A stretch of DNA of 64,000 bases from Candidatus Bathyarchaeota archaeon (lineage in GTDB: Archaea > Thermoproteota > Bathyarchaeia > Bathyarchaeales > Bathycorpusculaceae): contig CAVTZU010000013.1 in NCBI GenBank assembly GCA_963739305.1, forward strand, positions 32,001 to 96,000, given 5' to 3'. This document shows positions 1 through 64,000 of this stretch, piece after piece. The position numbers and the translations under genes are program-made. Positions within the stretch are counted from its first letter, which is position 1, and each line of letters opens with the position of its first letter. The notes beneath the pieces were generated by a model that worked only from the letters and a program-made list of their open reading frames with translations, made no database searches and was not told the origin of the DNA.

Positions 1-47
1 ACTCTTATTTGCATGTCCACTTGCTTACCATAGGTGTGTGAAAATCC

Positions 48-1329
48 ATGACCAAAGTAGTCGTTGTCGGAGGGCGGATGGTCCGGGTTCGGAGCTTCTA
101 TTGCAGCAGCCAAAGCAGGCGCTAAAGTTACGTTACTAGAAAGAAGCGACATGCTCCTCGGGACAGGACTTGTGGGAGGTATCTTCAGAAACAATGGGCG
201 CTTCACTGCAGCGGAAGAAGCGCTTGCAATGGGTGGCGGCGAACCTATCGAACTAATGGATTCGCTCGCAAAACACAAGAATATCAAGTTCCCTGGACAC
301 GAACACGCTAGTCTCTATGACGTACTTAATATCGAGCCTGAAGCGCGAAAATGCTTAGAACACGCAGGAATACAACTACGGTTTCAGACGAGAGCTTCAG
401 ACGTGAAAATGAATGGAAAAAAAGTCGCGGCAATTGTCACAGACGAGAAAGCCGAAGTTGACGGAGATGTTTTTGTCGATTGCACTGGAACGGCTGGCGT
501 TCCAGGATACTGCATGAAGTACGGTTATGGGTGTGCCATGTGCATCCTCAGGTGTCACACGTTTAAACAGAGAATTAGCTTGACTGAGAAAGCAGGAGTC
601 AAAGAGTGGATCGGGAAAAAAGCTGATGGAACATATGGAGCGATCAGCGGAGCATGCAAGCTCGTCAAAGATTCACTTTCACCCGCGATTCGAAACGAGT
701 TGAACACGAAGGGCGTCGTGGTGGTGCCTCTACCTGAAGAACTCATCAAACAAGACAAGCTCAAGAAGAAAGCCTGTGTACAGTACGCTTTGAAGGAGTT
801 TGCAGAGAACATAGTTTTGCTCGACACTGGGCCGGCTAAGCTGATGACACCATTCTTCCCTCTTGACGATCTTAGAAGGGTACCCGGGTTTGAGCATGCT
901 AGATACGAAGACCCCCTTTCAGGGGGTGTCGGTAACTCGATCAGGTTTATGGCAATCGCTCCAAAAGATAACAAATTGAAGGTTCAAGGAGTTGACAACC
1001 TGTTCTGCGGCGGCGAAAAAGCAGGACCGCACGTTGGACACACGGAAGCTGCAGTAACGGGGCTATTGGCTGGACACAATGCAGCGCGGTATGCAACGGG
1101 CATGGAAGGCGTGGAAATACCTTCGACGACGACCATAGGAGACTTCATATCCTACGTAAACAAGGAAACACAAACTGAGGAAGGTCAAAAACAACGCTAC
1201 ACGTTCTCGGGCGGGGTCTACTTCGAGAGAATGAAAAAGTTAGGGCTTTACTCAACTAATGTCTCTGAGATAAGAGAACGCGTGAAGAATGCTGGAATGA
1301 CAGGAATTTTCTCGAAGAAACTGAAGTAG
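48..1329 (+). CDS. FAD-dependent oxidoreductase, GidA/MnmG-like short family (1-nt frameshift near nt 72-74)
   Basis: ATG at 48 gives MTKVVVVGG; removing one G from the GGG run joins it to GWSG...AAAKAGAKVTLLER (Rossmann GxGxxG). C-terminal NLFCGGEKAG..GHTEA..TG.LAG.NA is GidA-like. Confidence 0.75.
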
Positions 1330-1354
1330 ACTGTTCTCGAAAAATGAGACTGGG

Positions 1355-2257
1355 TTACTGAAGGCCCAGTTCCTTCCATTTCTTGTCTATGAGTTCCTGA
1401 ATTTGAGCAATCTCTGGTTCTGTGATGTGTTTGAATCGTCTCTGTATCAGCAAGTAGTCTTTGACGGGCTTTTTTTGAGATACCTTCTGAGTTACCGCTA
1501 GCTTACCGTTCTCTATTTCGTAAAGAACCCATGCCCCAGTCTGAACTGCAAGTCGTGCAATCTCGATCGTCTTGGCTTCGGGAAATCCCCATCCAGTTGC
1601 GCAGGGGCAGTGTATATGAATATACCTTGGTCCATGTATGCTCGCTGCTTTCTTGACTTTCTTAGTGAGGTCCGCAGGGTAAGCTATTGAAGCCGTGGCG
1701 ATGTAGGGTATGCCGTGTGCGGCCATTATTGCAGGCATGTCCTTTCTCAATTTTCCCTGAATGTGCTGTTCGCCGCGCTTCTTCTCACCGACCGGCGTCG
1801 TGGTGGTCGAAGCAAAAGGCATTGTGGTTCCGCTTCTCTGGTTTCCTGTGTTCATGTAAGCTTCATTATCGTAGCAGATGTAGATGAAGTCATGTCCGCG
1901 TTCAGCCGCTCCCGAGAGAGTCTGGATGCCGATGTCCGCTGTACCGCCGTCACCGCCAATTGCAACAAGCGTCACTCCGTCTCTCTTTCCTAGTGCTCTC
2001 AATCCGGCGTCCATTCCTGAAACGACAGCTCCACCAGTTTCAAAGGCCGTGTGCAAAGATGGGCACGTGAGCGGATATTCCCCCTTGGGGAAAACGCCTC
2101 CTCCCATTATTGACACTTCCATGCAGCTGGTTGCTATATGAACAATGATGTCCCTTCCAAGTGCGTTCAACGCGTGCTTCACCGCCAGAATTGCACCGCA
2201 TCCGGGACATGCTCTGTGTCCCGAAACTAATACTTTGTCTTTGTAAGTGGATTCCAA
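1355..2257 (-). CDS. porB: 2-oxoacid (pyruvate):ferredoxin oxidoreductase beta subunit
   Basis: GHRACPGCG, TPP-binding GGDGG...YDNEAYMNTG.QRS, HCPCATGW. Confidence 0.93.
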   Translation of the reverse strand: MESTYKDKVLVSGHRACPGCGAILAVKHALNALGRDIIVHIATSCMEVSIMGGGVFPKGEYPLTCPSLHTAFETGGAVVSGMDAGLRALGKRDGVTLVAIGGDGGTADIGIQTLSGAAERGHDFIYICYDNEAYMNTGNQRSGTTMPFASTTTTPVGEKKRGEQHIQGKLRKDMPAIMAAHGIPYIATASIAYPADLTKKVKKAASIHGPRYIHIHCPCATGWGFPEAKTIEIARLAVQTGAWVLYEIENGKLAVTQKVSQKKPVKDYLLIQRRFKHITEPEIAQIQELIDKKWKELGLQ

Positions 2258-2260
2258 GAT

Positions 2261-3466
2261 TTAACCTCCAACCAGATTTGTGTTCAATCCGACCCAATCA
2301 ACTTCTCTTTCTATTTTTCCCGTTTCCGCGGCTTTGATGGCTTTTTCGAAGACTGTCGTGAGACCCTTCTTGTCTACGTCTCTGCCTCCCATGCCTGCGA
2401 TGAAATTGAGCAGGACGGGTCTCTCCGATGCATTTGACATCGTAGAGGCCAGGTCTGAGAAAACTGGGGCGCCCAAGCCGTATGAAATGGATCTGCTCAC
2501 AACTGCAACTGCTTTTGAACCGCACGCAGCTTTGAGCACTTCTTCTTTGGGAAACGGTCTGTAAGATCTTAGTTTAAGGACGCCTACGCGCCAGCCTTTT
2601 TCGCTTCTCAACTTGTCCGCAACGTCTTTGGCTGTGCCGACTAATGTGCCCATTCCTACCAATATCGCGTCTGCGTCTTCACACTTGTACGCTTCCACTA
2701 AACCATACTTTCTGCCGAAGGCTTCGCCGAATTCTTCGTCGATTTTTCTCAACGCTTCTCTTCCTTTTTCTTGTGCCTCATATTTCTTGTAGTCAAACTC
2801 CATGGTGAAAGCGGGTGGGCAGCCTCCGCCTGCCGCCAACGGTTTTTTCACATCCAGCAGCGTATGATAATCGGCGTCAGGTTTGTACGATGGCAAAAAG
2901 TCACAGATTTCTTTTTCCTGAGGAATTTCAACAGGTTCAGAAGTGTGGGAAAGAATGAATCCGTCCAAACACACCATAGTGGGGAGCAGAACCTCTCTTG
3001 TCTCAGCGAGTTTAAAGGCTTGAATGACTGTGTCAAAAGCCTCTTGACAGCTTTCAACGTATATTTGCATCCAACCCGAGTCCCTTTCGCCCATCGCGTC
3101 ACTGTGATCGCACCACATGCCCAATGGCTGTGAAAGTTGACGGTTCGTTACTGCCATGACTATTGGAAGTCTCAGTCCTGCAGCAACGTAGTTTAATTCA
3201 TGCATTAGCGCTAGTCCCTGTGAGCAAGTTGCAGTAAAAACTCGGGCGCCTACAGATGACGCTCCAATACACGCGCTCATAGCGCCGAATTCGCTCTCTG
3301 CCTGAATAAATTCCGCGTTAAGTTCTCCGCGGGCTATGAATTCTGAAAGGTATTCCACAATAGAGGTCTGAGGCGTTATCGGGTATGCACTTACAACGTT
3401 GACTTTTGAAAGTTTGACTGCTTCGGCTATTGCTCGGTTTCCAGACATTAACCTTCGAGTGGTCAT
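2261..3466 (-). CDS. porA: 2-oxoacid (pyruvate):ferredoxin oxidoreductase alpha subunit
   Basis: AYPITPQT, ESEFGAMSAC.GAS..GAR.FTATCSQGL.LMHE, GMGGRD. Confidence 0.93.
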   Translation of the reverse strand: MTTRRLMSGNRAIAEAVKLSKVNVVSAYPITPQTSIVEYLSEFIARGELNAEFIQAESEFGAMSACIGASSVGARVFTATCSQGLALMHELNYVAAGLRLPIVMAVTNRQLSQPLGMWCDHSDAMGERDSGWMQIYVESCQEAFDTVIQAFKLAETREVLLPTMVCLDGFILSHTSEPVEIPQEKEICDFLPSYKPDADYHTLLDVKKPLAAGGGCPPAFTMEFDYKKYEAQEKGREALRKIDEEFGEAFGRKYGLVEAYKCEDADAILVGMGTLVGTAKDVADKLRSEKGWRVGVLKLRSYRPFPKEEVLKAACGSKAVAVVSRSISYGLGAPVFSDLASTMSNASERPVLLNFIAGMGGRDVDKKGLTTVFEKAIKAAETGKIEREVDWVGLNTNLVGG

Positions 3467-3756
3467 TTTTCCGACACCTCAATAATCATTCGTAAGGCTT
3501 TGACTGGGCACTCGTTTTCACATATTCCGCAGCCTTTGCAGTAGTCGTAATTTATTTCAATCATACCTTTTTCGTTTTTCACGATGGCATCATCGGGACA
3601 ATGGAGCACGCATATGCCGCATTTTGTGCATTTTTTCTCGTCCAATACGGGTCTAACACTTCTCCACTGACCACATTTGAAGGCCAAAGAGCCTGCTGGA
3701 TTTCGAATGTTCGGTGTTATGGGAAAGTTTTCTTTTGTCCAGTATGGTTTAGACAT
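3463..3756 (-). CDS. porD: 2-oxoacid:ferredoxin oxidoreductase delta subunit (2x[4Fe-4S])
   Basis: G.WR..RP, CTKCGICVLHCP and YDYCKGCGICENECP; overlaps the porA start. Confidence 0.92.
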   Translation of the reverse strand: MSKPYWTKENFPITPNIRNPAGSLAFKCGQWRSVRPVLDEKKCTKCGICVLHCPDDAIVKNEKGMIEINYDYCKGCGICENECPVKALRMIIEVSEK

Positions 3757-3758
3757 TC

Positions 3759-4316
3759 CTACTCGCTCCTCTTTTTCACGGCGTTGTAGGCTTCTTCCAT
3801 CGCCTTGTTATTCTTTTCAGCGACGACTTTGGAAAAACGGTTCTCCACTGCTTCAAACAGAGATTTTAGTTTCACCTCGCCTGTTGCAGCGGAAAAGGCG
3901 CCCAAAATTACTGTGTTCAGTATGGGGCTTCCGATAACGTTCATCGCTATCGACGTTGCGTCTATTGGATATATCTTGCCTTGATTGACGATTTTCTCTT
4001 CTCTCACTCTTTCGACACTCAAAGGCGTGTTTATGATGACGGACCCATCAGGCTTGAGACCCGCAGTTAGGTTTTGGGTCTTGCTTATAGTAGAATCTAG
4101 AACTATGACGTAGTCTGGTTCGTAGATTTGACATCTGACTCGAATTGGTTTGTCGTCAATTCTCGTGAATGCCATGACAGGTGCGCCCCTTCTTTCAGGT
4201 CCAAACGTTGGGAATGATTGAGAGTACTTTCCGTCTCTCATTGCAGCATCTGCCAAAATGTCTGCGCCTGCGACTGCGCCTTGCCCTCCACGTCCATGGA
4301 ATATTATCTCTTTCAT
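3759..4316 (-). CDS. porG: 2-oxoacid:ferredoxin oxidoreductase gamma subunit
   Basis: MKEIIFHGRGGQGAV, FP.FGPERRGAPV; start placed at ATG 4316 after an AGGAG. Confidence 0.92.
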   Translation of the reverse strand: MKEIIFHGRGGQGAVAGADILADAAMRDGKYSQSFPTFGPERRGAPVMAFTRIDDKPIRVRCQIYEPDYVIVLDSTISKTQNLTAGLKPDGSVIINTPLSVERVREEKIVNQGKIYPIDATSIAMNVIGSPILNTVILGAFSAATGEVKLKSLFEAVENRFSKVVAEKNNKAMEEAYNAVKKRSE

Positions 4317-4428
4317 AGGGGCACTCCTCACTGTTTTTAGCTCATGTTTCGTATCTTTTAAATCCTTCCGAGTGGGCACTCAATTCGAAACGTTGAAAAT
4401 AGCGCGATGTTGTCTGAATCTTCTATTT

Positions 4429-5643
4429 CTAGAGTTTGGCAACAGCCTTGCTGATGTTGGCAAGTCCTTGTTTGATGTTTTCGACAGATGTTGCGTATGA
4501 CATTCGCAGGTATCCTTCGCCGCTTGTACCAAACGCTGCTCCAGGGGTTGTGACGACTTTTGCCTCGTTGAGCAGGTACTCTGCCAGTTCCTGCGATGTT
4601 TTTCCAAGTTTTCTTATGTTCACGAAGGCATAGAATGCTCCCTTGGACTTGGCTACGGAAAATCCCTTCACTTTGCCTAATCCTTCAAAGATCACTTCTC
4701 TTCTTCGTGCAAATTCCTTCGCCATCTTCTCTATGGACTCTTGGGGTCCTTTCAATGCTTCAACGGCTCCTCTCTGGGCAAAGGTCGTGGCAGAAGCTAC
4801 GGCGCTCTGTTGCAGCTTGACGCACTGAGAAATGATTTCTTTGCTGGCTACGAGATAGCCGATGCGCCATCCAGTCATAGCATAGGCTTTTGAAAAGCCA
4901 TTGAGCGTAATTATTCGGTCTGGCTCTTTTGACAATGCGCCAACGCTGTAGTGTTTTTCGTTGTCGTAAATTATCTTTTCGTATATTTCATCTGCGAGTA
5001 TCAAGAAATCATGTTTCACTGCCAACCCATCGATTGCCAGAAGATCATCTTTGGTCATCACCGAACCTGTTGGATTACACGGTGAATTTACCACTACCAT
5101 CTTGCTTCTTGAGGTCAAGTTTCTCTCTAAATCCTCAGGTGTAAGCTTGAAATCGTTTTCCTCTCTCAAGGGTACGGAGACTGGTGTTCCGCCTGCCATT
5201 TGAACGCAATTCCTGTAAGTATAGTAGCCAGGCTCGGGGATGAGAACTTCATCTCCTGGCTCAATCGTGCACATTATGGCAAGGAAGGCTGCCTCCTGCG
5301 ATCCAACGGTGACGCATATCTGCGAGACCGGATCCACGTCGATGTTGTTCTCTTTCTTCAGTTTTCCAGCAATTGCTTGTCTAAGTTCAATGAGACCAGC
5401 GTTTGTGGTGTAGTGCGTGGCTCCTTCATCAAGAGCCTTTTTTGCGGCTTCTTTTATGTTAACGGGGGTATCAAAGTCAGGCTCGCCAAGCTCAAAGTGG
5501 ATCAGTTTTTCTCCTTTGGCCTCTAGTGCTCTGGCTTTCTCAAACATTATTCTGCCAAGAAATGGCTGGACTGCTTGGATTCTGTCAGCAATTATCTTTT
5601 TCAATTTTGATTCCCTCACCCGAACATTGTGTTCTTTCAGCAA
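4429..5643 (-). CDS. PLP-dependent class I/II (aspartate-type) aminotransferase
   Basis: GEPDF, NSPCNPTG, DEIY, GFSKAYAMTGWRIG with PLP lysine; true start may be the TTG near 5604. Confidence 0.93.
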   Translation of the reverse strand: MLKEHNVRVRESKLKKIIADRIQAVQPFLGRIMFEKARALEAKGEKLIHFELGEPDFDTPVNIKEAAKKALDEGATHYTTNAGLIELRQAIAGKLKKENNIDVDPVSQICVTVGSQEAAFLAIMCTIEPGDEVLIPEPGYYTYRNCVQMAGGTPVSVPLREENDFKLTPEDLERNLTSRSKMVVVNSPCNPTGSVMTKDDLLAIDGLAVKHDFLILADEIYEKIIYDNEKHYSVGALSKEPDRIITLNGFSKAYAMTGWRIGYLVASKEIISQCVKLQQSAVASATTFAQRGAVEALKGPQESIEKMAKEFARRREVIFEGLGKVKGFSVAKSKGAFYAFVNIRKLGKTSQELAEYLLNEAKVVTTPGAAFGTSGEGYLRMSYATSVENIKQGLANISKAVAKL

Positions 5644-5732
5644 GAAACAGTTTTAAGCGTTGCTCAAGAGGCTTTCGTGATCTACGCTACGTTTGGGAAA
5701 ATCTCGAACGGCAACGATTCAGCCGTTGACTG

Positions 5733-6701
5733 CTAATGCTTCGCGCGAGAAAGTTCCTTGTTCACTAAATACTTGGGCTCTTCCCTTCTGAGTATTCTCG
5801 CTGCTTCTTCTGCTACGGTGAGTTGAATTCTTTCAGTAGATTCTACTGACAACCCAGCCATGTGTGAAGAAGCTACAACGCTGTCAAATTTCAGCAGGGG
5901 ATTGTCCACCGTGGGCGGTTCCTTTTCAAACACGTCGAGACCAGCTCCCGCTATTCTCTTTTCCTGCAATGCCTTTATCAATGCGCGTTCGTCAACGATT
6001 GGTCCACGTGCGACGTTAATGAGGTATGCCGTCGGTTTCATCATTCCTATTTCCTTTTCGGAAATCAAGCCTTTTGTTTCATCAGTCAACAGGCAGCAGA
6101 CGACGACAAAATCTGACCGACGCAGAACGTCGTCAAGTTTGACAGGTTCACCCCCGATCTCCACAACTCTTTCGTTTGGGACATATGGATCGAAAACCAA
6201 CAATTTCATTCCGAATCCTTTTCCAATCGTGGCGAGGTAAGTCCCTACCCGTCCAAGCCCGACCAAACCAAGGGTCTTGCCCCAAAGTTCTTTTCCAATA
6301 AGTTCCCAACGCACCCATTTTCCAGCCTTCAGACTCGCATTCAACTGCGGAATTCTCCTCCCCAAACTCAGCATCAAACCAAAGGCAAACTCTGCAACAG
6401 TCACCGCATTCACGCCTGGCGTGTTGACCACATAAACTCCTTTTTCAGTCGCAGCTGCGACATCGATGTGATCAAAACCGACCCCATAAGCAATCACGCC
6501 CTTCAACTTCTTACCCGCAGAAATCACGTTCCTAGTTATCAAACGAGAGCCAGTTATCACAATCTCAGCGTCTTCGATCTCTTTTATCAGCTGAGATTCC
6601 TTGTCCCCTTCTGCCCACACGACCTGTCCTGCGTCGTTTAAGATTTTCATGGATACGTCTGACATGGGTCTTCGATCTGCGAAAAGTATCTTCGATTTCA
6701 T
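5733..6701 (-). CDS. D-isomer specific 2-hydroxyacid dehydrogenase (SerA-like, no ACT domain)
   Basis: GVGFDHID, GLVGLGRVG, INVARG, AGLDVFEKEP, SSHMAG. Confidence 0.9.
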   Translation of the reverse strand: MKSKILFADRRPMSDVSMKILNDAGQVVWAEGDKESQLIKEIEDAEIVITGSRLITRNVISAGKKLKGVIAYGVGFDHIDVAAATEKGVYVVNTPGVNAVTVAEFAFGLMLSLGRRIPQLNASLKAGKWVRWELIGKELWGKTLGLVGLGRVGTYLATIGKGFGMKLLVFDPYVPNERVVEIGGEPVKLDDVLRRSDFVVVCCLLTDETKGLISEKEIGMMKPTAYLINVARGPIVDERALIKALQEKRIAGAGLDVFEKEPPTVDNPLLKFDSVVASSHMAGLSVESTERIQLTVAEEAARILRREEPKYLVNKELSRAKH

Positions 6702-6842
6702 AGCATTATCCTCCGCGCCTTACGGTACTAGCAGGTACAACTTTTATTAGCCTTTCGTCAACTCAGGCACAATGTCGTAACTGAGGAATTGCCAGAATCT
6801 ATTTCCATTGTTCAGCGCTTTCTGGAAGTGTCAAATAGCCGC

Positions 6843-7283
6843 TCATTTTTTGCTGTAAAGTCCCACAATTTTTCCTTCTGCGATTATGTTGGCTTTTATC
6901 GCTGTCTCAAGTCCAGTTCTTCTCAGATCTTTGTTGAGGTCGAGTTGTTTATCTAATGCAAAGATTTTGAAGATGTACCGGTGGGTGCCGTAGGGAGGGC
7001 AAGGTCCTCCGTAGCCGTGTTTTCCGAAGTCGTTGAGACCCGCAATTCCAGATGACGTGTTTTCTTCTATTTTCTTTGTTGGCGCCAAGTTCCAGACAAC
7101 CCAGTGACCAAAGGTCCCATAGGGTGCATCTGGGTCTTCGACTATTATCGCAAGGCTCTTTGTCTCGGGCGGTATTCCATCGATGGTTAACGGAGGGTTC
7201 ATGTTTTCACCATCGCAAGCGTATTTTTTCGGGATAGGCTTGTTGTTCTCAAAGGCGGTGCTCTTTACTATCAGTTGTTTCAC
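6843..7283 (-). CDS. YbhB/YbcL family (PEBP / Raf kinase inhibitor-like) protein
   Basis: EDPDAP..TF.HWVVWN, YGGPCPP.GTHRY. Confidence 0.93.
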   Translation of the reverse strand: MKQLIVKSTAFENNKPIPKKYACDGENMNPPLTIDGIPPETKSLAIIVEDPDAPYGTFGHWVVWNLAPTKKIEENTSSGIAGLNDFGKHGYGGPCPPYGTHRYIFKIFALDKQLDLNKDLRRTGLETAIKANIIAEGKIVGLYSKK

Positions 7284-7527
7284 GTATTTCGCCCCTTGAC
7301 ATCAAAGTAGGACAGCTATTACCGTATAAGACTTGTCAAATGGGCTTTACAGTCATAATGATTAGAAGACATTGGTCAATTCTGCGCAAGAATCCAAGTG
7401 TAGAAGACGCTCGTGGCGATTAAATGCTTCTCTTAGCGATTTGATGCAATCTTCTAATACAACTTGATGCTCTTTCTCAATGTGACTTCTATGTGGCGTT
7501 CGGGATCCAGATTTGGGGTTAGCATTG

Positions 7528-8901
7528 ATGAAGAAAACGAAGATAATCTGTACGGTTGGCCCAGCTAGTACTTCTCGAACCGTTCTCAGAAGAATGTATC
7601 GCGCCGGGATGAATGGTGCTCGAGTAAACACCGCATATGGGGCACTGGATCAGTACAAACTCATCGTTAGAAATCTTCGAGAAGTGGCGGACGTTCCGAT
7701 AATTGTCGACGTAAAAGGACCTGAAATAAGAATCAAGACAACTCGGAGAAGAAGTGTCAATCGAGGAGACATTCTTGAGGTGGGCAAAACCAAGAAAATA
7801 AGGTTCAGCAATGACGTCTACGGGGACTTGTGCGAGGGCGACATTGTTCTCATTGATAATGGCAAGTTGAGAACAAAGATAGTGGAGATACGAAATCACG
7901 TCATTAAACTGCTCGCTACCACGAGCGGCGAAATAGACGATGGAAACGGCGTGAACATCCCACATAGGAAACTCTTGAATCCCACGTTGTCAGTTAGGGA
8001 TCGGAAAATGGTGGATTTTGCAACCGAATGCAATGCCGAATTCCTAGCGCTCTCGTTCGTCAGAAACGCTCAAGATGTGAACGTCTTGAAGAAGGAGGCT
8101 GTCGGTTTCAAGGGCGCAGTGATAGCAAAGATCGAAAATTCTGAGGGTGTTGACAAATTCGATGAGATTTTGAATGTTGCGGAGGGAATTATGGTTGCAA
8201 GAGGCGATTTAGGCGTCGAAATAGAACCTGAGAAGGTCCCCAATGTCCAGAAATCAATAATCAGAAAATGCAATCAGAAAGGGAAGATCGTTGTGACGGC
8301 AACAGAAATGCTGGAATCTATGACCTATCAGCCTAATCCGACTAGAGCTGAAGTCAGCGACGTTGCCAACGCAATATTGGATGGAACGGAAGCAACGATG
8401 CTTTCAGGGGAGACGGCAGTGGGACGATATCCAGTGGAGTCTGTCTCAATGATGTCCAGAATAGCGACCGAGGCCGAAAAAGTAGTGCAGAATCACGTTG
8501 AAGACGAAGGCTTCATCAACATCTCAGACACGATGAGCAGGGCAGTTCAGAGGATATGTGCAGAAATGCCAGTAAAAAAAGTTGTCACTTTAACAAGGTC
8601 AGGCTACACAGCTCGAATGATCTCACGATTCAAGATCCCTCAGCCGATTGTCGCTGTTACACCCGACAAATGTGTCAAGAAACAGCTTGAGTTGTCATAT
8701 GGAGTCTACCCTGTTCTCATTGACTACCTCAAAGAAAAAGACCGTATTCTCGCCACAGCAACCAGGCTTCACTCAATGAGCATCATCCGCGACCGAGACA
8801 CAGTTGTTTTCATGGCGGCATTCAGGACATCCCAACAACATTCAAGCAATCTGATAGAGATACACAACATCAAAGAACTCATCCGATTAACCGAGAAATA
8901 G
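7528..8901 (+). CDS. pyk: Pyruvate kinase
   Basis: KTKIICTVGPAS, DVKGPEIR, IAKIEN, IMVARGDLGVE, ATEMLESM...PTRAEVSDVANAILDG. Confidence 0.96.
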   Translation: MKKTKIICTVGPASTSRTVLRRMYRAGMNGARVNTAYGALDQYKLIVRNLREVADVPIIVDVKGPEIRIKTTRRRSVNRGDILEVGKTKKIRFSNDVYGDLCEGDIVLIDNGKLRTKIVEIRNHVIKLLATTSGEIDDGNGVNIPHRKLLNPTLSVRDRKMVDFATECNAEFLALSFVRNAQDVNVLKKEAVGFKGAVIAKIENSEGVDKFDEILNVAEGIMVARGDLGVEIEPEKVPNVQKSIIRKCNQKGKIVVTATEMLESMTYQPNPTRAEVSDVANAILDGTEATMLSGETAVGRYPVESVSMMSRIATEAEKVVQNHVEDEGFINISDTMSRAVQRICAEMPVKKVVTLTRSGYTARMISRFKIPQPIVAVTPDKCVKKQLELSYGVYPVLIDYLKEKDRILATATRLHSMSIIRDRDTVVFMAAFRTSQQHSSNLIEIHNIKELIRLTEK

Positions 8902-9182
8902 CGGCAACTATCTTCAGTACTGTGTTTGAAACCTAGTGGAGGGGCATGTCGTTTCTGAATTGAAAACTCCAAAGCTATGTTGAGCAAGCCCCCCATTTGT
9001 GGGCTTGAAATGCGGTCTTCAAAATTGAGAATTGGTAGCCCGGAGTTACCGTTACAAGTGCTGGAGAATACCTTGATTGAATACTTGAAACCTCACAACC
9101 CAACAAGAATCAGCGTGCGGTTTTGTGACCAACCATAAATTTAAATAAAAAAACGCGACAATTGTAATTTGAGGCCAAAATA

Positions 9183-9230
9183 GTGCCCAAAGCCGCAAAA
9201 GGAAAGAAGAAAAAGCCCGTAAAGAAGTGA
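9183..9230 (+). CDS. Candidate 15-aa Lys-rich micropeptide (MPKAAKGKKKKPVKK)
   Basis: GTG start after GAGG; TATA-like TTTAAATA at 9140-9147; T-tract near 9271-9280. Confidence 0.4.
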   Translation: MPKAAKGKKKKPVKK

Positions 9231-9381
9231 GAACGGAAAATCACTTACAAACGCACAGATCCACCTCACTTTCTTTTTTTATGAATAAACGCGACTTCAA
9301 TAGAATCCGCGTACAGTTTTGTTACTAACTATCAAGAATCACGGCAAAGAAAAGAGGGGAAGTATTCTCTAACATATGGAA

Positions 9382-9457
9382 TGGTAGCCCGGGAGAGATT
9401 CGAACTCTCGTCAGCGGCTCCAGAGGCCGCCATGTTTGACCACTGCACCACCGGGCT
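9382..9457 (-). tRNA. tRNA-Gln(CTG)
   Basis: Cloverleaf AGCCCGG/CCGGGCT, anticodon arm GCGGC-CTCTGGA-GCCGC, TTCGAAT loop, encoded CCA. Confidence 0.95.
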
Positions 9458-9528
9458 CCATCAAAAAGAGTAGAAGCTTCAGCATGAAATAAAAACCTTA
9501 GCACCCACGAAGAAAAAACCGTTATCGA

Positions 9529-9732
9529 CTATTTCTGTTTCTTCAAGGTCTCCTCAATGCAATGGCACTCTTGAGCGCTTGGATACCAATCATCACAGCA
9601 CCACAACGTCGAAACCACCGCATTCTCGTTCTTCAAAAACCTCCGCGTACAAAATACCTGATCAGGAAAATCATAGGCGTTGTGACTGGTGCAGTTCCCG
9701 CAAAACATGTGTTTGCTCGGCTTCTTCTTCAT
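9529..9732 (-). CDS. Small Cys-rich (putative metal-binding) protein
   Basis: CGNC..C..CC..W..CHC pattern; starts 7 nt after the dys stop. Confidence 0.6.
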   Translation of the reverse strand: MKKKPSKHMFCGNCTSHNAYDFPDQVFCTRRFLKNENAVVSTLWCCDDWYPSAQECHCIEETLKKQK

Positions 9733-9738
9733 TGCCCA

Positions 9739-10767
9739 CTACTCCTCTGAACCAACCTTCTCGCACTTCACATTCCTGGCCCGTTTGAAATCTCTACCGA
9801 GCCTCTCTTTCACCGACGCCACCATCAACGGGAAAACAATCGTGGCATCGCCTATTACCATAGTCTTGTCTGCCTGCCCCTTGAGTTTCCCCCAGCTCAC
9901 TGTCTCCTCCAACGTTGACCCCGAAAGGCCACCTGTCTCGGGCCTATCCATCGTTATCACAACCGCGTAATCCATCCCAGACTTCGTCGCTAGAGCTGCT
10001 GACTGAATCGTGTTCCTCGGCACTCCTCCGCCGATGACAACCATGCCGTTCTTTGAACTGCCTCGACATATGTTTATGATTTCCGGCACATCCTTGAACG
10101 CATCTACGACCAATGTGTTCTTAAACTGCCTCCGCGTCGCATGCAGATTGTAGATGTATCCAAACTCTGAATCACGCACGGCTGGAATGAAAACTGGGGC
10201 TTTCGACTCGTACGCAGCACGAAGAATAGAATCCGGGTCCTTCAATCTCTTTCCTAGCTCCCAAGCGAAATCCTTGGATGACAGCGACTTGCCCCTAAAC
10301 TCGTTTGCTATCTGATCGTAGACCTTCACGAGCTCCATGTCGAGTTTTATGAAGTCTTCCTCAGGAACGAAGACGTCGTAAATGCGGTACGTGTGATTCT
10401 TGTACAACATGTAATCGTCCGCAGCCCAGTGACCCCTGTAATGATGTCCTCCCAGAGCTTCAACAGCATCGTGAACCATGTTTGCTCCAGTTGTCACGAG
10501 AACGTCGATGAGGTTTTCTCTCAGCAAACCGGAAACAAGAGATCGCAGCCCCGCGGGAACCATGGCTCCAGCAAGGGCCAGAAACACTGTGCAGTCGTCC
10601 TCACGCAGCATTCGTTCATAAATGTTACAAGCCTCAGCGACTCTCCCAGCTCCAAAGGACCCCGAATTCTGGAATTGTCGCACAAGCTGGTCCACAGTCA
10701 ATTTGCCCTTGATCTTGATGTGCTTGACGGGCTCGCGCAGAATCTCTTTCCTCTGCATCAAATTCAC
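9739..10767 (-). CDS. dys: Deoxyhypusine synthase
   Basis: GAMVPAGLR, TTGANMVHD, IGGGVP.N, GGLSGSTLEETVSWGK with catalytic Lys. Confidence 0.93.
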   Translation of the reverse strand: MNLMQRKEILREPVKHIKIKGKLTVDQLVRQFQNSGSFGAGRVAEACNIYERMLREDDCTVFLALAGAMVPAGLRSLVSGLLRENLIDVLVTTGANMVHDAVEALGGHHYRGHWAADDYMLYKNHTYRIYDVFVPEEDFIKLDMELVKVYDQIANEFRGKSLSSKDFAWELGKRLKDPDSILRAAYESKAPVFIPAVRDSEFGYIYNLHATRRQFKNTLVVDAFKDVPEIINICRGSSKNGMVVIGGGVPRNTIQSAALATKSGMDYAVVITMDRPETGGLSGSTLEETVSWGKLKGQADKTMVIGDATIVFPLMVASVKERLGRDFKRARNVKCEKVGSEE

Positions 10768-10873
10768 GCCTAGAATTCCAATGTTTGGTTGATTAAGGAG
10801 AAATAACTTTCTGTTTTCTCTGCCTGTTCAGCTCTAGAACTTCCAGATCAACCGGTTTGTTTTGGTTGCATCG

Positions 10874-11358
10874 CTACTTGACTATCATTACTGGACAAGG
10901 CGCATTCTTTATGACTCCTTCGGTTACGCTTCCCATCAGCAGGTCTCTTATCCTGTGGGTTCCTCTTGCGCCAATAACTATCAGGTTGAACTGTCCTTCT
11001 TTCGCGGTCTTCACGATTTCCTGTGTGCTGTTGCCTTCTCTGAGTGCCGTCTCAACTCCGACGTTGTCTTTCCTAACCCTTTCTTCAGCGTCTGCAAGAA
11101 TTTTCTTTCCAGCGTCCCGCGCAGCATCAACCATCTTCGAAACTTCTGCGGAAGTAGCGATCGGAACTCCCGTTGGGTTAAGAGTGGTGGGTTCTGGTAT
11201 GACGACTGGTGTGAAGCAGTAACTGAGTAAACATGAAGCAGCGTCAGCTCACCGCTGAAGTTCCTTGCGATCTGAATCGCTATTTCAAGCGCCCTTTGTG
11301 AGTGGTCGGAACCATCCAGGGGCACTAGAATCTTCCGAAAAAGTGCCGTGGTTTCCAT
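10874..11358 (-). CDS. Universal stress protein (split by a frameshift near 11210)
   Basis: N-half KILVPLDGSDHSQRAL and C-half LIVIGARG...LLMGSVTEGVIKNAPCPVMIVK are in different frames. Confidence 0.85.
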
Positions 11359-11438
11359 GAAGGAACTAGTACGCGTTTTCAGATATAACTTTTGATTCCT
11401 TAGAAAAACCAGAGATGTCCATATTATATGTTCAATTG

Positions 11439-11717
11439 CTACAGCAGGGCAAAAGTCGTTGACCTGATTCTTCCCTTCGTGTCGATGGTAACTTCAAACC
11501 TTTCAGCCCACGGATGTCCTTCAAGGTCGATTGGACACGTGCCTCGAATCACCCAGATGTCTTTGCTCTGCTCAACCGCCGAGACGTCAACTCTTTCCGT
11601 GCTCTTTCTCCTTTTGAGGAATTCAACAGCTATTTGTTGGACTGACTCGACCGTCACACCTTTGTCTTTCACTGAATATCCTCCAGACACCTTCTCCATT
11701 ATCTCAGCAGATGACAT
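11439..11717 (-). CDS. Hypothetical protein (about 92 aa), divergent from dinB
   Basis: Compact globular-looking ORF MSSAEI...STTFALL; start trimmed to avoid overlap with dinB. Confidence 0.6.
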   Translation of the reverse strand: MSSAEIMEKVSGGYSVKDKGVTVESVQQIAVEFLKRRKSTERVDVSAVEQSKDIWVIRGTCPIDLEGHPWAERFEVTIDTKGRIRSTTFALL

Positions 11718-11771
11718 AAAAAGAGTTATGAACGGGCAATCTTTACTTGAAATAAACGTGCCTGGTAGGCA

Positions 11772-12845
11772 ATGAATGGAAAGAAGAGAATCATCTTTCA
11801 CGTTGACATGGATCACTTCTACACGGCTGTTGAAGAACGACACCGACCTGAACTCAAAGACAAACCTGTAATCGTTGGCGCTGACCCGGGAGGAGGTCGG
11901 GGCAGAGGCGTCGTCAGCACCAGTAACTATGAGGCGAGAAAGTTCGGAGTTCGATCAGGAATGCCTATCTCTCGAGCCTGGAAACTCTGTCCCCAAGGTG
12001 TATACTTACCAGTTAACATGCCGTTGTATGTCAAGGTTTCCGACAGGATTATGATGATCCTCAGAGAATACGCAGACAAATTCGAGCAATGGGGCATCGA
12101 TGAAGCTTTTCTTGACGTTACCTCTAAAGTCGATGACTATGCTGAAGCCGAGATTTTGGCACGTGAAATAAAGAAGCAGACAGTCGCGCGTGAAGGCTTG
12201 ACCTGCTCGGTAGGCATCAGTTACAACAAGCTCATCGCGAAGATTGCGAGCGAGATGCAGAAGCCTGATGGTCTGACGATAGTTAAGGAGGAGGACGCTG
12301 AAAAATTCCTTGCTTCTCTCCCAGTTCGAAGACTGCTATGGGTCGGGAAAAAGACTGAAGCGGCCCTTGGAGCAATGGGTATCGCAACGATTGGGGATCT
12401 GGCGAGCCATGATCCGAGCGAGTTGGCTGAAGCTTTCGGCGTCATGGGCAATCAACTCTATCTTATGGCTCATGGAATAGACACTAGTGAAGTTGAAGAG
12501 AGAACCGAGATCAAGTCGATCGGGCGCGACGCTACTTTTCAGGAGGATACTGATGATTTTGATTTTGTGTTGAAGACGCTGGATGATCTGGCGGAAGACG
12601 TGTACAATCAGGTCTCCAGAAATCAGTCTTACTTCAAGACTGTCACGATTAGAATCCGATACGAGAATTTCGAAACGCATACGCACGCAAGGACTTTGTC
12701 TTTCGCGACAGATCGATTGCTGGATTTGACTAAAACGGCTCGAGAGCTAATTCGACCTTATCTTAGACCTGACAGGAAGATACGGCTCGTTGGCGTTAGG
12801 GCTTCAAACTTGGTATCAGTCTTAAATCAGAAGAAACTGGCTTGA
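11772..12845 (+). CDS. dinB: DNA polymerase IV (Y family)
   Basis: HVDMDHFY..VE, VVSTSNYEARKFGVRSGMP, GIDEAFLD, KIASEMQKPDG, IRLVGVR. Confidence 0.96.
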   Translation: MNGKKRIIFHVDMDHFYTAVEERHRPELKDKPVIVGADPGGGRGRGVVSTSNYEARKFGVRSGMPISRAWKLCPQGVYLPVNMPLYVKVSDRIMMILREYADKFEQWGIDEAFLDVTSKVDDYAEAEILAREIKKQTVAREGLTCSVGISYNKLIAKIASEMQKPDGLTIVKEEDAEKFLASLPVRRLLWVGKKTEAALGAMGIATIGDLASHDPSELAEAFGVMGNQLYLMAHGIDTSEVEERTEIKSIGRDATFQEDTDDFDFVLKTLDDLAEDVYNQVSRNQSYFKTVTIRIRYENFETHTHARTLSFATDRLLDLTKTARELIRPYLRPDRKIRLVGVRASNLVSVLNQKKLA

Positions 12846-12924
12846 TTTGTTGGTTTCAAGCATGGCCTGTGAAAAATGGTTATTAGTCAGTCACGTGAAA
12901 TCTGTCTTCGTCGTGAGCTCGTGA

Positions 12925-14505
12925 ATGCGGGAAAAGGCGATGGCGGCAAAATCCGGAGTCAAGGTTGTACTTACGGCTTCAGCCACTGAAATGAGTGATT
13001 TCCTTAACAACCCGTTTGTCGCGTTTGCAGGCGGTTTTGCGAAGGGTCCAGTGCCGCTTTGGTTCCTGAGAAGAGCCTTGTATCCCCCTGCTGGGCAGAA
13101 CAATGGTGTTGGCCGGGCGAGGGTTGCGCCTTACGGGCTGAGAAAAGTTGAATCCTTACTCCTTGAAAACGGTTTTGATGAGTCGGAAGTGGCAGTGGTT
13201 CATCCAAAAGATCTAGATAGTTTTGTCGGTCCCCAGACAAAGGTCGTCGGCATTTCTTCTATGGATCCTACAGGCATGGCCTACGTTAGCAAAACTTATT
13301 CTTCTATAGTGGGCGGCGGTGAACCGTTGAACGCCATTGAGTTCAAGAAGCTTGTTGGCCACAGGGCTATTCGGACATATCGGCCCAAGGTGATCGTAGG
13401 AGGTTTTGGATCCTGGCAACTGGAAAGAAAGCGTGTGTCTGACAGCTACGGGGTCGATTGCGTGGTGATCGGAGAGGGAGAAACAGTTGTCAGCAAAGTT
13501 TTCAAAGCCGCAGTGAATGGGGAACCTATTCCCCGTGTTGTCCGGGCCACAGGTTACGCGAACTATGATTGCGTACCGTTGATTAGACATCCGGCCATTC
13601 ATGGATGTGTTGAGATTTCTCGAGGTTGCGGCCGTAACTGTCAGTTCTGCACGCCTACAATGCAGAAAAGGCGAGACGTTCCACTTGAAAAAATCATCAA
13701 AGAAGTGGAAGTTAACGCCAGGGAGAGCAGTTCCCGCATCACCTTGGTTACTGAAGATCTTTTCCTGTACGGTATGAAGGACCCGCGTTTTGTTCCTAAC
13801 AGGAAAGCCATATTGAATTTGGTGAAGAGTGTGGCTTCGGTTCCTGGCGTCAAAGGGATACAGCCATCGCACAGTTCTTTGGCCCCGGTGGTCGCTGACC
13901 CTGGGTTGGTTGAGGAAGTTGCTGAGATTCTGATTGAACACAATTGGTACTTTCACGGGTCGAAGCCAATCGTTACTTCTGAGATCGGGTTGGAGACGGG
14001 CAGTGTTCGATTAGTGCGGAAGTACATGGTGGAGAAGATGCTTCCCTTTAAACCTGAGGAGTGGAGGAGCGTTGTCACCCGAGCCTTTGGAATCATGAAT
14101 GACGTTGACTGGTACCCACTTGTGACTCTGATCATCGGGTTGCCTGATGAAGGTGAAGCGGATGTGCTGGAGACGCTGAGTTTGATGGATGAACTGCATG
14201 ACTACAACGCATTCTATGTGCCGTTGTTCTTCGTGCCGCTAGAGAATTGCCGGCTGGTGCACAATCGGGGGACCGAGTTGGATTCGCTTACCAAGGCGAG
14301 ATGGGAGTTGTTCACGCGTTGTTGGGAGTACAACGTACGGATTTGGGGGGACACGTTTCTGGAACACAGGATTCCAAGCCCGTTGCTGTTCAAGTTTGTT
14401 AAGCACGTGGCTATTCCGTTTGGAGGAAAAGTGGCCAGCTTTTACTATGGGATGAAGCATGGGGACGAGCTCGAGAAGGCCGTTTGGAGAATGGCCAATG
14501 CGTGA
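12925..14505 (+). CDS. Radical SAM protein with B12-binding-like N-terminal domain
   Basis: APYGLRKVES, EISRGCGRNCQFC, GLETGS. Confidence 0.88.
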   Translation: MREKAMAAKSGVKVVLTASATEMSDFLNNPFVAFAGGFAKGPVPLWFLRRALYPPAGQNNGVGRARVAPYGLRKVESLLLENGFDESEVAVVHPKDLDSFVGPQTKVVGISSMDPTGMAYVSKTYSSIVGGGEPLNAIEFKKLVGHRAIRTYRPKVIVGGFGSWQLERKRVSDSYGVDCVVIGEGETVVSKVFKAAVNGEPIPRVVRATGYANYDCVPLIRHPAIHGCVEISRGCGRNCQFCTPTMQKRRDVPLEKIIKEVEVNARESSSRITLVTEDLFLYGMKDPRFVPNRKAILNLVKSVASVPGVKGIQPSHSSLAPVVADPGLVEEVAEILIEHNWYFHGSKPIVTSEIGLETGSVRLVRKYMVEKMLPFKPEEWRSVVTRAFGIMNDVDWYPLVTLIIGLPDEGEADVLETLSLMDELHDYNAFYVPLFFVPLENCRLVHNRGTELDSLTKARWELFTRCWEYNVRIWGDTFLEHRIPSPLLFKFVKHVAIPFGGKVASFYYGMKHGDELEKAVWRMANA

Positions 14506-14622
14506 CGTTTTTCTATTTTTTTCTCGAGTTTTGGTGACTTGATCGCCTCAACTTCGTGTCTGATGTGGCACGTTTTCTCTGTCGGTTATTCAGTGGGCAA
14601 ATTAGCGTGTTGAAAAGCCCTT

Positions 14623-14898
14623 TCATATTTCCGGGTATTTTTCCCTTATTTTTTGATCAGCGATCTTTGCGATCATGCCGTTGGATATGAGAACGTGTTT
14701 TACGCCTTTCAGTTCTGCGAGTTCTGAGGGTTTCTGGTCTTGCGTCACAAGCAGAAAATTGTGTTTTTGGGCGTATTCAACTATTTCTTTGTCTTTTGCG
14801 CCTTTGAGGCCGACTTCTTGGGCGGTCTGTGCTTCCCAGCCTAGGGTCTCGAAGTACTCTTTCAACCCTGCGTACATTTCGTCGAGAAGGAGTTTCAA
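14623..14898 (-). CDS. DUF5615 / Mut7-C-like PIN-domain protein
   Basis: MKLLLDEM...G.KD.EI..YA......LVTQD. Confidence 0.78.
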   Translation of the reverse strand: MKLLLDEMYAGLKEYFETLGWEAQTAQEVGLKGAKDKEIVEYAQKHNFLLVTQDQKPSELAELKGVKHVLISNGMIAKIADQKIREKYPEI

Positions 14899-15026
14899 CG
14901 TGCTTTTCCTCTTTCTTAGTTTGAGCGATTGCGTATTTAGGTGCTTCTCAGGCTCGTCTCGGTGTTCTTTGGGCTCTCAATTGGGTTTTTTCAGAAAGAC
15001 ATAAATCTTGTGGAGAAAATCGTTTT

Positions 15027-15809
15027 TTGATGTCCTTGTTTGGTGTCCCTGGGCGATTCTTGGTATTCTTGCTATTCTTGTTTTTGATCTTAGGTCTCTC
15101 TAGGCCGGTGGATGCGGGCGTCAGTGTTGTCTCAGGCCAGTTCTTTCGTTATGGTGTTTCTGAGACGAGTTTGACTGGGAACGACACGCAACTGATTGCT
15201 CAGTTGAAGGAGGGAGCCTATTGGATCAACTTGACGGTTGCGTCTGTTTCGGGTAACTCTTTGACGGTTAATGCTGTGAGTTATAATTCAACGTTTGTTT
15301 CGGACAGTTCGACGATGCAGTTTAATCCTGTCACGGGTGAAACTGTGCCGAGTGGGGGTCAACGCTTTTTTGTTCCAGGCAACTTGGGAGCGGGTGACGG
15401 AGTGAGTTTTGTGTATCCTGAGAATCGGACTTTGACGTTGAACGAGACGTTTTGGGCGAAGCGTTTGGGGGTTTGGATGCAGACGAATCATCTTGGTTAT
15501 GATGCAGTGAATGTTAACGTTAATTTTACTGGTGTGGTAGCGAATGTGAGTACTTCTTTGAATTATTATTGGGAGAAGGGAACCGGGGTTCTTGTTGACT
15601 TCAATTATACTGCGAGCAGTAATCGTACGGTTAGCGGTGATCTGCTCGTGCTCGGTCAGAGTGTCGACCTTGAGATTTTGTCGGCGTACCCTATGATTCC
15701 TGAGTTCGGTTCTCTTTTCTACGTGCTTCTTGCTGTGATGGGAACGGTTTCGATTGTTTATGTGTCTAGGCGTTGGGAGCGTTCTCGAACGATTCGGAGA
15801 AAAGGTTGA
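15027..15809 (+). CDS. Secreted surface protein with PEF-CTERM-like sorting signal
   Basis: Signal peptide, many N-x-S/T sequons, YYWEKGTGVL, C-terminal IPEFG + TM helix + basic tail. Confidence 0.75.
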   Translation: MMSLFGVPGRFLVFLLFLFLILGLSRPVDAGVSVVSGQFFRYGVSETSLTGNDTQLIAQLKEGAYWINLTVASVSGNSLTVNAVSYNSTFVSDSSTMQFNPVTGETVPSGGQRFFVPGNLGAGDGVSFVYPENRTLTLNETFWAKRLGVWMQTNHLGYDAVNVNVNFTGVVANVSTSLNYYWEKGTGVLVDFNYTASSNRTVSGDLLVLGQSVDLEILSAYPMIPEFGSLFYVLLAVMGTVSIVYVSRRWERSRTIRRKG

Positions 15810-16000
15810 GGGCCTACTCAACATGGATTTTGACAAAAAAACAGTCTAAAACACCCTACCCCCCGGGCTTTTTTTCTTGTGCAGTGCCGTTTGCGTGGTC
15901 TTGGTTGGGGCTTGTTTTGGTTCTTTGGGTGGTTTTTGCGCTGTTTTGAATGTTGAAGTTGGTCGTGTGTCATGTTGAGTTCAGTGCGCGCGTTGTGTTG

Positions 16001-16078
16001 TGGTGGGCCCGAAGGGATTCGAACCCTTGACCAACAGGTTATGAGCCTGGCGCTCTAACCTAGCTGAGCTACGGGCCC
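16001..16078 (-). tRNA. tRNA with CAT anticodon, most likely tRNA-Ile2
   Basis: GGGCCCG acceptor stem typical of archaeal Ile tRNAs, loop CTCATAA, encoded CCA; lacks the initiator A1:U72. Confidence 0.88.
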
Positions 16079-16187
16079 GGGTTTGATCCAGTTTAGTATG
16101 CTGTTTTGAATTCAATTTAAACGTTTTCTGCGTTCAGATAGACTTAGGTAAGTCTTCGCTATGCTTGTGCAGTTCATGCGACTTGGG

Positions 16188-17147
16188 CTAGCGTTCTTTT
16201 CTCGAATTCATTCGCTCATAGTGATACAAGTATTCTTGGGCATAGCCTGCATACTTGCCGAAGTATTCTCGTCCAAACCTGTTTAACTGCTTGTATTGGG
16301 ATTCGCTGAGCGATTCTTCTGTGGAAATTCTTGTTACGAATTTCTTTGGAAAGTGCGATGCATAGTGTCTGAGCATTACCCGCCTCATCCACACGTCAAC
16401 TGGGAACGCCTCTAGTTTTCCTAGGCCAAAAAGAAGCACGCAGTCTGCCACCTTCGGGCCTACTCCGGGGAACTGGAGTAGAAATGCTCTAGCGTCATCA
16501 TAAGTTGCCTCCTTCAGGCTGTCAAGGTCATAACTGTTTTCGAAGACTTTTTTTGAAGTCTTCAAGACATATTCGGCTCGGTAACCGAGCTCGCATTTTC
16601 TGAGGTCGCTAATTGACGCGTTGGCAAGCTTTTTGGGAATTGGAAACGTGAAGAAATCTTGGTTTTCAGTGCGGATTCTCTCTCCGAATTGTCTTGATAG
16701 GTTATGCAACATCCTTTTTATTGATGCGATGTTCTTGTAGGTTGCACAGATGTATGATATCAGTGATTCCCAGGGGTCTTGACGCAGAATTCGGAGACCT
16801 CTAAATTGCTCAACAGCAGCTCTAATGTGTCGATCACTGCTGATTTCAGAATAGATCTTCACCAGATCGTCCGTTAAACCTAGAAAAGTCATCGCAGCGT
16901 CCTTGCTAGCGCCATAGAACTCTACCGATTCATTTTCTTGCCGGATCTTGACTGAATTTTCTCCAATTGCGCCATGCCACCATTCGCCTTCCCTGTCCCA
17001 CCTGAAAGTCTGACCGCAACAAAGAGTCAAGTCTAAGTCAAAGGGACACGCCTTTTCCAGGTGAACTATCATTAGTCTCAAGTCTTCCATTCTTGTACGT
17101 GGTTCTAATCTTTGTTGGTTTCGGTGGAATCCATTGTTACGGTACAC
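16188..17147 (-). CDS. ogg1: 8-oxoguanine DNA glycosylase (OGG1-type HhH-GPD)
   Basis: TL.CGQTFRW, LRILRQDPWESLISYI, LGYRA, FPGVGPKVADCVLLF, AFPVDVW, YAGYAQEYL; real start probably downstream (about 17090). Confidence 0.9.
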   Translation of the reverse strand: MYRNNGFHRNQQRLEPRTRMEDLRLMIVHLEKACPFDLDLTLCCGQTFRWDREGEWWHGAIGENSVKIRQENESVEFYGASKDAAMTFLGLTDDLVKIYSEISSDRHIRAAVEQFRGLRILRQDPWESLISYICATYKNIASIKRMLHNLSRQFGERIRTENQDFFTFPIPKKLANASISDLRKCELGYRAEYVLKTSKKVFENSYDLDSLKEATYDDARAFLLQFPGVGPKVADCVLLFGLGKLEAFPVDVWMRRVMLRHYASHFPKKFVTRISTEESLSESQYKQLNRFGREYFGKYAGYAQEYLYHYERMNSRKER

Positions 17148-17235
17148 GGGTAGACAGACATGCTTATTTTCGTCGGCTCCTATCTTCTAAATTAGATGTG
17201 AGGTCTGATGATGAACCTGAATCGAGGGCGTTCTC

Positions 17236-17742
17236 ATGGGCGCTGAACAGTCTTCCAAGAGCGCGGTCAAAACTGGAGATCGCGCCCCAGATTTTTCGCT
17301 TCCCGATCAGAACGGGCAGATGGTCAGTTTGAAAGATCTTATCAGCAAAAAGATCGTGGTTCTATATTTCTATCCAGCCGATTTTTCGCGAGGCTGCACG
17401 GCTGAAGCATGTTCTTTCAGAGACAGCTATGAAGTGTTCAAGGAAGCTGGTGCTGAAGTTGTCGGTGTAAGTTCACAATCTGTAGATTCACACCGAAGAT
17501 TTGCTGCAGAGAACACACTTCCGTTTATCCTTTTGAGCGACAAGAATGGCGAAGTTAGAAAGCTCTATGGAGTTTCATCAACGCTGGGATTGATTCCGGG
17601 AAGAGTCACATACATTATCGACAAGAATGGCATCGTCAGACATGTGTTCTCGTCGCAGTTGAATCCCACCAAGCACGTTGGGGAAGCTTTACAAATATTG
17701 AAAGAGATTGGTAACCAGCCAAGTGACGTTAAGGAAGGTTGA
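17236..17742 (+). CDS. bcp: Peroxiredoxin, BCP/PrxQ family
   Basis: APDFSLPDQ, VLYFYPADFSRGCTAEACSFRD. Confidence 0.92.
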   Translation: MGAEQSSKSAVKTGDRAPDFSLPDQNGQMVSLKDLISKKIVVLYFYPADFSRGCTAEACSFRDSYEVFKEAGAEVVGVSSQSVDSHRRFAAENTLPFILLSDKNGEVRKLYGVSSTLGLIPGRVTYIIDKNGIVRHVFSSQLNPTKHVGEALQILKEIGNQPSDVKEG

Positions 17743-18176
17743 GTGGAAAAATGGAAGAGTTTCCTGAGAGGAAAGTTCTGAAGGATTTGCTTGCCAAGCT
17801 TAAGAGTCATACTATCGCGTCTGAAGAGGAACTTAGGAAAGAGGAAGAGCGATTTATAAAGCGCTTTGAGGAGTCGCATGAGAGGCTGAAGCTTTTGGCG
17901 AAAAAATGTGAAACGCAGCCCACTACAACGGACGCGGTCGACGCTTTTTCAGAAGTAATTTATCGAATGGATCTGCTTGCAGAAGACTTTGCGAAGAGCG
18001 TTCATAGAAACAACGAGAACGTGCAGTTTTACATCGATGCCCTTGAGGAATACTCGGCTGAACTTGACGGAACTCTGACAGAGATTTTTGAACGTGCGAG
18101 GAAAGATGCTGAGGAGCAAATAAAGCAGCAAGAGGAATTGAGGAAGAGAACGTCGCCTGAATCGTACACTGCATGA
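17739..18176 (+). CDS. Hypothetical coiled-coil protein
   Basis: E/K-rich heptads; overlaps the bcp stop. Confidence 0.65.
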   Translation: MSGKMEEFPERKVLKDLLAKLKSHTIASEEELRKEEERFIKRFEESHERLKLLAKKCETQPTTTDAVDAFSEVIYRMDLLAEDFAKSVHRNNENVQFYIDALEEYSAELDGTLTEIFERARKDAEEQIKQQEELRKRTSPESYTA

Positions 18177-18218
18177 CACTTTCCGGTGCAATTCCTGAGA
18201 ATTTCTTGTCTCACGAAG

Positions 18219-20417
18219 CTATGAGCAAATTTCATCGACGAAGGTTTCCGGCCTCGGGACATCCTGTGGTAGCCCTTTCTTTTTGCGAAGTTCCAGTATG
18301 GATTCACTTGCGAGTTTGTCGGGCATTCTCTCCCAATGGTCAAAAACAAGTTCCCAGAAAGCATGTCCCGAGGTTGCAGAACGCATTTCAGCAGACAACT
18401 CAAACGCCTTTGCAACGGGAATGTATCCCACAACGTTGACTGAACTTCCTCGTTGTTCTTTCGAAACTATTTTGCCCCGTCTATGAATTATAAGGTTAGA
18501 ACAAGCGCCAAGCCACTCGATCGGCACGGAAACTTCGAGCCTGAATATCGGCTGCAGAAGCACTGGTTTTGCAGTTAGGAAAGAACCCAGAATTGCTCGG
18601 CTTATCCCTCGTTCAATCTGCGGGGGTTCCTTGTTTTTCTGGTCTGGGTTCAAGATGGCCTTAACGAGGACGATTTTCGTGCCTCTTAATGGCTGCTCGC
18701 AGAGAGGTCCAGTTCGGCACGCCCAATGAAAACCTGACAGTATGCCATCTGCCACATCAGTTCGTACGTTTTTGTTTCCAGTTGAATCCACCAGAACATT
18801 GACATGCTCATCGAAAGCCCAGACTTCTTGGTCTATTAGGCCAGAGACACTTGTCTTCAACCTATCTGGACTTGAAACTCCGTTCTTTTCGATAAACTCA
18901 ATTGCCCTGTCTTCAAGTGGTTCGACCTGAACCCAAAATTCGTTTAGTCGATTAGGACTCGCAGCCATCACAAGAGAGCCTTTCTTTGAAATCGCTTCTC
19001 TGTAACTTGCAATGGGTTTACCAACCTTCAGTTCTATCCCGTCGTTGTATTGTTTCAGGAAATTCACGGCCACTTCCAGGTGAAGTTCTCCCAGACCGCT
19101 GATAAGATATTGACCAGTTTCTCTGTCAACTGAGGTTTTAAGGTCTGAGTCCTCAATTTCAAGACTTTTCAAAGCTTCAATTAGGCATTCCAAGTCTTTT
19201 GGGTTTCTCGGTTCAACTGCAACAGTCATGATCGGCCTAGGAATATGCCTAAAACCCTCTAAAGCGACTTCCAAGCCTTTGCACTGAGCATCAATGACCG
19301 TTTCTCCAACCCTTACGAATGTTAACCCTGTCACCGCGGCTATGTTTCCGGCAGGTATCTCATTTGCAGTTTCTCTGATTGAACTCATGTAAAAAGAAAC
19401 TTTTTGCAACCGACTTCTTTCCTTAGCATTAACACCATAAATCATCTGCCCTTGTTTCACAGTGCCGGAGAACAATCGCCCCGTAGCGACCAAGCCCTCG
19501 TCTGGAAATGATTTGACGGCGGTAATGCACATCACCATCGGTCCATTATCGTCGCATCTCATCATCGCTTTGCCAACTTCTGAAGTCAATGGGCCCTTCC
19601 AAATCTTCGGAATGCGATACTTCTGACTATCAACAGGGCTTGGAATGTTCTTTGCCACCATTTCAAGTATCGCCTTTTGGAGAGGAACGGCACGTGAAAG
19701 CTGTTCAAAATTCCCTTTTCTCCAAAATTCCATTTTGGCGGAATCATCGAATCTTATTCCTTTGCTTTCAGCTTCATCCGTAGTGAAGCCCCATCTGTGA
19801 AGTGCTGAACCGAAGACAACGCTTCCTTTTCTAGGATAAACTTTCCATTTTCGTTTGAATTCAGGTTCGCCGTGGATTTCAATGATGTTGTTGAAGTCAT
19901 TGATTATGTGAATGAACTTCTGTCGGATCTCGCCCGAACTTAGTCTCAGTTCTTGTATCAAGCGGTCGACCTTGTTTATGAAAAGCACTGGTTTAACCCG
20001 TTCTTCGAGGGCTTGGCGCGTAACGGTTTCGGTCTGAGCCATAATCTCTTCAACAGCGTCAACAACAACGATCGCTCCGTCAATTGCGCGCAAGGCTCTT
20101 GTCACTTTGCCCACGAAGTCCACGTGGCCGGGAGTATCAACCAGGTTGATCAAGTAAGTCTCTTTGCCCATTCTGTGCAGAAACGATATGTTCGCTGTCT
20201 TGATGGTTATGCCCCGTTTCTGTTCCTCTTGAAGATAATCCAGCACCCGCGGTGAACCAGCAATCCGAGGTGGCAGAAGTCCAGCTTCAATCAGAAGCGA
20301 GTCCGTCAAGGTTGTTTTTCCATGGTCGATATGGGCGATTACGCCGACGTTTCGAACGAGTTCCTTTCTATGCATAAGCTTGAGAATTTCTGACGTCTGG
20401 TGAAACTTGGGCATCAT
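18219..20417 (-). CDS. fusA: Elongation factor 2 family GTPase, divergent paralogue (aEF-2p) lacking the HRG diphthamide motif
   Basis: AHIDHGKTT, RGITIK, DTPGHVDF, NKVD, GLGELHLE; domain IV loop reads NPDQKNKEPPQ instead of HEDxxHRGPAQ. Confidence 0.9.
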   Translation of the reverse strand: MMPKFHQTSEILKLMHRKELVRNVGVIAHIDHGKTTLTDSLLIEAGLLPPRIAGSPRVLDYLQEEQKRGITIKTANISFLHRMGKETYLINLVDTPGHVDFVGKVTRALRAIDGAIVVVDAVEEIMAQTETVTRQALEERVKPVLFINKVDRLIQELRLSSGEIRQKFIHIINDFNNIIEIHGEPEFKRKWKVYPRKGSVVFGSALHRWGFTTDEAESKGIRFDDSAKMEFWRKGNFEQLSRAVPLQKAILEMVAKNIPSPVDSQKYRIPKIWKGPLTSEVGKAMMRCDDNGPMVMCITAVKSFPDEGLVATGRLFSGTVKQGQMIYGVNAKERSRLQKVSFYMSSIRETANEIPAGNIAAVTGLTFVRVGETVIDAQCKGLEVALEGFRHIPRPIMTVAVEPRNPKDLECLIEALKSLEIEDSDLKTSVDRETGQYLISGLGELHLEVAVNFLKQYNDGIELKVGKPIASYREAISKKGSLVMAASPNRLNEFWVQVEPLEDRAIEFIEKNGVSSPDRLKTSVSGLIDQEVWAFDEHVNVLVDSTGNKNVRTDVADGILSGFHWACRTGPLCEQPLRGTKIVLVKAILNPDQKNKEPPQIERGISRAILGSFLTAKPVLLQPIFRLEVSVPIEWLGACSNLIIHRRGKIVSKEQRGSSVNVVGYIPVAKAFELSAEMRSATSGHAFWELVFDHWERMPDKLASESILELRKKKGLPQDVPRPETFVDEICS

Positions 20418-20587
20418 TTGAACCTGCGTTCTTAGTTCTTCAACATTATAGATTGTTGAAACTTCTAAAACATTTGCATCAAGGACTAAGAGTCAGCATC
20501 GGTCCAACGTGCTCGTCGGATAACTCTTAAATTATATCTTGCACACGAAAGCTGTGAAAAAGTCAAAGAACAGAGAACGGATGAAGA

Positions 20588-21334
20588 ATGGCGGTTCAGA
20601 CTCTTGATAGGCTTACGGAAGAACCGTATGCATCGATCATATGCTACCCGAAAGTCCGAAAAATCGAGCTTAAGAAACGTTTGAACGGGCTCAGAAAGCT
20701 CGGAATAACTGCCTTGGAATTCTCTGGGCAGAAGCGGTTGCTCAACACTTGCGTCTTGGGAAAAGGATGCGTTGGCATCGTAGTGATTGCTTGGAGGAAG
20801 GGTCGAAGGGTGGCTTTGAAGATTCGGCGAGTTGACGCTGATCGAGAGAACATGATCCGAGAGGCCGAACTTCTGAGAAAGGCAAACCGCCAGAAAGTAG
20901 GCCCAAAACTAATAGACTTTTGTAACGACTTTCTCGTAATGAAGCTCGTCAGAGGCGACCTGCTGCCAAAATGGATTGAAAAAAGAGTTGGCAAAACGCA
21001 GGTGCAGAGAGTATCACGTGAGATCTTGGAACAATGCTGGAGACTAGACGTTGCGGGATTAGACCATGGCGAATTGAGTCATGCTCCAAAGCACATAATC
21101 ATAGACGCTGGAATGAACCCGATTATCGTTGATTTTGAGACTGCCAGCGAAAATCGGAGATCGTCAAACGTCACTTCGATGTGTCAATTCCTTTTTATGA
21201 GCAAAACCATGTTGAGAATCGCTCGAAAGATAGGCATTGCAGATAAGGAAGTCATTATTGATGCCCTGCGAGGTTACAAAAGGGAAATGAATCGTGAGAA
21301 TTTTGATCGAGTGTTAGAGTCCTGCGGTCTTTAG
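20588..21334 (+). CDS. Ser/Thr protein kinase (RIO/Bud32-like archaeal family)
   Basis: LGKG..GIV, VALKIRR, DHGELS, IVDFE. Confidence 0.85.
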   Translation: MAVQTLDRLTEEPYASIICYPKVRKIELKKRLNGLRKLGITALEFSGQKRLLNTCVLGKGCVGIVVIAWRKGRRVALKIRRVDADRENMIREAELLRKANRQKVGPKLIDFCNDFLVMKLVRGDLLPKWIEKRVGKTQVQRVSREILEQCWRLDVAGLDHGELSHAPKHIIIDAGMNPIIVDFETASENRRSSNVTSMCQFLFMSKTMLRIARKIGIADKEVIIDALRGYKREMNRENFDRVLESCGL

Positions 21335-21552
21335 GTTATGTAGCCTTTGGTCAACTCTGACCTGTGATTTTCTGAGTTGAGGTCTTCAATCTTTAGCTCT
21401 TTTACAAGCTGAGAAAGTTGAAGCCAGGTCTCTACTTGAAGCTGCCTCGCCACTCTTCTCTTGTCATAGATGAGGGGTACGTGGTCAACGAAAACCCAGC
21501 CGCAGGACTCGGCCATTTCTCCCTTCTCCGGCAGTAGAAAAGGCATTTTCAT
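21331..21552 (-). CDS. Hypothetical protein
   Basis: 73-aa ORF filling the gap after purP; no motif. Confidence 0.4.
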   Translation of the reverse strand: MKMPFLLPEKGEMAESCGWVFVDHVPLIYDKRRVARQLQVETWLQLSQLVKELKIEDLNSENHRSELTKGYIT

Positions 21553-21615
21553 CCCTTATAACGGCCTATGTAAAAATAGAATAGAAGAAAATTCTAGAAT
21601 TGAATGCTGTGTTGG

Positions 21616-22701
21616 TTAGGCAAGTATCTGGTTTATTCGGCCTTTTTCAAGTGCTTGTTTGATTTCCATCGCTATTCTTTTTCCAGTGTACATGTTTTGT
21701 CCGTACTTCAGGTACGCGTAGGGAGAGGTTCCAATTCCGACGTTAGTTCCTGCAACGATTCGGGCAGAGATTTCGAAAGTATAGATGTCCAGGCTGTCTG
21801 TGATTACTGTTTCCAAGCAGAACGGGCCGATTATTCCTGGTGGCGCGAGTTCGGCGGATTTTTTCATCACGTTGTCTCCCATTCTTATAAGTTCCGGAAG
21901 TAACGATTCCCTCAGTGTTATTGGAATGTTTCCCACTATTGTGTAGGTTGGGTTGACTCCGATTTCAAGCTGGTCCTTCGCAGGAATTCGTCCGATGGCG
22001 TCTACGCCCGACTCGTACCGCCTGTCCACGCCGAGGAATTCTACGTCTCCCTTGATTATCGACGCGAAATATTGCGGGTAAACGTTGACTCCCAGAATAT
22101 ACTCCTGTAGATGGATTTGGTTTAGATCTTCTTTCGTGAGCAGGTGTCTCTGGATCATGTCGCTTACTTTCTTCTTGAAGGACTCGGGTGAACTGACTAG
22201 AAAGTAGCCTCTTCCGCCCTTTGCACCGGGCAGTTTTGCTATGGCTAAGCCTTTGATCTCTTCAGCCTTCTTGTATGTTCTCGGCAGTCGAAGTCCCGCA
22301 CTTCGTAACCATTCTTCCTGTTTTGTACGGCTGGCTTCCCATTGGAGAAGCTGTCTGTTGCCAAACATTGGAACATACAGTTCGTTGGTCAACTGCTCAG
22401 TGCTCAAGTATGCGGTGAACGAGCCGTGAGGAACAAGAATGGTGTTTAGGCTTCTCAGTTTTTCTTGGAGTTTTTCATCAAGTAGATCTTTGAAGTCTTT
22501 GACGATGATGACGTTATCTGCCAACGGGAACTTTTCGTACAGTATCTTGTCCTCTTTCTTGCAGAGACTAACGGTTTTGAAACCCTCTTCTTTTGCCCCT
22601 TTGAAAATGTTCAAAGCTGAATGGGACCCCAAGGTTCCAATAGTGAGGTTCCTGAGGTCGTATCCGCTGATTATTTTTCCAATTTTCTTAGAGGTGATCA
22701 A
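21616..22701 (-). CDS. purP: FAICAR synthase PurP (ATP-grasp)
   Basis: TLGSHSAL.I..GAKEEGF, PHGSF, GAKGGRGYF, FEISARIVAGTN. Confidence 0.92.
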   Translation of the reverse strand: MITSKKIGKIISGYDLRNLTIGTLGSHSALNIFKGAKEEGFKTVSLCKKEDKILYEKFPLADNVIIVKDFKDLLDEKLQEKLRSLNTILVPHGSFTAYLSTEQLTNELYVPMFGNRQLLQWEASRTKQEEWLRSAGLRLPRTYKKAEEIKGLAIAKLPGAKGGRGYFLVSSPESFKKKVSDMIQRHLLTKEDLNQIHLQEYILGVNVYPQYFASIIKGDVEFLGVDRRYESGVDAIGRIPAKDQLEIGVNPTYTIVGNIPITLRESLLPELIRMGDNVMKKSAELAPPGIIGPFCLETVITDSLDIYTFEISARIVAGTNVGIGTSPYAYLKYGQNMYTGKRIAMEIKQALEKGRINQILA

Positions 22702-23789
22702 GTTACTATTTCCTTGAGTCTGTTCTCATCGGCTGCTCGGCGCAATTCCATTGCCACTCTTCTTCCCGGTCCTACGGGCATAGAATACTTGTATTCCATA
22801 TAAGGAGAAGTCGGTTCTACGCACGGGCATCCTGGCACTCGTGGACTGACATCAAATACGTAGAAGTCTAAGTCTTTTGATACGGCTCCTTGGAGAGAGA
22901 AAAGGCCAATCATCCCTGGGGGATATTCCTTCTTGCACACGCGCACGAATTTTTCGGCGGCGTCAAAAATCTTTTCCAGTTGGCTTTCGCGCATCGTTAC
23001 TCCCATGTGGCCTATCTCGATGTTCTGAATCGGAACGTGGAATTCCATCTGAGTTTCTGCTGGTAGGTCAAGTATGCCATCTAGGTTTGTTTGGATCCTC
23101 TTGTCAAACCCGAGAAAATCGATTTCATCTGTCAATGGTGACCAGAAATAGTTTGCGTTGAATTTCGCTCCTAGAACGTATTCTTCTATGACCGACTTTT
23201 CGAGGTCTTCTCGAGTTATAACCCCATGCAGGATTAGTTGTTCTGCCTTCTTCTTGAACTCGGCCGGGGAAGTCGCGTAGAAAAATGCGCGTTCGATCTT
23301 GCGTTGTTTTTCGGGAACCTTGACTATTACTAGTCTGTCTATTTCTTTGGGAGAAACGAATGTCTTCGGCGTCAACAGTCCGCCTTTCTTGAGGAGATAG
23401 TACTGGTTTCTTGGTGTGTTGCGCTCTTCGGTTTTGAGGATGTATCTGTTTCCGAAGATCGGGACGGCAAACTTTTCTTCGATGTTCTCGTATCCCAAAT
23501 AGACCGAGAAGGATCGGTTTGGAACAAAAACAGTAGAGAGGTCTGTCAGTTTTTTCAGGTTTTCCTCTCTTGTCATGTCTGAGAAGTTTTCGAGAAGCAG
23601 CACGTGGTCAAACAGTTTGCGATAGTATTTAGTGTAGGTCTTTTCTCGACCCTTCTGGCATACGACGACAGTTTCAAAACCCTCTTGTTTGGCACCGTGT
23701 GCGACTTCGAGTGCGGAATGTGAGCCTAGGACTCCGATCCTCAGTTTTTTCCGATTGTAACCGCTGACTACTTTTTTGATGTCTTTCAT
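22698..23789 (-). CDS. PurP-like ATP-grasp paralogue
   Basis: LGSHSALEV..GAKQEGF, PNRSF, ERAFF, FDVSPRVPG. Confidence 0.88.
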   Translation of the reverse strand: MKDIKKVVSGYNRKKLRIGVLGSHSALEVAHGAKQEGFETVVVCQKGREKTYTKYYRKLFDHVLLLENFSDMTREENLKKLTDLSTVFVPNRSFSVYLGYENIEEKFAVPIFGNRYILKTEERNTPRNQYYLLKKGGLLTPKTFVSPKEIDRLVIVKVPEKQRKIERAFFYATSPAEFKKKAEQLILHGVITREDLEKSVIEEYVLGAKFNANYFWSPLTDEIDFLGFDKRIQTNLDGILDLPAETQMEFHVPIQNIEIGHMGVTMRESQLEKIFDAAEKFVRVCKKEYPPGMIGLFSLQGAVSKDLDFYVFDVSPRVPGCPCVEPTSPYMEYKYSMPVGPGRRVAMELRRAADENRLKEIVT

Positions 23790-23802
23790 AAAGTGATCAT
23801 TT

Positions 23803-24855
23803 TCACTTTGCTTTTTCAGATTTATATTTGTCGATCACTTCAGCAAGGCTCGGAACGTCAAAGAACCTGCGTTCAGTTAATTCGTTTGAAACGGCCATGT
23901 ACATTTCACTGATGATTTCTTTCAGTTTGGGATCCAACTTTGGTGGTTGGGATCTACAAAGCGTCTGCCATTCTTTTATTCCCGTTTCTTCAGCCTTCTT
24001 TTTTGCTTCTTCAACGTCTCTGAACCAGCTTGTCTTCTTGTAGAATTGTCTGGCTATTTCCTTACTCACGTGTAAATCTTGATAGGTGAACCGGCATTCG
24101 TCGAGTGTGCCGACGACATCGACGACCATCAGTTTCCTTTCATGGTTGAGTGCGAGTTCGATTTTTCCATCTTCGTTTTCTAAGTCGGCTTTGAGTGCTA
24201 TTTGGGTTATCGTGTGGTTGACTTTTGATAATAATTCTCTGACGCCTTCAACTTCCTCTGCTGTTAAGCCGGCTATTTCTTTCGCTTCTTTCCACGTGAG
24301 ATAACGATCCTTTTCTTCGAGTTTTGTGCTCACGTCGAATATGGGTTTTGAAAATCTCTCGCCTGGTCTTGGGTAGTGGGTTAAACCAAGTTCTTCAATG
24401 CTCATTTGGCCTTGCTCCAGCCGTTTGAACACGGAGGAACCTTCTGGCAGCCCGTTTCGATATATTATTTCGAGTGGAATTAAGCAATTTTTTGTGTTTG
24501 GAGTGTACGCGCTGTAGTCATAGTTCAGCTTTCCATCTTTGACGTAAGCGTTGGGTCGGTAAACGTTGACCAAGTCAATTTCCATCGTGTTCGAGGGTTT
24601 CGAAAGATCGTCGAATTTCGCGATTTTACCTGTTTCCTTGAGCAGGCCTCTGTAGTGAGTTTTGATGCCTTTTTCTTCAAGTCTTTCGAAGCAGTAGGCG
24701 CCCATTAGGCACAGCGCTGCCCCTTTCCCTTCTATCTGATCAGGCATTTCGCCCCAATCAAAGACCGAATATCTGTCGGAGAAGTGAAAGCGTCCGATTC
24801 CCATCTTGTCTTGCGTTGGCTTCAGAACGGTCTCAAGGTCTTTTACGCTGCCCAT
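23803..24855 (-). CDS. purC: SAICAR synthetase
   Basis: MGSVKD, FSDRYSVFDWG, PLEIIYRN, STKLE..DR, DGKIE, DVVGTLDECR. Confidence 0.94.
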   Translation of the reverse strand: MGSVKDLETVLKPTQDKMGIGRFHFSDRYSVFDWGEMPDQIEGKGAALCLMGAYCFERLEEKGIKTHYRGLLKETGKIAKFDDLSKPSNTMEIDLVNVYRPNAYVKDGKLNYDYSAYTPNTKNCLIPLEIIYRNGLPEGSSVFKRLEQGQMSIEELGLTHYPRPGERFSKPIFDVSTKLEEKDRYLTWKEAKEIAGLTAEEVEGVRELLSKVNHTITQIALKADLENEDGKIELALNHERKLMVVDVVGTLDECRFTYQDLHVSKEIARQFYKKTSWFRDVEEAKKKAEETGIKEWQTLCRSQPPKLDPKLKEIISEMYMAVSNELTERRFFDVPSLAEVIDKYKSEKAK

Positions 24856-24864
24856 GTTTTCATC

Positions 24865-25344
24865 CTATTTGAGTTTCTTCACTGAACTGTCGGCTTCTTC
24901 TATCGTTTTTTTCTTCGCTTCTTGGTACTGTTCGACGTGTTTTTCTAGAGTTCCGTCTTCCAAGGCGAGGATCTTTGACGCCGCGAGAGCAGCTCCTTCG
25001 GGTTCAATTATGGTTAGAGAGGCGACGCCGCTTGGGACTCGGAGTGAGGAATAGATGTCCGCCCCAGCGAATTTATCCGAGTAGGGGGGACAAGCGATGA
25101 CCGGCTTCGACGTGTTGGCATCTACGAAGGCGCTTAGGGCGTTGGATCTTCCGGCAACCGTTACGTAGACGATCTTTTCGTTCTCGTATTCTCTTAGGAT
25201 TTTCAGGACTTTTTCGGGCGTTTTGTGCGCCGAAGCGACGCGGAACGCGAATTTCACTCCGAGCGTCTTGAGGGTTTTTGCGATTTCTTGAGAGAATTCC
25301 AAGTCGCGTTCTGAGCCCATGAGTATGATGACTTTGCCGTTCAT
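24865..25344 (-). CDS. purE: AIR carboxylase / N5-CAIR mutase
   Basis: IILMGSERD, VASAHKTP, VAGRSNALS, PVIACP. Confidence 0.93.
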   Translation of the reverse strand: MNGKVIILMGSERDLEFSQEIAKTLKTLGVKFAFRVASAHKTPEKVLKILREYENEKIVYVTVAGRSNALSAFVDANTSKPVIACPPYSDKFAGADIYSSLRVPSGVASLTIIEPEGAALAASKILALEDGTLEKHVEQYQEAKKKTIEEADSSVKKLK

Positions 25345-25388
25345 GTTTGCACGCAGCAACTATTCTGCTAGAACGTTCAAGGTACTAA

Positions 25389-25661
25389 TTAGTTTTTAAC
25401 GTAGAATTCGTCTTTGGAAAAGACGGGTTTCTTTTTGCGTCTCCAGAACACTAGCGTGAGGGTGACAGCAACGCCTATGGCAAAACCGAGCGCGAAAATC
25501 ATGACGCTTAGGGTTGTTATGTCGGAGGATACGCCTATGATTGCTATTGCCAGCATTCCTGTGAGGAAACCTGCGATGAACACTGCGAAGTCCAAGACCA
25601 GTGATGCACCGAAGTCACGGTTTTTCCAGTCCATGCAGTTGCCCCACTTCATCAAGGGCAA
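25389..25661 (-). CDS. Small membrane protein (2 TM)
   Basis: Two hydrophobic helices and a basic tail. Confidence 0.6.
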   Translation of the reverse strand: MPLMKWGNCMDWKNRDFGASLVLDFAVFIAGFLTGMLAIAIIGVSSDITTLSVMIFALGFAIGVAVTLTLVFWRRKKKPVFSKDEFYVKN

Positions 25662-25707
25662 TTTCTAGATCGCTCTTGAGACAAAAACCTTTCCTATGAG
25701 TGTCTGA

Positions 25708-26070
25708 CTACGTGCCTTTGTTTCGGTGGCCTTCGCCGTAACGGTATTCTCTGCTCTTGTTTTTTTGAAGCTTCTTCTCGAACATTTCATCCATGTTCAC
25801 TGTGGGGCAGGCCAGTCTGCTGGTATCCAGAATGTAGAATATTGCATCGACGAGTTCCTCAGCGATTTTTTCTTCGCTCTCTCCCTTTTTCCAAGCGTCA
25901 CTTGCTTCGCCGAGTTCAATGAAACCAAAGAGCAGCTTCTTTGGAATGTCTTCTGATCTGTTGTAGAATCCTTTCTCTATCACTAGGGCTTCTATTTCTT
26001 TCTTCATTTCTTCCAGATTCAATGCCTCTCCCTCGTTCGTCCGTGTCGAATCAGCTTTTTGATCGGTCAA
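25708..26070 (-). CDS. MazG-like nucleotide pyrophosphohydrolase
   Basis: IELGEASDAW...AEELVDAIFY...K..KNK.R. Confidence 0.85.
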   Translation of the reverse strand: MTDQKADSTRTNEGEALNLEEMKKEIEALVIEKGFYNRSEDIPKKLLFGFIELGEASDAWKKGESEEKIAEELVDAIFYILDTSRLACPTVNMDEMFEKKLQKNKSREYRYGEGHRNKGT

Positions 26071-26244
26071 CGGACCTTTTAAGCCTTAACTTGTCTGCTT
26101 GGGAACTAAGATTCTTGGCGCACTGAGTGGCAAGATGACTATTTGAATTGAGAATGAGGAATAAATATGATGCAGGAAGTTTCCGTTTAACCTCCATTCA
26201 ATCACTTTCACGACGGAGCTCTTTGGTCAGTTCGCTCTTTTGGT

Positions 26245-26709
26245 GATGTTCTTGAGTTCTTTCAATATTTCGGTGACGATTTTTCTTGCTTCTGAGAGTC
26301 AGATCGTGACAGAGTTTGCCGTTTAAATGCCTGCTTCATTTGCAACGATTCGACCTTTGGGTTATGGTTGTCACTTCCGGTCACGACGGACACTGCGGCG
26401 GGTCTTCGGTTAGTTCGTATTCTCCTATTTTGGTCCAGGGAATATTATGATCGGGACAGACGTGTGCATCATTCAGCGTATTGAATTAGCATTGTTTGCT
26501 GTGTAGAGCTTCATGAGGTTGATGGCCGTCACGTAGACTGCTGCGAGAGACTGGTTGGCCGCCTGCGAATTGGCTCAGCACGTAGAGCGATGTGGGAATT
26601 GATATTGCAGCTTGTACGTATGGGAGTATGAAGACTTTGAAGATTTTGCTTAGGGCGAGTTTTCTGAGTGGTATAGTGGCTTCTTCATGAGTTTTTCTGC
26701 ACCGAATAT
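26245..26709 (-). pseudogene. Degenerate second copy of the flippase 3' end (matches about 26976-27437)
   Basis: Colinear similarity over about 460 nt with many small indels and synonymous substitutions. Confidence 0.85.
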
Positions 26710-26888
26710 CGAATGTACACTGTGTCTCCGGGGTTTGCAGCGTTTATGGCTGCTTGTATGGATGAATAGTCGTCTGGAACAGTTATGGTCTTTGGCACAG
26801 AGTAGAGTTGACAAGCTCCGCAACTGACAGGCAGGAAACTGATGATTATCGAGATGAGAATAGTCGGGAGGAAGAGTTGCCCTTTCAA
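26710..26888 (-). pseudogene. 5' fragment of a secreted NosD/pectin-lyase-like beta-helix protein
   Basis: Signal peptide + TITVPDDYSSIQAAINAANPGDTVYIR, then truncated at the flippase duplicate. Confidence 0.75.
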
Positions 26889-26951
26889 GGATCATCAATC
26901 GGATAATCTTTTTCTGCTCTTTTATGGCTTTCGTCTTCTAGGGATTTTCCA

Positions 26952-28468
26952 TTACTCTTCTTTCCCTCTCCTTAAGATGTTCTTGAGTTCTTTCCATATT
27001 TCGGCGACGATTTTTCTTGCTTCTGGGTCGATCGTCAAGAGTATTGCCATATAAATGCCTGCGCCAGTTGCAACTTCCGCGACCGTTAGGGTTATGGTCG
27101 TAACGTCCGGCAGCATATGAAGGACAACTGCGGCGGGCGTAGCTGCGAGTGCATATTTTCCAATGTTCATCCAGGGAATTTTGATCGGGACGGACGTGTG
27201 CATCATCGCGTATTGAATTAGCATTGTTGCTGTGTGGGCTACGAGGTTGATGGCCGTCACGTAGACTGCTGCGAGGACGGGTTGGCCGCCTGCGAATTGA
27301 CTTAAAACGTAGAGCGATGTGGGAATTGATATTGCCGCTTGTACGTATGGGAGTGTGAAGACTTTGAAGATTTTGCTTCGGGCTAGTTTTCTGAGTGGTA
27401 TAGTGGCTTCTTCATCGAGGCTTTCTGCCCCGAAAATGACGTTTGTGCCAAATTGAGTTATCAGGAGGATGAATGCGTCGACGGCCAATAGAAGCAGGAT
27501 CGGCGTTGCTTGATTATAGTCTACCTTTAGGACTGTGAGGAGTGAATCCGGGATGGAGAGGACAATGGTTGTCATTGGAATCGCGAACATGAGTACAGTT
27601 TTGAGCGAATCGGTGACGTCTTTCATGTTGTTTTCTGCCAGAAGTTTTGGGTATAACGCGTACGAGAGGAACAGCGCGTAGCCGATCATTGCTGCGAACG
27701 TGGTTGCTGCTTGGTAGTTTCCTCTGGCTGCTTGGCTGCCCAGGAGGAAGAGTAGGATTATTGGGATAGCAGCGAGTTGGGTTCCGATTGCGTTGTAGAG
27801 GTTGACTGTTGAGCCTTTGAGCCATTCTCTGGCGTACGTCCATTGGATTTTCTGTTTGAGTTCTCCTGCGGTGAGTGTCAGGTAATAGATCACCTGCACG
27901 CTGACGCCCACTATGAGGCTTAGGAGTGCACCGAGGAAGAGCTGTTGGAATCCTACGATCAGCACGTAAGCCAAGTGATTTTCGTGATTTCCTCTATGAG
28001 GAGTCCATACCCGATAGCTTGCGGTTTCTTAGCTCTCAGGATGGATTCGAGCATGACGACTAGGTGCAGGTTGATGATCTGAGCGGAAGCGATAAGGTAC
28101 ATTGCCACGTACTGCCCGCCGATGTTGAACGCGCGAGTAAGGCTGGGGGTAAGTGAGATGTAGATTGCGGCTGAGGCCAGTGAAATGATGAGGTTTGCGA
28201 GGAGTCCGGTTTTTGCGGCTCCCTGTTTCTGACGCGCGGCGAAGCGTACGGCCCAGAAAGGGAAGAGTCCGCTGAAGAGGAGGAAATAGCCGACGAGGTC
28301 GAAGATGTTGGCCCATATTCCGTATTCTTGCTGGGTCATGTTTCTCGAAAGCAAGAGCGTGAAAAAGAGTCCCGTGACTATGCTAATGATTTGAGCTGTG
28401 AAGATTATGAAACCCGTGTACTGGATTCTGATCGTGTTTTTTGCCAAGTGCTGGTCCCGTAGGATCAC
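26952..28468 (-). CDS. Oligosaccharide flippase / MATE-MOP superfamily membrane protein (frameshift near 27975)
   Basis: Two abutting hydrophobic ORFs (LSRNMTQQEYGIW ... ARGNYQAA ... ALYPKLL) joined by a 1-nt indel. Confidence 0.8.
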
Positions 28469-28489
28469 GGTGCGTGAAGGTTGTTGTGT

Positions 28490-28578
28490 TGGCGCCGGGA
28501 GTGGGACTCGAACCCGCGCGGCCCCAAAGGGCCACTGGCTCTCAAGGCCAGCGCATTAATCCGCTCTGCCATCCCGGC
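28490..28578 (-). tRNA. tRNA-Ser(TGA)
   Basis: GCCGGGA/TCCCGGC stem, CTGGC-CTTGAGA-GCCAG anticodon arm, long variable arm, G73, CCA. Confidence 0.95.
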
Positions 28579-28684
28579 TTTCCAGCGAGGTTGATGTTAT
28601 TCTGGTTGTCGTTAAAAAACTTGTTTAAGGCGTTGTTGTCTGGGTTCTGAGGGTTTTGTTGCATCAAGCATTAATAGTGGCTGT

Positions 28685-29425
28685 TTGTGGTTGTTTGTTT
28701 GGTTGTGTGCGTCTCGGTTGGATGCTTACCTGCTGTATGCTTCGGTTGCTTTGGTTGTTCTAGGTGTGGTGGCCTTGGGTTTGTTTTTTGTTTTTCGCAG
28801 ACGGTTCAGGCGTTTGACAATGGTTTCTAGGGGTTCGGTGGCTAACGTGTTTAATCGGACGTTTGTGGTTTTTGATCCTTATTCGCGGAAGGCGATCGTT
28901 CATAGGTTTTTGAGTTTGTTGCCTTTTGTGCCGTTGGTTTTGGGGTGGAGTATGGCTGTGTTGGTGTTGGTGATTATCAATGCAGGGTTGTTGTTGACGT
29001 TGTTGGTTTCGATTGTGGGTTTGAGTTTGATTGTGCTGGAGGAGTCGGTTGAGGCTCTAGATGAAAGTAAACTGCTTATTCGGGCGATCGAGGGTGGGAG
29101 CAGTTTCGGTGTTGGTGATGTCAGGTTGTTGGCCTTGACGAAGGGGTTGTTGCCGAGGTTGAGCCGATATTATCTGGGGCTTTCTGTGTGTTTTTTTGTG
29201 TTGGCTGGGGTTTTGCCGTTTGTGTGGGGGCAGTTTTTGTTGGGTCTTGGGATGTTCTTGGGGATGCTTGTTCAGGCGAGTGCGGTTCTTGGACCGACTG
29301 GTTGGTTGCTCGGGCTCGGTTTGTACGCTGGCGGGCTCACTGTCTTGTTCTTTTTAGTTACCGTGGCAAAGACACGGATTTTTGGCGGTCGTGTGGAAGC
29401 CGAGTCGTCTGAACTGCACGTTTAG
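28685..29425 (+). CDS. Hypothetical multi-pass membrane protein
   Basis: 246-aa ORF with 5-6 hydrophobic segments. Confidence 0.65.
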   Translation: MWLFVWLCASRLDAYLLYASVALVVLGVVALGLFFVFRRRFRRLTMVSRGSVANVFNRTFVVFDPYSRKAIVHRFLSLLPFVPLVLGWSMAVLVLVIINAGLLLTLLVSIVGLSLIVLEESVEALDESKLLIRAIEGGSSFGVGDVRLLALTKGLLPRLSRYYLGLSVCFFVLAGVLPFVWGQFLLGLGMFLGMLVQASAVLGPTGWLLGLGLYAGGLTVLFFLVTVAKTRIFGGRVEAESSELHV

Positions 29426-29542
29426 GTAATGGCTTGATCATCGTGGTTTTTTGGTTGATGAAAGCCGGAAAATCCTTTCCTTCAGTTCTTTGTGCGCGTT
29501 GACTGGATGAAGCTCTAGGTTTGGCTGCTGGCTGATTCGGGC

Positions 29543-30478
29543 TTACTTGTCTGGAGTAGATTCCGTGTTTTTCTTCGAAAGAACGTACCTGATGTACACC
29601 AGGCCGAGGGTTGGGAGGATTATCATTATAGGTGAAAATAGGCCTAACCAATTTGACAGGCTTGTTGGTTCTGTGCTGATGACTTGGAACGTGTCGAAAT
29701 CGTTTCGCCACTGAAGCCATGGGTCGTTGTAGGGAACGATTGTCGCTCCCAGAGGAGTTCTGCCTTCCAGAATCATTGAGTGGAACATCGGATCAAGCAG
29801 TGTGGCTGTCACTTGAGAGATGGCATATACGGCAGCAATCATGCTGATCGTTATGAACACCGCGTCGAGGCGATGTTTCTTCCAGTAGCGAATCACGTTT
29901 TTGATCGATTCTTTCCTTGGTCTTGAATTGCCGTGCAGGTGGAAGCTGAGTGTGATCGAGATCAGGAACATGAAGGTTGAGGGGTAGGTGAACCAGTAGC
30001 CTCCACCTAGAGAAACGAAATTTTGAGGGTGATAAGCCGCGAGAGTGTTGTACGCTTGAATCATCAGCAGTGTCGCCACGATCGAAAGAAGGAATGGGAA
30101 AATCGCTGCTCTTCGTTTTCCAGGATAGAACGAAACTAGACCGAGGGTCAAAGTTGATACTTGGACGAGGAAGAGAACGGTCAAGACATCAGGTATTATC
30201 GAAATCAATGGAAAGCCTCTTCCGTTATTGAGCCAATAGTCTGTGAACGATTTTGCGAGACTTGAGTTGTCCATTTCGACGCACACACCGTGGTAAGACC
30301 AGCAGACGACGTACCAGAGAGAACGAACGATTCGTGGCGTACCAAACGGGTCTGGCGATGGAGAGATGAAGCCGAAGACCAAGAATGGTTGAATGAACGA
30401 GATCAAGAAGATAAGACATGCAGCCAGCAGTGTAACGTCACGTAGGAATGCCAAGGCTGCTTTCCTATTCTCAATCAT
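29543..30478 (-). CDS. Hypothetical multi-pass membrane protein
   Basis: 311-aa ORF with about 6 TM segments. Confidence 0.7.
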   Translation of the reverse strand: MIENRKAALAFLRDVTLLAACLIFLISFIQPFLVFGFISPSPDPFGTPRIVRSLWYVVCWSYHGVCVEMDNSSLAKSFTDYWLNNGRGFPLISIIPDVLTVLFLVQVSTLTLGLVSFYPGKRRAAIFPFLLSIVATLLMIQAYNTLAAYHPQNFVSLGGGYWFTYPSTFMFLISITLSFHLHGNSRPRKESIKNVIRYWKKHRLDAVFITISMIAAVYAISQVTATLLDPMFHSMILEGRTPLGATIVPYNDPWLQWRNDFDTFQVISTEPTSLSNWLGLFSPIMIILPTLGLVYIRYVLSKKNTESTPDK

Positions 30479-30651
30479 TAGAATTTCCCCTATTCAGTAT
30501 AATATTTGCTGACATTGCTTAAGATTCCAGTGATTAGAACAGCATTGTACTAGAACAAGAACGCACACCCTTTCTTTATTGAGCTCAGGTTCACGGTGGA
30601 TGTGTTGGCGGGTGAAATTCTTATTAGCTTGGTCATCGATAATTTGGTGAT

Positions 30652-30901
30652 ATGGAGATTCAAGACTGGCGGATGCTCCGAAATCTGCTGTTGATGTTTG
30701 GTATAATACTCATTGCAGGCGGGATTTACGTTGCGTCTAGTGCTGGCCTGCCTGGATCAGGATACCGGGTGGACTACACTGCGTTCGCTCCAGATGGCCT
30801 CTAATGGGTGGGACGTTGGTCTCTTAATCGTTGGAGCATGCCTGATCTCGGCTGCGGTGATTTTTCACTTCAGAGTGAAAGAGGAAGAGTCGATTTCTTA
30901 G
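30652..30901 (+). CDS. Small 2-TM protein, frameshifted near 30790
   Basis: GGTGA + ATG gives MEIQDWRMLRNLLLMFGIILIAGG...; second TM VGLLIVGACLISAAVIFHF is in another frame. Confidence 0.5.
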
Positions 30902-30961
30902 AAACTCTGCAGTGGCAGCGAACCATTGTCTTTGCGTACCCGACAGAACTCGCAGTCGGTT

Positions 30962-32173
30962 TCAGTCTGCGTAGCTTTGGTGTAGGTTGTTCCTGCAGAA
31001 CATTGGCCAATCCACGCTGGTGGTTTTGACTTGGAAAGCGTAGAGCGCGTAATCGTTTGTGATGAAGACTTTTCCGTCGGCGACGCTGGGGCTTCCGAAT
31101 CCGTCGCCTGATAGTTCGGTGGACCAGATCGTGTTTCCTGTTGTTTCATTTATCGCGTAGAAGGTTCCGCTTAGCGACTGGTAGAGGATTATTCCGTTCG
31201 TGAGCACGGGGCTACAATAAGATAGGTCTGGGCGGGCCAGGTTAGGCGGGTTTGTTATGAGTGCCGCGGTGTGCCAAAGTTCTGTTCCCGACACAAAGTC
31301 ATAAGCCCAAATCACGCCGTTTTGGCTTGGGATGAAGATCTTGCCACTGTGAATCAGCGGGGTGCTCTGTCCTCCTCTTCCCTCGAACCGTCTGATCAAC
31401 TGCCCGGTTGTCTCGTTTAGGACGTAGGTTGAGACGTTGGTTCTCGTACTTGTTCCTGCAACCTGTACGACCGTTCCTTCGTACACGACGGGCGAGGAAT
31501 CCCATGAAGAGCCGTAGGTTTCGTTCCAAACGACTACTCCCGTGGTAGCGTTGAACGCGTATTGTCCAGGTGGATCGTAAGCTGATATGAAGACAAGGCC
31601 GTTATCATAGGCTGCGGAGCACACGACTTTTCCTATTTCTTGATGCCAAACCGGGTTTCCGTTGGTCTTGTTCAGTGCGTAGATTCCTGTGCCTAACGTT
31701 GTGTAATAGACGAATTCGTCTTTCACGACTGGTGAGCCGACCCATGCTGTGTCGTTCGGCTCTGTGAAAGACCAGATTATGTTTCCTGAAGTTCTGTTTA
31801 ACGCAATGGCTCTCGGCTGAGGTGTCGGTTCTCCGTTGGGGCCAGAACACTCGCCGACGTATATCACGTCCGAATCGATGCAGGGAGACGCGTCACATTG
31901 TCTCACTTCGTGAACCCAGATGATGCCGCCAGTTGAAGCGTTTAGGGCATAGACACTGTTGTCTCCTTTTGAGGGAGCATAGAGGACTCCGTCCTTGTAG
32001 GTGGCAGTTCCGAAGTTGTCGAAGCCGTGAACGCTTTCCTGTTTCCACAGGAGTGGTATGGCAAAATGATTGGCAGAGAAAAAGTACCAGACAGAAACGG
32101 CTGCGATGATAATTGCGGCGACGAAGAATGTGCCTATCAACAGTTTGGCGTGTTCTCGCAGACCCATCTTCAT
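30962..32173 (-). CDS. PQQ-binding-like beta-propeller repeat protein, membrane anchored
   Basis: Repeats of YALN..TG..IW and SSP/GSP; C-terminal WPMF..N..H. Confidence 0.9.
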   Translation of the reverse strand: MKMGLREHAKLLIGTFFVAAIIIAAVSVWYFFSANHFAIPLLWKQESVHGFDNFGTATYKDGVLYAPSKGDNSVYALNASTGGIIWVHEVRQCDASPCIDSDVIYVGECSGPNGEPTPQPRAIALNRTSGNIIWSFTEPNDTAWVGSPVVKDEFVYYTTLGTGIYALNKTNGNPVWHQEIGKVVCSAAYDNGLVFISAYDPPGQYAFNATTGVVVWNETYGSSWDSSPVVYEGTVVQVAGTSTRTNVSTYVLNETTGQLIRRFEGRGGQSTPLIHSGKIFIPSQNGVIWAYDFVSGTELWHTAALITNPPNLARPDLSYCSPVLTNGIILYQSLSGTFYAINETTGNTIWSTELSGDGFGSPSVADGKVFITNDYALYAFQVKTTSVDWPMFCRNNLHQSYAD

Positions 32174-32345
32174 CTACAAGGTAGAAGAGTTATGTTTCAG
32201 CACTTATGCTTGTTGTCCAGTACTTCGACTCACGCTTAATAAATCGATGTGATAATTGCCTGGTGAAAAAGTGAATTGTCGAGGTTCGCATCGTTGATGG
32301 TGAAGTGAAGATTGTTAAGTAGACGAGGTTGCTAAAGTATGGAAC

Positions 32346-32678
32346 ATGGCGTACGTGAGGAAGGATCAGGAAACAATAGATTTTGCATACGAATTTACAA
32401 AAGTCTGGAGTGCTATTCCCAAAGCCCTCGAGAGCCTGGGTTGGAGCGTTGAGAGCGTCGATGAATCGGCTCATCGTGTCAGAGGGAAAACCAAAGGGCG
32501 CCTCATGGGGTACGGTTCAATTTTGCTGATCGAAGCGTCGCCTGTTGATGAAGGAAAAACTAGGGTTTCTGTTGCTGCTGAAACGCCAGTTACGACGATT
32601 ACGTCACTGGCTGACTTTGGGGACACGAGAAAACGGGTTGAGATATTCTTTCTAGAGCTCCGGAAACAGTTGCAGTAG
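32346..32678 (+). CDS. Conserved hypothetical protein
   Basis: 110-aa ORF with globular alpha/beta pattern. Confidence 0.65.
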   Translation: MAYVRKDQETIDFAYEFTKVWSAIPKALESLGWSVESVDESAHRVRGKTKGRLMGYGSILLIEASPVDEGKTRVSVAAETPVTTITSLADFGDTRKRVEIFFLELRKQLQ

Positions 32679-32709
32679 CCGACGGCGTCTTTATTCTGAT
32701 GAGTGTGTT

Positions 32710-32776
32710 GGATTCAGGCCGCGAAGGAGAAAGTGTGGGGGGATGTGGTTAAAACGCAAGTTAGCGGCCTGAATCC
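32710..32776. other. Perfect 13-bp inverted repeat, candidate structured RNA
   Basis: GGATTCAGGCCGC (32710-32722) / GCGGCCTGAATCC (32764-32776). Confidence 0.6.
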
Positions 32777-32938
32777 TCATCCAATATGACTTACGTCATA
32801 TTCCTACTTATAAGATTAACGGCCATAACCGCTTCTTTCCAAGTCACGCAAATCGAGGCTGAAGGCGTCGAATCCTCATGGCTCAGAGACGAAGACGAAG
32901 TGGCTATATACAGGAAAGTAAAGTAGACTAGTTCCAGG

Positions 32939-33015
32939 GGGCCGGTAGTCTAGCTCGGTAGGACATCTGCTTGACGTGCAGAAGGTCGCCGGTTCGAGTC
33001 CGGTCCGGCCCACCA
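32939..33015 (+). tRNA. tRNA-Val(GAC)
   Basis: GGGCCGG/CCGGCCC stem, TCTGC-TTGACGT-GCAGA arm, TTCGAGT, CCA. Confidence 0.95.
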
Positions 33016-33189
33016 ATTAAAAACATTTCCATTGCTCTCGATGTTATTTGAAGAATTGACCTGTGAGAATTGCGTCAACAATTGTTTCAAGTGATTTTCA
33101 AAGGTTTTACTAAGATTGAAGCCTAGTTCACGAGTCTTTTCGACTAATTCCTCATCAACGTATAGAACAAGATTATGTTTGTTTGACAT
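32950..33189 (-). CDS. CcdA-like / ribbon-helix-helix protein reading into the tRNA-Val antisense
   Basis: KHNLVLYVDEELVEKTRELGFNLSKTFENHL resembles CcdA-type antitoxin N-termini. Confidence 0.6.
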   Translation of the reverse strand: MSNKHNLVLYVDEELVEKTRELGFNLSKTFENHLKQLLTQFSQVNSSNNIESNGNVFNWWAGPDSNRRPSARQADVLPS

Positions 33190-33369
33190 TTGCGTTTGCA
33201 CCCGGGCAGGGGCGAGGGGAAGTTCAATGTTATATGTTTGATGATTTGCGGGCAGAACTTAACGAAAAGGAAGATTTCGATATAACCCACAATGCGAATC
33301 TTGAAGCAAGAAACGATATTGCCAAAACCTAAATCAGAGGTCAAATCTAAGTAGTTTAGGTCACCAAAA

Positions 33370-33837
33370 ATGAGCGAGTCTGACGAGTATTATTGCCCAA
33401 ACCAATATTGCAAGATAGAGAAACTAACAGTTGGAGAGAAAGCGTGCCCAGAATGTGGAGCATATGCTCGAAAAATCCAAGGGAAGGACCTAGCCAAACT
33501 TCTACAACAGAAGCGCGCACTCTCTCTACAACAGGAAAGGGAACCAGCTCCCACGCTAGCATCCAAACAAGACGAAAGAATCCTCTTCTCCGATGAGATG
33601 ACGGACGATCAAATTCGTATGCTTATATCACAGGATATGTCGAACTTGGCAATCAATGAAGCCGGAACCGCCTGGATGAGTCCAGGCACACTTCTCTCCT
33701 TGAAAGCAACAGACCAGATGATAGGATCAGGGTTCAAGGCTCTAGTAGACCAGAATAAGATCATGATAAGGCAGAATGAACTCATCATCAGAGGTTTGAA
33801 GAAACTGGCCGCAAAAATGGACGAATCCCGTCACTGA
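33370..33837 (+). CDS. Zinc-ribbon domain hypothetical protein
   Basis: CPNQYC...CPECG at N-terminus; ALVDQNKIMIRQNELII coiled segment. Confidence 0.75.
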   Translation: MSESDEYYCPNQYCKIEKLTVGEKACPECGAYARKIQGKDLAKLLQQKRALSLQQEREPAPTLASKQDERILFSDEMTDDQIRMLISQDMSNLAINEAGTAWMSPGTLLSLKATDQMIGSGFKALVDQNKIMIRQNELIIRGLKKLAAKMDESRH

Positions 33838-34050
33838 TTGTGCATGCTACGTCCAATGATGCATAATTGCTGACACTTTATCGCTATAGCGTTTCTAGAC
33901 TGCAAACCAATCAAGCAATGTGCACTTCGTGCACACGACGAGCCTACCTCTTTCCAAACCTCTAGCGCGCGCGATAAAACTTCACCGTTTGGGTTTGGGA
34001 CAAGACTTTAATTCAAACTGATTCAAACTACAAAGTGGAGCCACGGGTTT

Positions 34051-34821
34051 ATGTGGAAAAAGAAAGAAGAGAAGAAAGAAGAGAAAGAGGAAGATTTGTT
34101 GAAGAAGCTATGTGGGAACGACACGAAATTGTATGATCTTCTCAGTCAGAGCTTGTATCTAGATCCTAAAGCGGCCATATCCAAAACGGATCTCAAGATT
34201 CTCGTCGAGGAGGCAGAGAAAAGTGTCGGGGATGAAGATTATCGAGAAGCAATGGCGAAATATAGAACGGCATTGGATAAGGCCATTTTTGAGGCCACTC
34301 AAAATCCAGGGGAAATGGGTACATACATTAAAGTCAGTCAAGACCTCGCGTCGAAGACTGCAAAAACGATAGAGAAAGCAAAAGAGAAGGGAGAGAAGGA
34401 AGGATTTGCGTCCCCTTCTCTTGAAGGAAGAATCAAATATTATGAATCTATGAGCGAAAGAATTGAAGATGTGATAAGAATAGCTTCTCTCTATTACAAC
34501 GAGATATTAGAAGAGTTGGGAGCAAGCGCGCGCTCGCAAGGACGAGAAGCAAGAAGAGGAATGAGACGAGACGCTGAGAGAGAAGAGGAAAGAGACGAGA
34601 TAGACGCAAAGGAGAGGCGAGAAGCAAGAAGAAAAGAGATGGGAAGAGGAGAGCGAAAAGAAGCTGAGAGAGAAGATAAGGAAATAGAGAAGAAAGAAAA
34701 GGAGAGAGGAGAGGCAAGAAGAAAAGAAGGAATAGACGCTGAGAGAGAAGAGAATAAGATAGAGGAGAGAGAAAAGGAGAGACGAGAGGCGAGAAGAAAC
34801 GAAAGGGAGAAAAAAGAATAA
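34051..34821 (+). CDS. Hypothetical protein with long E/R/K charged helical tail
   Basis: 256 aa; C-terminal third is internally repetitive (REARR, AEREE). Confidence 0.75.
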   Translation: MWKKKEEKKEEKEEDLLKKLCGNDTKLYDLLSQSLYLDPKAAISKTDLKILVEEAEKSVGDEDYREAMAKYRTALDKAIFEATQNPGEMGTYIKVSQDLASKTAKTIEKAKEKGEKEGFASPSLEGRIKYYESMSERIEDVIRIASLYYNEILEELGASARSQGREARRGMRRDAEREEERDEIDAKERREARRKEMGRGERKEAEREDKEIEKKEKERGEARRKEGIDAEREENKIEEREKERREARRNEREKKE

Positions 34822-34864
34822 CTTGGACAAGACGCACACGCTAAGTGATGTTTGGGTTTGGGGA

Positions 34865-34955
34865 TAAAGTCTTATCCCCCGGCTAAATTTCCACAAGTCA
34901 GCCATCTTTTGAAAAATTCTTATGATAAATTTCTATATAAGAAAAAATGAAAAGA
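34865..34955 (+). repeat. Dispersed 90-bp repeat, copy 1
   Basis: TAAAGTCTTATCCCCCGGCTAAATTTCCACAAGTCAG...GAAAAAATGAAAAGA aligns with 45202-45290. Confidence 0.85.
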
Positions 34956-35257
34956 CTACAAATGTTCTGCAATGCGTTACATAGAAGACCCAGTATGCCC
35001 CTACGACGATCAAGAGTACGAATATAGAGATGAGAATCATCCGCAGAATCCTGAACAATCAGGGTGAACTTGAAAGCAAGACGATGATTATTAAGGCATT
35101 TTTCTCTAAATTCCATTTTCCAAATCGATAGAATTTGTAGAATTTCTATTCTTTTTGTCTGTTTAGAATTTTGGAATTTTAGGAAAACACTGGACTAGCG
35201 AAGCGGAACCTTGCAAAGATCCTGAATTGCTTCAACGACAGCAATCGCACAGTAACA

Positions 35258-35301
35258 CAAACACGCAAACAACAAAACATCAAACACGCAAACAACGAAA
35301 C
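35258..35301 (+). repeat. Tandem 21-bp direct repeat (period 23)
   Basis: CAAACACGCAAACAAC(A/G)AAAC twice. Confidence 0.8.
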
Positions 35302-35365
35302 TTCGATGAAAACATCCTAGCGCGCGCGTTTGGAGTGTTTTCGGTTTTGTTCGAAGTGTAGGCGG

Positions 35366-35482
35366 GACGAATACTATTCAGCCACATTTAGCTCAATGAG
35401 CGAGGCCCGAAAGCTTGTTGAGGCTGGATTTGAGTACGTCTGCACCTATGAAGGTCTCATGGTCTTCAGAAAGCGCGAGTAG
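35366..35482 (+). pseudogene. C-terminal remnant of a tyrosine integrase
   Basis: DEYYSATFSSMSEARKLVEAGFEYVCTYEGLMVFRKRE*, the tail I recall from bathyarchaeal site-specific integrases; catalytic domain absent. Confidence 0.7.
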
Positions 35483-35544
35483 CGCGCGGGATCGTCGCTA
35501 CCTTCTTAAGTCAATAGAACCTACAACGAATGCTGTAGTAGCTT

Positions 35545-35790
35545 TTGAACAGGAGCAGCGGTGTTTTGACGAACATCACAAAAATGAGTAGGGCAGAAAA
35601 GGCGATTAATGAGATGCCACGTGGTTTCTGGATAAATTCTAGAAACCTTGCCAAGAACGCCTGCTTAGGTGTTGCGACCATGACAAATTATCTTGTGAAA
35701 GCAAGGAAACGAGGACTAGTCGAGAACAAGCACGTGGCGATCAGCAGTTATAGTCAACTTCACTTGTGGAGACGCAAAACCCTAGATTGA
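35545..35790 (+). CDS. Small putative winged-helix protein
   Basis: SRNLAK..CLGVATMTNYL....KRGLVE HTH-like pattern. Confidence 0.5.
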   Translation: MNRSSGVLTNITKMSRAEKAINEMPRGFWINSRNLAKNACLGVATMTNYLVKARKRGLVENKHVAISSYSQLHLWRRKTLD

Positions 35791-35866
35791 TGGTTTTCCG
35801 AGAGGACCTCGTCCAAGAAAAACGTGCGCTACATTGGCCGCAACAACGTAAGGAGAAAGAATCTGC

Positions 35867-36052
35867 TCAGCGCGGGTGTGTATTATATGCTACAGTATCA
35901 TAATGAGGATTCTTAGTCCCGCATGTTCCGCAGAACTTCTCCGTTATAGCTACAAGTTTCTTGCATTCTTTGCAGTCATACATCAATTGCTTACCACAAT
36001 CCGTGCAGAACTTCTTCTCCAAGTTATCTGTTCCACATGAGCACCGAACCAC
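35867..36052 (-). CDS. Double zinc-ribbon protein
   Basis: CSCG..KFCTDCG..CKEC..KFCGTCG. Confidence 0.8.
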   Translation of the reverse strand: MVRCSCGTDNLEKKFCTDCGKQLMYDCKECKKLVAITEKFCGTCGTKNPHYDTVAYNTHPR

Positions 36053-36213
36053 AGTCTACAACCCCATTATGAGTGTCTGTTCCGCGTTTTTAAGTCATTC
36101 TAAAATAGTCAACTAATGCTAAGACTTAATGGAGAGATTATCAACAGAAACTACTCGGAAAAGTCTAGTCGCAGCTACCCTTGCGTTCCTGCCTCCTGTG
36201 CCAAAAGAAGCAA

Positions 36214-36393
36214 TCAACAGTCCCGCACTTCCTTTTTCCTCGCTTCCCAGTATTCTTTTGCTTCCCCGTATTCCTTTTCTTTCTTGGCTACTCCCGATTT
36301 AACCCTACATTCTGGACATAAGCACTTGCCTGTGTATTGCACATACCGGGTGTAGAACATCTTCCCGCAATTCTCGCATCGGTGATCGCCCAT
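36214..36393 (-). CDS. Small zinc-finger protein (59 aa, not in ORF track)
   Basis: MGDHRCENCGKMFY...KCLCPECRVK... Confidence 0.7.
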   Translation of the reverse strand: MGDHRCENCGKMFYTRYVQYTGKCLCPECRVKSGVAKKEKEYGEAKEYWEARKKEVRDC

Positions 36394-36523
36394 GATTTCG
36401 CCTTCCGTATAATGGTTATCTTCAAAGGATTTAACAGGTTCTACATTAGTACACTAGCGCGCGCTCTAAGATGAATCGTGAATTCAGCAATTTAATAAAT
36501 CCATTGGAATAACGCTCCTTCCA

Positions 36524-36760
36524 GTGATACCGTTGGGTTTCCCTGGTTTGTTGGAAGGTGTAATAATTGTGTTCGTGGGTGGATTCATGGCTCTAGCTGG
36601 ATTTGGAATGATTAGTTTGGGAAATCTGTTCTATTCATATCTTACTTGGCTAGTAGGAATTAGACCCTACTCATTCCCCATGGCGATAGCGCTTATTATT
36701 TTTGGTGTGGCTCTGTTACTTTTCGGAAAAAAAATGACCCAATACCAGCGAAAATACTGA
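36524..36760 (+). CDS. Small membrane protein (2 TM)
   Basis: Two hydrophobic helices and a basic tail. Confidence 0.6.
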   Translation: MIPLGFPGLLEGVIIVFVGGFMALAGFGMISLGNLFYSYLTWLVGIRPYSFPMAIALIIFGVALLLFGKKMTQYQRKY

Positions 36761-36763
36761 GGT

Positions 36764-36775
36764 TAGCGCGCGCTA
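36764..36775. repeat. Perfect copy of recurrent palindrome TAGCGCGCGCTA
   Basis: Also perfect at 44082-44093; near-perfect at 33963, 35318, 36455, 41230, 45307. Confidence 0.8.
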
Positions 36776-36937
36776 GTTGGGGAAGTAATCGTTTTGGCTG
36801 AAATACAGGACAGAATCTATAGCTAGAATCCGATGGCATCGTGCGCGTATAGCAAGTAGTAAATGAGATTTGCTGGCGAAGGCGTTATGGAAATGATACA
36901 TAGTAATTTTGCCTATAACTTTGAAAGGCGGCAAGTT

Positions 36938-37162
36938 ATGCCAAAATGTCCGAATTGCACAGCTCACATACCAAGGACCACAAAAGAATGGAACTTTGGC
37001 CGATTCACAGCAAAGATGTACAAGTGCACTAAATGTGGAAATCAATTTAGAGAATATTTCGTGGGAAGCGCGTTGCGATTTGTTTTGAGCGCGCACAACG
37101 GTGGTTTGGGAAAGATTAGAGTGAGGAAAGAAACGACGGACAGGTTCCAAACCTATCACTGA
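36938..37162 (+). CDS. Small zinc-ribbon protein, Cren7-like pattern
   Basis: MPKCPNC......KEW......KMYKCTKCG.QFREY. Confidence 0.65.
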   Translation: MPKCPNCTAHIPRTTKEWNFGRFTAKMYKCTKCGNQFREYFVGSALRFVLSAHNGGLGKIRVRKETTDRFQTYH

Positions 37163-37338
37163 CTCTCCTCTCTCGCACGCGCTTTTTTCTTTAAGTCCAA
37201 CGTTTTCAAGTATCAGGAGGGGCAGAGACCCGTATTCTTGCTTGCTTTTCTGGCACGCACGCTAGTTCCAGTCCTGGCTAGCTGCACGCAGAAAAAATAT
37301 AAGATGAATCCTGCGTATAGGACTATGGAGGAGTAGTT

Positions 37339-37860
37339 ATGCCTGAAAAGAAAAAGGGAACCCTCGCGATTAAGAAGGCAAAGAAGACTGTGCTTGCCGT
37401 TAGGAAACCTCAGCCCATTGTAATTCAAAACTTCAACGATCTGCTAGACGCCTTTCGAGATGAGTTCGGGGGTTACTTGTGGGATCCCTATAGGGGATTC
37501 GAGTGGCCTGTCGAATATGAACTGCCGATGCGAATACCATACGTTGACGTTATCGACTCTGTCAACGAGTACGTCGTGAAAGCGGAGCTTCCAGGGTTGA
37601 AGAAGGAAAACGTGCAGATTGAATTGGCGCCGAACGAGTTGTCAATCACCGCTAGAGCTGGTGTGGAGACGGAGGAGAAGGGAAAAACCTATTTGCACAG
37701 GGAAAGGGCGTTCTCCACGTTCCGCAGACGCATCGGATTCGGAGATAGAATAGACATAGAAAAAGCGTCAGCAAATATAGCTGAAGGTATCCTTGAAATA
37801 AAGCTTCCCAAGCTCGAGCCCAAGCCTGAAAAGAAAACCAAAAAGATAACACCACAATAA
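37339..37860 (+). CDS. Small heat shock protein Hsp20/alpha-crystallin
   Basis: P.VDVID....YVVKAELPGLKKENV, RER..STFRR.I, GILEIKLPK. Confidence 0.93.
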   Translation: MPEKKKGTLAIKKAKKTVLAVRKPQPIVIQNFNDLLDAFRDEFGGYLWDPYRGFEWPVEYELPMRIPYVDVIDSVNEYVVKAELPGLKKENVQIELAPNELSITARAGVETEEKGKTYLHRERAFSTFRRRIGFGDRIDIEKASANIAEGILEIKLPKLEPKPEKKTKKITPQ

Positions 37861-38272
37861 ACCCTTTTTTCCATCTAGCTAGTTAACTGGAACGTTCAAA
37901 TAAGTAGCACTTGCTTTCTACATTATAGCGATCGGTCGATGCACGCGTGACTACTTCCATTTGTGGACTGTGATATCGAATTCTTGCCACATTGGATCAC
38001 CTTCTTGTGCCATTACTGTATTCAACATGTTCATCCATGCAAGCTTTTGAGACATGATCATGAAACTCCATTGACCTACCGCTTTACTTCTGTCTGCTTC
38101 AACTTCATCATGCCCAGAAGCCTTCAGGACCCCAGTTCTCCAGTGTTCGTTGTGAATATACCCTGACAGTCAGAACTATCCGCGCGCGACGGGCTGTGGT
38201 GAAGATTTATATCGGTGAGCACGTTTGCCTTATTTGTACTAGTAAAATTCTAACCTTGAATGGAGGGTTTGT

Positions 38273-39928
38273 ATGGCTTACTTGACAACAACTGCGACGG
38301 GACAACCAGTTTTGATTCTTAAGGAAGGTACGACCCGAAGCAGAGGAAAAGAAGCTCAGAGAAACAACATGCTGGCAGCTCGTGTGATTGGTGAAGTGTT
38401 GAAGACTACTTTGGGACCGCGCGGTATGGATAAGATGCTAGTTGACAGCTTGGGAGACATAACGATAACGAATGACGGTGCGGTAATACTGAACAAGATG
38501 GACGTTGAACATCCAGCGGCAAAGATGATGGTGGAAATCGCAAAGACACAGGACGACATGGTGGGCGATGGGACAACCACCGTTGTAGTGCTTGCAGCCG
38601 AACTGCTGAAAAAGGCTGAGGAGCTTCTAGAACAGAATATCCACCCGACAATAGTTGTGAGCGGCTATCGCAAAGCAGCGCAAAAGGCAGTTGACGTCAT
38701 AAACAACATCGCAATCCAAGTGGACATCGAAGACCGCGCAACACTCAAGAAAGTCGCGGTGACCTCAATGGCGAGCAAAGCGGTCGGCGCAGCAAAGGAA
38801 CATTTTGCAGACATCGCTATTGACGCTGTGAGACAGATAGCTGAAACGCGTGGAGACAAAATGCTGGCGGATATAGACAACATCCAAGTGATAAAGAAAA
38901 CTGGCAAAAGCCTCTTCGAATCCCAACTCGTCAAAGGCCTTGTGATAGACAAGGAAGTTGTTCACCCCGGAATGCCCAAAAAAGTCGAAAAAGCAAAAAT
39001 AGCCTTGCTCGACTGCGCTCTAGAAATCGAGAAAACGGAGATGAGCGCCGAAATAAGGATACACGACCCAGACCAGATGAAAGCGTTCTTGGAGCAAGAA
39101 AACAAGATGCTGCAGGACATGGTTGAGAAAATCAAAGCTTCGGGTGCAAACGTGGTTTTCTGCCAGAAAGGCATAGACGAAATGGCTCAACACTTCCTGG
39201 CAAAAGAGGGAATAATGGCTGCTAGAAGAGTGAAACAGTCAGACATGGAAAAGTTGGCAAGAGCGACAGGTGGAAGAATAACCTCAAATTTGGCCGATCT
39301 CAGCGCGAAAGACTTGGGTGCGGCAGGCATTGCCGAAGAGCGCAAGCTGGGCGAAGACAAAATGATCTTTGTCGAAAAATGCAAGGACCCACGCTCAGTT
39401 GCAATCATCATAAGAGCTGGACTCGAAAGAATGGTTGACGAGGCTGAAAGAGCGATGACTGACGCCTTGTCAGTTGTTTCCGACGTGATAGAGACTAACA
39501 AGATAGTTGCAGGCGGCGGTGCAGTGGAAGTCGAAATGGCTAAAGAATTACGAAACTACGCTACAAGCGTGGGCGGAAGAGAACAACTTGCAATAGAAAT
39601 GTTTGCTGACGCTGCTGAGGTAATACCTAAAACCTTGGCTGAAAACGCGGGACTGGAGCCCATTGACATAATCGTGGAATTGAGAGGTGCACATGCGAAA
39701 CCAGGGGGTCAATACAAGGGCGTGAATGTTTTCACAGGAAAGGTTGAAGACATGCGCAAAGAAGGCGTCGTCGAACCGATGATCGTGAAAGAACAAGCAG
39801 TGAAGTCAGCCACGGAATCCGCAGCAATGATACTCCGCATAGACGACGTGATAGCCTCAACCAAACCCAAAGAAGGACCTGGAGCAGGCAAACCACCTGG
39901 CGGCGGGATGCCAGAAAGCGAAGATTAG
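38273..39928 (+). CDS. ths: Thermosome (group II chaperonin) subunit
   Basis: [38 protein letters not shown]. Confidence 0.97.
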
Positions 39929-39941
39929 AAAGGTTTCCCAG

Positions 39942-39952
39942 TTTTCTTTTTT
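39942..39952 (+). terminator. Oligo-T terminator after thermosome gene
   Basis: TTTTCTTTTTT just after the stop. Confidence 0.55.
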
Positions 39953-40208
39953 CCAACTCTATTTTTGCATATCAAGAACTCAGTGTGATTGAATAGCGAT
40001 TCAGTCCACGCTACTAAGCACTTGCCTTTATTTCTCCTTTGAAAACTCGGTAGCACCTTTCTGAGCAGAAGCCTTGAAAATCATTATCTGGCATGAACAG
40101 TTTTCCACAAGTTTTGCACTTCTGTTTAGCCCTTTCCTGCATTCACTTCTTCCCCTAATCAGAATGTCATCTTGACTGGTTAAATGTTTAACCATAACGC
40201 GCGCTGAT

Positions 40209-40460
40209 TTAGTCGTCTTTGTATTCATCTTCAGCGAGTTCAACTGAAACGGTGTCCTTGTGTGTGGGGCGTTTCATCTTTTCTGGCGTCATCTCTCTTC
40301 CTTGCATGAACGCGTTTTCGGCGGCGGTAATGTCGTCTTCGTCCAGCATTTCTTCTCTCTGTTTGTGATCATAAATGTCCCCAGTTTCTTTCTCCTTCTC
40401 TTGTTCAGCGTGGTCAGTGTCGATGTGCTCAGTCTTCTTTCTTTTGCCTTGCGAATGCAG
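40209..40460 (-). CDS. Small acidic hypothetical protein (83 aa, CTG start; not in ORF track)
   Basis: Open frame ...GDIYDHKQREEMLDEDDITAAENAFMQG...ELAEDEYKDD*. Confidence 0.6.
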   Translation of the reverse strand: MHSQGKRKKTEHIDTDHAEQEKEKETGDIYDHKQREEMLDEDDITAAENAFMQGREMTPEKMKRPTHKDTVSVELAEDEYKDD

Positions 40461-40944
40461 TCACTCTAAGTAGTCAAACACGCATTGTGCAATATAAAGA
40501 GCGTGCGCAACAGGTCTATTTTGGAAAAGATGCTATTGAGAGTTGAAGAGGAATGTGAGAGAGCATGAGTAGTGAACAGAATCCACGCAAGAAACCAATA
40601 GAGAGTGTTCGTCGTGACAAAGCGAAAGGTCATCAAACGAGAAGAGCCCGTGGAGGAAAGAAACAGAAGAGAAGGTAAGATTCTAGACGTGACAACCAAA
40701 ACCTACGAGCGCGTGATAAGCATGCAGATCGAAAGTGTGCCAAAACACGCGCTTACACACTTAAGTTATTAATTCGATACCCTTATAAGTGAGTATGCTC
40801 ATAATATAGTATGAGGATAAGCAAACACGATTGATGTACAATGATCACGGAAAGGAGAGCGATAGTTGGCATATGGCAATTTGCTTATTGGAAGAATACC
40901 TAACACGTGCGAATCGTGCACAAAACTGATATTAGGTAATAGAA

Positions 40945-41088
40945 ATGGGAAGAATCAGCGTGGAACTATCGGATGAGCTTGAAAAGCAGCTCAGGTTCAA
41001 AACTATCGAGAAATTTGGCGGGAGAAAGGGCGACTTATCCAAGGCTGTCGAAGAAGCAGTAAAAACGTGGATTGCCAAAGAAGAATAA
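40945..41088 (+). CDS. Ribbon-helix-helix (CopG/Arc-like) protein, 47 aa (not in ORF track)
   Basis: MGRISVELSDELEKQLRFKTIEKFGGRKGDLSKAVEEAVKTWI. Confidence 0.8.
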   Translation: MGRISVELSDELEKQLRFKTIEKFGGRKGDLSKAVEEAVKTWIAKEE

Positions 41089-41229
41089 CCACGCTTATCC
41101 TTCATTTCCATTAACTTGATTTATAGTTAGCCTTAAGCGAAGAAGGCTCAGGGAAAACCAGCCCCCCAACACTTTCCAGAGAGATTTTTGCGAGGGGGAA
41201 CTAGAGCTGGATACCCTCTTCTGAGGGGG

Positions 41230-41241
41230 TTGCGCGCGCTA
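41230..41241. repeat. Recurrent CG palindrome copy TTGCGCGCGCTA
   Basis: 11/12 match to TAGCGCGCGCTA, intergenic. Confidence 0.7.
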
Positions 41242-41499
41242 AAATCTTGAAACCCAAGAAAGGTTCCATGTTGAAGCAAGAGTCACTCGAACGATCGATC
41301 GACTTCAAGGTTTGTGGGCACAAAATGAAGCCTAAATGATTTTGCAGTCTTCAACATGCTTGTTCGTACTCCTTCTCAGCTCCATAATAAAGCAGATTGG
41401 CCGCTTCTCTCGCAACTCTTTTTCTTGAACTGATAGAATCGACTGTCACGAATGCACCGAAAAACTCTGGGTTAAACGTCGGACCACCACGCGTCAAGC

Positions 41500-42750
41500 C
41501 TAGCGTTTGATGATCTGTTCATAAAGCCCCAGTGTTTTTTCAGCTATCTTATCCCACGTGAACTCGTTCAGGACTCTGCGTCTGCCGTTTTTGCCCAGCC
41601 ACTTTCTTTTCTCATCGTTTTCCAAGACGCTGTTTATGCCCCAAGCTATGTCTGATGGGTTGCTTGGATCTATGTGATAACCGCACTGTTCTTCGCCGTA
41701 ATACACGACTATCTCCCGCATACCGCTGATGCCAGCAGCACCGATGACAACTGGTCGCCCCATACTCATTGCCTCGAGAACCACTATTCCGAAGGGTTCA
41801 TAGAAGCTTGGGAAAACTGCGACATCGCAGGCTGCATAGTGAAGGATTCGTTCTTCCTCAGGTATGAATTCAAACCTGAGCTTCACGTAGTCACTCATTT
41901 TCGTAACCTTGACCAAATTCATCAGGTATTCCTGCAACTCGCCTAGACCCACAATCACAAGCTTCGCCTTTGGATTTTTCTCCAGAATGTGGGGCAATGC
42001 CATGATAAGCTTGTCAACGCCTTTGACACCAGCGAGTCTGCCTATGAAAAGAATCATGTACTCATCGTCTTTGATATCATACATCGCTCTCACTTTCTTG
42101 ATCTGCTCAGGAGTCACTTTTGCTGGATCATATTTCTTCGGGTCGACCCCGTTGTAGGCAACTTGGATTTTCTCTTTCGGAAATCCGAGGCCTACGAGCT
42201 CATCTTTCATTGCATAGGAAACTGTCACAATAAGGTCAGCTGCCTTGGCGCCGTGGAGTTCAATGTTGCTCACTGTAACTGAGCCTTTTCCAAACGTTCT
42301 TCCTTTCTCTGTTGAGTGAACATGGAACGCAAAAGGCAATCCTGCCTCTTTCTTGGCAGTCATTCCCCCTATAGCTGAAAGCCAGTCATGAGCAACGATA
42401 AGGTCGAACTTGGTGCCTTCTTTTCTTATCAACTCATTAACGAGTTTTGCAGCGCTAAGATAATTGTACACGAGGATTTTTGAGAACCACTGTATCCCAC
42501 TACCCCATTTCTTCAAGTCTTCTCCAACTACATCGGGCAACGAGTCAGAAATGTCAATGTGTTTGGGCCGATGAATTTCGATACCTCGCCAAATCTCACG
42601 CGTCGGTAGGCCACTTGCATCATCATTCATGGTGAAAACTGTAACGTCATTGTCCATGAGAACAAACTGGCGAGTTATTTCAGCCGAGTAGGTTCCCAAG
42701 CCACCGACGATCCTTGGGGGATATTCGCAGACCAGAACAGCAAGCTTCAT
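41500..42750 (-). CDS. Glycosyltransferase family 4 (glycogen synthase-like)
   Basis: EYPP.IVGGLG, AHDW, HSTE.GR, GRL..VKG, PSFYEPFGIVVLEAM. Confidence 0.92.
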   Translation of the reverse strand: MKLAVLVCEYPPRIVGGLGTYSAEITRQFVLMDNDVTVFTMNDDASGLPTREIWRGIEIHRPKHIDISDSLPDVVGEDLKKWGSGIQWFSKILVYNYLSAAKLVNELIRKEGTKFDLIVAHDWLSAIGGMTAKKEAGLPFAFHVHSTEKGRTFGKGSVTVSNIELHGAKAADLIVTVSYAMKDELVGLGFPKEKIQVAYNGVDPKKYDPAKVTPEQIKKVRAMYDIKDDEYMILFIGRLAGVKGVDKLIMALPHILEKNPKAKLVIVGLGELQEYLMNLVKVTKMSDYVKLRFEFIPEEERILHYAACDVAVFPSFYEPFGIVVLEAMSMGRPVVIGAAGISGMREIVVYYGEEQCGYHIDPSNPSDIAWGINSVLENDEKRKWLGKNGRRRVLNEFTWDKIAEKTLGLYEQIIKR

Positions 42751-42819
42751 TGGTTTTCATCGTTGCCCGTTTCTTAATAGTCTCTCGCTATAATTGCGCG
42801 TGTGTTTCTTAAGGTTCTC

Positions 42820-43107
42820 CTACTCTTTTGCAAGGGTTATTTCTATTGTTGAAACCATCCGTGTTCTGTTTTCGCCTTCTCTTGCTGGCATCTCCTCTGT
42901 TCCTATGGCGATTCTGCTTACTTTTAGGTCTTTTAGGAAGCGATTTCTGGTTATTTCAGCCACATCAACAGCTGTACTGATCGCTTGTCCTCTTGCTTTT
43001 AGAACTACTTCCTTAGCATTGCCAGCCGATAGCCTTGTCATAACTGCTAGAACATAGTCCATTGGTGTTTTACTTCCAATGAAAACAATTCCCGATTTTT
43101 CCGACAT
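42820..43107 (-). CDS. albA: DNA/RNA-binding protein Alba
   Basis: [41 protein letters not shown]. Confidence 0.95.
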
Positions 43108-43364
43108 TTCCATCAATCCTTTCATCATTAATTGTAGCGTGCAACGTTGTTGTGTTCTTCCGGTCTCTCAACAACAGAACGCTGTTGCACTCATACTACG
43201 CATACTTCCTTATAAAGCGAAAAGACAGCAGAGTAGCCTGAGGATATTTTCACAGCTCCCAAATCCTAGATTCCGGTCTTAGACGAAGCATTTCACTTCG
43301 CATTTAGGTGAAGGTTATAATTCTTGTTTGTTGTTACTATTTGGTTCTGGGAAGGAAGATTTAT

Positions 43365-43517
43365 TTGAAACGATCTAGGAAAAAGCAGGCGAAAAAGGAA
43401 CGATTTTTGAAAAGAATGAAAAGTCGCGCAAAATGGAAACATGGAAGGAGTAACGTTGAGAAAGTGAGGAGACTGGAAATAGCACGCGCATTAGCCAGAG
43501 CGCGCGCAAAAAGTTAA
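43365..43517 (+). CDS. Small highly basic protein (50 aa)
   Basis: TTG start; KRSRKKQAKKERFLKRMKSRAKWKHGR... Confidence 0.5.
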   Translation: MKRSRKKQAKKERFLKRMKSRAKWKHGRSNVEKVRRLEIARALARARAKS

Positions 43518-43552
43518 TTCCCTATTCTGACTATCTGAGTGTGGTGATCGCG

Positions 43553-43645
43553 TTGAGCACTGGAGCCAATAAGAAGAAACCAATGACTAAAAAGGAAAGA
43601 GAAGAGAAAAGAAGAAAGCACAAGGAAAAACGCTTGAAGAAGTAG
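43553..43645 (+). CDS. Small highly basic peptide (30 aa)
   Basis: GGTGA + TTG; STGANKKKPMTKKEREEKRRKHKEKRLKK. Confidence 0.5.
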   Translation: MSTGANKKKPMTKKEREEKRRKHKEKRLKK

Positions 43646-43715
43646 TCTCAATCGTTACGCATTATTCATTCTCCGCGTGCTAACACTTTTATTTAGGCAC
43701 CCTTCAGTCTTGGAT

Positions 43716-43789
43716 GGGTTTCCAGGTTCAATCCAACAAATGCAACTGGTGCCTGTCAGTTTGCTACAGGGTTGAATCGTTGGAAACCC
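43716..43789 (+). ncRNA. Candidate small hairpin ncRNA
   Basis: Nested stems GGGTTTCCA/TGGAAACCC, TTCAATCC/GGGTTGAA, GCAA-CTG/CAG-TTTGC; TATA-like upstream, pyrimidine tract downstream. Confidence 0.45.
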
Positions 43790-44081
43790 TCTCTTTCCCT
43801 TTGAGGAAACGTGCGCGCGAATAATTATTAAGCACTATGGACAATAAAACATTCTACAAGATCGTCGGAATAGTGAAATAAGAAAACAAAGAAGACTGAA
43901 AAATGACTTATAATCGAAGTAATCGAAAAAGTCGTAAGATTCATCGTAGGCACTCTAAGAAAAGGTGAATAGATTTGAGACAAAGCAAAAGAGTGGTTAG
44001 AGCATTTCTCTTTCACGTTGAGAATTCATGAAAGAGTGCCGGTAGCGTTGAACATATATTTTGGGACATCGATGTCTAGAA

Positions 44082-44093
44082 TAGCGCGCGCTA
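44082..44093. repeat. Perfect copy of recurrent palindrome TAGCGCGCGCTA
   Basis: Exact 12-bp palindrome, intergenic. Confidence 0.8.
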
Positions 44094-44220
44094 CGCGCAA
44101 ATGGACTTTCTACGGAAAACTAGTTATCAAGGCTGTATAGACTTTTCAGATTTGCCAAGCGTTGCGTGCGCTAGAGCGTATGAAGCATTTAATTAACGCT
44201 ATCTTCGTAATGATTCTATC

Positions 44221-45105
44221 ATGGAAAAACATGCGCGCGCATTGTTGTATCTATTTTGGCTTGAGCTAAAGAGAAGCATATTTGGAGTGAAGTATTTTGC
44301 AGAGGTTGATGTAACGGACAACTGTAATCTCAGATGCAAACATTGCTACCATTTTCACGGTAAAAACGAATTTAACAAACAAGAGCTTTCCACAGACGTA
44401 TGGGAACAAAGGTTCAAAGAACTGTACAAGTCCGGAATTAGACACATTCTTCTGGTTGGTGGGGAGCCTGCGCTCAGGATTGATGTTCTCATGCTTGCCG
44501 ACAGAATATTCCCTTTTGTCTATGTCATAACAAACGGAACAATAAAGATACCAGAAGAATTCAATCATAGGCTCTATGCTTCAATAGATGGGTCTCAAAA
44601 AATGAATGATTCACTCAGAGGAGACCGTGTTTTCTCAAAAGTGATGAAAAACTTTTCAGGGGATAAGCGTGTTGTTGTCAATATGACAATCACGAGTGAT
44701 AATTACAAAGAGCTTGAGGAAGTTATAGAAATTGCAAAAGAGAATGGTTTCAAGGGTGTCGTTTGTAACATATGCACAGGTGGAACGGACGTCACTGTTC
44801 CTCTGGTTGTGGGCGAAAAAGAGAGAAAAACTATAGTGAAAGAACTGAAACGAGTGAAGAAACTATACCCAAAAGATTTTCTTTTGACCAAAGCTATGAT
44901 AAAATGGTATGAATACCCCGACCATACTGGTCAATGCTTCTGGGGCGATGAAGTGTTACATTTCGACACTTCATGGAACAGAAGGAGGTGTTTTGGAAAC
45001 AATGCGGACTGCTCCAATTGTGGGTGTCTAGCGGGGACCTTTCAAAATCCTTTGAAAATGCTGAGGCATCCAAGAGAGATGATGAAAATAGGTATTTGTT
45101 CATAA
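44221..45105 (+). CDS. Radical SAM protein with C-terminal auxiliary Cys cluster
   Basis: CNLRCKHC, GGEP, TNG, SIDG; C-terminal C..C..CSNCGC. Confidence 0.9.
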   Translation: MEKHARALLYLFWLELKRSIFGVKYFAEVDVTDNCNLRCKHCYHFHGKNEFNKQELSTDVWEQRFKELYKSGIRHILLVGGEPALRIDVLMLADRIFPFVYVITNGTIKIPEEFNHRLYASIDGSQKMNDSLRGDRVFSKVMKNFSGDKRVVVNMTITSDNYKELEEVIEIAKENGFKGVVCNICTGGTDVTVPLVVGEKERKTIVKELKRVKKLYPKDFLLTKAMIKWYEYPDHTGQCFWGDEVLHFDTSWNRRRCFGNNADCSNCGCLAGTFQNPLKMLRHPREMMKIGICS

Positions 45106-45201
45106 GCGAAGCGCATGGCGCACACTCAAGCATTCTTTTGCTCCATTAACAACTTTGCTTTAGCGGCAGTATCGAAACGTCCTCACGTTGGTTGGTCGGA
45201 G

Positions 45202-45290
45202 TAAAGTTTTATCCCCTGGCTGAATTTGCACAAGTCAGCTGTCCTTTGAAAAATCCTTATTATAAATTTATATGAGAAAAAATGAAAAGA
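45202..45290 (+). repeat. Dispersed 90-bp repeat, copy 2
   Basis: Aligns with 34865-34955. Confidence 0.85.
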
Positions 45291-45395
45291 AAAATTGCCC
45301 TGCACTTAGCGCGCGCGTAACGTAAAGATTAATTTGCAGTTGCGGTTACGATTTCTGTGCAGGAATAGACTTATTAGCCAGGCTAAAGCCAAAAT

Positions 45396-47141
45396 TTGAT
45401 TAGGAGTGTAAGATTTTTGGATGGATCAAAGAAAAACAGAACTATCACCATCATCGCTGTAGCGGCGCTCATTCTTGTCTTCAGCTTCCCAGGATTCGCG
45501 TCAACAGTAAAAGCAGCGGGACCAGAAAATGGCTGGAGAGCGCGGCTGCTCTTCCATGGCCGTCCAGCATCGCTTAGAGGACTAGACCCGCTTTCTCCAA
45601 GTCAAATCATAGGCGCCTACAATCTTAATTCCGCAACAGGCGGCGCTGGAACGACGATAGCCATCGTCGACGCCTACGATGACCCGACCATCGCAAACGA
45701 CTTAGCTACGTTCAGCAGCTACTTCGGTCTGCCAGCAGCGACTTTTGTGAAGCACATGATGGCAGCCTCCATCAGTGTGAACAGCGGCTGGGCACTCGAG
45801 ATATCGCTGGACGTTGAATGGGCTCACGCCATAGCCCCGCAAGCAACGATACTGCTCGTAGAGGCCAAGTCAAACAGCCTTACGGATCTTCTTGCCGCCG
45901 TAAGCTACGCCACAAGCTACGCGGGCGTCAAGGCAGTCTCGATGAGCTGGGGAGGAACCGAATTCTACACAGAAGCATACTATGACTCATACTTCGCCAA
46001 GCCGGGCATCGTCTTCTTCGCGTCCAGCGGGGACAACGGAGCGGGCGTGATATGGCCTTCGAGCTCGCCGAACGTGGTTGGCGTCGGCGGGACAACCCTC
46101 AACCTTGACTCAAGCGGAGCGGTGACTTCGGAGACGGCGTGGAGCGGAAGCGGAGGAGGCGTGAGCGCATTCGAGGCCAAGCCAACGTATCAAACAAACT
46201 ACGGCATCACAACATTCAGACGTGCCGTTCCAGATGTCTCCTACGACGCAGATCCAAACACGGGCGTTCTGGTCTATGACAGCACGTCATACCAGGGTTC
46301 GTCGGGCTGGTGGGTGGTAGGTGGCACGAGCGCAGGAGCCCCACAGTGGGCAGCAATCCAAACTCTTGGGTTTTCAGCGAATAACAACAACTTCTATCAA
46401 GACGCGGCATCCTCAGCTTATGCTTCGTACTTCAGAGACGTTACAATCGGGTCAAATGGACACGCAGCAGGCTTAGGTTATGACTTGGTGACAGGCCTAG
46501 GCAGCCCAGTCACCACCAGCTTTGCTGCGTCGGTTACGTCGGACTTTTCGCTGTCAGCGTCACCTGCCACGTTGACTATCGGAAGCGGTTCCCTGGGAAC
46601 CTCGATTATAACAGTAACAGCCGTCAATGACTTCACAGGTACAGTGACTCTTTCAACGACTGCTCCGACCGGTTGGACGGCCGATCTCAGCCAAAACCTA
46701 ATTTCAACGTCGGGTCAATCAACACTGAACATAACTGTGCCAAGCAGCGCCAGCAGTGGAACATACTCGGTCACAGTGACGGGCACAAGCGGATCGTTAA
46801 GCCACACAATAAGCTTGACAGTGCAAGTCACCTCTTCAGACTTCTCGATCTCTGCGTCACCAGGATCATTGATGATCAGAAGCGGGTCCCACGGAATCTC
46901 AACGATAACAATAACAGCTCTGAACGGCTTCACGGGCACAGTCACGTTATCAGGAAGTGCTCCAACGGGGTTAGCCGCCAGCCTTAACCCAGTGTCTATT
47001 TCAACCTCAGGAAAATCCACACTGACAATAACAGTACAAAGCAACACCAGAGGCGGAACATACACTGTCACTGTAACAGGCATAAGTGGCTACCTAAGCC
47101 ACACCGTGAGCGTAAGAGTAACGGTCCTCGGACACCGCTAA
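45396..47141 (+). CDS. Secreted S53 (sedolisin/kumamolisin) peptidase with two C-terminal Ig-like repeats
   Basis: EISLDVE, ASSGD.G, VGGT.L, R.VPDVS, GGTSAGAP, GYDLVTGLGSP; two DFS.SASP repeats. Confidence 0.92.
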   Translation: MIRSVRFLDGSKKNRTITIIAVAALILVFSFPGFASTVKAAGPENGWRARLLFHGRPASLRGLDPLSPSQIIGAYNLNSATGGAGTTIAIVDAYDDPTIANDLATFSSYFGLPAATFVKHMMAASISVNSGWALEISLDVEWAHAIAPQATILLVEAKSNSLTDLLAAVSYATSYAGVKAVSMSWGGTEFYTEAYYDSYFAKPGIVFFASSGDNGAGVIWPSSSPNVVGVGGTTLNLDSSGAVTSETAWSGSGGGVSAFEAKPTYQTNYGITTFRRAVPDVSYDADPNTGVLVYDSTSYQGSSGWWVVGGTSAGAPQWAAIQTLGFSANNNNFYQDAASSAYASYFRDVTIGSNGHAAGLGYDLVTGLGSPVTTSFAASVTSDFSLSASPATLTIGSGSLGTSIITVTAVNDFTGTVTLSTTAPTGWTADLSQNLISTSGQSTLNITVPSSASSGTYSVTVTGTSGSLSHTISLTVQVTSSDFSISASPGSLMIRSGSHGISTITITALNGFTGTVTLSGSAPTGLAASLNPVSISTSGKSTLTITVQSNTRGGTYTVTVTGISGYLSHTVSVRVTVLGHR

Positions 47142-47250
47142 ACACCAAGACGCCCTCCCTCCTTTTTTTGTTTGGGCGAAAGAAAGTCTATTGGTTTCAT
47201 ACGCGTGCTATTCACGTCCCCGTGTAAACGCTTCCTGCTAATCGTATGCA

Positions 47251-49710
47251 TTATTCTGTCTCTAGCTGTTTGTTCACGCCAGGGAAAGGTCCCGTGACGT
47301 TCACCAATGTTTCCTCATCACGTTCTTCAGCCTTTGTTTTTAACGGGAGCGATATCACAAACTCAGATCCTCGTCCCGGCGTGCTTTTCACCGAAATCTT
47401 GCCGCCGTGGCCTTCTTCGATGAAGCGTTTGCATATCGGTAGGCCAAACCCCATTCCTTTCGCTTTTGTGGTAAACAACGGGGACCAAAGCTTGTTAAGC
47501 ACGTCGTTGGTCATACCAGTGCCCGTGTCGGAGAAGGAGATTTCGACGTTTTCACCTTTCAAACTGCTCCTTATTGTTAACGTGCCGCCTTCAGGCATCG
47601 CGTCCACGGCATTCTTAATCAGGTTAACGAAGACTCTTTTTAGCTTGTCAACGTCAACCCTCAATTTCGGTTCGCTTTCAGTCAGGTCCACGACCCGAAC
47701 GCTTCTTGGGACTTCTGCAGCCGCCAAGGATTCCTTCGTTATCACTTTCGGGTTAACGACGTTTAGTTCCAGCCTGATTTCTCTCGAGTATTCCAACAAG
47801 TCGTTAATGATCTTGTTCGAATGTTGAACTGCCTTTTCAACAGTGTCTAACATTTCATTAGCCTTGCCATCCAATCGTTGACCGTACTTCGTCTTCAGGT
47901 AGTACGATGCACCTGCAATGCCAGTCAACGGGTTACGCAGGTCGTGGCCAATCATCGCTGCCAACTCGCCAATTGCAGCCAACCTTTCCGCCTTCAGCAA
48001 GTTGCCCTGAGCTTCTTTTAGCTCTCGCGTTCGATCCGCAACCTTCAATTCAAGCTTGTTTGCGTAATCTTGCACCTGAACATTGGCATCGTGCAACTGA
48101 TAAATCAACTGGGCGTTTTCAATCGCTACCGCTGCCAGATGCAAGAAAAGTTCCAAGGGCGCCAGAGACTCCTTCGTGGGCCGTTTGCCGTCGAGCGGGT
48201 CGTCCACGCTCAACCGACCCACGATGCGTCCGTCTGCTAACCGAAGCGGGGCATACAACATGTCATTTGGGTTCCAATCAATCATATCTTCAGGCTTAAG
48301 ATGACTATCGACAATGCCATCAAGGCTTGTTTCCCTGACCCAAGGATCACTCCAAGGAAGATAGTAGAACTGACCTATTCTGAAGCGTTCATACTCAAGC
48401 CCGAACTGTTCTTGAACCACTCTACCTGGCGGCCTCTTATCCCACAGATGCGTTATCTCCTCGTCAGTTAACCCCACGGTCACCAAGTCATCTGGGCTTG
48501 CCATTTCCATGTTCTTGTCTCTAACAGAAATAACTACTCTGCGCCAACCTTGACTGTTGATAGCGTCAGCAATTGCATGCAGCCGTTCATGCACATCCAT
48601 AGAGCGTATCATTTCTGCTGCACTCTTCATAAGAGAAGCCTGCTGACCAATTCGTTTCCGAACCTCCTCATGAGCTTCCTTTCGCTCAGTGACATCCCGC
48701 AAGACAACGACGCGACAAGTCACATGACCACGCCAGTCGATGATAGGGGAAATACACACGTCAAAGGCTCGGATTTCATCTCCATTGCTTAGAACAAATT
48801 CCCGGCTTGTTGCAGTCGCCTCGACCTGATCTTCTTCCTGAACAGGGAAACCTTGAAATGCGTTATTTAAAAGACATCCGACAATCTGCGATCTGGAAAG
48901 GCTGGTCAATCTTTGCGCGGCAGGATTCAAATCAACGATGTGATTTGACCCGTCCAACACGATCAGAGCGTCAACCATGCTCTCCATGAGGCTTCCCCGC
49001 GCAACTGAAATTATGTCTCTAAGATGCAAACGAGTAGGATTGACTATTGCCAGTGCTGCGGTGGAAAGACAAGTAGCCAAAGCGGTCGGGTCAAATGCAA
49101 AATTCTTTGCAGAGGTCGAATCAAATATCAAGGCTATCATCCATGGAAAGGCCGCAGTCAATAACAGAGCAATTGCCTGACGATTATACGGACGGCGGGA
49201 GCGAATAAGCATCTCAACAGAAAAAAGAGAGGTGGCAAAGAGCACGGTATAGATGTATCCCAAGAAGAGAATGTATCCAGGAGCAAACGTCTCGTTTAAT
49301 GGGAAGAACGGGTTCAACGTGTTTAACGTGACTTGGCTGAAGAAAAGACCGGTCGCCTCGTTAGTCGCGACGAGAGCATAAAAAACAAGAGACACAACGC
49401 TTAGCAATGCGATGCTTCTACGAGTGACCCATTTCTCTCGATCGGTCTGCTGAAAAGCGTACACTGCCCACGCAACCGGGATGGTGACTATTCCAGTGTA
49501 CTTGACCTCTTCAAAAAAGAACTTCGTTGCGACATCGCTGCTTGCCGTATCCAATGCTTCACCTAACGTCCATATAATACCCGCCAAAACAAGCAAAGCA
49601 ATCGCCTTGGATCCCTTCCCCCCTCTACGCCAGACCCAAACATCAACAATTGATGAAAAAGCTGCTGCACCAATCAATAGGATCACGTGAGGAGCGAAAA
49701 CAAACGTCAA
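47251..49710 (-). CDS. Sensor histidine kinase (7TM N-terminus, PAS, GAF-like, HisKA, HATPase)
   Basis: GHDLRNPL, NLIKNAVDAM, DTGTGM, FTTKAKGMGFGL. Confidence 0.93.
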   Translation of the reverse strand: MTFVFAPHVILLIGAAAFSSIVDVWVWRRGGKGSKAIALLVLAGIIWTLGEALDTASSDVATKFFFEEVKYTGIVTIPVAWAVYAFQQTDREKWVTRRSIALLSVVSLVFYALVATNEATGLFFSQVTLNTLNPFFPLNETFAPGYILFLGYIYTVLFATSLFSVEMLIRSRRPYNRQAIALLLTAAFPWMIALIFDSTSAKNFAFDPTALATCLSTAALAIVNPTRLHLRDIISVARGSLMESMVDALIVLDGSNHIVDLNPAAQRLTSLSRSQIVGCLLNNAFQGFPVQEEDQVEATATSREFVLSNGDEIRAFDVCISPIIDWRGHVTCRVVVLRDVTERKEAHEEVRKRIGQQASLMKSAAEMIRSMDVHERLHAIADAINSQGWRRVVISVRDKNMEMASPDDLVTVGLTDEEITHLWDKRPPGRVVQEQFGLEYERFRIGQFYYLPWSDPWVRETSLDGIVDSHLKPEDMIDWNPNDMLYAPLRLADGRIVGRLSVDDPLDGKRPTKESLAPLELFLHLAAVAIENAQLIYQLHDANVQVQDYANKLELKVADRTRELKEAQGNLLKAERLAAIGELAAMIGHDLRNPLTGIAGASYYLKTKYGQRLDGKANEMLDTVEKAVQHSNKIINDLLEYSREIRLELNVVNPKVITKESLAAAEVPRSVRVVDLTESEPKLRVDVDKLKRVFVNLIKNAVDAMPEGGTLTIRSSLKGENVEISFSDTGTGMTNDVLNKLWSPLFTTKAKGMGFGLPICKRFIEEGHGGKISVKSTPGRGSEFVISLPLKTKAEERDEETLVNVTGPFPGVNKQLETE

Positions 49711-50062
49711 ACCCTGCTCACTGCTCCTTCACTGTTAACCAACGATCACGAACCTGATCGAAAACCGGGCAGCAAGCCTCACCGAGCCACTCTGAGGAAT
49801 GCTTTTCAGAAGTGCACTCTGGCCACTTGTATCTTATCACGAGATTATTACCCACCAACTTCTCTTGGAGTCTTTGAGGACAATTCCAACGTGAAATGTT
49901 CCGTTTGAAAATGCCGCGAACTAACTATAGACTTTATGAATCGCTAGTACGAATCAAGAATCGGCAACAAACCGATCATACGCTTTCTAAATGCACTTGT
50001 CTATGAAAATAGGGGCTGCATAGATTTTTTCAATGTCAAACATCAAGTCGAATGTCCATGCG

Positions 50063-50476
50063 CTACGTGGTTGATTCATAAGCGAGGCGACACAATCTGT
50101 CCGCTTCTTCGTTTTCTTCGCGAGGAACCCATCTAAAATCAATATCCAACCCCTTTATCAACTCCTTGGCTTTCGCATGCAAAGGCACTATCCGCGTGCC
50201 CTTCACCTTCCATTCGCCTCTCATCTGGCTCACAAGAAGCTTCGAATCAGACCGAAAGACTGCTTTCTCTTTATCTAACCCCAATTTTCTGACCGCCTGT
50301 AGGGCGTGAATGAGGGCAGAGTACTCGGCAACATTGTTCGTCATTTCTTTGCTCGTATCTAAAACGTCAGCGCCTTTTTCAACTACCTTACCATTTTTCT
50401 TTATCAAGTATGCAGCGCAACCGGTTCCTCCGGGGTTGATGGGCTCGCATAGACCGTCTGTCCAAACCTCTATCAT
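50063..50476 (-). CDS. rnhA: Ribonuclease HI
   Basis: WTDG...NPG, TNNVAEY.AL, SDSKLLVSQM.G.W, WVPREENEEAD.L. Confidence 0.93.
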   Translation of the reverse strand: MIEVWTDGLCEPINPGGTGCAAYLIKKNGKVVEKGADVLDTSKEMTNNVAEYSALIHALQAVRKLGLDKEKAVFRSDSKLLVSQMRGEWKVKGTRIVPLHAKAKELIKGLDIDFRWVPREENEEADRLCRLAYESTT

Positions 50477-50595
50477 AAGTCAAAGCCGAATTCGAAAAAT
50501 TCATCTAGTGCTATAAAGATTCCGCAGCCTTATTAGAAATAGAATGGCGCTTCATTCAAGTTCTTGAGAAGCACTTGACCCTTTGCCCATAATTC

Positions 50596-51111
50596 TTATT
50601 GAGAGCGCTCTTTTTTCTTTCTTTTTCGCTTCGTCCGTTGAAACTTGTCGACGATGTCAACCTGCTCTGTCGGAAAATACCACGGCATCGTTACGTAGGA
50701 GCTTGGGCGAACACCTCTTGACCTGTTTCCTTGGTTTTCACGCTTCTTTATCCTTGCAATCTCCCCTTTCCTTCTCCTAATGTCTGCGATCAATTGGTTC
50801 AGTTTCGTAACGAGCTTTTCTCCGTCCTCGCGTCCTAACGGAATCACGATGTCTCTACGATGAGGCAGGTCCAATTTGACGTTTCCTTTTTCGTCCAAAC
50901 GTACCCATCTTATGTCCGCAGGATGTATGTGAAGTGGAACAAAAATGCTAAGCAAACTGCCAAGGGTCTCCTTGAGGACAGGCTTGTTCTCAAGTGCTTC
51001 CTTGATTTCATCCTTGAAGCTTCCTTTCAAGTCTACCTTCAACAGATTCTCATAAAGCTTCACTGTGAAGTGAGGTCTGTCAAATTCTAGAACTGCCTTT
51101 GTTTGGGTCAG
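50596..51111 (-). CDS. Hypothetical protein (probable CTG start)
   Basis: Frame stays open upstream of 51063 to a CTG preceded by GGTGA. Confidence 0.65.
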   Translation of the reverse strand: MTQTKAVLEFDRPHFTVKLYENLLKVDLKGSFKDEIKEALENKPVLKETLGSLLSIFVPLHIHPADIRWVRLDEKGNVKLDLPHRRDIVIPLGREDGEKLVTKLNQLIADIRRRKGEIARIKKRENQGNRSRGVRPSSYVTMPWYFPTEQVDIVDKFQRTKRKRKKKERSQ

Positions 51112-51325
51112 GTTATCACCTTCTCTGTGCGCAAGTACAACACTATTCTGTTAAGAATCCACAAGAGGTAATTAGACATTTTGAAGGCTGGGATGGCGTC
51201 AAGCGCAGGCGCACGATTATTCGGTCAATAGTTTTCGGTAGCTACTTAGCTGGTACTTCCTACAAATAGCGCCTTTGATAGCTTAAATACCCGAACCCAG
51301 CATACGTAAAGTACAGGTTTTAAAC

Positions 51326-51859
51326 ATGTCCCGGGCTTCAACTGGAAATTCTAGCCCAGTGCTTTGGACGGGCAAACCCTGGATAACTCCTGCTGCAGTG
51401 GCAAGAACCATAATTGTCATCGTTGTTGCAATCGCCGTGATCTTGCTTGAACTTATTTTCAAACTGGACTATCCACTCCTGAACTTGCCATTGACGTTGT
51501 GGACTGCTTTTGTGTTCTTTCTGATATGGGCGGCCAGCTTGGTTCATCTGCTTCTAGTTTGGGCCTCGAACACGTACATTCTCAGAAACGACAGTTTAGA
51601 AATAAGAACTGGAATTCTGGCTTCAAAGGCCTTCGTCGTCGCAGCCTCGGGGTTCGCAGACATGGAGGTCACAAAGTCGATTACCGGGAGAATCCTGAAC
51701 TTCGGAGACATAATCATTCGCACACAAGACGAGAGCGGAGCAGACAAGATAATGCATACAATTAGGAATCCAATGAAAGTGAGCGGTCAAATAAGAGAAG
51801 TAATGTCGAAACCCATGGTCAGAATAGAAGGAATGCCCCCGACAGAAACAAAGAAATAG
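51326..51859 (+). CDS. Membrane protein with bacterial PH (bPH_2) domain
   Basis: Two TMs, Y.L....L.IRTGIL, GRILNFGDIII.T. Confidence 0.85.
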   Translation: MSRASTGNSSPVLWTGKPWITPAAVARTIIVIVVAIAVILLELIFKLDYPLLNLPLTLWTAFVFFLIWAASLVHLLLVWASNTYILRNDSLEIRTGILASKAFVVAASGFADMEVTKSITGRILNFGDIIIRTQDESGADKIMHTIRNPMKVSGQIREVMSKPMVRIEGMPPTETKK

Positions 51860-51950
51860 CGTTTTCATGCGGAGCTCAACATGCAAAGATTCCTTTTTTA
51901 AGTGCGAAACTGGAAAGACATTTTAGAAGGCTCAGAAAGACTAAACATCG

Positions 51951-52154
51951 TTGATCCGAGTGGGAAAAGAAACAAAACATACTGGCAAATGTTATGATTG
52001 CGGCGGTTCACTGGAACTCTACGAAATGGACCTGGACAAGTCTACAAAGATAATGTTATGCCAAACCTGCGGATTGTTCCACTTCTACAAGAAAGATTTC
52101 ATAGGCAACTACAAACTCACAAAAGTGTCCAAAAACCCTGAAGTCAAGCTTTAG
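51951..52154 (+). CDS. Small zinc-finger protein
   Basis: CYDCGG...CQTCG. Confidence 0.7.
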   Translation: MIRVGKETKHTGKCYDCGGSLELYEMDLDKSTKIMLCQTCGLFHFYKKDFIGNYKLTKVSKNPEVKL

Positions 52155-52203
52155 CCTGACCAAGTGGAAGCACTCATCAACATGCGCCAGGTTGGCATAA
52201 GCG

Positions 52204-52995
52204 TTGGACTTGATAGGAAACTTTCAGGAGATAGCCACACACCGGGGCTGGGGCGAAGAATTTCTCAACAATGCCGCAGTGAAGAACCGCGTTTGCGGCT
52301 TAATTGAACTTGACGTAACCAAGGCCCGGGAGCACATCCGCCGTCACGAGGAGAAGACTGGCGAGACCCTGTCCTTCATGGGTTGGATAATAAAATGCAT
52401 AGGACAAGCCGTCAGCGAAGATAAACAGGTGCAAGCCTACAAGAGGGGAAGAAACAAACTCGTGATTTTTGACGATGTCGACGTCAGTGTTGCAGTGGAA
52501 CGAAAAGTCGGCGGAGAGAAGATTCCTGTCCCTTACGTCGTGAGGAAAGCAAACGAAAAAACCTTCAAAGAGATACATAACGAGATCCGAGCTGCCCAGG
52601 CACAAGAAATGACCGGCCCAATACTGGGAGCCGAAAGAACGCCACGAGTCTTGAATGTCTTCCAGAAGCTGCCCAGTTCACTCAGAAAAATAGGCTGGTG
52701 GAAGTTCAGAAGGGATCCGTTCTTGAAGAAACGAACAATGGGAACGGTTGGCATAACAGCAGTTGGGATGTTCGGAAACATAGGAGGATGGCCCATCACA
52801 ATAGGATTTCATTCCCTGGAATTCGCGCTCGGAGGAATAACCAAGAAGCTGAAAATAGTTGAGGGCGGAACCGAAGTACGCGAGTACCTAAGTTTGACCG
52901 TGATTTTTGATGAAGACGTTACTTATGGCGCACCTGCGGCTCGATTCACTCAGCGGCTGGCCGAACTGGTGCAGGATGGTTTCGGGCTTGAATGA
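52204..52995 (+). CDS. Stand-alone 2-oxoacid dehydrogenase E2 acyltransferase catalytic-domain protein (catalytic His motif altered)
   Basis: ELDVT, DVSVAVE, GTVGITAVGM, LSLTVIFDEDVTYGAPAARF. Confidence 0.85.
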   Translation: MDLIGNFQEIATHRGWGEEFLNNAAVKNRVCGLIELDVTKAREHIRRHEEKTGETLSFMGWIIKCIGQAVSEDKQVQAYKRGRNKLVIFDDVDVSVAVERKVGGEKIPVPYVVRKANEKTFKEIHNEIRAAQAQEMTGPILGAERTPRVLNVFQKLPSSLRKIGWWKFRRDPFLKKRTMGTVGITAVGMFGNIGGWPITIGFHSLEFALGGITKKLKIVEGGTEVREYLSLTVIFDEDVTYGAPAARFTQRLAELVQDGFGLE

Positions 52996-53125
52996 AGTGC
53001 TCTGCTAAATTTCCTAATCATGCGCCCCGTTGAGCCAAATGGGTGGAAATTTCTTTGTAGAATTTGACGTGCGTGTTTTGACGACGATTCTTCGCTAGCT
53101 TTACCGTTTGTGGCTCTGCGTTTTT

Positions 53126-54031
53126 CTATTGACCAGCGATCATCTTCTTCGCGAATTCTTCAACAGAGGTGAGTCCGATGCCGAATGTACGAACGATCTC
53201 AGTCATGTCCATCGGTGAGTCGAACATATCGAAGGAAGCTAGCATTGGAAGCAGACTCTCAGGAAAGCCAGGCACAGGTTCACCTGGAGCAACGTGATTG
53301 ACAACGATCTTGCGATTCAGCAAACGCTCATAGACTCCAACAACATCGAGAAATGACAACGGTTCTGGACCACCAATCACTAGACGCTGATTCACTGCTT
53401 TGGGATTGCCAACACTAGCAATCATGATTTTTGCGACGTCTACGGCTGATATCCAAGAGTGTTTCCGGCGGCCTTCTCCCACTAAGGTTACGGGTTTTCC
53501 ATTGATTGCAGGTAATCCCACTGTGTTAGCAACCCAAAACTCCATGTAGGCATTTGGAGCAATAATAGTGTGTCTTAATCCGCTCTGGCGAAGGTATTCT
53601 TCGGTTTTTCCCTTTGCCTGCAGAAACGGTACGGGGCTGTTTGCGTCGGCGGTACTTGCTGAAACGAAAATGAACTGCTTGACTCCGGCTTCTTTGGCGG
53701 CGTCGATCAGATTGTGATTTCCCGCGAGATCCACTGTTTGCGGGTTGTCTGGACCACCTCGTTTCGCGGAATTTGCCGTGGTGATAACTACTTCGACTTC
53801 TTTGCAGGCAGGGTTGAGTGAGCTCGGATCTTTTAGATCTCCCATGATTATTTGGGCTCCAGCTTTAGCCAAAGGCTGGGCTTTCGATTGGTCCCGCACT
53901 AGACATCGCACGGGTTTGTTCTGCGCGAGCAACATCCTAGCGATGGCGCCTCCAAGGTCGCCCGTGGCCCCCGCGACAAGAATCGTGCTCCTATTCGTAA
54001 CTGTGTTTTTGCTAAAAGGATTTTTTATCAG
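53126..54031 (-). CDS. NmrA-like / atypical SDR NAD(P)-binding protein
   Basis: ILVAGATGDLG, VRCLVR, NLIDAAKEAGVKQFIFVS; start uncertain (CTG at 54031 after a G-run, ORF open to 54133). Confidence 0.88.
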   Translation of the reverse strand: MIKNPFSKNTVTNRSTILVAGATGDLGGAIARMLLAQNKPVRCLVRDQSKAQPLAKAGAQIIMGDLKDPSSLNPACKEVEVVITTANSAKRGGPDNPQTVDLAGNHNLIDAAKEAGVKQFIFVSASTADANSPVPFLQAKGKTEEYLRQSGLRHTIIAPNAYMEFWVANTVGLPAINGKPVTLVGEGRRKHSWISAVDVAKIMIASVGNPKAVNQRLVIGGPEPLSFLDVVGVYERLLNRKIVVNHVAPGEPVPGFPESLLPMLASFDMFDSPMDMTEIVRTFGIGLTSVEEFAKKMIAGQ

Positions 54032-54249
54032 TGACCCCCCAGGTTCATTTGGCTCTTCTGGCTTAAAGAGTTTATCGTCAATGGTGAATATGCACAGATT
54101 TGTACGTGTTTTGTGAATCAGAACTGCAAACAACTGAAAACTCTATTTCATTTGCTAAGAAAAGATGAACGGTGATTTGTCAAAAATCCTCGTTATGCTT
54201 AAGGTTTAATTGGAAGTGGGCTTCGATAATAGAATGAGAGGCGGGGATT

Positions 54250-56817
54250 GTGGAAAATGATTTGAAGCTTCCGATTTTCAAAGAACCTCTATTTGTCGGA
54301 AGAGAACCAGAGCTTCAGCAACTGCAACAGTTGCTCGATTCCTCACGTGCAGGAAAAGGAGCTACGGTCTTTGTCTTCGGCGAAGCAGGAGCTGGAAAAA
54401 GCAGACTCGTCAAGGAATTTCTGAAGACCGTCAGAGAGAAGGAAATCACCGTGGTGAAGGGATTCTGCATGAGCAAGACTCCTGTCCCGTATTTTCCGTT
54501 CATAGAAGCTTTCAATGCCCTCTCCTCGTCTGACCATGACCAAGACATCAGCAAGAGCGCGAAGGAACACTTGGGAATAATGGGATGGCTAAAGGGAAAT
54601 GAAATGGTAGCAGCTGAATCCATTGGGATAGCAGGATGGCTAAAAGGTCCAAAACATGATAAGACGACAAGAGAACAGCCGACACTGAGCGCTGAAATCA
54701 GGAAGGACATGACCTACGCGGCTGTGGCAAGAGCCCTGCATTCAATTTCTACAGATAAACCCTTGATTCTGTTCATAGATGACATTCATTGGGCTGACTC
54801 GGCCTCTCTGGCTTTGCTTCACTACATATCACGCACCATTGCCTCGTCGAAAGTTCTCATCGTAGTCACTGTGCGGCTTGAAGAAGCAAGTCAGGATGCC
54901 GACGGTCGTCCTCAACCTTTGGCTGAAACTCTGCAATTGATGCGGCGTGAAGACCTATTTGTCGAAATCAAAGTCCCCAGTCTGGACAAACCTGAAGTCG
55001 TGAAGTTAGCTGAACTGATGGTCAATGGACCGATTGAGGAAGAATTTGTTGAAAAACTTTCAAAAGACAGCCAGGGAAACCCACTTTTCGCAGTTGAATC
55101 TGTGAGGATGCTGATTGAATCTGGAAGTTTGGTCTGCAAGGATGGGACATGGTGTCTTACTACAAAGGAACTGAGCATACCGACAAAAGTGAAAGACGTC
55201 ATACTTTATCGGCTCAACCGACTGACAGCGATTCAGAGAAGAATGCTTGATCTGGGATCGGTAATCGGAGAAAGATTTGACCCTGCACTACTTGGGGCGG
55301 TTCTCTCTCAAGATAGGCTAGTCGTCTTAGAGACTTTGAACATGATCGCGCACTCAACTCTTCTAATTTATCCAATTGAGAATGTGTACAAGTTTGGCCA
55401 CGGGAAGTTTCGAGATGTGCTTTACGACGAAATATCTCATCCTTTGCGACGAGAATACCACGAAAGAATCGCAGAGAAAATCGAGAGTCTCACAAAGGAA
55501 ACCACAGAACTGCCAGTCAATGACTTGGCATTTCATTATGTTCAAGCAGGAAACAACGAAAAAGCAATTCAATATAGCATCGTTGCGGGTGAAGATGCCC
55601 TGAAAAGGTTCAGCAATACGGAAGCCATCAAGGCTTTCAATTATGTCCTGAAAACCACGTCAGAAAATCCAAGATACTCGGCAGAGAGGCTCGTCGCTTC
55701 GGAAGGCTTGGGCGATGCCTTCTCGGCTGAGGGCGCATTCGAGGAAGCGGCAAAAACGTTTGAGCATTTAGGCCGTATCGCGGAGTCGGGTGGAATAAGG
55801 CTTCGCGCACTCAGGAAGGCTATGACTGCATCTTTCAACAGGGGAGATTTCCTCCATGCATTAGAATTGGCGGATAAGACTGAGAAAGACTCTGCTTTTG
55901 ACAAGCTGGAGTACGCAAGGGTTCAAGTGTATAGGACAAAAACGAATAATTTCAGGGGTAACCTTCCCTTCGTTAAGGCTTTAAATGAATTGGAGAATTG
56001 TCTACAGATTTTCGAGGAGAAGAACTCCAGTCCTGACGTGGCCGATGCCTTGCTAGAAATTGGGACTCTTTACGTGACGGACTCACAAGGAGCAGAGGCT
56101 GTGCCTTTTCTCCAACGTGCTATCGATCTGTACGAGAGATTGGGAAACTCCCGAAAGCAGACTGAGGCATATTTTTGGGCTGGAAATGCGCAATTCACGC
56201 ATGGTTCTCATCAGGAGGCTCTTGACAATTGGGAAAAAACCATCAAGATTGGGGAGAAGATAGGCGACTACAACAGGATGGCATGGGCCAGACTGTATTC
56301 CGGCCTTTTGCACGAATCTATGGGAGAGCTTAAAGAAGCGCTCGAAGACTCCCTGAAAGGGATCGAATATGCTGAGAAAACAGATTCATACTATGTGCGG
56401 AGCATGATATATGCAAACATCGCTAGAGATTGCGCGAAACTCGGGGATTCCAAACGTCTAGAGGAATTCAGGGAGAAATTCACCAAATCATTTGTTGATG
56501 CGGGTAAGACGTCAAGCAAACTGGCAAGAGCCGTAGGTGTTCGCACGGAGGCTGTCCTGTTCGCGGTAGATGGTCATTGGGACGAAGCGAATAACCATTT
56601 TGAACACTGCCTTGAATTGTTTAAAGGAGCGGCAGCTGCCATTGTTCATGAAGCAATGGCCAGGGCTGATTATGCTTGGGCGCTTAGAAAGCAGGGAAGA
56701 ATTGTTGACGCAAGAAGGCAGATTGAAGAGACCAAGAAGTTGTATGAAAAGGTCGGAAGTAGATCTAATGTGGAGAGAATGGAGACAATGCTGGTCGAAA
56801 TCAAGGAGCCTTCATGA
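54250..56817 (+). CDS. STAND-type AAA ATPase with C-terminal TPR repeats
   Basis: FVGRE.EL, GEAGAGKS, LFIDDIHWAD, GNPLF, YKF.H, LAFHY, then TPR-like helices. Confidence 0.92.
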   Translation: MENDLKLPIFKEPLFVGREPELQQLQQLLDSSRAGKGATVFVFGEAGAGKSRLVKEFLKTVREKEITVVKGFCMSKTPVPYFPFIEAFNALSSSDHDQDISKSAKEHLGIMGWLKGNEMVAAESIGIAGWLKGPKHDKTTREQPTLSAEIRKDMTYAAVARALHSISTDKPLILFIDDIHWADSASLALLHYISRTIASSKVLIVVTVRLEEASQDADGRPQPLAETLQLMRREDLFVEIKVPSLDKPEVVKLAELMVNGPIEEEFVEKLSKDSQGNPLFAVESVRMLIESGSLVCKDGTWCLTTKELSIPTKVKDVILYRLNRLTAIQRRMLDLGSVIGERFDPALLGAVLSQDRLVVLETLNMIAHSTLLIYPIENVYKFGHGKFRDVLYDEISHPLRREYHERIAEKIESLTKETTELPVNDLAFHYVQAGNNEKAIQYSIVAGEDALKRFSNTEAIKAFNYVLKTTSENPRYSAERLVASEGLGDAFSAEGAFEEAAKTFEHLGRIAESGGIRLRALRKAMTASFNRGDFLHALELADKTEKDSAFDKLEYARVQVYRTKTNNFRGNLPFVKALNELENCLQIFEEKNSSPDVADALLEIGTLYVTDSQGAEAVPFLQRAIDLYERLGNSRKQTEAYFWAGNAQFTHGSHQEALDNWEKTIKIGEKIGDYNRMAWARLYSGLLHESMGELKEALEDSLKGIEYAEKTDSYYVRSMIYANIARDCAKLGDSKRLEEFREKFTKSFVDAGKTSSKLARAVGVRTEAVLFAVDGHWDEANNHFEHCLELFKGAAAAIVHEAMARADYAWALRKQGRIVDARRQIEETKKLYEKVGSRSNVERMETMLVEIKEPS

Positions 56818-56912
56818 ACGGCGCTGGTCTCACGATAGTACGGACTGGTTGTTCGGTTTTTTGAGGCAACGTTGAAAGAGCTATGATTTTTTAATAAGTG
56901 ACTTGGTATTCG

Positions 56913-57116
56913 CTATTCGGTCAGTACGAGCGGTCCCAGCTTGAGAACTATCGAGCCGTCCACCTCAAGGAAACACAACGTATCACCAGGTCGCAACCCA
57001 AACTTCTTCCTGACCTCAGTGGGCACTGTTATCTGGCCTCGCGCCGTCATTTTTGATTGCCCCCTCAAAATTGCCTCAACGGAAGCGTGTTCTTCATTTC
57101 TTGTTTCTCGACTCAA
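56913..57116 (-). CDS. AbrB/MazE/SpoVT family DNA-binding protein
   Basis: SKMTARGQITVPTEVRKKFGLRPGDTL.F. Confidence 0.9.
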   Translation of the reverse strand: MSRETRNEEHASVEAILRGQSKMTARGQITVPTEVRKKFGLRPGDTLCFLEVDGSIVLKLGPLVLTE

Positions 57117-57269
57117 GGTTACTCAGCACTCTCCAGTCACTTTTGGAATGTTATTGCAAGTAAATCAATAAAAGACTTACTGTGTTGTATTATCATGCGT
57201 TTCTTACAATTTTTTAAGAACAGATTAGAATGTATAGTAATGACGAGGAAAAGTCGGGGGGTGAGGAAA

Positions 57270-57590
57270 ATGGAAAAGAAACCTGACGAAAAAGAACCAG
57301 TTAAGGTGAAGGAGAAGGCCAAGCTGTATCCGAAGCTTATGACGCCGGTAAGAGCCGCGATTGCACCTAGTCTCGCCAAGTCTGCTGCCCGAACAAGTGC
57401 TCGTACTAGTGCGCGAACAAGCGCACGAACAAGTGCCCGAACAAGTGCTCGCACAAACGCACGCACCAATGCTAGAACAAATGCTCGCACGAACGCGCGA
57501 ACGAACGCACGAACGAACGCTCGTACCAATGCGCGGACGAACGCCCGAACAAATGCTCGCACAAACGCGCGGACAATGACGCAGGCGTAA
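57270..57590 (+). CDS. Repeat-containing putative precursor peptide (38-aa leader + AART, 5x SART, 10x NART + MTQA)
   Basis: GGGGGTGA upstream of ATG 57270; 12-nt units vary almost only at synonymous sites; directly upstream of an RRE-protease. Confidence 0.85.
   Translation: MEKKPDEKEPVKVKEKAKLYPKLMTPVRAAIAPSLAKSAARTSARTSARTSARTSARTSARTNARTNARTNARTNARTNARTNARTNARTNARTNARTNARTMTQA
57384..57575 (+). repeat. 16 x 12-nt imperfect coding tandem repeat
   Basis: Units (AGY/AAY)-GCN-(CGN/AGA)-ACN, first unit starting GCT. Confidence 0.95.
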
Positions 57591-57591
57591 A

Positions 57592-57613
57592 TGTCGTGAG
57601 CGCTCTCGCGACA
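57592..57613 (+). promoter_or_regulatory. Stem-loop right after the precursor gene (attenuator or stabiliser)
   Basis: TGTCGTGAG-CGCT-CTCGCGACA, 9-bp stem with one G-U; T-rich tract at about 57647-57664. Confidence 0.55.
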
Positions 57614-57688
57614 AATCGTTGCGTGGAGATAAACAACTTCACTAGTATTTTCTTTGTTTGTTTTCATTCAGAATAGAGAGGGGGGCGC

Positions 57689-60517
57689 ATGAGTACTGAC
57701 GTTGCGAGTAAGACAGACGTAATGTACGAAATCCTGTACAATCCCACAGAGTTCATTCCATTGCCTTCATCGCGGGTTAATGTAAAGACAACGATTGTTG
57801 ATAACAAACCCTCCTATTTGATGAAGAATCATGCAACTGGAACATACTACGATCTCGATGAGCTAACAGACTTGATCTGGAGTCTGACAGACGGCAAAAG
57901 AACAGTCAGTCAAATCGTCAAGGATGTTCAGGCTCAGAAACCGAAGGTGCAGGAAAAAACTGTTTTTGAAAACCTATTGTTTTTTGCTGATTCAAATCTT
58001 CTGGAGGAAAAATCTGAAGAGAAACCAAAGACGAGATTCAGAGTAGTGTCCTCCTTTGAAATGGCAATTACGTTGATTCGAAATAGCCACGGTTTCATCC
58101 ACTCTCTTCATTCACGCATACATCTGATTTTCAGGAGATGGTTACTTTGGGTCACGATCGGATTTATCATTGCGGCTGCAGTGTTGTTTGCTCGTGAATT
58201 TGTGTCGATCTATGGACAAAAAGCGAATTTCGAAATCATGGGGTCATCGGTTGTGGGCTTCTTCTTCTATTATTTTGTGCCTCTAGCTCCTGTGATTGCA
58301 ATTCATGAAATTGCCCATGCAATAACTCTTGTGCATTTCGGTGGTCAGGCTGGTGAGATGGGAACTGGCTTGTTTTACTTCAGTCCAATGTTCTATACGG
58401 ATACCACGGACGCCTGGGGGCTAACGAGAGGTCAGAGAATGCAGGTCTACCTAGCCGGAAACATTTCCACCTTGCTCATCGGAGCCGCTCTTGTTTTTGT
58501 TCATCTCTTTGTTCAGATTCCCGGGTTTGCCTCTCAAATCGTTCTCATGGTGTCTTTTTACTGTTTTTCAATGTCACTCATGAACTTTGCCCCTCCCTTC
58601 GAGACTGACGGTTATTACATACTCTCGGACGCCGTCAAGATGCCGAACCTTCGATATGACTCGTATGGCTATTTGGGCTCGGTTGTCAGACGTTTTTTCA
58701 GAAGACCTGTAAAGAAAGAAACTTCAGGGCTAACCAAAAGAAAAAAGCAGATCTTTTTATTATATGGACTTGTATCTGTGGCCTGGATCATATACATCAT
58801 TTTTCAAACGTCACTCTTCCTCGTCTATATGGGTCAAGACGTGACTGTTGCTCTCAGAAACATTGGTGGGGCAATCGTATCTTCCCAAGCGATACCGATA
58901 GCGGCAGTTGTGATTGCAACACTTTCTACCCTTTATTTCGGAATGCAACTCACAGGATACACGTTCGCTTTTTCGAGCGCGGTGAAAAAAGCCATGGCAA
59001 GACCTCTCACTCTTGAAGCCATCCATGATCGAGACTTAACTGTATTTGAGTATCTTCCTCCTGGCGTTCCAGAATTCCTCTGCAACCGTCTGAAGTCAAG
59101 AATGGAAAAGATCTCGAGGAAATTTACACCGAAGTTTGAGGTTAAACTTGTCGGACGGTCCTGCTTGGCTACATTGAGAATGGGCGGTACAAATTTGGCC
59201 TTAGTCCAAATCAAAGAGCATCTGAAACGGATTGAAAAAGAGTTTAACTCGGCGTATGAGAAACTTATACTAAGTCATAAGGACACGATTCAAAGATCGG
59301 TAGGTGTCCACTCCCCACAAAAGATTGGATTCACAAACGCTTTCAAACAATTTGCGACTGAATCATCAGAAGCGGGAAATTCCACTGCGTTCAACATTGC
59401 TCGAGCTTGTGAAAAAACTCAAGAAGAGACTCTCTTGTATCTTCTGCAATCGGCTTGTGGCACGGTTTGGAACATCGAAGTTCCGCCCTCCCAAGAATAC
59501 GAGTTTCAGAAAGAGTTGGCACCATCTTTACTTCTTGAAGACATGACTTTAACTGACCTTTACCACGACACTGAGAACTTCAAAAAACGCGTCATCTACG
59601 GTTTGGATTCGCTTATGGTTTTGGCAGTCGACACCGAAACTGCAATGAAGGAAGGACTTGCCAAACCGGATGAGTATCAATGTCTGAGTGTGTTAGAACC
59701 CATAAAGAGCCGAATCATTTTCGTAGGTCGAACTGACCCGATTGCCTACAAGTCAGAGGCATTCGCACCTATCTTTCTTACGTACACATGGACCGGCTAC
59801 ACGGACAATCTTTTGTGCGAGACCTGTCTGAAACTCGCAACAATCAAGCGAGCTCGTCTGCCTGATTCCAAAGAGATAGAAGAGTTAAGCATCGGCGAAT
59901 TAGCCGTTCTGTCGAAGGATCTCATGCTTTTCGATCAAACCAGGGATCTGGTTGATAGGCGAATTAAAAAGACTATGGAACAATTTGCCAAAATGAATCA
60001 AAGTCTTGCTGAAATGCAGCATACGGCAGAATCAGTGCAAATTTTCAAAATCGGAATGTTGGAAGCAGCTTTGCGTGTGAACACCGAGAATTTGACCTCT
60101 ATCCCCGGCAGGATTAGATGTTTCCAGAAAGATTGGAGTATAATGTGCAAGAGAATTGGGAAAGTGCAAGACCACGTTCAAAAGGCATACGATGAGACGA
60201 AGCCAGGCATCGAAAAGAGAAAACGCCATTTGCTGATGTTTTCTCCCTTCATCGTCATGGCGTCTGTTTTGCTCCTTGTTTTGGGCTTCAAACAAATGCC
60301 AACATCATGGTCGATTATATTATTCTCACTTTCGGCTGCGGTGCAGGTTGCCTATTGGACATTTTCCTATCGAGCGTGGAACTCAGCTCGCAAAGTTTCG
60401 AAGTATTCGGCCGAGGCTTTCAACTCAGTTCACACTGTTCTTCTAGCTCTGACAGAAGCCGTTTTCGGTTACGTGACGACCGAAGACGCTTTGACTCTGG
60501 ACGAGACATCAGTCTGA
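57689..60517 (+). CDS. PqqD/RRE-like domain + M50 (YydH-like) membrane zinc metalloprotease + large unknown C-terminal region
   Basis: YLMKNHATGTYYDLDELTDLIWSLTDGKRTVSQIV (PqqD-like); IHEIAHA, P.FYTDTTDAW, LAG, NFAPPFETDGYYILSD..KMPNL (M50). Confidence 0.88.
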   Translation: MSTDVASKTDVMYEILYNPTEFIPLPSSRVNVKTTIVDNKPSYLMKNHATGTYYDLDELTDLIWSLTDGKRTVSQIVKDVQAQKPKVQEKTVFENLLFFADSNLLEEKSEEKPKTRFRVVSSFEMAITLIRNSHGFIHSLHSRIHLIFRRWLLWVTIGFIIAAAVLFAREFVSIYGQKANFEIMGSSVVGFFFYYFVPLAPVIAIHEIAHAITLVHFGGQAGEMGTGLFYFSPMFYTDTTDAWGLTRGQRMQVYLAGNISTLLIGAALVFVHLFVQIPGFASQIVLMVSFYCFSMSLMNFAPPFETDGYYILSDAVKMPNLRYDSYGYLGSVVRRFFRRPVKKETSGLTKRKKQIFLLYGLVSVAWIIYIIFQTSLFLVYMGQDVTVALRNIGGAIVSSQAIPIAAVVIATLSTLYFGMQLTGYTFAFSSAVKKAMARPLTLEAIHDRDLTVFEYLPPGVPEFLCNRLKSRMEKISRKFTPKFEVKLVGRSCLATLRMGGTNLALVQIKEHLKRIEKEFNSAYEKLILSHKDTIQRSVGVHSPQKIGFTNAFKQFATESSEAGNSTAFNIARACEKTQEETLLYLLQSACGTVWNIEVPPSQEYEFQKELAPSLLLEDMTLTDLYHDTENFKKRVIYGLDSLMVLAVDTETAMKEGLAKPDEYQCLSVLEPIKSRIIFVGRTDPIAYKSEAFAPIFLTYTWTGYTDNLLCETCLKLATIKRARLPDSKEIEELSIGELAVLSKDLMLFDQTRDLVDRRIKKTMEQFAKMNQSLAEMQHTAESVQIFKIGMLEAALRVNTENLTSIPGRIRCFQKDWSIMCKRIGKVQDHVQKAYDETKPGIEKRKRHLLMFSPFIVMASVLLLVLGFKQMPTSWSIILFSLSAAVQVAYWTFSYRAWNSARKVSKYSAEAFNSVHTVLLALTEAVFGYVTTEDALTLDETSV

Positions 60518-60592
60518 AAGCTTTCAGATATTCCGGCAGATGATGCAAACGCGCGGTGAGCAAGTTTATAAGCTTTAGCAACAAGTATTTGT

Positions 60593-61375
60593 TTGATTCA
60601 GATGCCATTATCTGACCACAAGAGATTTTCAAAAACAACACGCAACTCTTCGGACACTCGTGAAGGATCCCTAAAAGAAGCGTTGTCCGAGCCTCGGAAA
60701 CCTGTCGGGGTTGATCGCGTGACAGATCTCATGAATTGTATGGATATTTCAAAGAAGGTTTATCATTCTTCAATTCTGCCCAAGAAACTTTCCAGTAGCA
60801 ATTCAGCCAAGACAAGAGTAGTTGGGGGAATTTCTAGAAATCTTGGTTCACATTCGTTCTCGGATAAACGATTGAAGCCCCGAGACTTCAACCTATGCAG
60901 AATCCCGAAAAAAAGCTCGAGTCTGCTGAGTAAAAGTGTTAATAGCTCTAGTTTTCTGATGGGAATTTTTACGCGAGAGGGACCCACATCAAAGTTTCCA
61001 TCAGCCTTTGTTGACAAGAACAAACTAGTAATGCACAAGCTGAATCGACCTCTTTCTCGAAAAGAAGTCAATTCAAATAATCAAAAACTCGGGCACTTTT
61101 CAAATGCTACTGCACTTCGATTGTTTGAAGCTTTGTCAAAGGAGCCAATGGAGTTTCTTCGTCTTCACACAAGTTTTGGAGTTTCAAAGCGGACCGTGAG
61201 GGGGTTCGTCAGAAATGGATGGTTAACAGAGACGTGGGGACGAGGAGGCGTGGGTATTCGGTTCAGACTTTCAGAGAAGGGAAGGAACTATCTAAAAAGC
61301 CTTGAGGAATATTCAAAGTACGAAACAAAACCGAATCTGCGAAACTTCATTCGTCTAAAAAATAGAGCCTTCTGA
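60593..61375 (+). CDS. Hypothetical basic protein with C-terminal winged-helix-like domain
   Basis: S/K-rich N-half; LFEALSKEPMEF..L...FGVSKRTV..FVRNGWL.E......FRLSEKG..YL. Confidence 0.65.
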   Translation: MIQMPLSDHKRFSKTTRNSSDTREGSLKEALSEPRKPVGVDRVTDLMNCMDISKKVYHSSILPKKLSSSNSAKTRVVGGISRNLGSHSFSDKRLKPRDFNLCRIPKKSSSLLSKSVNSSSFLMGIFTREGPTSKFPSAFVDKNKLVMHKLNRPLSRKEVNSNNQKLGHFSNATALRLFEALSKEPMEFLRLHTSFGVSKRTVRGFVRNGWLTETWGRGGVGIRFRLSEKGRNYLKSLEEYSKYETKPNLRNFIRLKNRAF

Positions 61376-61641
61376 TGCCGTCCAATTCATGGGTAATTCT
61401 CCCTTCAGGGAGGAGGAGGCGGTCGCGGAGGAGGTGGCAGAACACTTCAAATCTTTCCCATTCACGCTGCGTACGGCCGCAACGATAACGCCGATGACAA
61501 ATGCAGGTGTCGGGTCAAGGCCTCTTCTGCATTCTGGAGTGTAACGCGCGCTTCAGATGGACCTTCCATATTTCTTTTTCCACGATCAGGAGGGATGGCA
61601 AGCCTTTAATGCGATTCTTTCGCGAATAGAGACATGAGAAG

Positions 61642-62535
61642 ATGAGCATGCCGAAACCGATTCTGGAAGGAATTCTTGTTCCCAGCGTTACCCCCTTCAC
61701 CCGCACTGGACGCATCGACGTCAGCTCATTAAGGGAATGCGTAAGCTTCTGGCTGGAAGGCGGCCTCTCAGGACTAGTTCCAATCGGCAGCAACGGTGAG
61801 GCTCCGTATCTTTCAAGACAAGAACGAGTAAGCATAATCAAAACAGTTGTCGACGAGACCAACGGAAAAGTCCCAGTGATTGCGGGCACAGGCAGCACCA
61901 GCACCAGAGAGACGATCCTGTTCACCAAGGACGCAGCCGACTTAGGCGCGGACGCCGCCCTGATAGTGACGCCATACTACTACAAACTGAACAGCCAAGA
62001 AATCCACGAGCACTACAAGAGCGTGTCTGAAGCCGTCGATTTTCCTATAGTCGTCTACAGCGTCCCAAAGTTTACAGGCGTGTCGCTGGAACCAGCCTTC
62101 ATCAACAAGCTTGCCTTGGAAAACAGGAAAGTGATTGGAGTGAAGGACAGCAGCGGAAACCTCGGTGCCATCACCGAAACCATAAGGCTGACAGGCAAAC
62201 GACTCTCAGTCTTGGCAGGCAGCGCCGACATAGTTTTGCCTACCTTATTGGCAGGAGGCAGCGGCGCAGTTGTGGCGGTTGCCAACGTGTTTCCCGCCTT
62301 GTGCAGCAAACTTTACATGGCTTTTAAGAAGCGAGACTACGAAGAAGCCTCCGCGCTCCAGAACCGCGTATCGTTCGCAAATGAAGTCCTGGTGAAAAAG
62401 TTCAACCAGCTTTCAGCCATCAAAGAAGCGATGAAGTCAAAAGGACTTCCCGCCGGATATCCTCGTAGACCAGCATTGCCCCTCGTCGGCACTGATAAGA
62501 AAACGCTCCTTGGCCTGTTGAAAGAAATAGGGTAA
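61642..62535 (+). CDS. dapA: Dihydrodipicolinate synthase (DapA) family aldolase
   Basis: VTPF, GSNGE, VIAGTG, VTPYY, Y.VP..TG, GVKDSSG. Confidence 0.88.
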   Translation: MSMPKPILEGILVPSVTPFTRTGRIDVSSLRECVSFWLEGGLSGLVPIGSNGEAPYLSRQERVSIIKTVVDETNGKVPVIAGTGSTSTRETILFTKDAADLGADAALIVTPYYYKLNSQEIHEHYKSVSEAVDFPIVVYSVPKFTGVSLEPAFINKLALENRKVIGVKDSSGNLGAITETIRLTGKRLSVLAGSADIVLPTLLAGGSGAVVAVANVFPALCSKLYMAFKKRDYEEASALQNRVSFANEVLVKKFNQLSAIKEAMKSKGLPAGYPRRPALPLVGTDKKTLLGLLKEIG

Positions 62536-62614
62536 CCTCAGGTTTTCAGCATGTACCAAAACAGATAAGAACTCGTATACAGACCATCAATGCACCAAGT
62601 GGAAGTGAGCTGCA

Positions 62615-62809
62615 ATGCCTGCTGAAATCCTTGATACCGAACACTTTGTGAAGCTGAGTGAAAAAGCAGAGTTCTGCGCCGTCAAACGGTTAAAGGAAGT
62701 CGTGAAGCTGAAGCTTCGAACGCCGAGCAAACTGTACACACTGAAGATTGAACCAATGAAGGCTGAAGAAGTCATCAAGAAGCTTCAATGCGAAATCCGC
62801 GAGATATGA
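62615..62809 (+). CDS. rpl38e: Ribosomal protein eL38 (L38e)
   Basis: MP.EI.D...F......VK...VKLKLRT...LYTL. Confidence 0.85.
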   Translation: MPAEILDTEHFVKLSEKAEFCAVKRLKEVVKLKLRTPSKLYTLKIEPMKAEEVIKKLQCEIREI

Positions 62810-63123
62810 GCGCGTGTCCCAGAAACTGTCGTGATCTTCTAGTTTAGATTTTCTTTGGCGCGCGTCGTCAGTTTGCTTGTCAACAACGATCCCCGCGTAC
62901 ATTGCGAGATTTTGAGCCTTCAGAAGGTACCGTAAGCAGCAATGCATGCAAGCAACATGCAATCCTGCTGCAAGACAAGCCTAACAGGCCGTTCATATTT
63001 GGATCCAAATATTCATGGTACATTGAAACCTAGGAGGGGTACCGATCACCGCCACACCAGATCTCCAAACATTACCAAGCGTGTCCCTAATCAATGAGCT
63101 AAAGCGGCCGCGCGAATTTGTGA

Positions 63124-64000
<877 letters not shown>

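Follow-up and report, generated by a model that had tools for sequence, protein, structure and literature searches.

The 64-kb window analyzed here, by which we mean the whole stretch of DNA at its full length, holds a small gene for a leader-plus-repeat peptide and, directly downstream of it, a gene for a 942-residue protein that joins a PqqD-like RRE to a site-2-type intramembrane metalloprotease (Table 1). Together with genes for an AbrB-type regulator and a wHTH protein, p260, these make up a cassette that is conserved across related loci. The reading we favor, by analogy and with middling confidence, is that the small gene encodes a RiPP-like precursor: the RRE would bind its leader, the protease would take the leader off, and a polycationic repeat peptide would be released. 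In kind, this would be a RiPP-type leader peptide with an RRE-dependent leader peptidase, acting on an unusual class of substrate and carrying a protease domain confined to its own family. The main result is the leader, the adjoining RRE-protease, and the conserved cassette, none of which figured in the first-pass annotation of this DNA. The array itself, which that annotation had described by its units, their codons, and the order in which SART gives way to NART, was reproduced exactly.

Table 1. Features of the cassette, by position in the window
Feature	Position	Strand	Basis or remark
AbrB/SpoVT-type DNA-binding protein, 67 aa	56913..57116	-	Pfam MazE_antitoxin/AbrB-type, E 1.3e-8
Intergenic region between AbrB-type gene and peptide gene	57117..57269	.	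Common to both genes
Leader, aa 1-23, MEKKPDEKEPVKVKEKAKLYPKL	57270..57338	+	Family motif YPKL at aa 20-23 (57327-57338)
Transition segment, aa 24-38, MTPVRAAIAPSLAKS	57339..57383	+	Includes degenerate x-A-K-S-like units
Tandem repeat, core of the peptide ORF	57384..57575	+	16 in-frame 12-nt units
C-terminal tail MTQA and TAA stop	57576..57590	+	
PqqD-like RRE, about aa 1-110	57689..58018	+	Pfam PqqD, Foldseek
Site-2-type intramembrane metalloprotease core, about aa 130-425	58076..58963	+	NF041824, Foldseek, hydropathy scan
Family-specific soluble domain, aa 425-850	58961..60238	+	Ferredoxin-like alpha/beta modules and long helical hairpins
Two C-terminal TM helices (about aa 848-895) and tail	60230..60517	+	Hydropathy scan; conserved in family alignment
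p260	60602..61375	+	Ser/Lys-rich low-complexity N-terminal part, C-terminal winged-helix domain

The peptide gene and its repeat array

The peptide ORF (57270 to 57590, forward strand) specifies 106 residues, comprising a Lys/Glu-rich leader of 23 residues, MEKKPDEKEPVKVKEKAKLYPKL, a transition segment, MTPVRAAIAPSLAKS, 16 repeat units, and a terminal MTQA. Three bases 5' of the ATG at 57270 is a Shine-Dalgarno-like GGTGAGG (57260 to 57266), and in relatives the homologous start, reading MEKK, has a stop codon immediately before it. We take ATG 57270 as the real start. The longest call, a 177-residue ORF from TTG 57057, was rejected because it overlaps the AbrB-type gene (56913 to 57116) and because the homologous start lies at 57270. 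In an opposite-strand ORF (57137 to 57667), differences at the variable sites would alter amino acids; this open frame is a by-product of the repeat. The leader is shared with relatives, which confirms the forward reading frame, and on the sequence evidence the 57270 to 57590 ORF is coding.

An alignment of 27 leaders gave the consensus EK.AKIYPKL.TP.RA, with P21 invariant, K22 present in at least 90% of sequences, and [YF]PKL as the family leader motif. Distant clades have different leaders, which are likewise conserved. Within the window's transition segment and first unit, SLAKSAART corresponds in alignment to SMAKSAAKT from the L004/L019 unit of 12 residues. Pfam and NCBIfam scans of the 106-residue peptide returned nothing meaningful, and a protein homology search with it gave 11 matches, of which all seven inspected were unrelated low-complexity sequences of ART or ARTH type lacking the leader. 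The top score in an ESM Atlas search (0.76) was below a useful level. The window's genome has one copy each of the peptide and the protease.

The array opens with a single AART unit, written GCT-GCC-CGA-ACA, and continues with five SART and then ten NART units. Over the 16 units, Ala is encoded by GCT (6), GCG (4), GCC (3), and GCA (3), Arg by CGA (7), CGC (4), CGT (2), CGG (2), and AGA (1), and Thr by ACA (9), ACG (4), ACC (2), and ACT (1), and at unit position 1 Ser is AGT or AGC only and Asn is AAC or AAT. TRF recovered a 12-nt array with only 75 to 79% DNA matches. By periodicity score, no other locus in the 64 kb rose above threshold.

All four third-codon positions of the 12-nt unit are variable, and the three variable columns at first and second codon positions are two in the first codon of the unit and one that holds the synonymous CGA/AGA difference, so that residues 2 to 4 of the unit are invariant over the 16 units. 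Relative to the consensus unit there are 33 synonymous and 7 nonsynonymous nucleotide differences, where no more than 11 of the 36 single changes open to the unit would be synonymous. In minimum events, a conservative count, these come to 12 synonymous and 2 nonsynonymous changes (binomial P = 3e-5), and all unit pairs taken together give a pS of 0.77 and a pN of 0.085. From unit to unit, codon identity was 0.24 for Ala, 0.22 for Arg, and 0.33 for Thr, where random draws from the window's own codon usage give 0.26, 0.23, and 0.25; third positions have thus been randomized to chance level, and synonymous sites are saturated. One trace of the units' common descent survives in the bias of the Arg codons, which are CGN in 14 of the 15 S/N-type units versus 45% of Arg codons in the window's genes. 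A slippage microsatellite or recent DNA repeat was rejected on these grounds, with 13 of the 15 S/N-type units distinct in DNA sequence, pS far above pN, and codon identity at chance. The first-pass annotation had argued that the array is no slippage microsatellite, which the saturated synonymous sites and invariant residues 2 to 4 bear out, and that it is an old peptide repeat under purifying selection, which agrees with the fixation of those residues and with the synonymous scrambling seen across the family.

In every unit selection maintains the amino acids, and this extends to the Ser of the first five S/N-type units and the Asn of the ten that follow. That Ser should give way to Asn just once along the array would happen by chance with a probability of 2/3003 (6.7e-4). 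Units of the same block have a synonymous-site similarity of 0.42 and units of different blocks one of 0.45 (permutation p = 0.77); the lack of any excess within blocks marks them as old and rules out two recent expansions. The two blocks are therefore both nonrandom and old.

The adjacent RRE-protease

The gene directly downstream of the peptide gene (57689 to 60517, forward strand) encodes 942 residues. Its N-terminal RRE was matched by Pfam PqqD with an E value of 2e-4 and 22.1 bits, just under the cutoff of 23.4, and PF05402 is precomputed on many homologues; weak NCBIfam matches of the protein include several PqqD-type RRE families. An AF2 model of residues 1 to 428 (pLDDT 86.2) was compared with known structures by Foldseek. 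The RRE part matched the leader-bound lasso RRE TbiB1 (5v1u/5v1v) with probability 1.00, a target TM of 0.71, and 27 to 29% identity, followed by PqqD (5sxy) and the lasso B1 protein 6jx3. By the positive-inside rule, the RRE would be cytoplasmic.

The protease core matched NF041824, the daptide intramembrane metalloprotease family (daptide_HExxH), over residues 42 to 411 (E 1.9e-44, 152.3 bits) and across profile positions 17 to 371 of 379, under the family cutoff of 300. Its HExxH motif reads HEIAH (residues 206 to 210, 58304 to 58318), and D307 (58607 to 58609) lies within an NFAPPFETDG motif. H206, E207, H210, P302, D307, and G308 are invariant among 74 family sequences, and the mean column identity of the core is 62%. 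Foldseek matched this part to SpoIVFB (8vjm/8vjl, probability 1.00) and MjS2P (3b4r, probability 0.96). The predicted metalloprotease active site, HExxH with the downstream Asp, is intact. With scores under both the NCBIfam cutoff (152 versus 300) and the PqqD cutoff, the 942-residue family is related to the known RiPP leader peptidases and is not a member of them.

The family-specific domain of about 430 residues was modeled by AF2 with a pLDDT of 84.7 and, by the positive-inside rule, is probably cytoplasmic. A Pfam scan of residues 425 to 850 gave no match. Among PDB structures no convincing relative was found, the top Foldseek E value being 0.04 and VIA giving Z of at most 7.8 to helical hairpins only. 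A second fold comparison reached Z of at most 6.0 to designed ferredoxin folds and to cyclase, GGDEF, and Cmr2 palm domains, which is too weak. A profile search of 1.84 billion representatives with this domain returned only 48 clusters; the full-length matches have the domain at about residues 420 to 850 of proteins of about 890 to 970 residues, and the rest are fragments. That the domain might bind the cationic core by being acidic was rejected, its mean net charge being +7.3 (+5 in the window copy).

Conservation of the cassette and turnover of the repeat unit

The protease occurs in 5 of 61 related genomes, with the window's own counted, and at 11 loci in a collection of species-representative genomes, all titled Candidatus Bathyarchaeia or Bathyarchaeota MAGs. 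Metagenomes gave 133 matches, of which 80 were kept, and a set of 5.8 billion proteins yielded 156 at E 1e-5 or better; those that bear a name are annotated as hypothetical, as M50 or DUF3267 peptidase, or as "putative peptide zinc metalloprotease." A search of viral contigs found no relative of the protease.

Ninety-five loci, less 11 duplicates and L018 (a masked stretch), left 83 unique ones. In 56 of these the protease 3' end is complete and followed by 300 nt or more, and with L096 the assessable set came to 57. The repeat ORF is present in 55 of the 57. In 53 of the 56 a strongly periodic small ORF lies past the protease 3' end on the opposite strand, and in L004 and L020 the repeat ORF is upstream on the same strand, as it is in the window and in L097. 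It is absent from L066 and L096, both of which have ample flanking sequence (2.6 kb in L096). In most loci the peptide and protease genes are convergent, so the two are not cotranscribed there.

The AbrB-type gene, divergent from the peptide gene in the window, was found by tblastn in 60 of the 95 loci at 67 to 91% identity, and in 42 of 46 unique loci it is divergent and less than 600 nt from the peptide 5' end. The region between the two genes may act as a promoter or operator. The winged-helix assignment of p260 comes from weak Pfam matches (HVO_A0261_N, E 0.009), which strengthen in the L006 homologue (E 1.3e-7, plus HTH_11/HTH_5). Detected by tblastn in 80 of the 95 loci, p260 is encoded upstream of the protease gene and in divergent orientation to it in 67 of 69 unique loci, and it lies downstream on the same strand in the window's clade only. 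There the order is the AbrB-type gene in reverse, then peptide, protease, and p260, all forward, and compared with the common layout it is the protease gene that is inverted.

Flanking genes are not conserved between loci. Among the window's other neighbors, an NmrA-like gene recurs in 3 of the 95 related loci and DHDPS in none. The STAND AAA_16-TPR gene upstream of the cassette (54250 to 56817) was found in only 5 of the 95, and its product was rejected for that reason as a receptor belonging to the cassette. No modifying-enzyme family was found among the window's neighboring genes or conserved across the loci; unlinked enzymes are possible. The sole radical-SAM gene of the window (44221 to 45105) is 12 kb away and falls outside the locus comparison. 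A PADLOC search for known anti-phage defense systems gave no match for the protease, the AbrB-type protein, p260, or the STAND protein, and only a low-complexity match for the peptide.

Fifty-three unique, correctly framed arrays have 43 different consensus units. Periods run from 4 to 12 residues, with 25 arrays of period 4, ten of period 6, five of period 8, four of period 12, and three of period 5; there are also arrays with periods of 7 and 9, and a period of 10 shows up through its multiples, 20 and 30. The odd periods 5, 7, and 9 dispose of the idea that unit length is always even. Array length ranges from 17 to 161 residues, Lys or Arg is present in the units of 52 of the 53 arrays, and the family peptides have a mean net charge of about +0.22 per residue. 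The repeats start 1 to 15 residues past PKL (1 to 5 in L050, L041, and L033), and the peptides end in P, T, Q, A, K, R, or other residues. Units include ARAP/AKAP, ARSP, ARPQ, GRAT, STRA, MKPT, AATRA, AKERIA, PRGELK, LARLDTKT, and MRLTPNQLAA. The nearest relatives keep x-A-(K/R)-(S/T) with the first position free, as in the VAKS/RAKS units of L097 and the AAKT-RALS-MAKS of L004/L019. Block-wise variants like that of the window recur as ARPK to ARPQ (L033), PQIR to PQAR (L050), and AKAP to TKAP (L029). The unit is swapped between lineages and yet uniform within each array, so the selected property appears to be a regular, basic polymer of small residues.

Within most arrays, 45 to 70% of codon pairs differ synonymously and 0 to 15% differ in amino acid; in L051, with 19 PARS units, the figures are 72% and 0%. 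A few young arrays are nearly identical at the DNA level (L004/L019, L010/L043, L069, and L093), and at the same protease the number of MKPT units is 10 in L010 and 7 in L043. The expectation that arrays in relatives would be free of frame-breaking indels stood insofar as the arrays are open and in frame, and it gave way at least at two breaks, met in passing. In L010 the end of the array carries a 2-nt insertion, and in L052 a 118-nt extra segment includes a 22-nt unit; both have an intact sibling contig. Assemblies also break at the arrays, with a contig end inside the repeat (L004/L019) or a run of N (L009).

Proposed maturation, alternatives, and related systems

In the maturation we propose, the leader ending in YPKL, itself conserved, would be the handle to which the cytoplasmic PqqD-like RRE of the 942-residue protein binds. 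The site-2-type HExxH domain of the same protein would then cleave shortly past PKL, and a peptide of about 80 residues, with a net charge of about +18, no acidic residue, and x-A-R-T units, would be released and possibly passed across the membrane. The AbrB-type protein, whose gene adjoins the putative promoter region of the peptide gene, and p260 would probably control expression. The leader ends where the repeats begin, which favors such a cut. Counting against it, the window peptide has no hydrophobic segment, and classical site-2 proteases cleave membrane-embedded helices. The convergent gene order of most loci, the two loci that lack a repeat ORF (L066 and L096), and the scores under the NF041824 and PqqD cutoffs also weigh against the proposal. 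A complex prediction for the RRE domain and the leader scored 0.01, which is no verdict and weighs neither way.

The analogy behind this proposal comes from daptide clusters, in which MpaP, an RRE fused N terminally to an intramembrane site-2 protease, is described as removing the leader (10.1101/2023.03.08.531785); we suggest the same role here. Like DapP/MpaP, the 942-residue protein has an N-terminal RRE and a site-2-type HExxH protease and adjoins a small ORF whose leader is conserved and whose core varies. It differs in scoring 152 bits against the NF041824 cutoff of 300, in its extra 430-residue domain and two more TM helices, and in its archaeal host. The window precursor, for its part, is tandem repeated, ends in MTQA without the invariant C-terminal Thr, and has a leader motif of [YF]PKL where that of daptides is ELExMEAP. 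The gene set reported for daptide clusters comprises DapB (DUF-RRE), an oxidative decarboxylase, an aminotransferase, and a methyltransferase (10.1101/2023.03.08.531785), and Pfam scans of the flanking genes found none of DapB, DapC, DapD, or DapM in the locus. Given the lack of the C-terminal Thr, of ELExMEAP, and of these genes in the locus, and the score under the cutoff, the window system is not a daptide system.

The YydH/LiaK epipeptide proteases (NF058609) are similar in being membrane HExxH proteases that each serve a small ribosomal peptide. Similarity to that family is weak (residues 158 to 317, E 1.3e-9, 38 bits versus a cutoff of 225), and no radical-SAM epimerase, which the epipeptide systems require, is linked to the cassette. 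In lasso peptide systems, RRE-type B1 proteins are reported to recognize a YxxPxL motif in the leader (PMC10368454). This motif resembles [YF]PKL, and leader-bound TbiB1 is the top structural match of our RRE domain; unlike lasso systems, however, the cassette has no linked B2 protease or cyclase, the motif spacing differs, and the core is a long repeat instead of 15 to 25 residues. Repeat-bearing precursors are known in cyanobactin PatE, in fish antifreeze glycoprotein polyproteins, and in tetrad-repeat Pro/Arg-rich antimicrobial peptides, all of which carry many identical short units in tandem in one protease-processed ORF, and the units ARPQ and ARAP resemble Pro/Arg-rich antimicrobial repeats. 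The precursor studied here differs from these in its single N-terminal leader, its archaeal origin, its link to a membrane protease, units of as few as four residues, and the lack of spacers or of the protease recognition sequences that flank each core in cyanobactin-like multi-core precursors. Of the general RiPP layout, the RRE, the active site, and the adjoining small ORF are present; an enzyme modifying the core was not found near the cassette or conserved across loci, and no enzyme fold was recognized in the 430-residue domain.

The fully processed counterpart of our reading is a multi-core precursor in which every unit is cut. The tetrapeptides, about five of the Ser type and ten of the Asn type, would be two products, or differently modified ones, serving for example as a signal sensed by a receptor. 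The first-pass annotation had raised the possibility of two products or modification patterns, and the perfect conservation of each unit would fit a multicopy product. We consider this route quite unlikely. The units abut, without spacers or recognition sequences between them, arrays are as short as 17 and as long as 161 residues, and one active site able to cut at all boundaries is hard to picture when the protease core is 62% conserved and the units span 4 to 12 residues. A trypsin-like enzyme could free unit-length pieces, given the Lys or Arg in 52 of 53 arrays, and the rapid turnover between lineages (43 units in 53 arrays) is of the sort typical of signaling or competition peptides; the possible STAND-TPR receptor, on the other hand, stands outside the cassette (5 of 95 loci).

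Unlikely, too, is that the peptide stays in the cytoplasm as a basic disordered protein that binds polyanions or nucleic acid in the manner of histone tails or protamines, with the protease degrading it on cue or unrelated to it. Such a binder would not need identical units that differ freely by lineage, and a conserved Pro-motif leader before the repeats, together with an RRE-fused leader-peptidase homologue, is the layout of a RiPP. What speaks for it is the charge of about +0.22 per residue in a low-complexity sequence that has no hydrophobic or signal segment, the fact that the remaining fixed members of the cassette are two DNA-binding proteins (AbrB-type and wHTH), and the predicted cytoplasmic position of the RRE and the 430-residue domain under the positive-inside rule. 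A noncoding DNA repeat with a spurious ORF, whether a microsatellite, an array of regulator sites, or an assembly artifact, could draw on the 12-nt TRF array with its 75 to 79% matches, on the open frames in both strands over the repeat, and on the assembly breaks at arrays in relatives (L004/L019 and L009). At the level of sequence it is effectively refuted, and we give it almost no credence: variation is limited to synonymous sites in one frame (P = 3e-5), the leader is conserved behind a start codon with a Shine-Dalgarno-like site, and dozens of arrays whose DNA units are unrelated show the coding signature again.

Taking the leader-guided reading further, we tentatively suggest that these genes may represent an undescribed Bathyarchaeia-specific class of protease-matured, polycationic tandem-repeat peptides, in which the 430-residue domain would be a new module for handling or modifying the polymer. 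The units are letter perfect within each array and replaced across lineages (43 in 53), which points to diversifying pressure as in competition, kin-recognition, or signaling molecules. Literature searches found no paper on such peptides or on the cassette, supplementary files, including the daptide RRE-peptidase family lists, being beyond reach; the word "archaea" is absent from the 2025 daptide preprint. To our knowledge, few ribosomal natural products are known from archaea, and the literature searched held none from Bathyarchaeia, which are very abundant in anoxic sediments and peat.

The cassette is a compact and testable set of four genes, two of them for a peptide and its probable dedicated protease and two for regulators. 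Its dozens of independent arrays, uniform in protein, scrambled at synonymous sites, and built from different units, are an unusually clean natural case of selection on a peptide repeat. The RRE-fused intramembrane protease, so far tied to bacterial daptides, is extended to archaea, where it is joined to a very different kind of substrate and to a domain found only in its own family among 1.84 billion representatives. If the peptides do form a new class, the mature polymer would carry its Ser and Asn blocks as position-specific features.

Gene order and neighbors of the cassette

Gene order at 56913-61375 of the window was compared with that of related loci, L005 and L022 among them. In the window and at L004/L019, L020 and L097, the gene for the repeat peptide lies upstream of the protease gene and is co-directional with it; p260 lies downstream in the window, L004/L019 and L020. 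The peptide gene is convergent with the protease gene in 53 other loci, and p260 is divergent in 67 of 69 loci. An inversion affecting only the protease gene would fit this difference between clades.

The STAND-type protein next to the cassette matches the NCBIfam TOMM kinase/cyclase-like region (E value of 1.7e-59), with a score far below the cutoff. Its gene was found in only 5 of the 95 related loci, making membership improbable, and the window's protein thus probably stands outside the cassette. Of the 96 sequences searched, 29 (L005 and 28 further loci) have a conserved membrane protein of ~96 amino acids (65 to 81% identity), with weak MARVEL and DUF2721 similarity, next to the cassette. 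In the window's own genome, a copy with 80% identity (L099) is located on a separate contig and is therefore unlinked to the cassette there.

Three genes, for radical-SAM, 7TM-PAS histidine kinase and RNase H-like proteins, lie 7 to 13 kb upstream of the cassette. Genes for Hsp20, a thermosome subunit, a GT4 glycosyltransferase and Alba form an ordinary archaeal housekeeping context.

Coordinates of features in the window and in related loci
Feature	Location	Strand	Remarks
STAND-type protein, 855 aa	window 54250-56817	+	AAA_16 ATPase and TPR repeats; directly upstream of cassette
~96-aa membrane protein	L005:282-542
~96-aa membrane protein, window's genome	G000:C36:20372-20641
Open frames opposite repeat	window 57137-57667, 57225-57614	-	VRAF/VRAL units and others
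Protease aa 425-850	window 58961-60238	+
Radical-SAM protein	window 44221-45105	+
7TM-PAS histidine kinase	window 47251-49710	-
RNase H-like protein	window 50063-50476	-
Hsp20 to Alba genes	window 37339-43128
Four tRNA genes	window 9385-9457, 16004-16078, 28493-28578, 32939-33012		housekeeping context
Assembly breaks or N runs at arrays	L004/L008/L019 position 1; L009:3800-3900; contig ends of L023, L028, L074, L086, L092

Integrity of the repeat arrays

Long frames opposite the repeat, likewise seen over the array in most related loci, are open solely because the stop-free repeat stays open in several frames. Compared with sibling contigs that share their protease, two arrays show frame-breaking changes. 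L010 (6789-7121, versus L043:5529-5723) has 2 nt inserted where its array ends, and L052 (2981-3488, versus L053:5303-5692) has 118 extra nucleotides, including one 22-nt unit. Either change could reflect misassembly or a recently formed pseudogene. Arrays are a frequent site of assembly breaks or N runs, so that public gene calls will under-report the peptides and copy numbers from MAGs are unreliable.

The family-specific protease domain

Second-look structural alignment of protease residues 425 to 850 revealed alpha/beta modules weakly similar to ferredoxin-like palm folds (Z of 5 to 6), the matches being class III cyclases, GGDEF and Cmr2. Invariant residues in this domain include E516, E597, D618, K632, K633, G680-R681-T682 and D706. 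An enzymatic or nucleotide-binding role for the domain is a possible lead, far from established.
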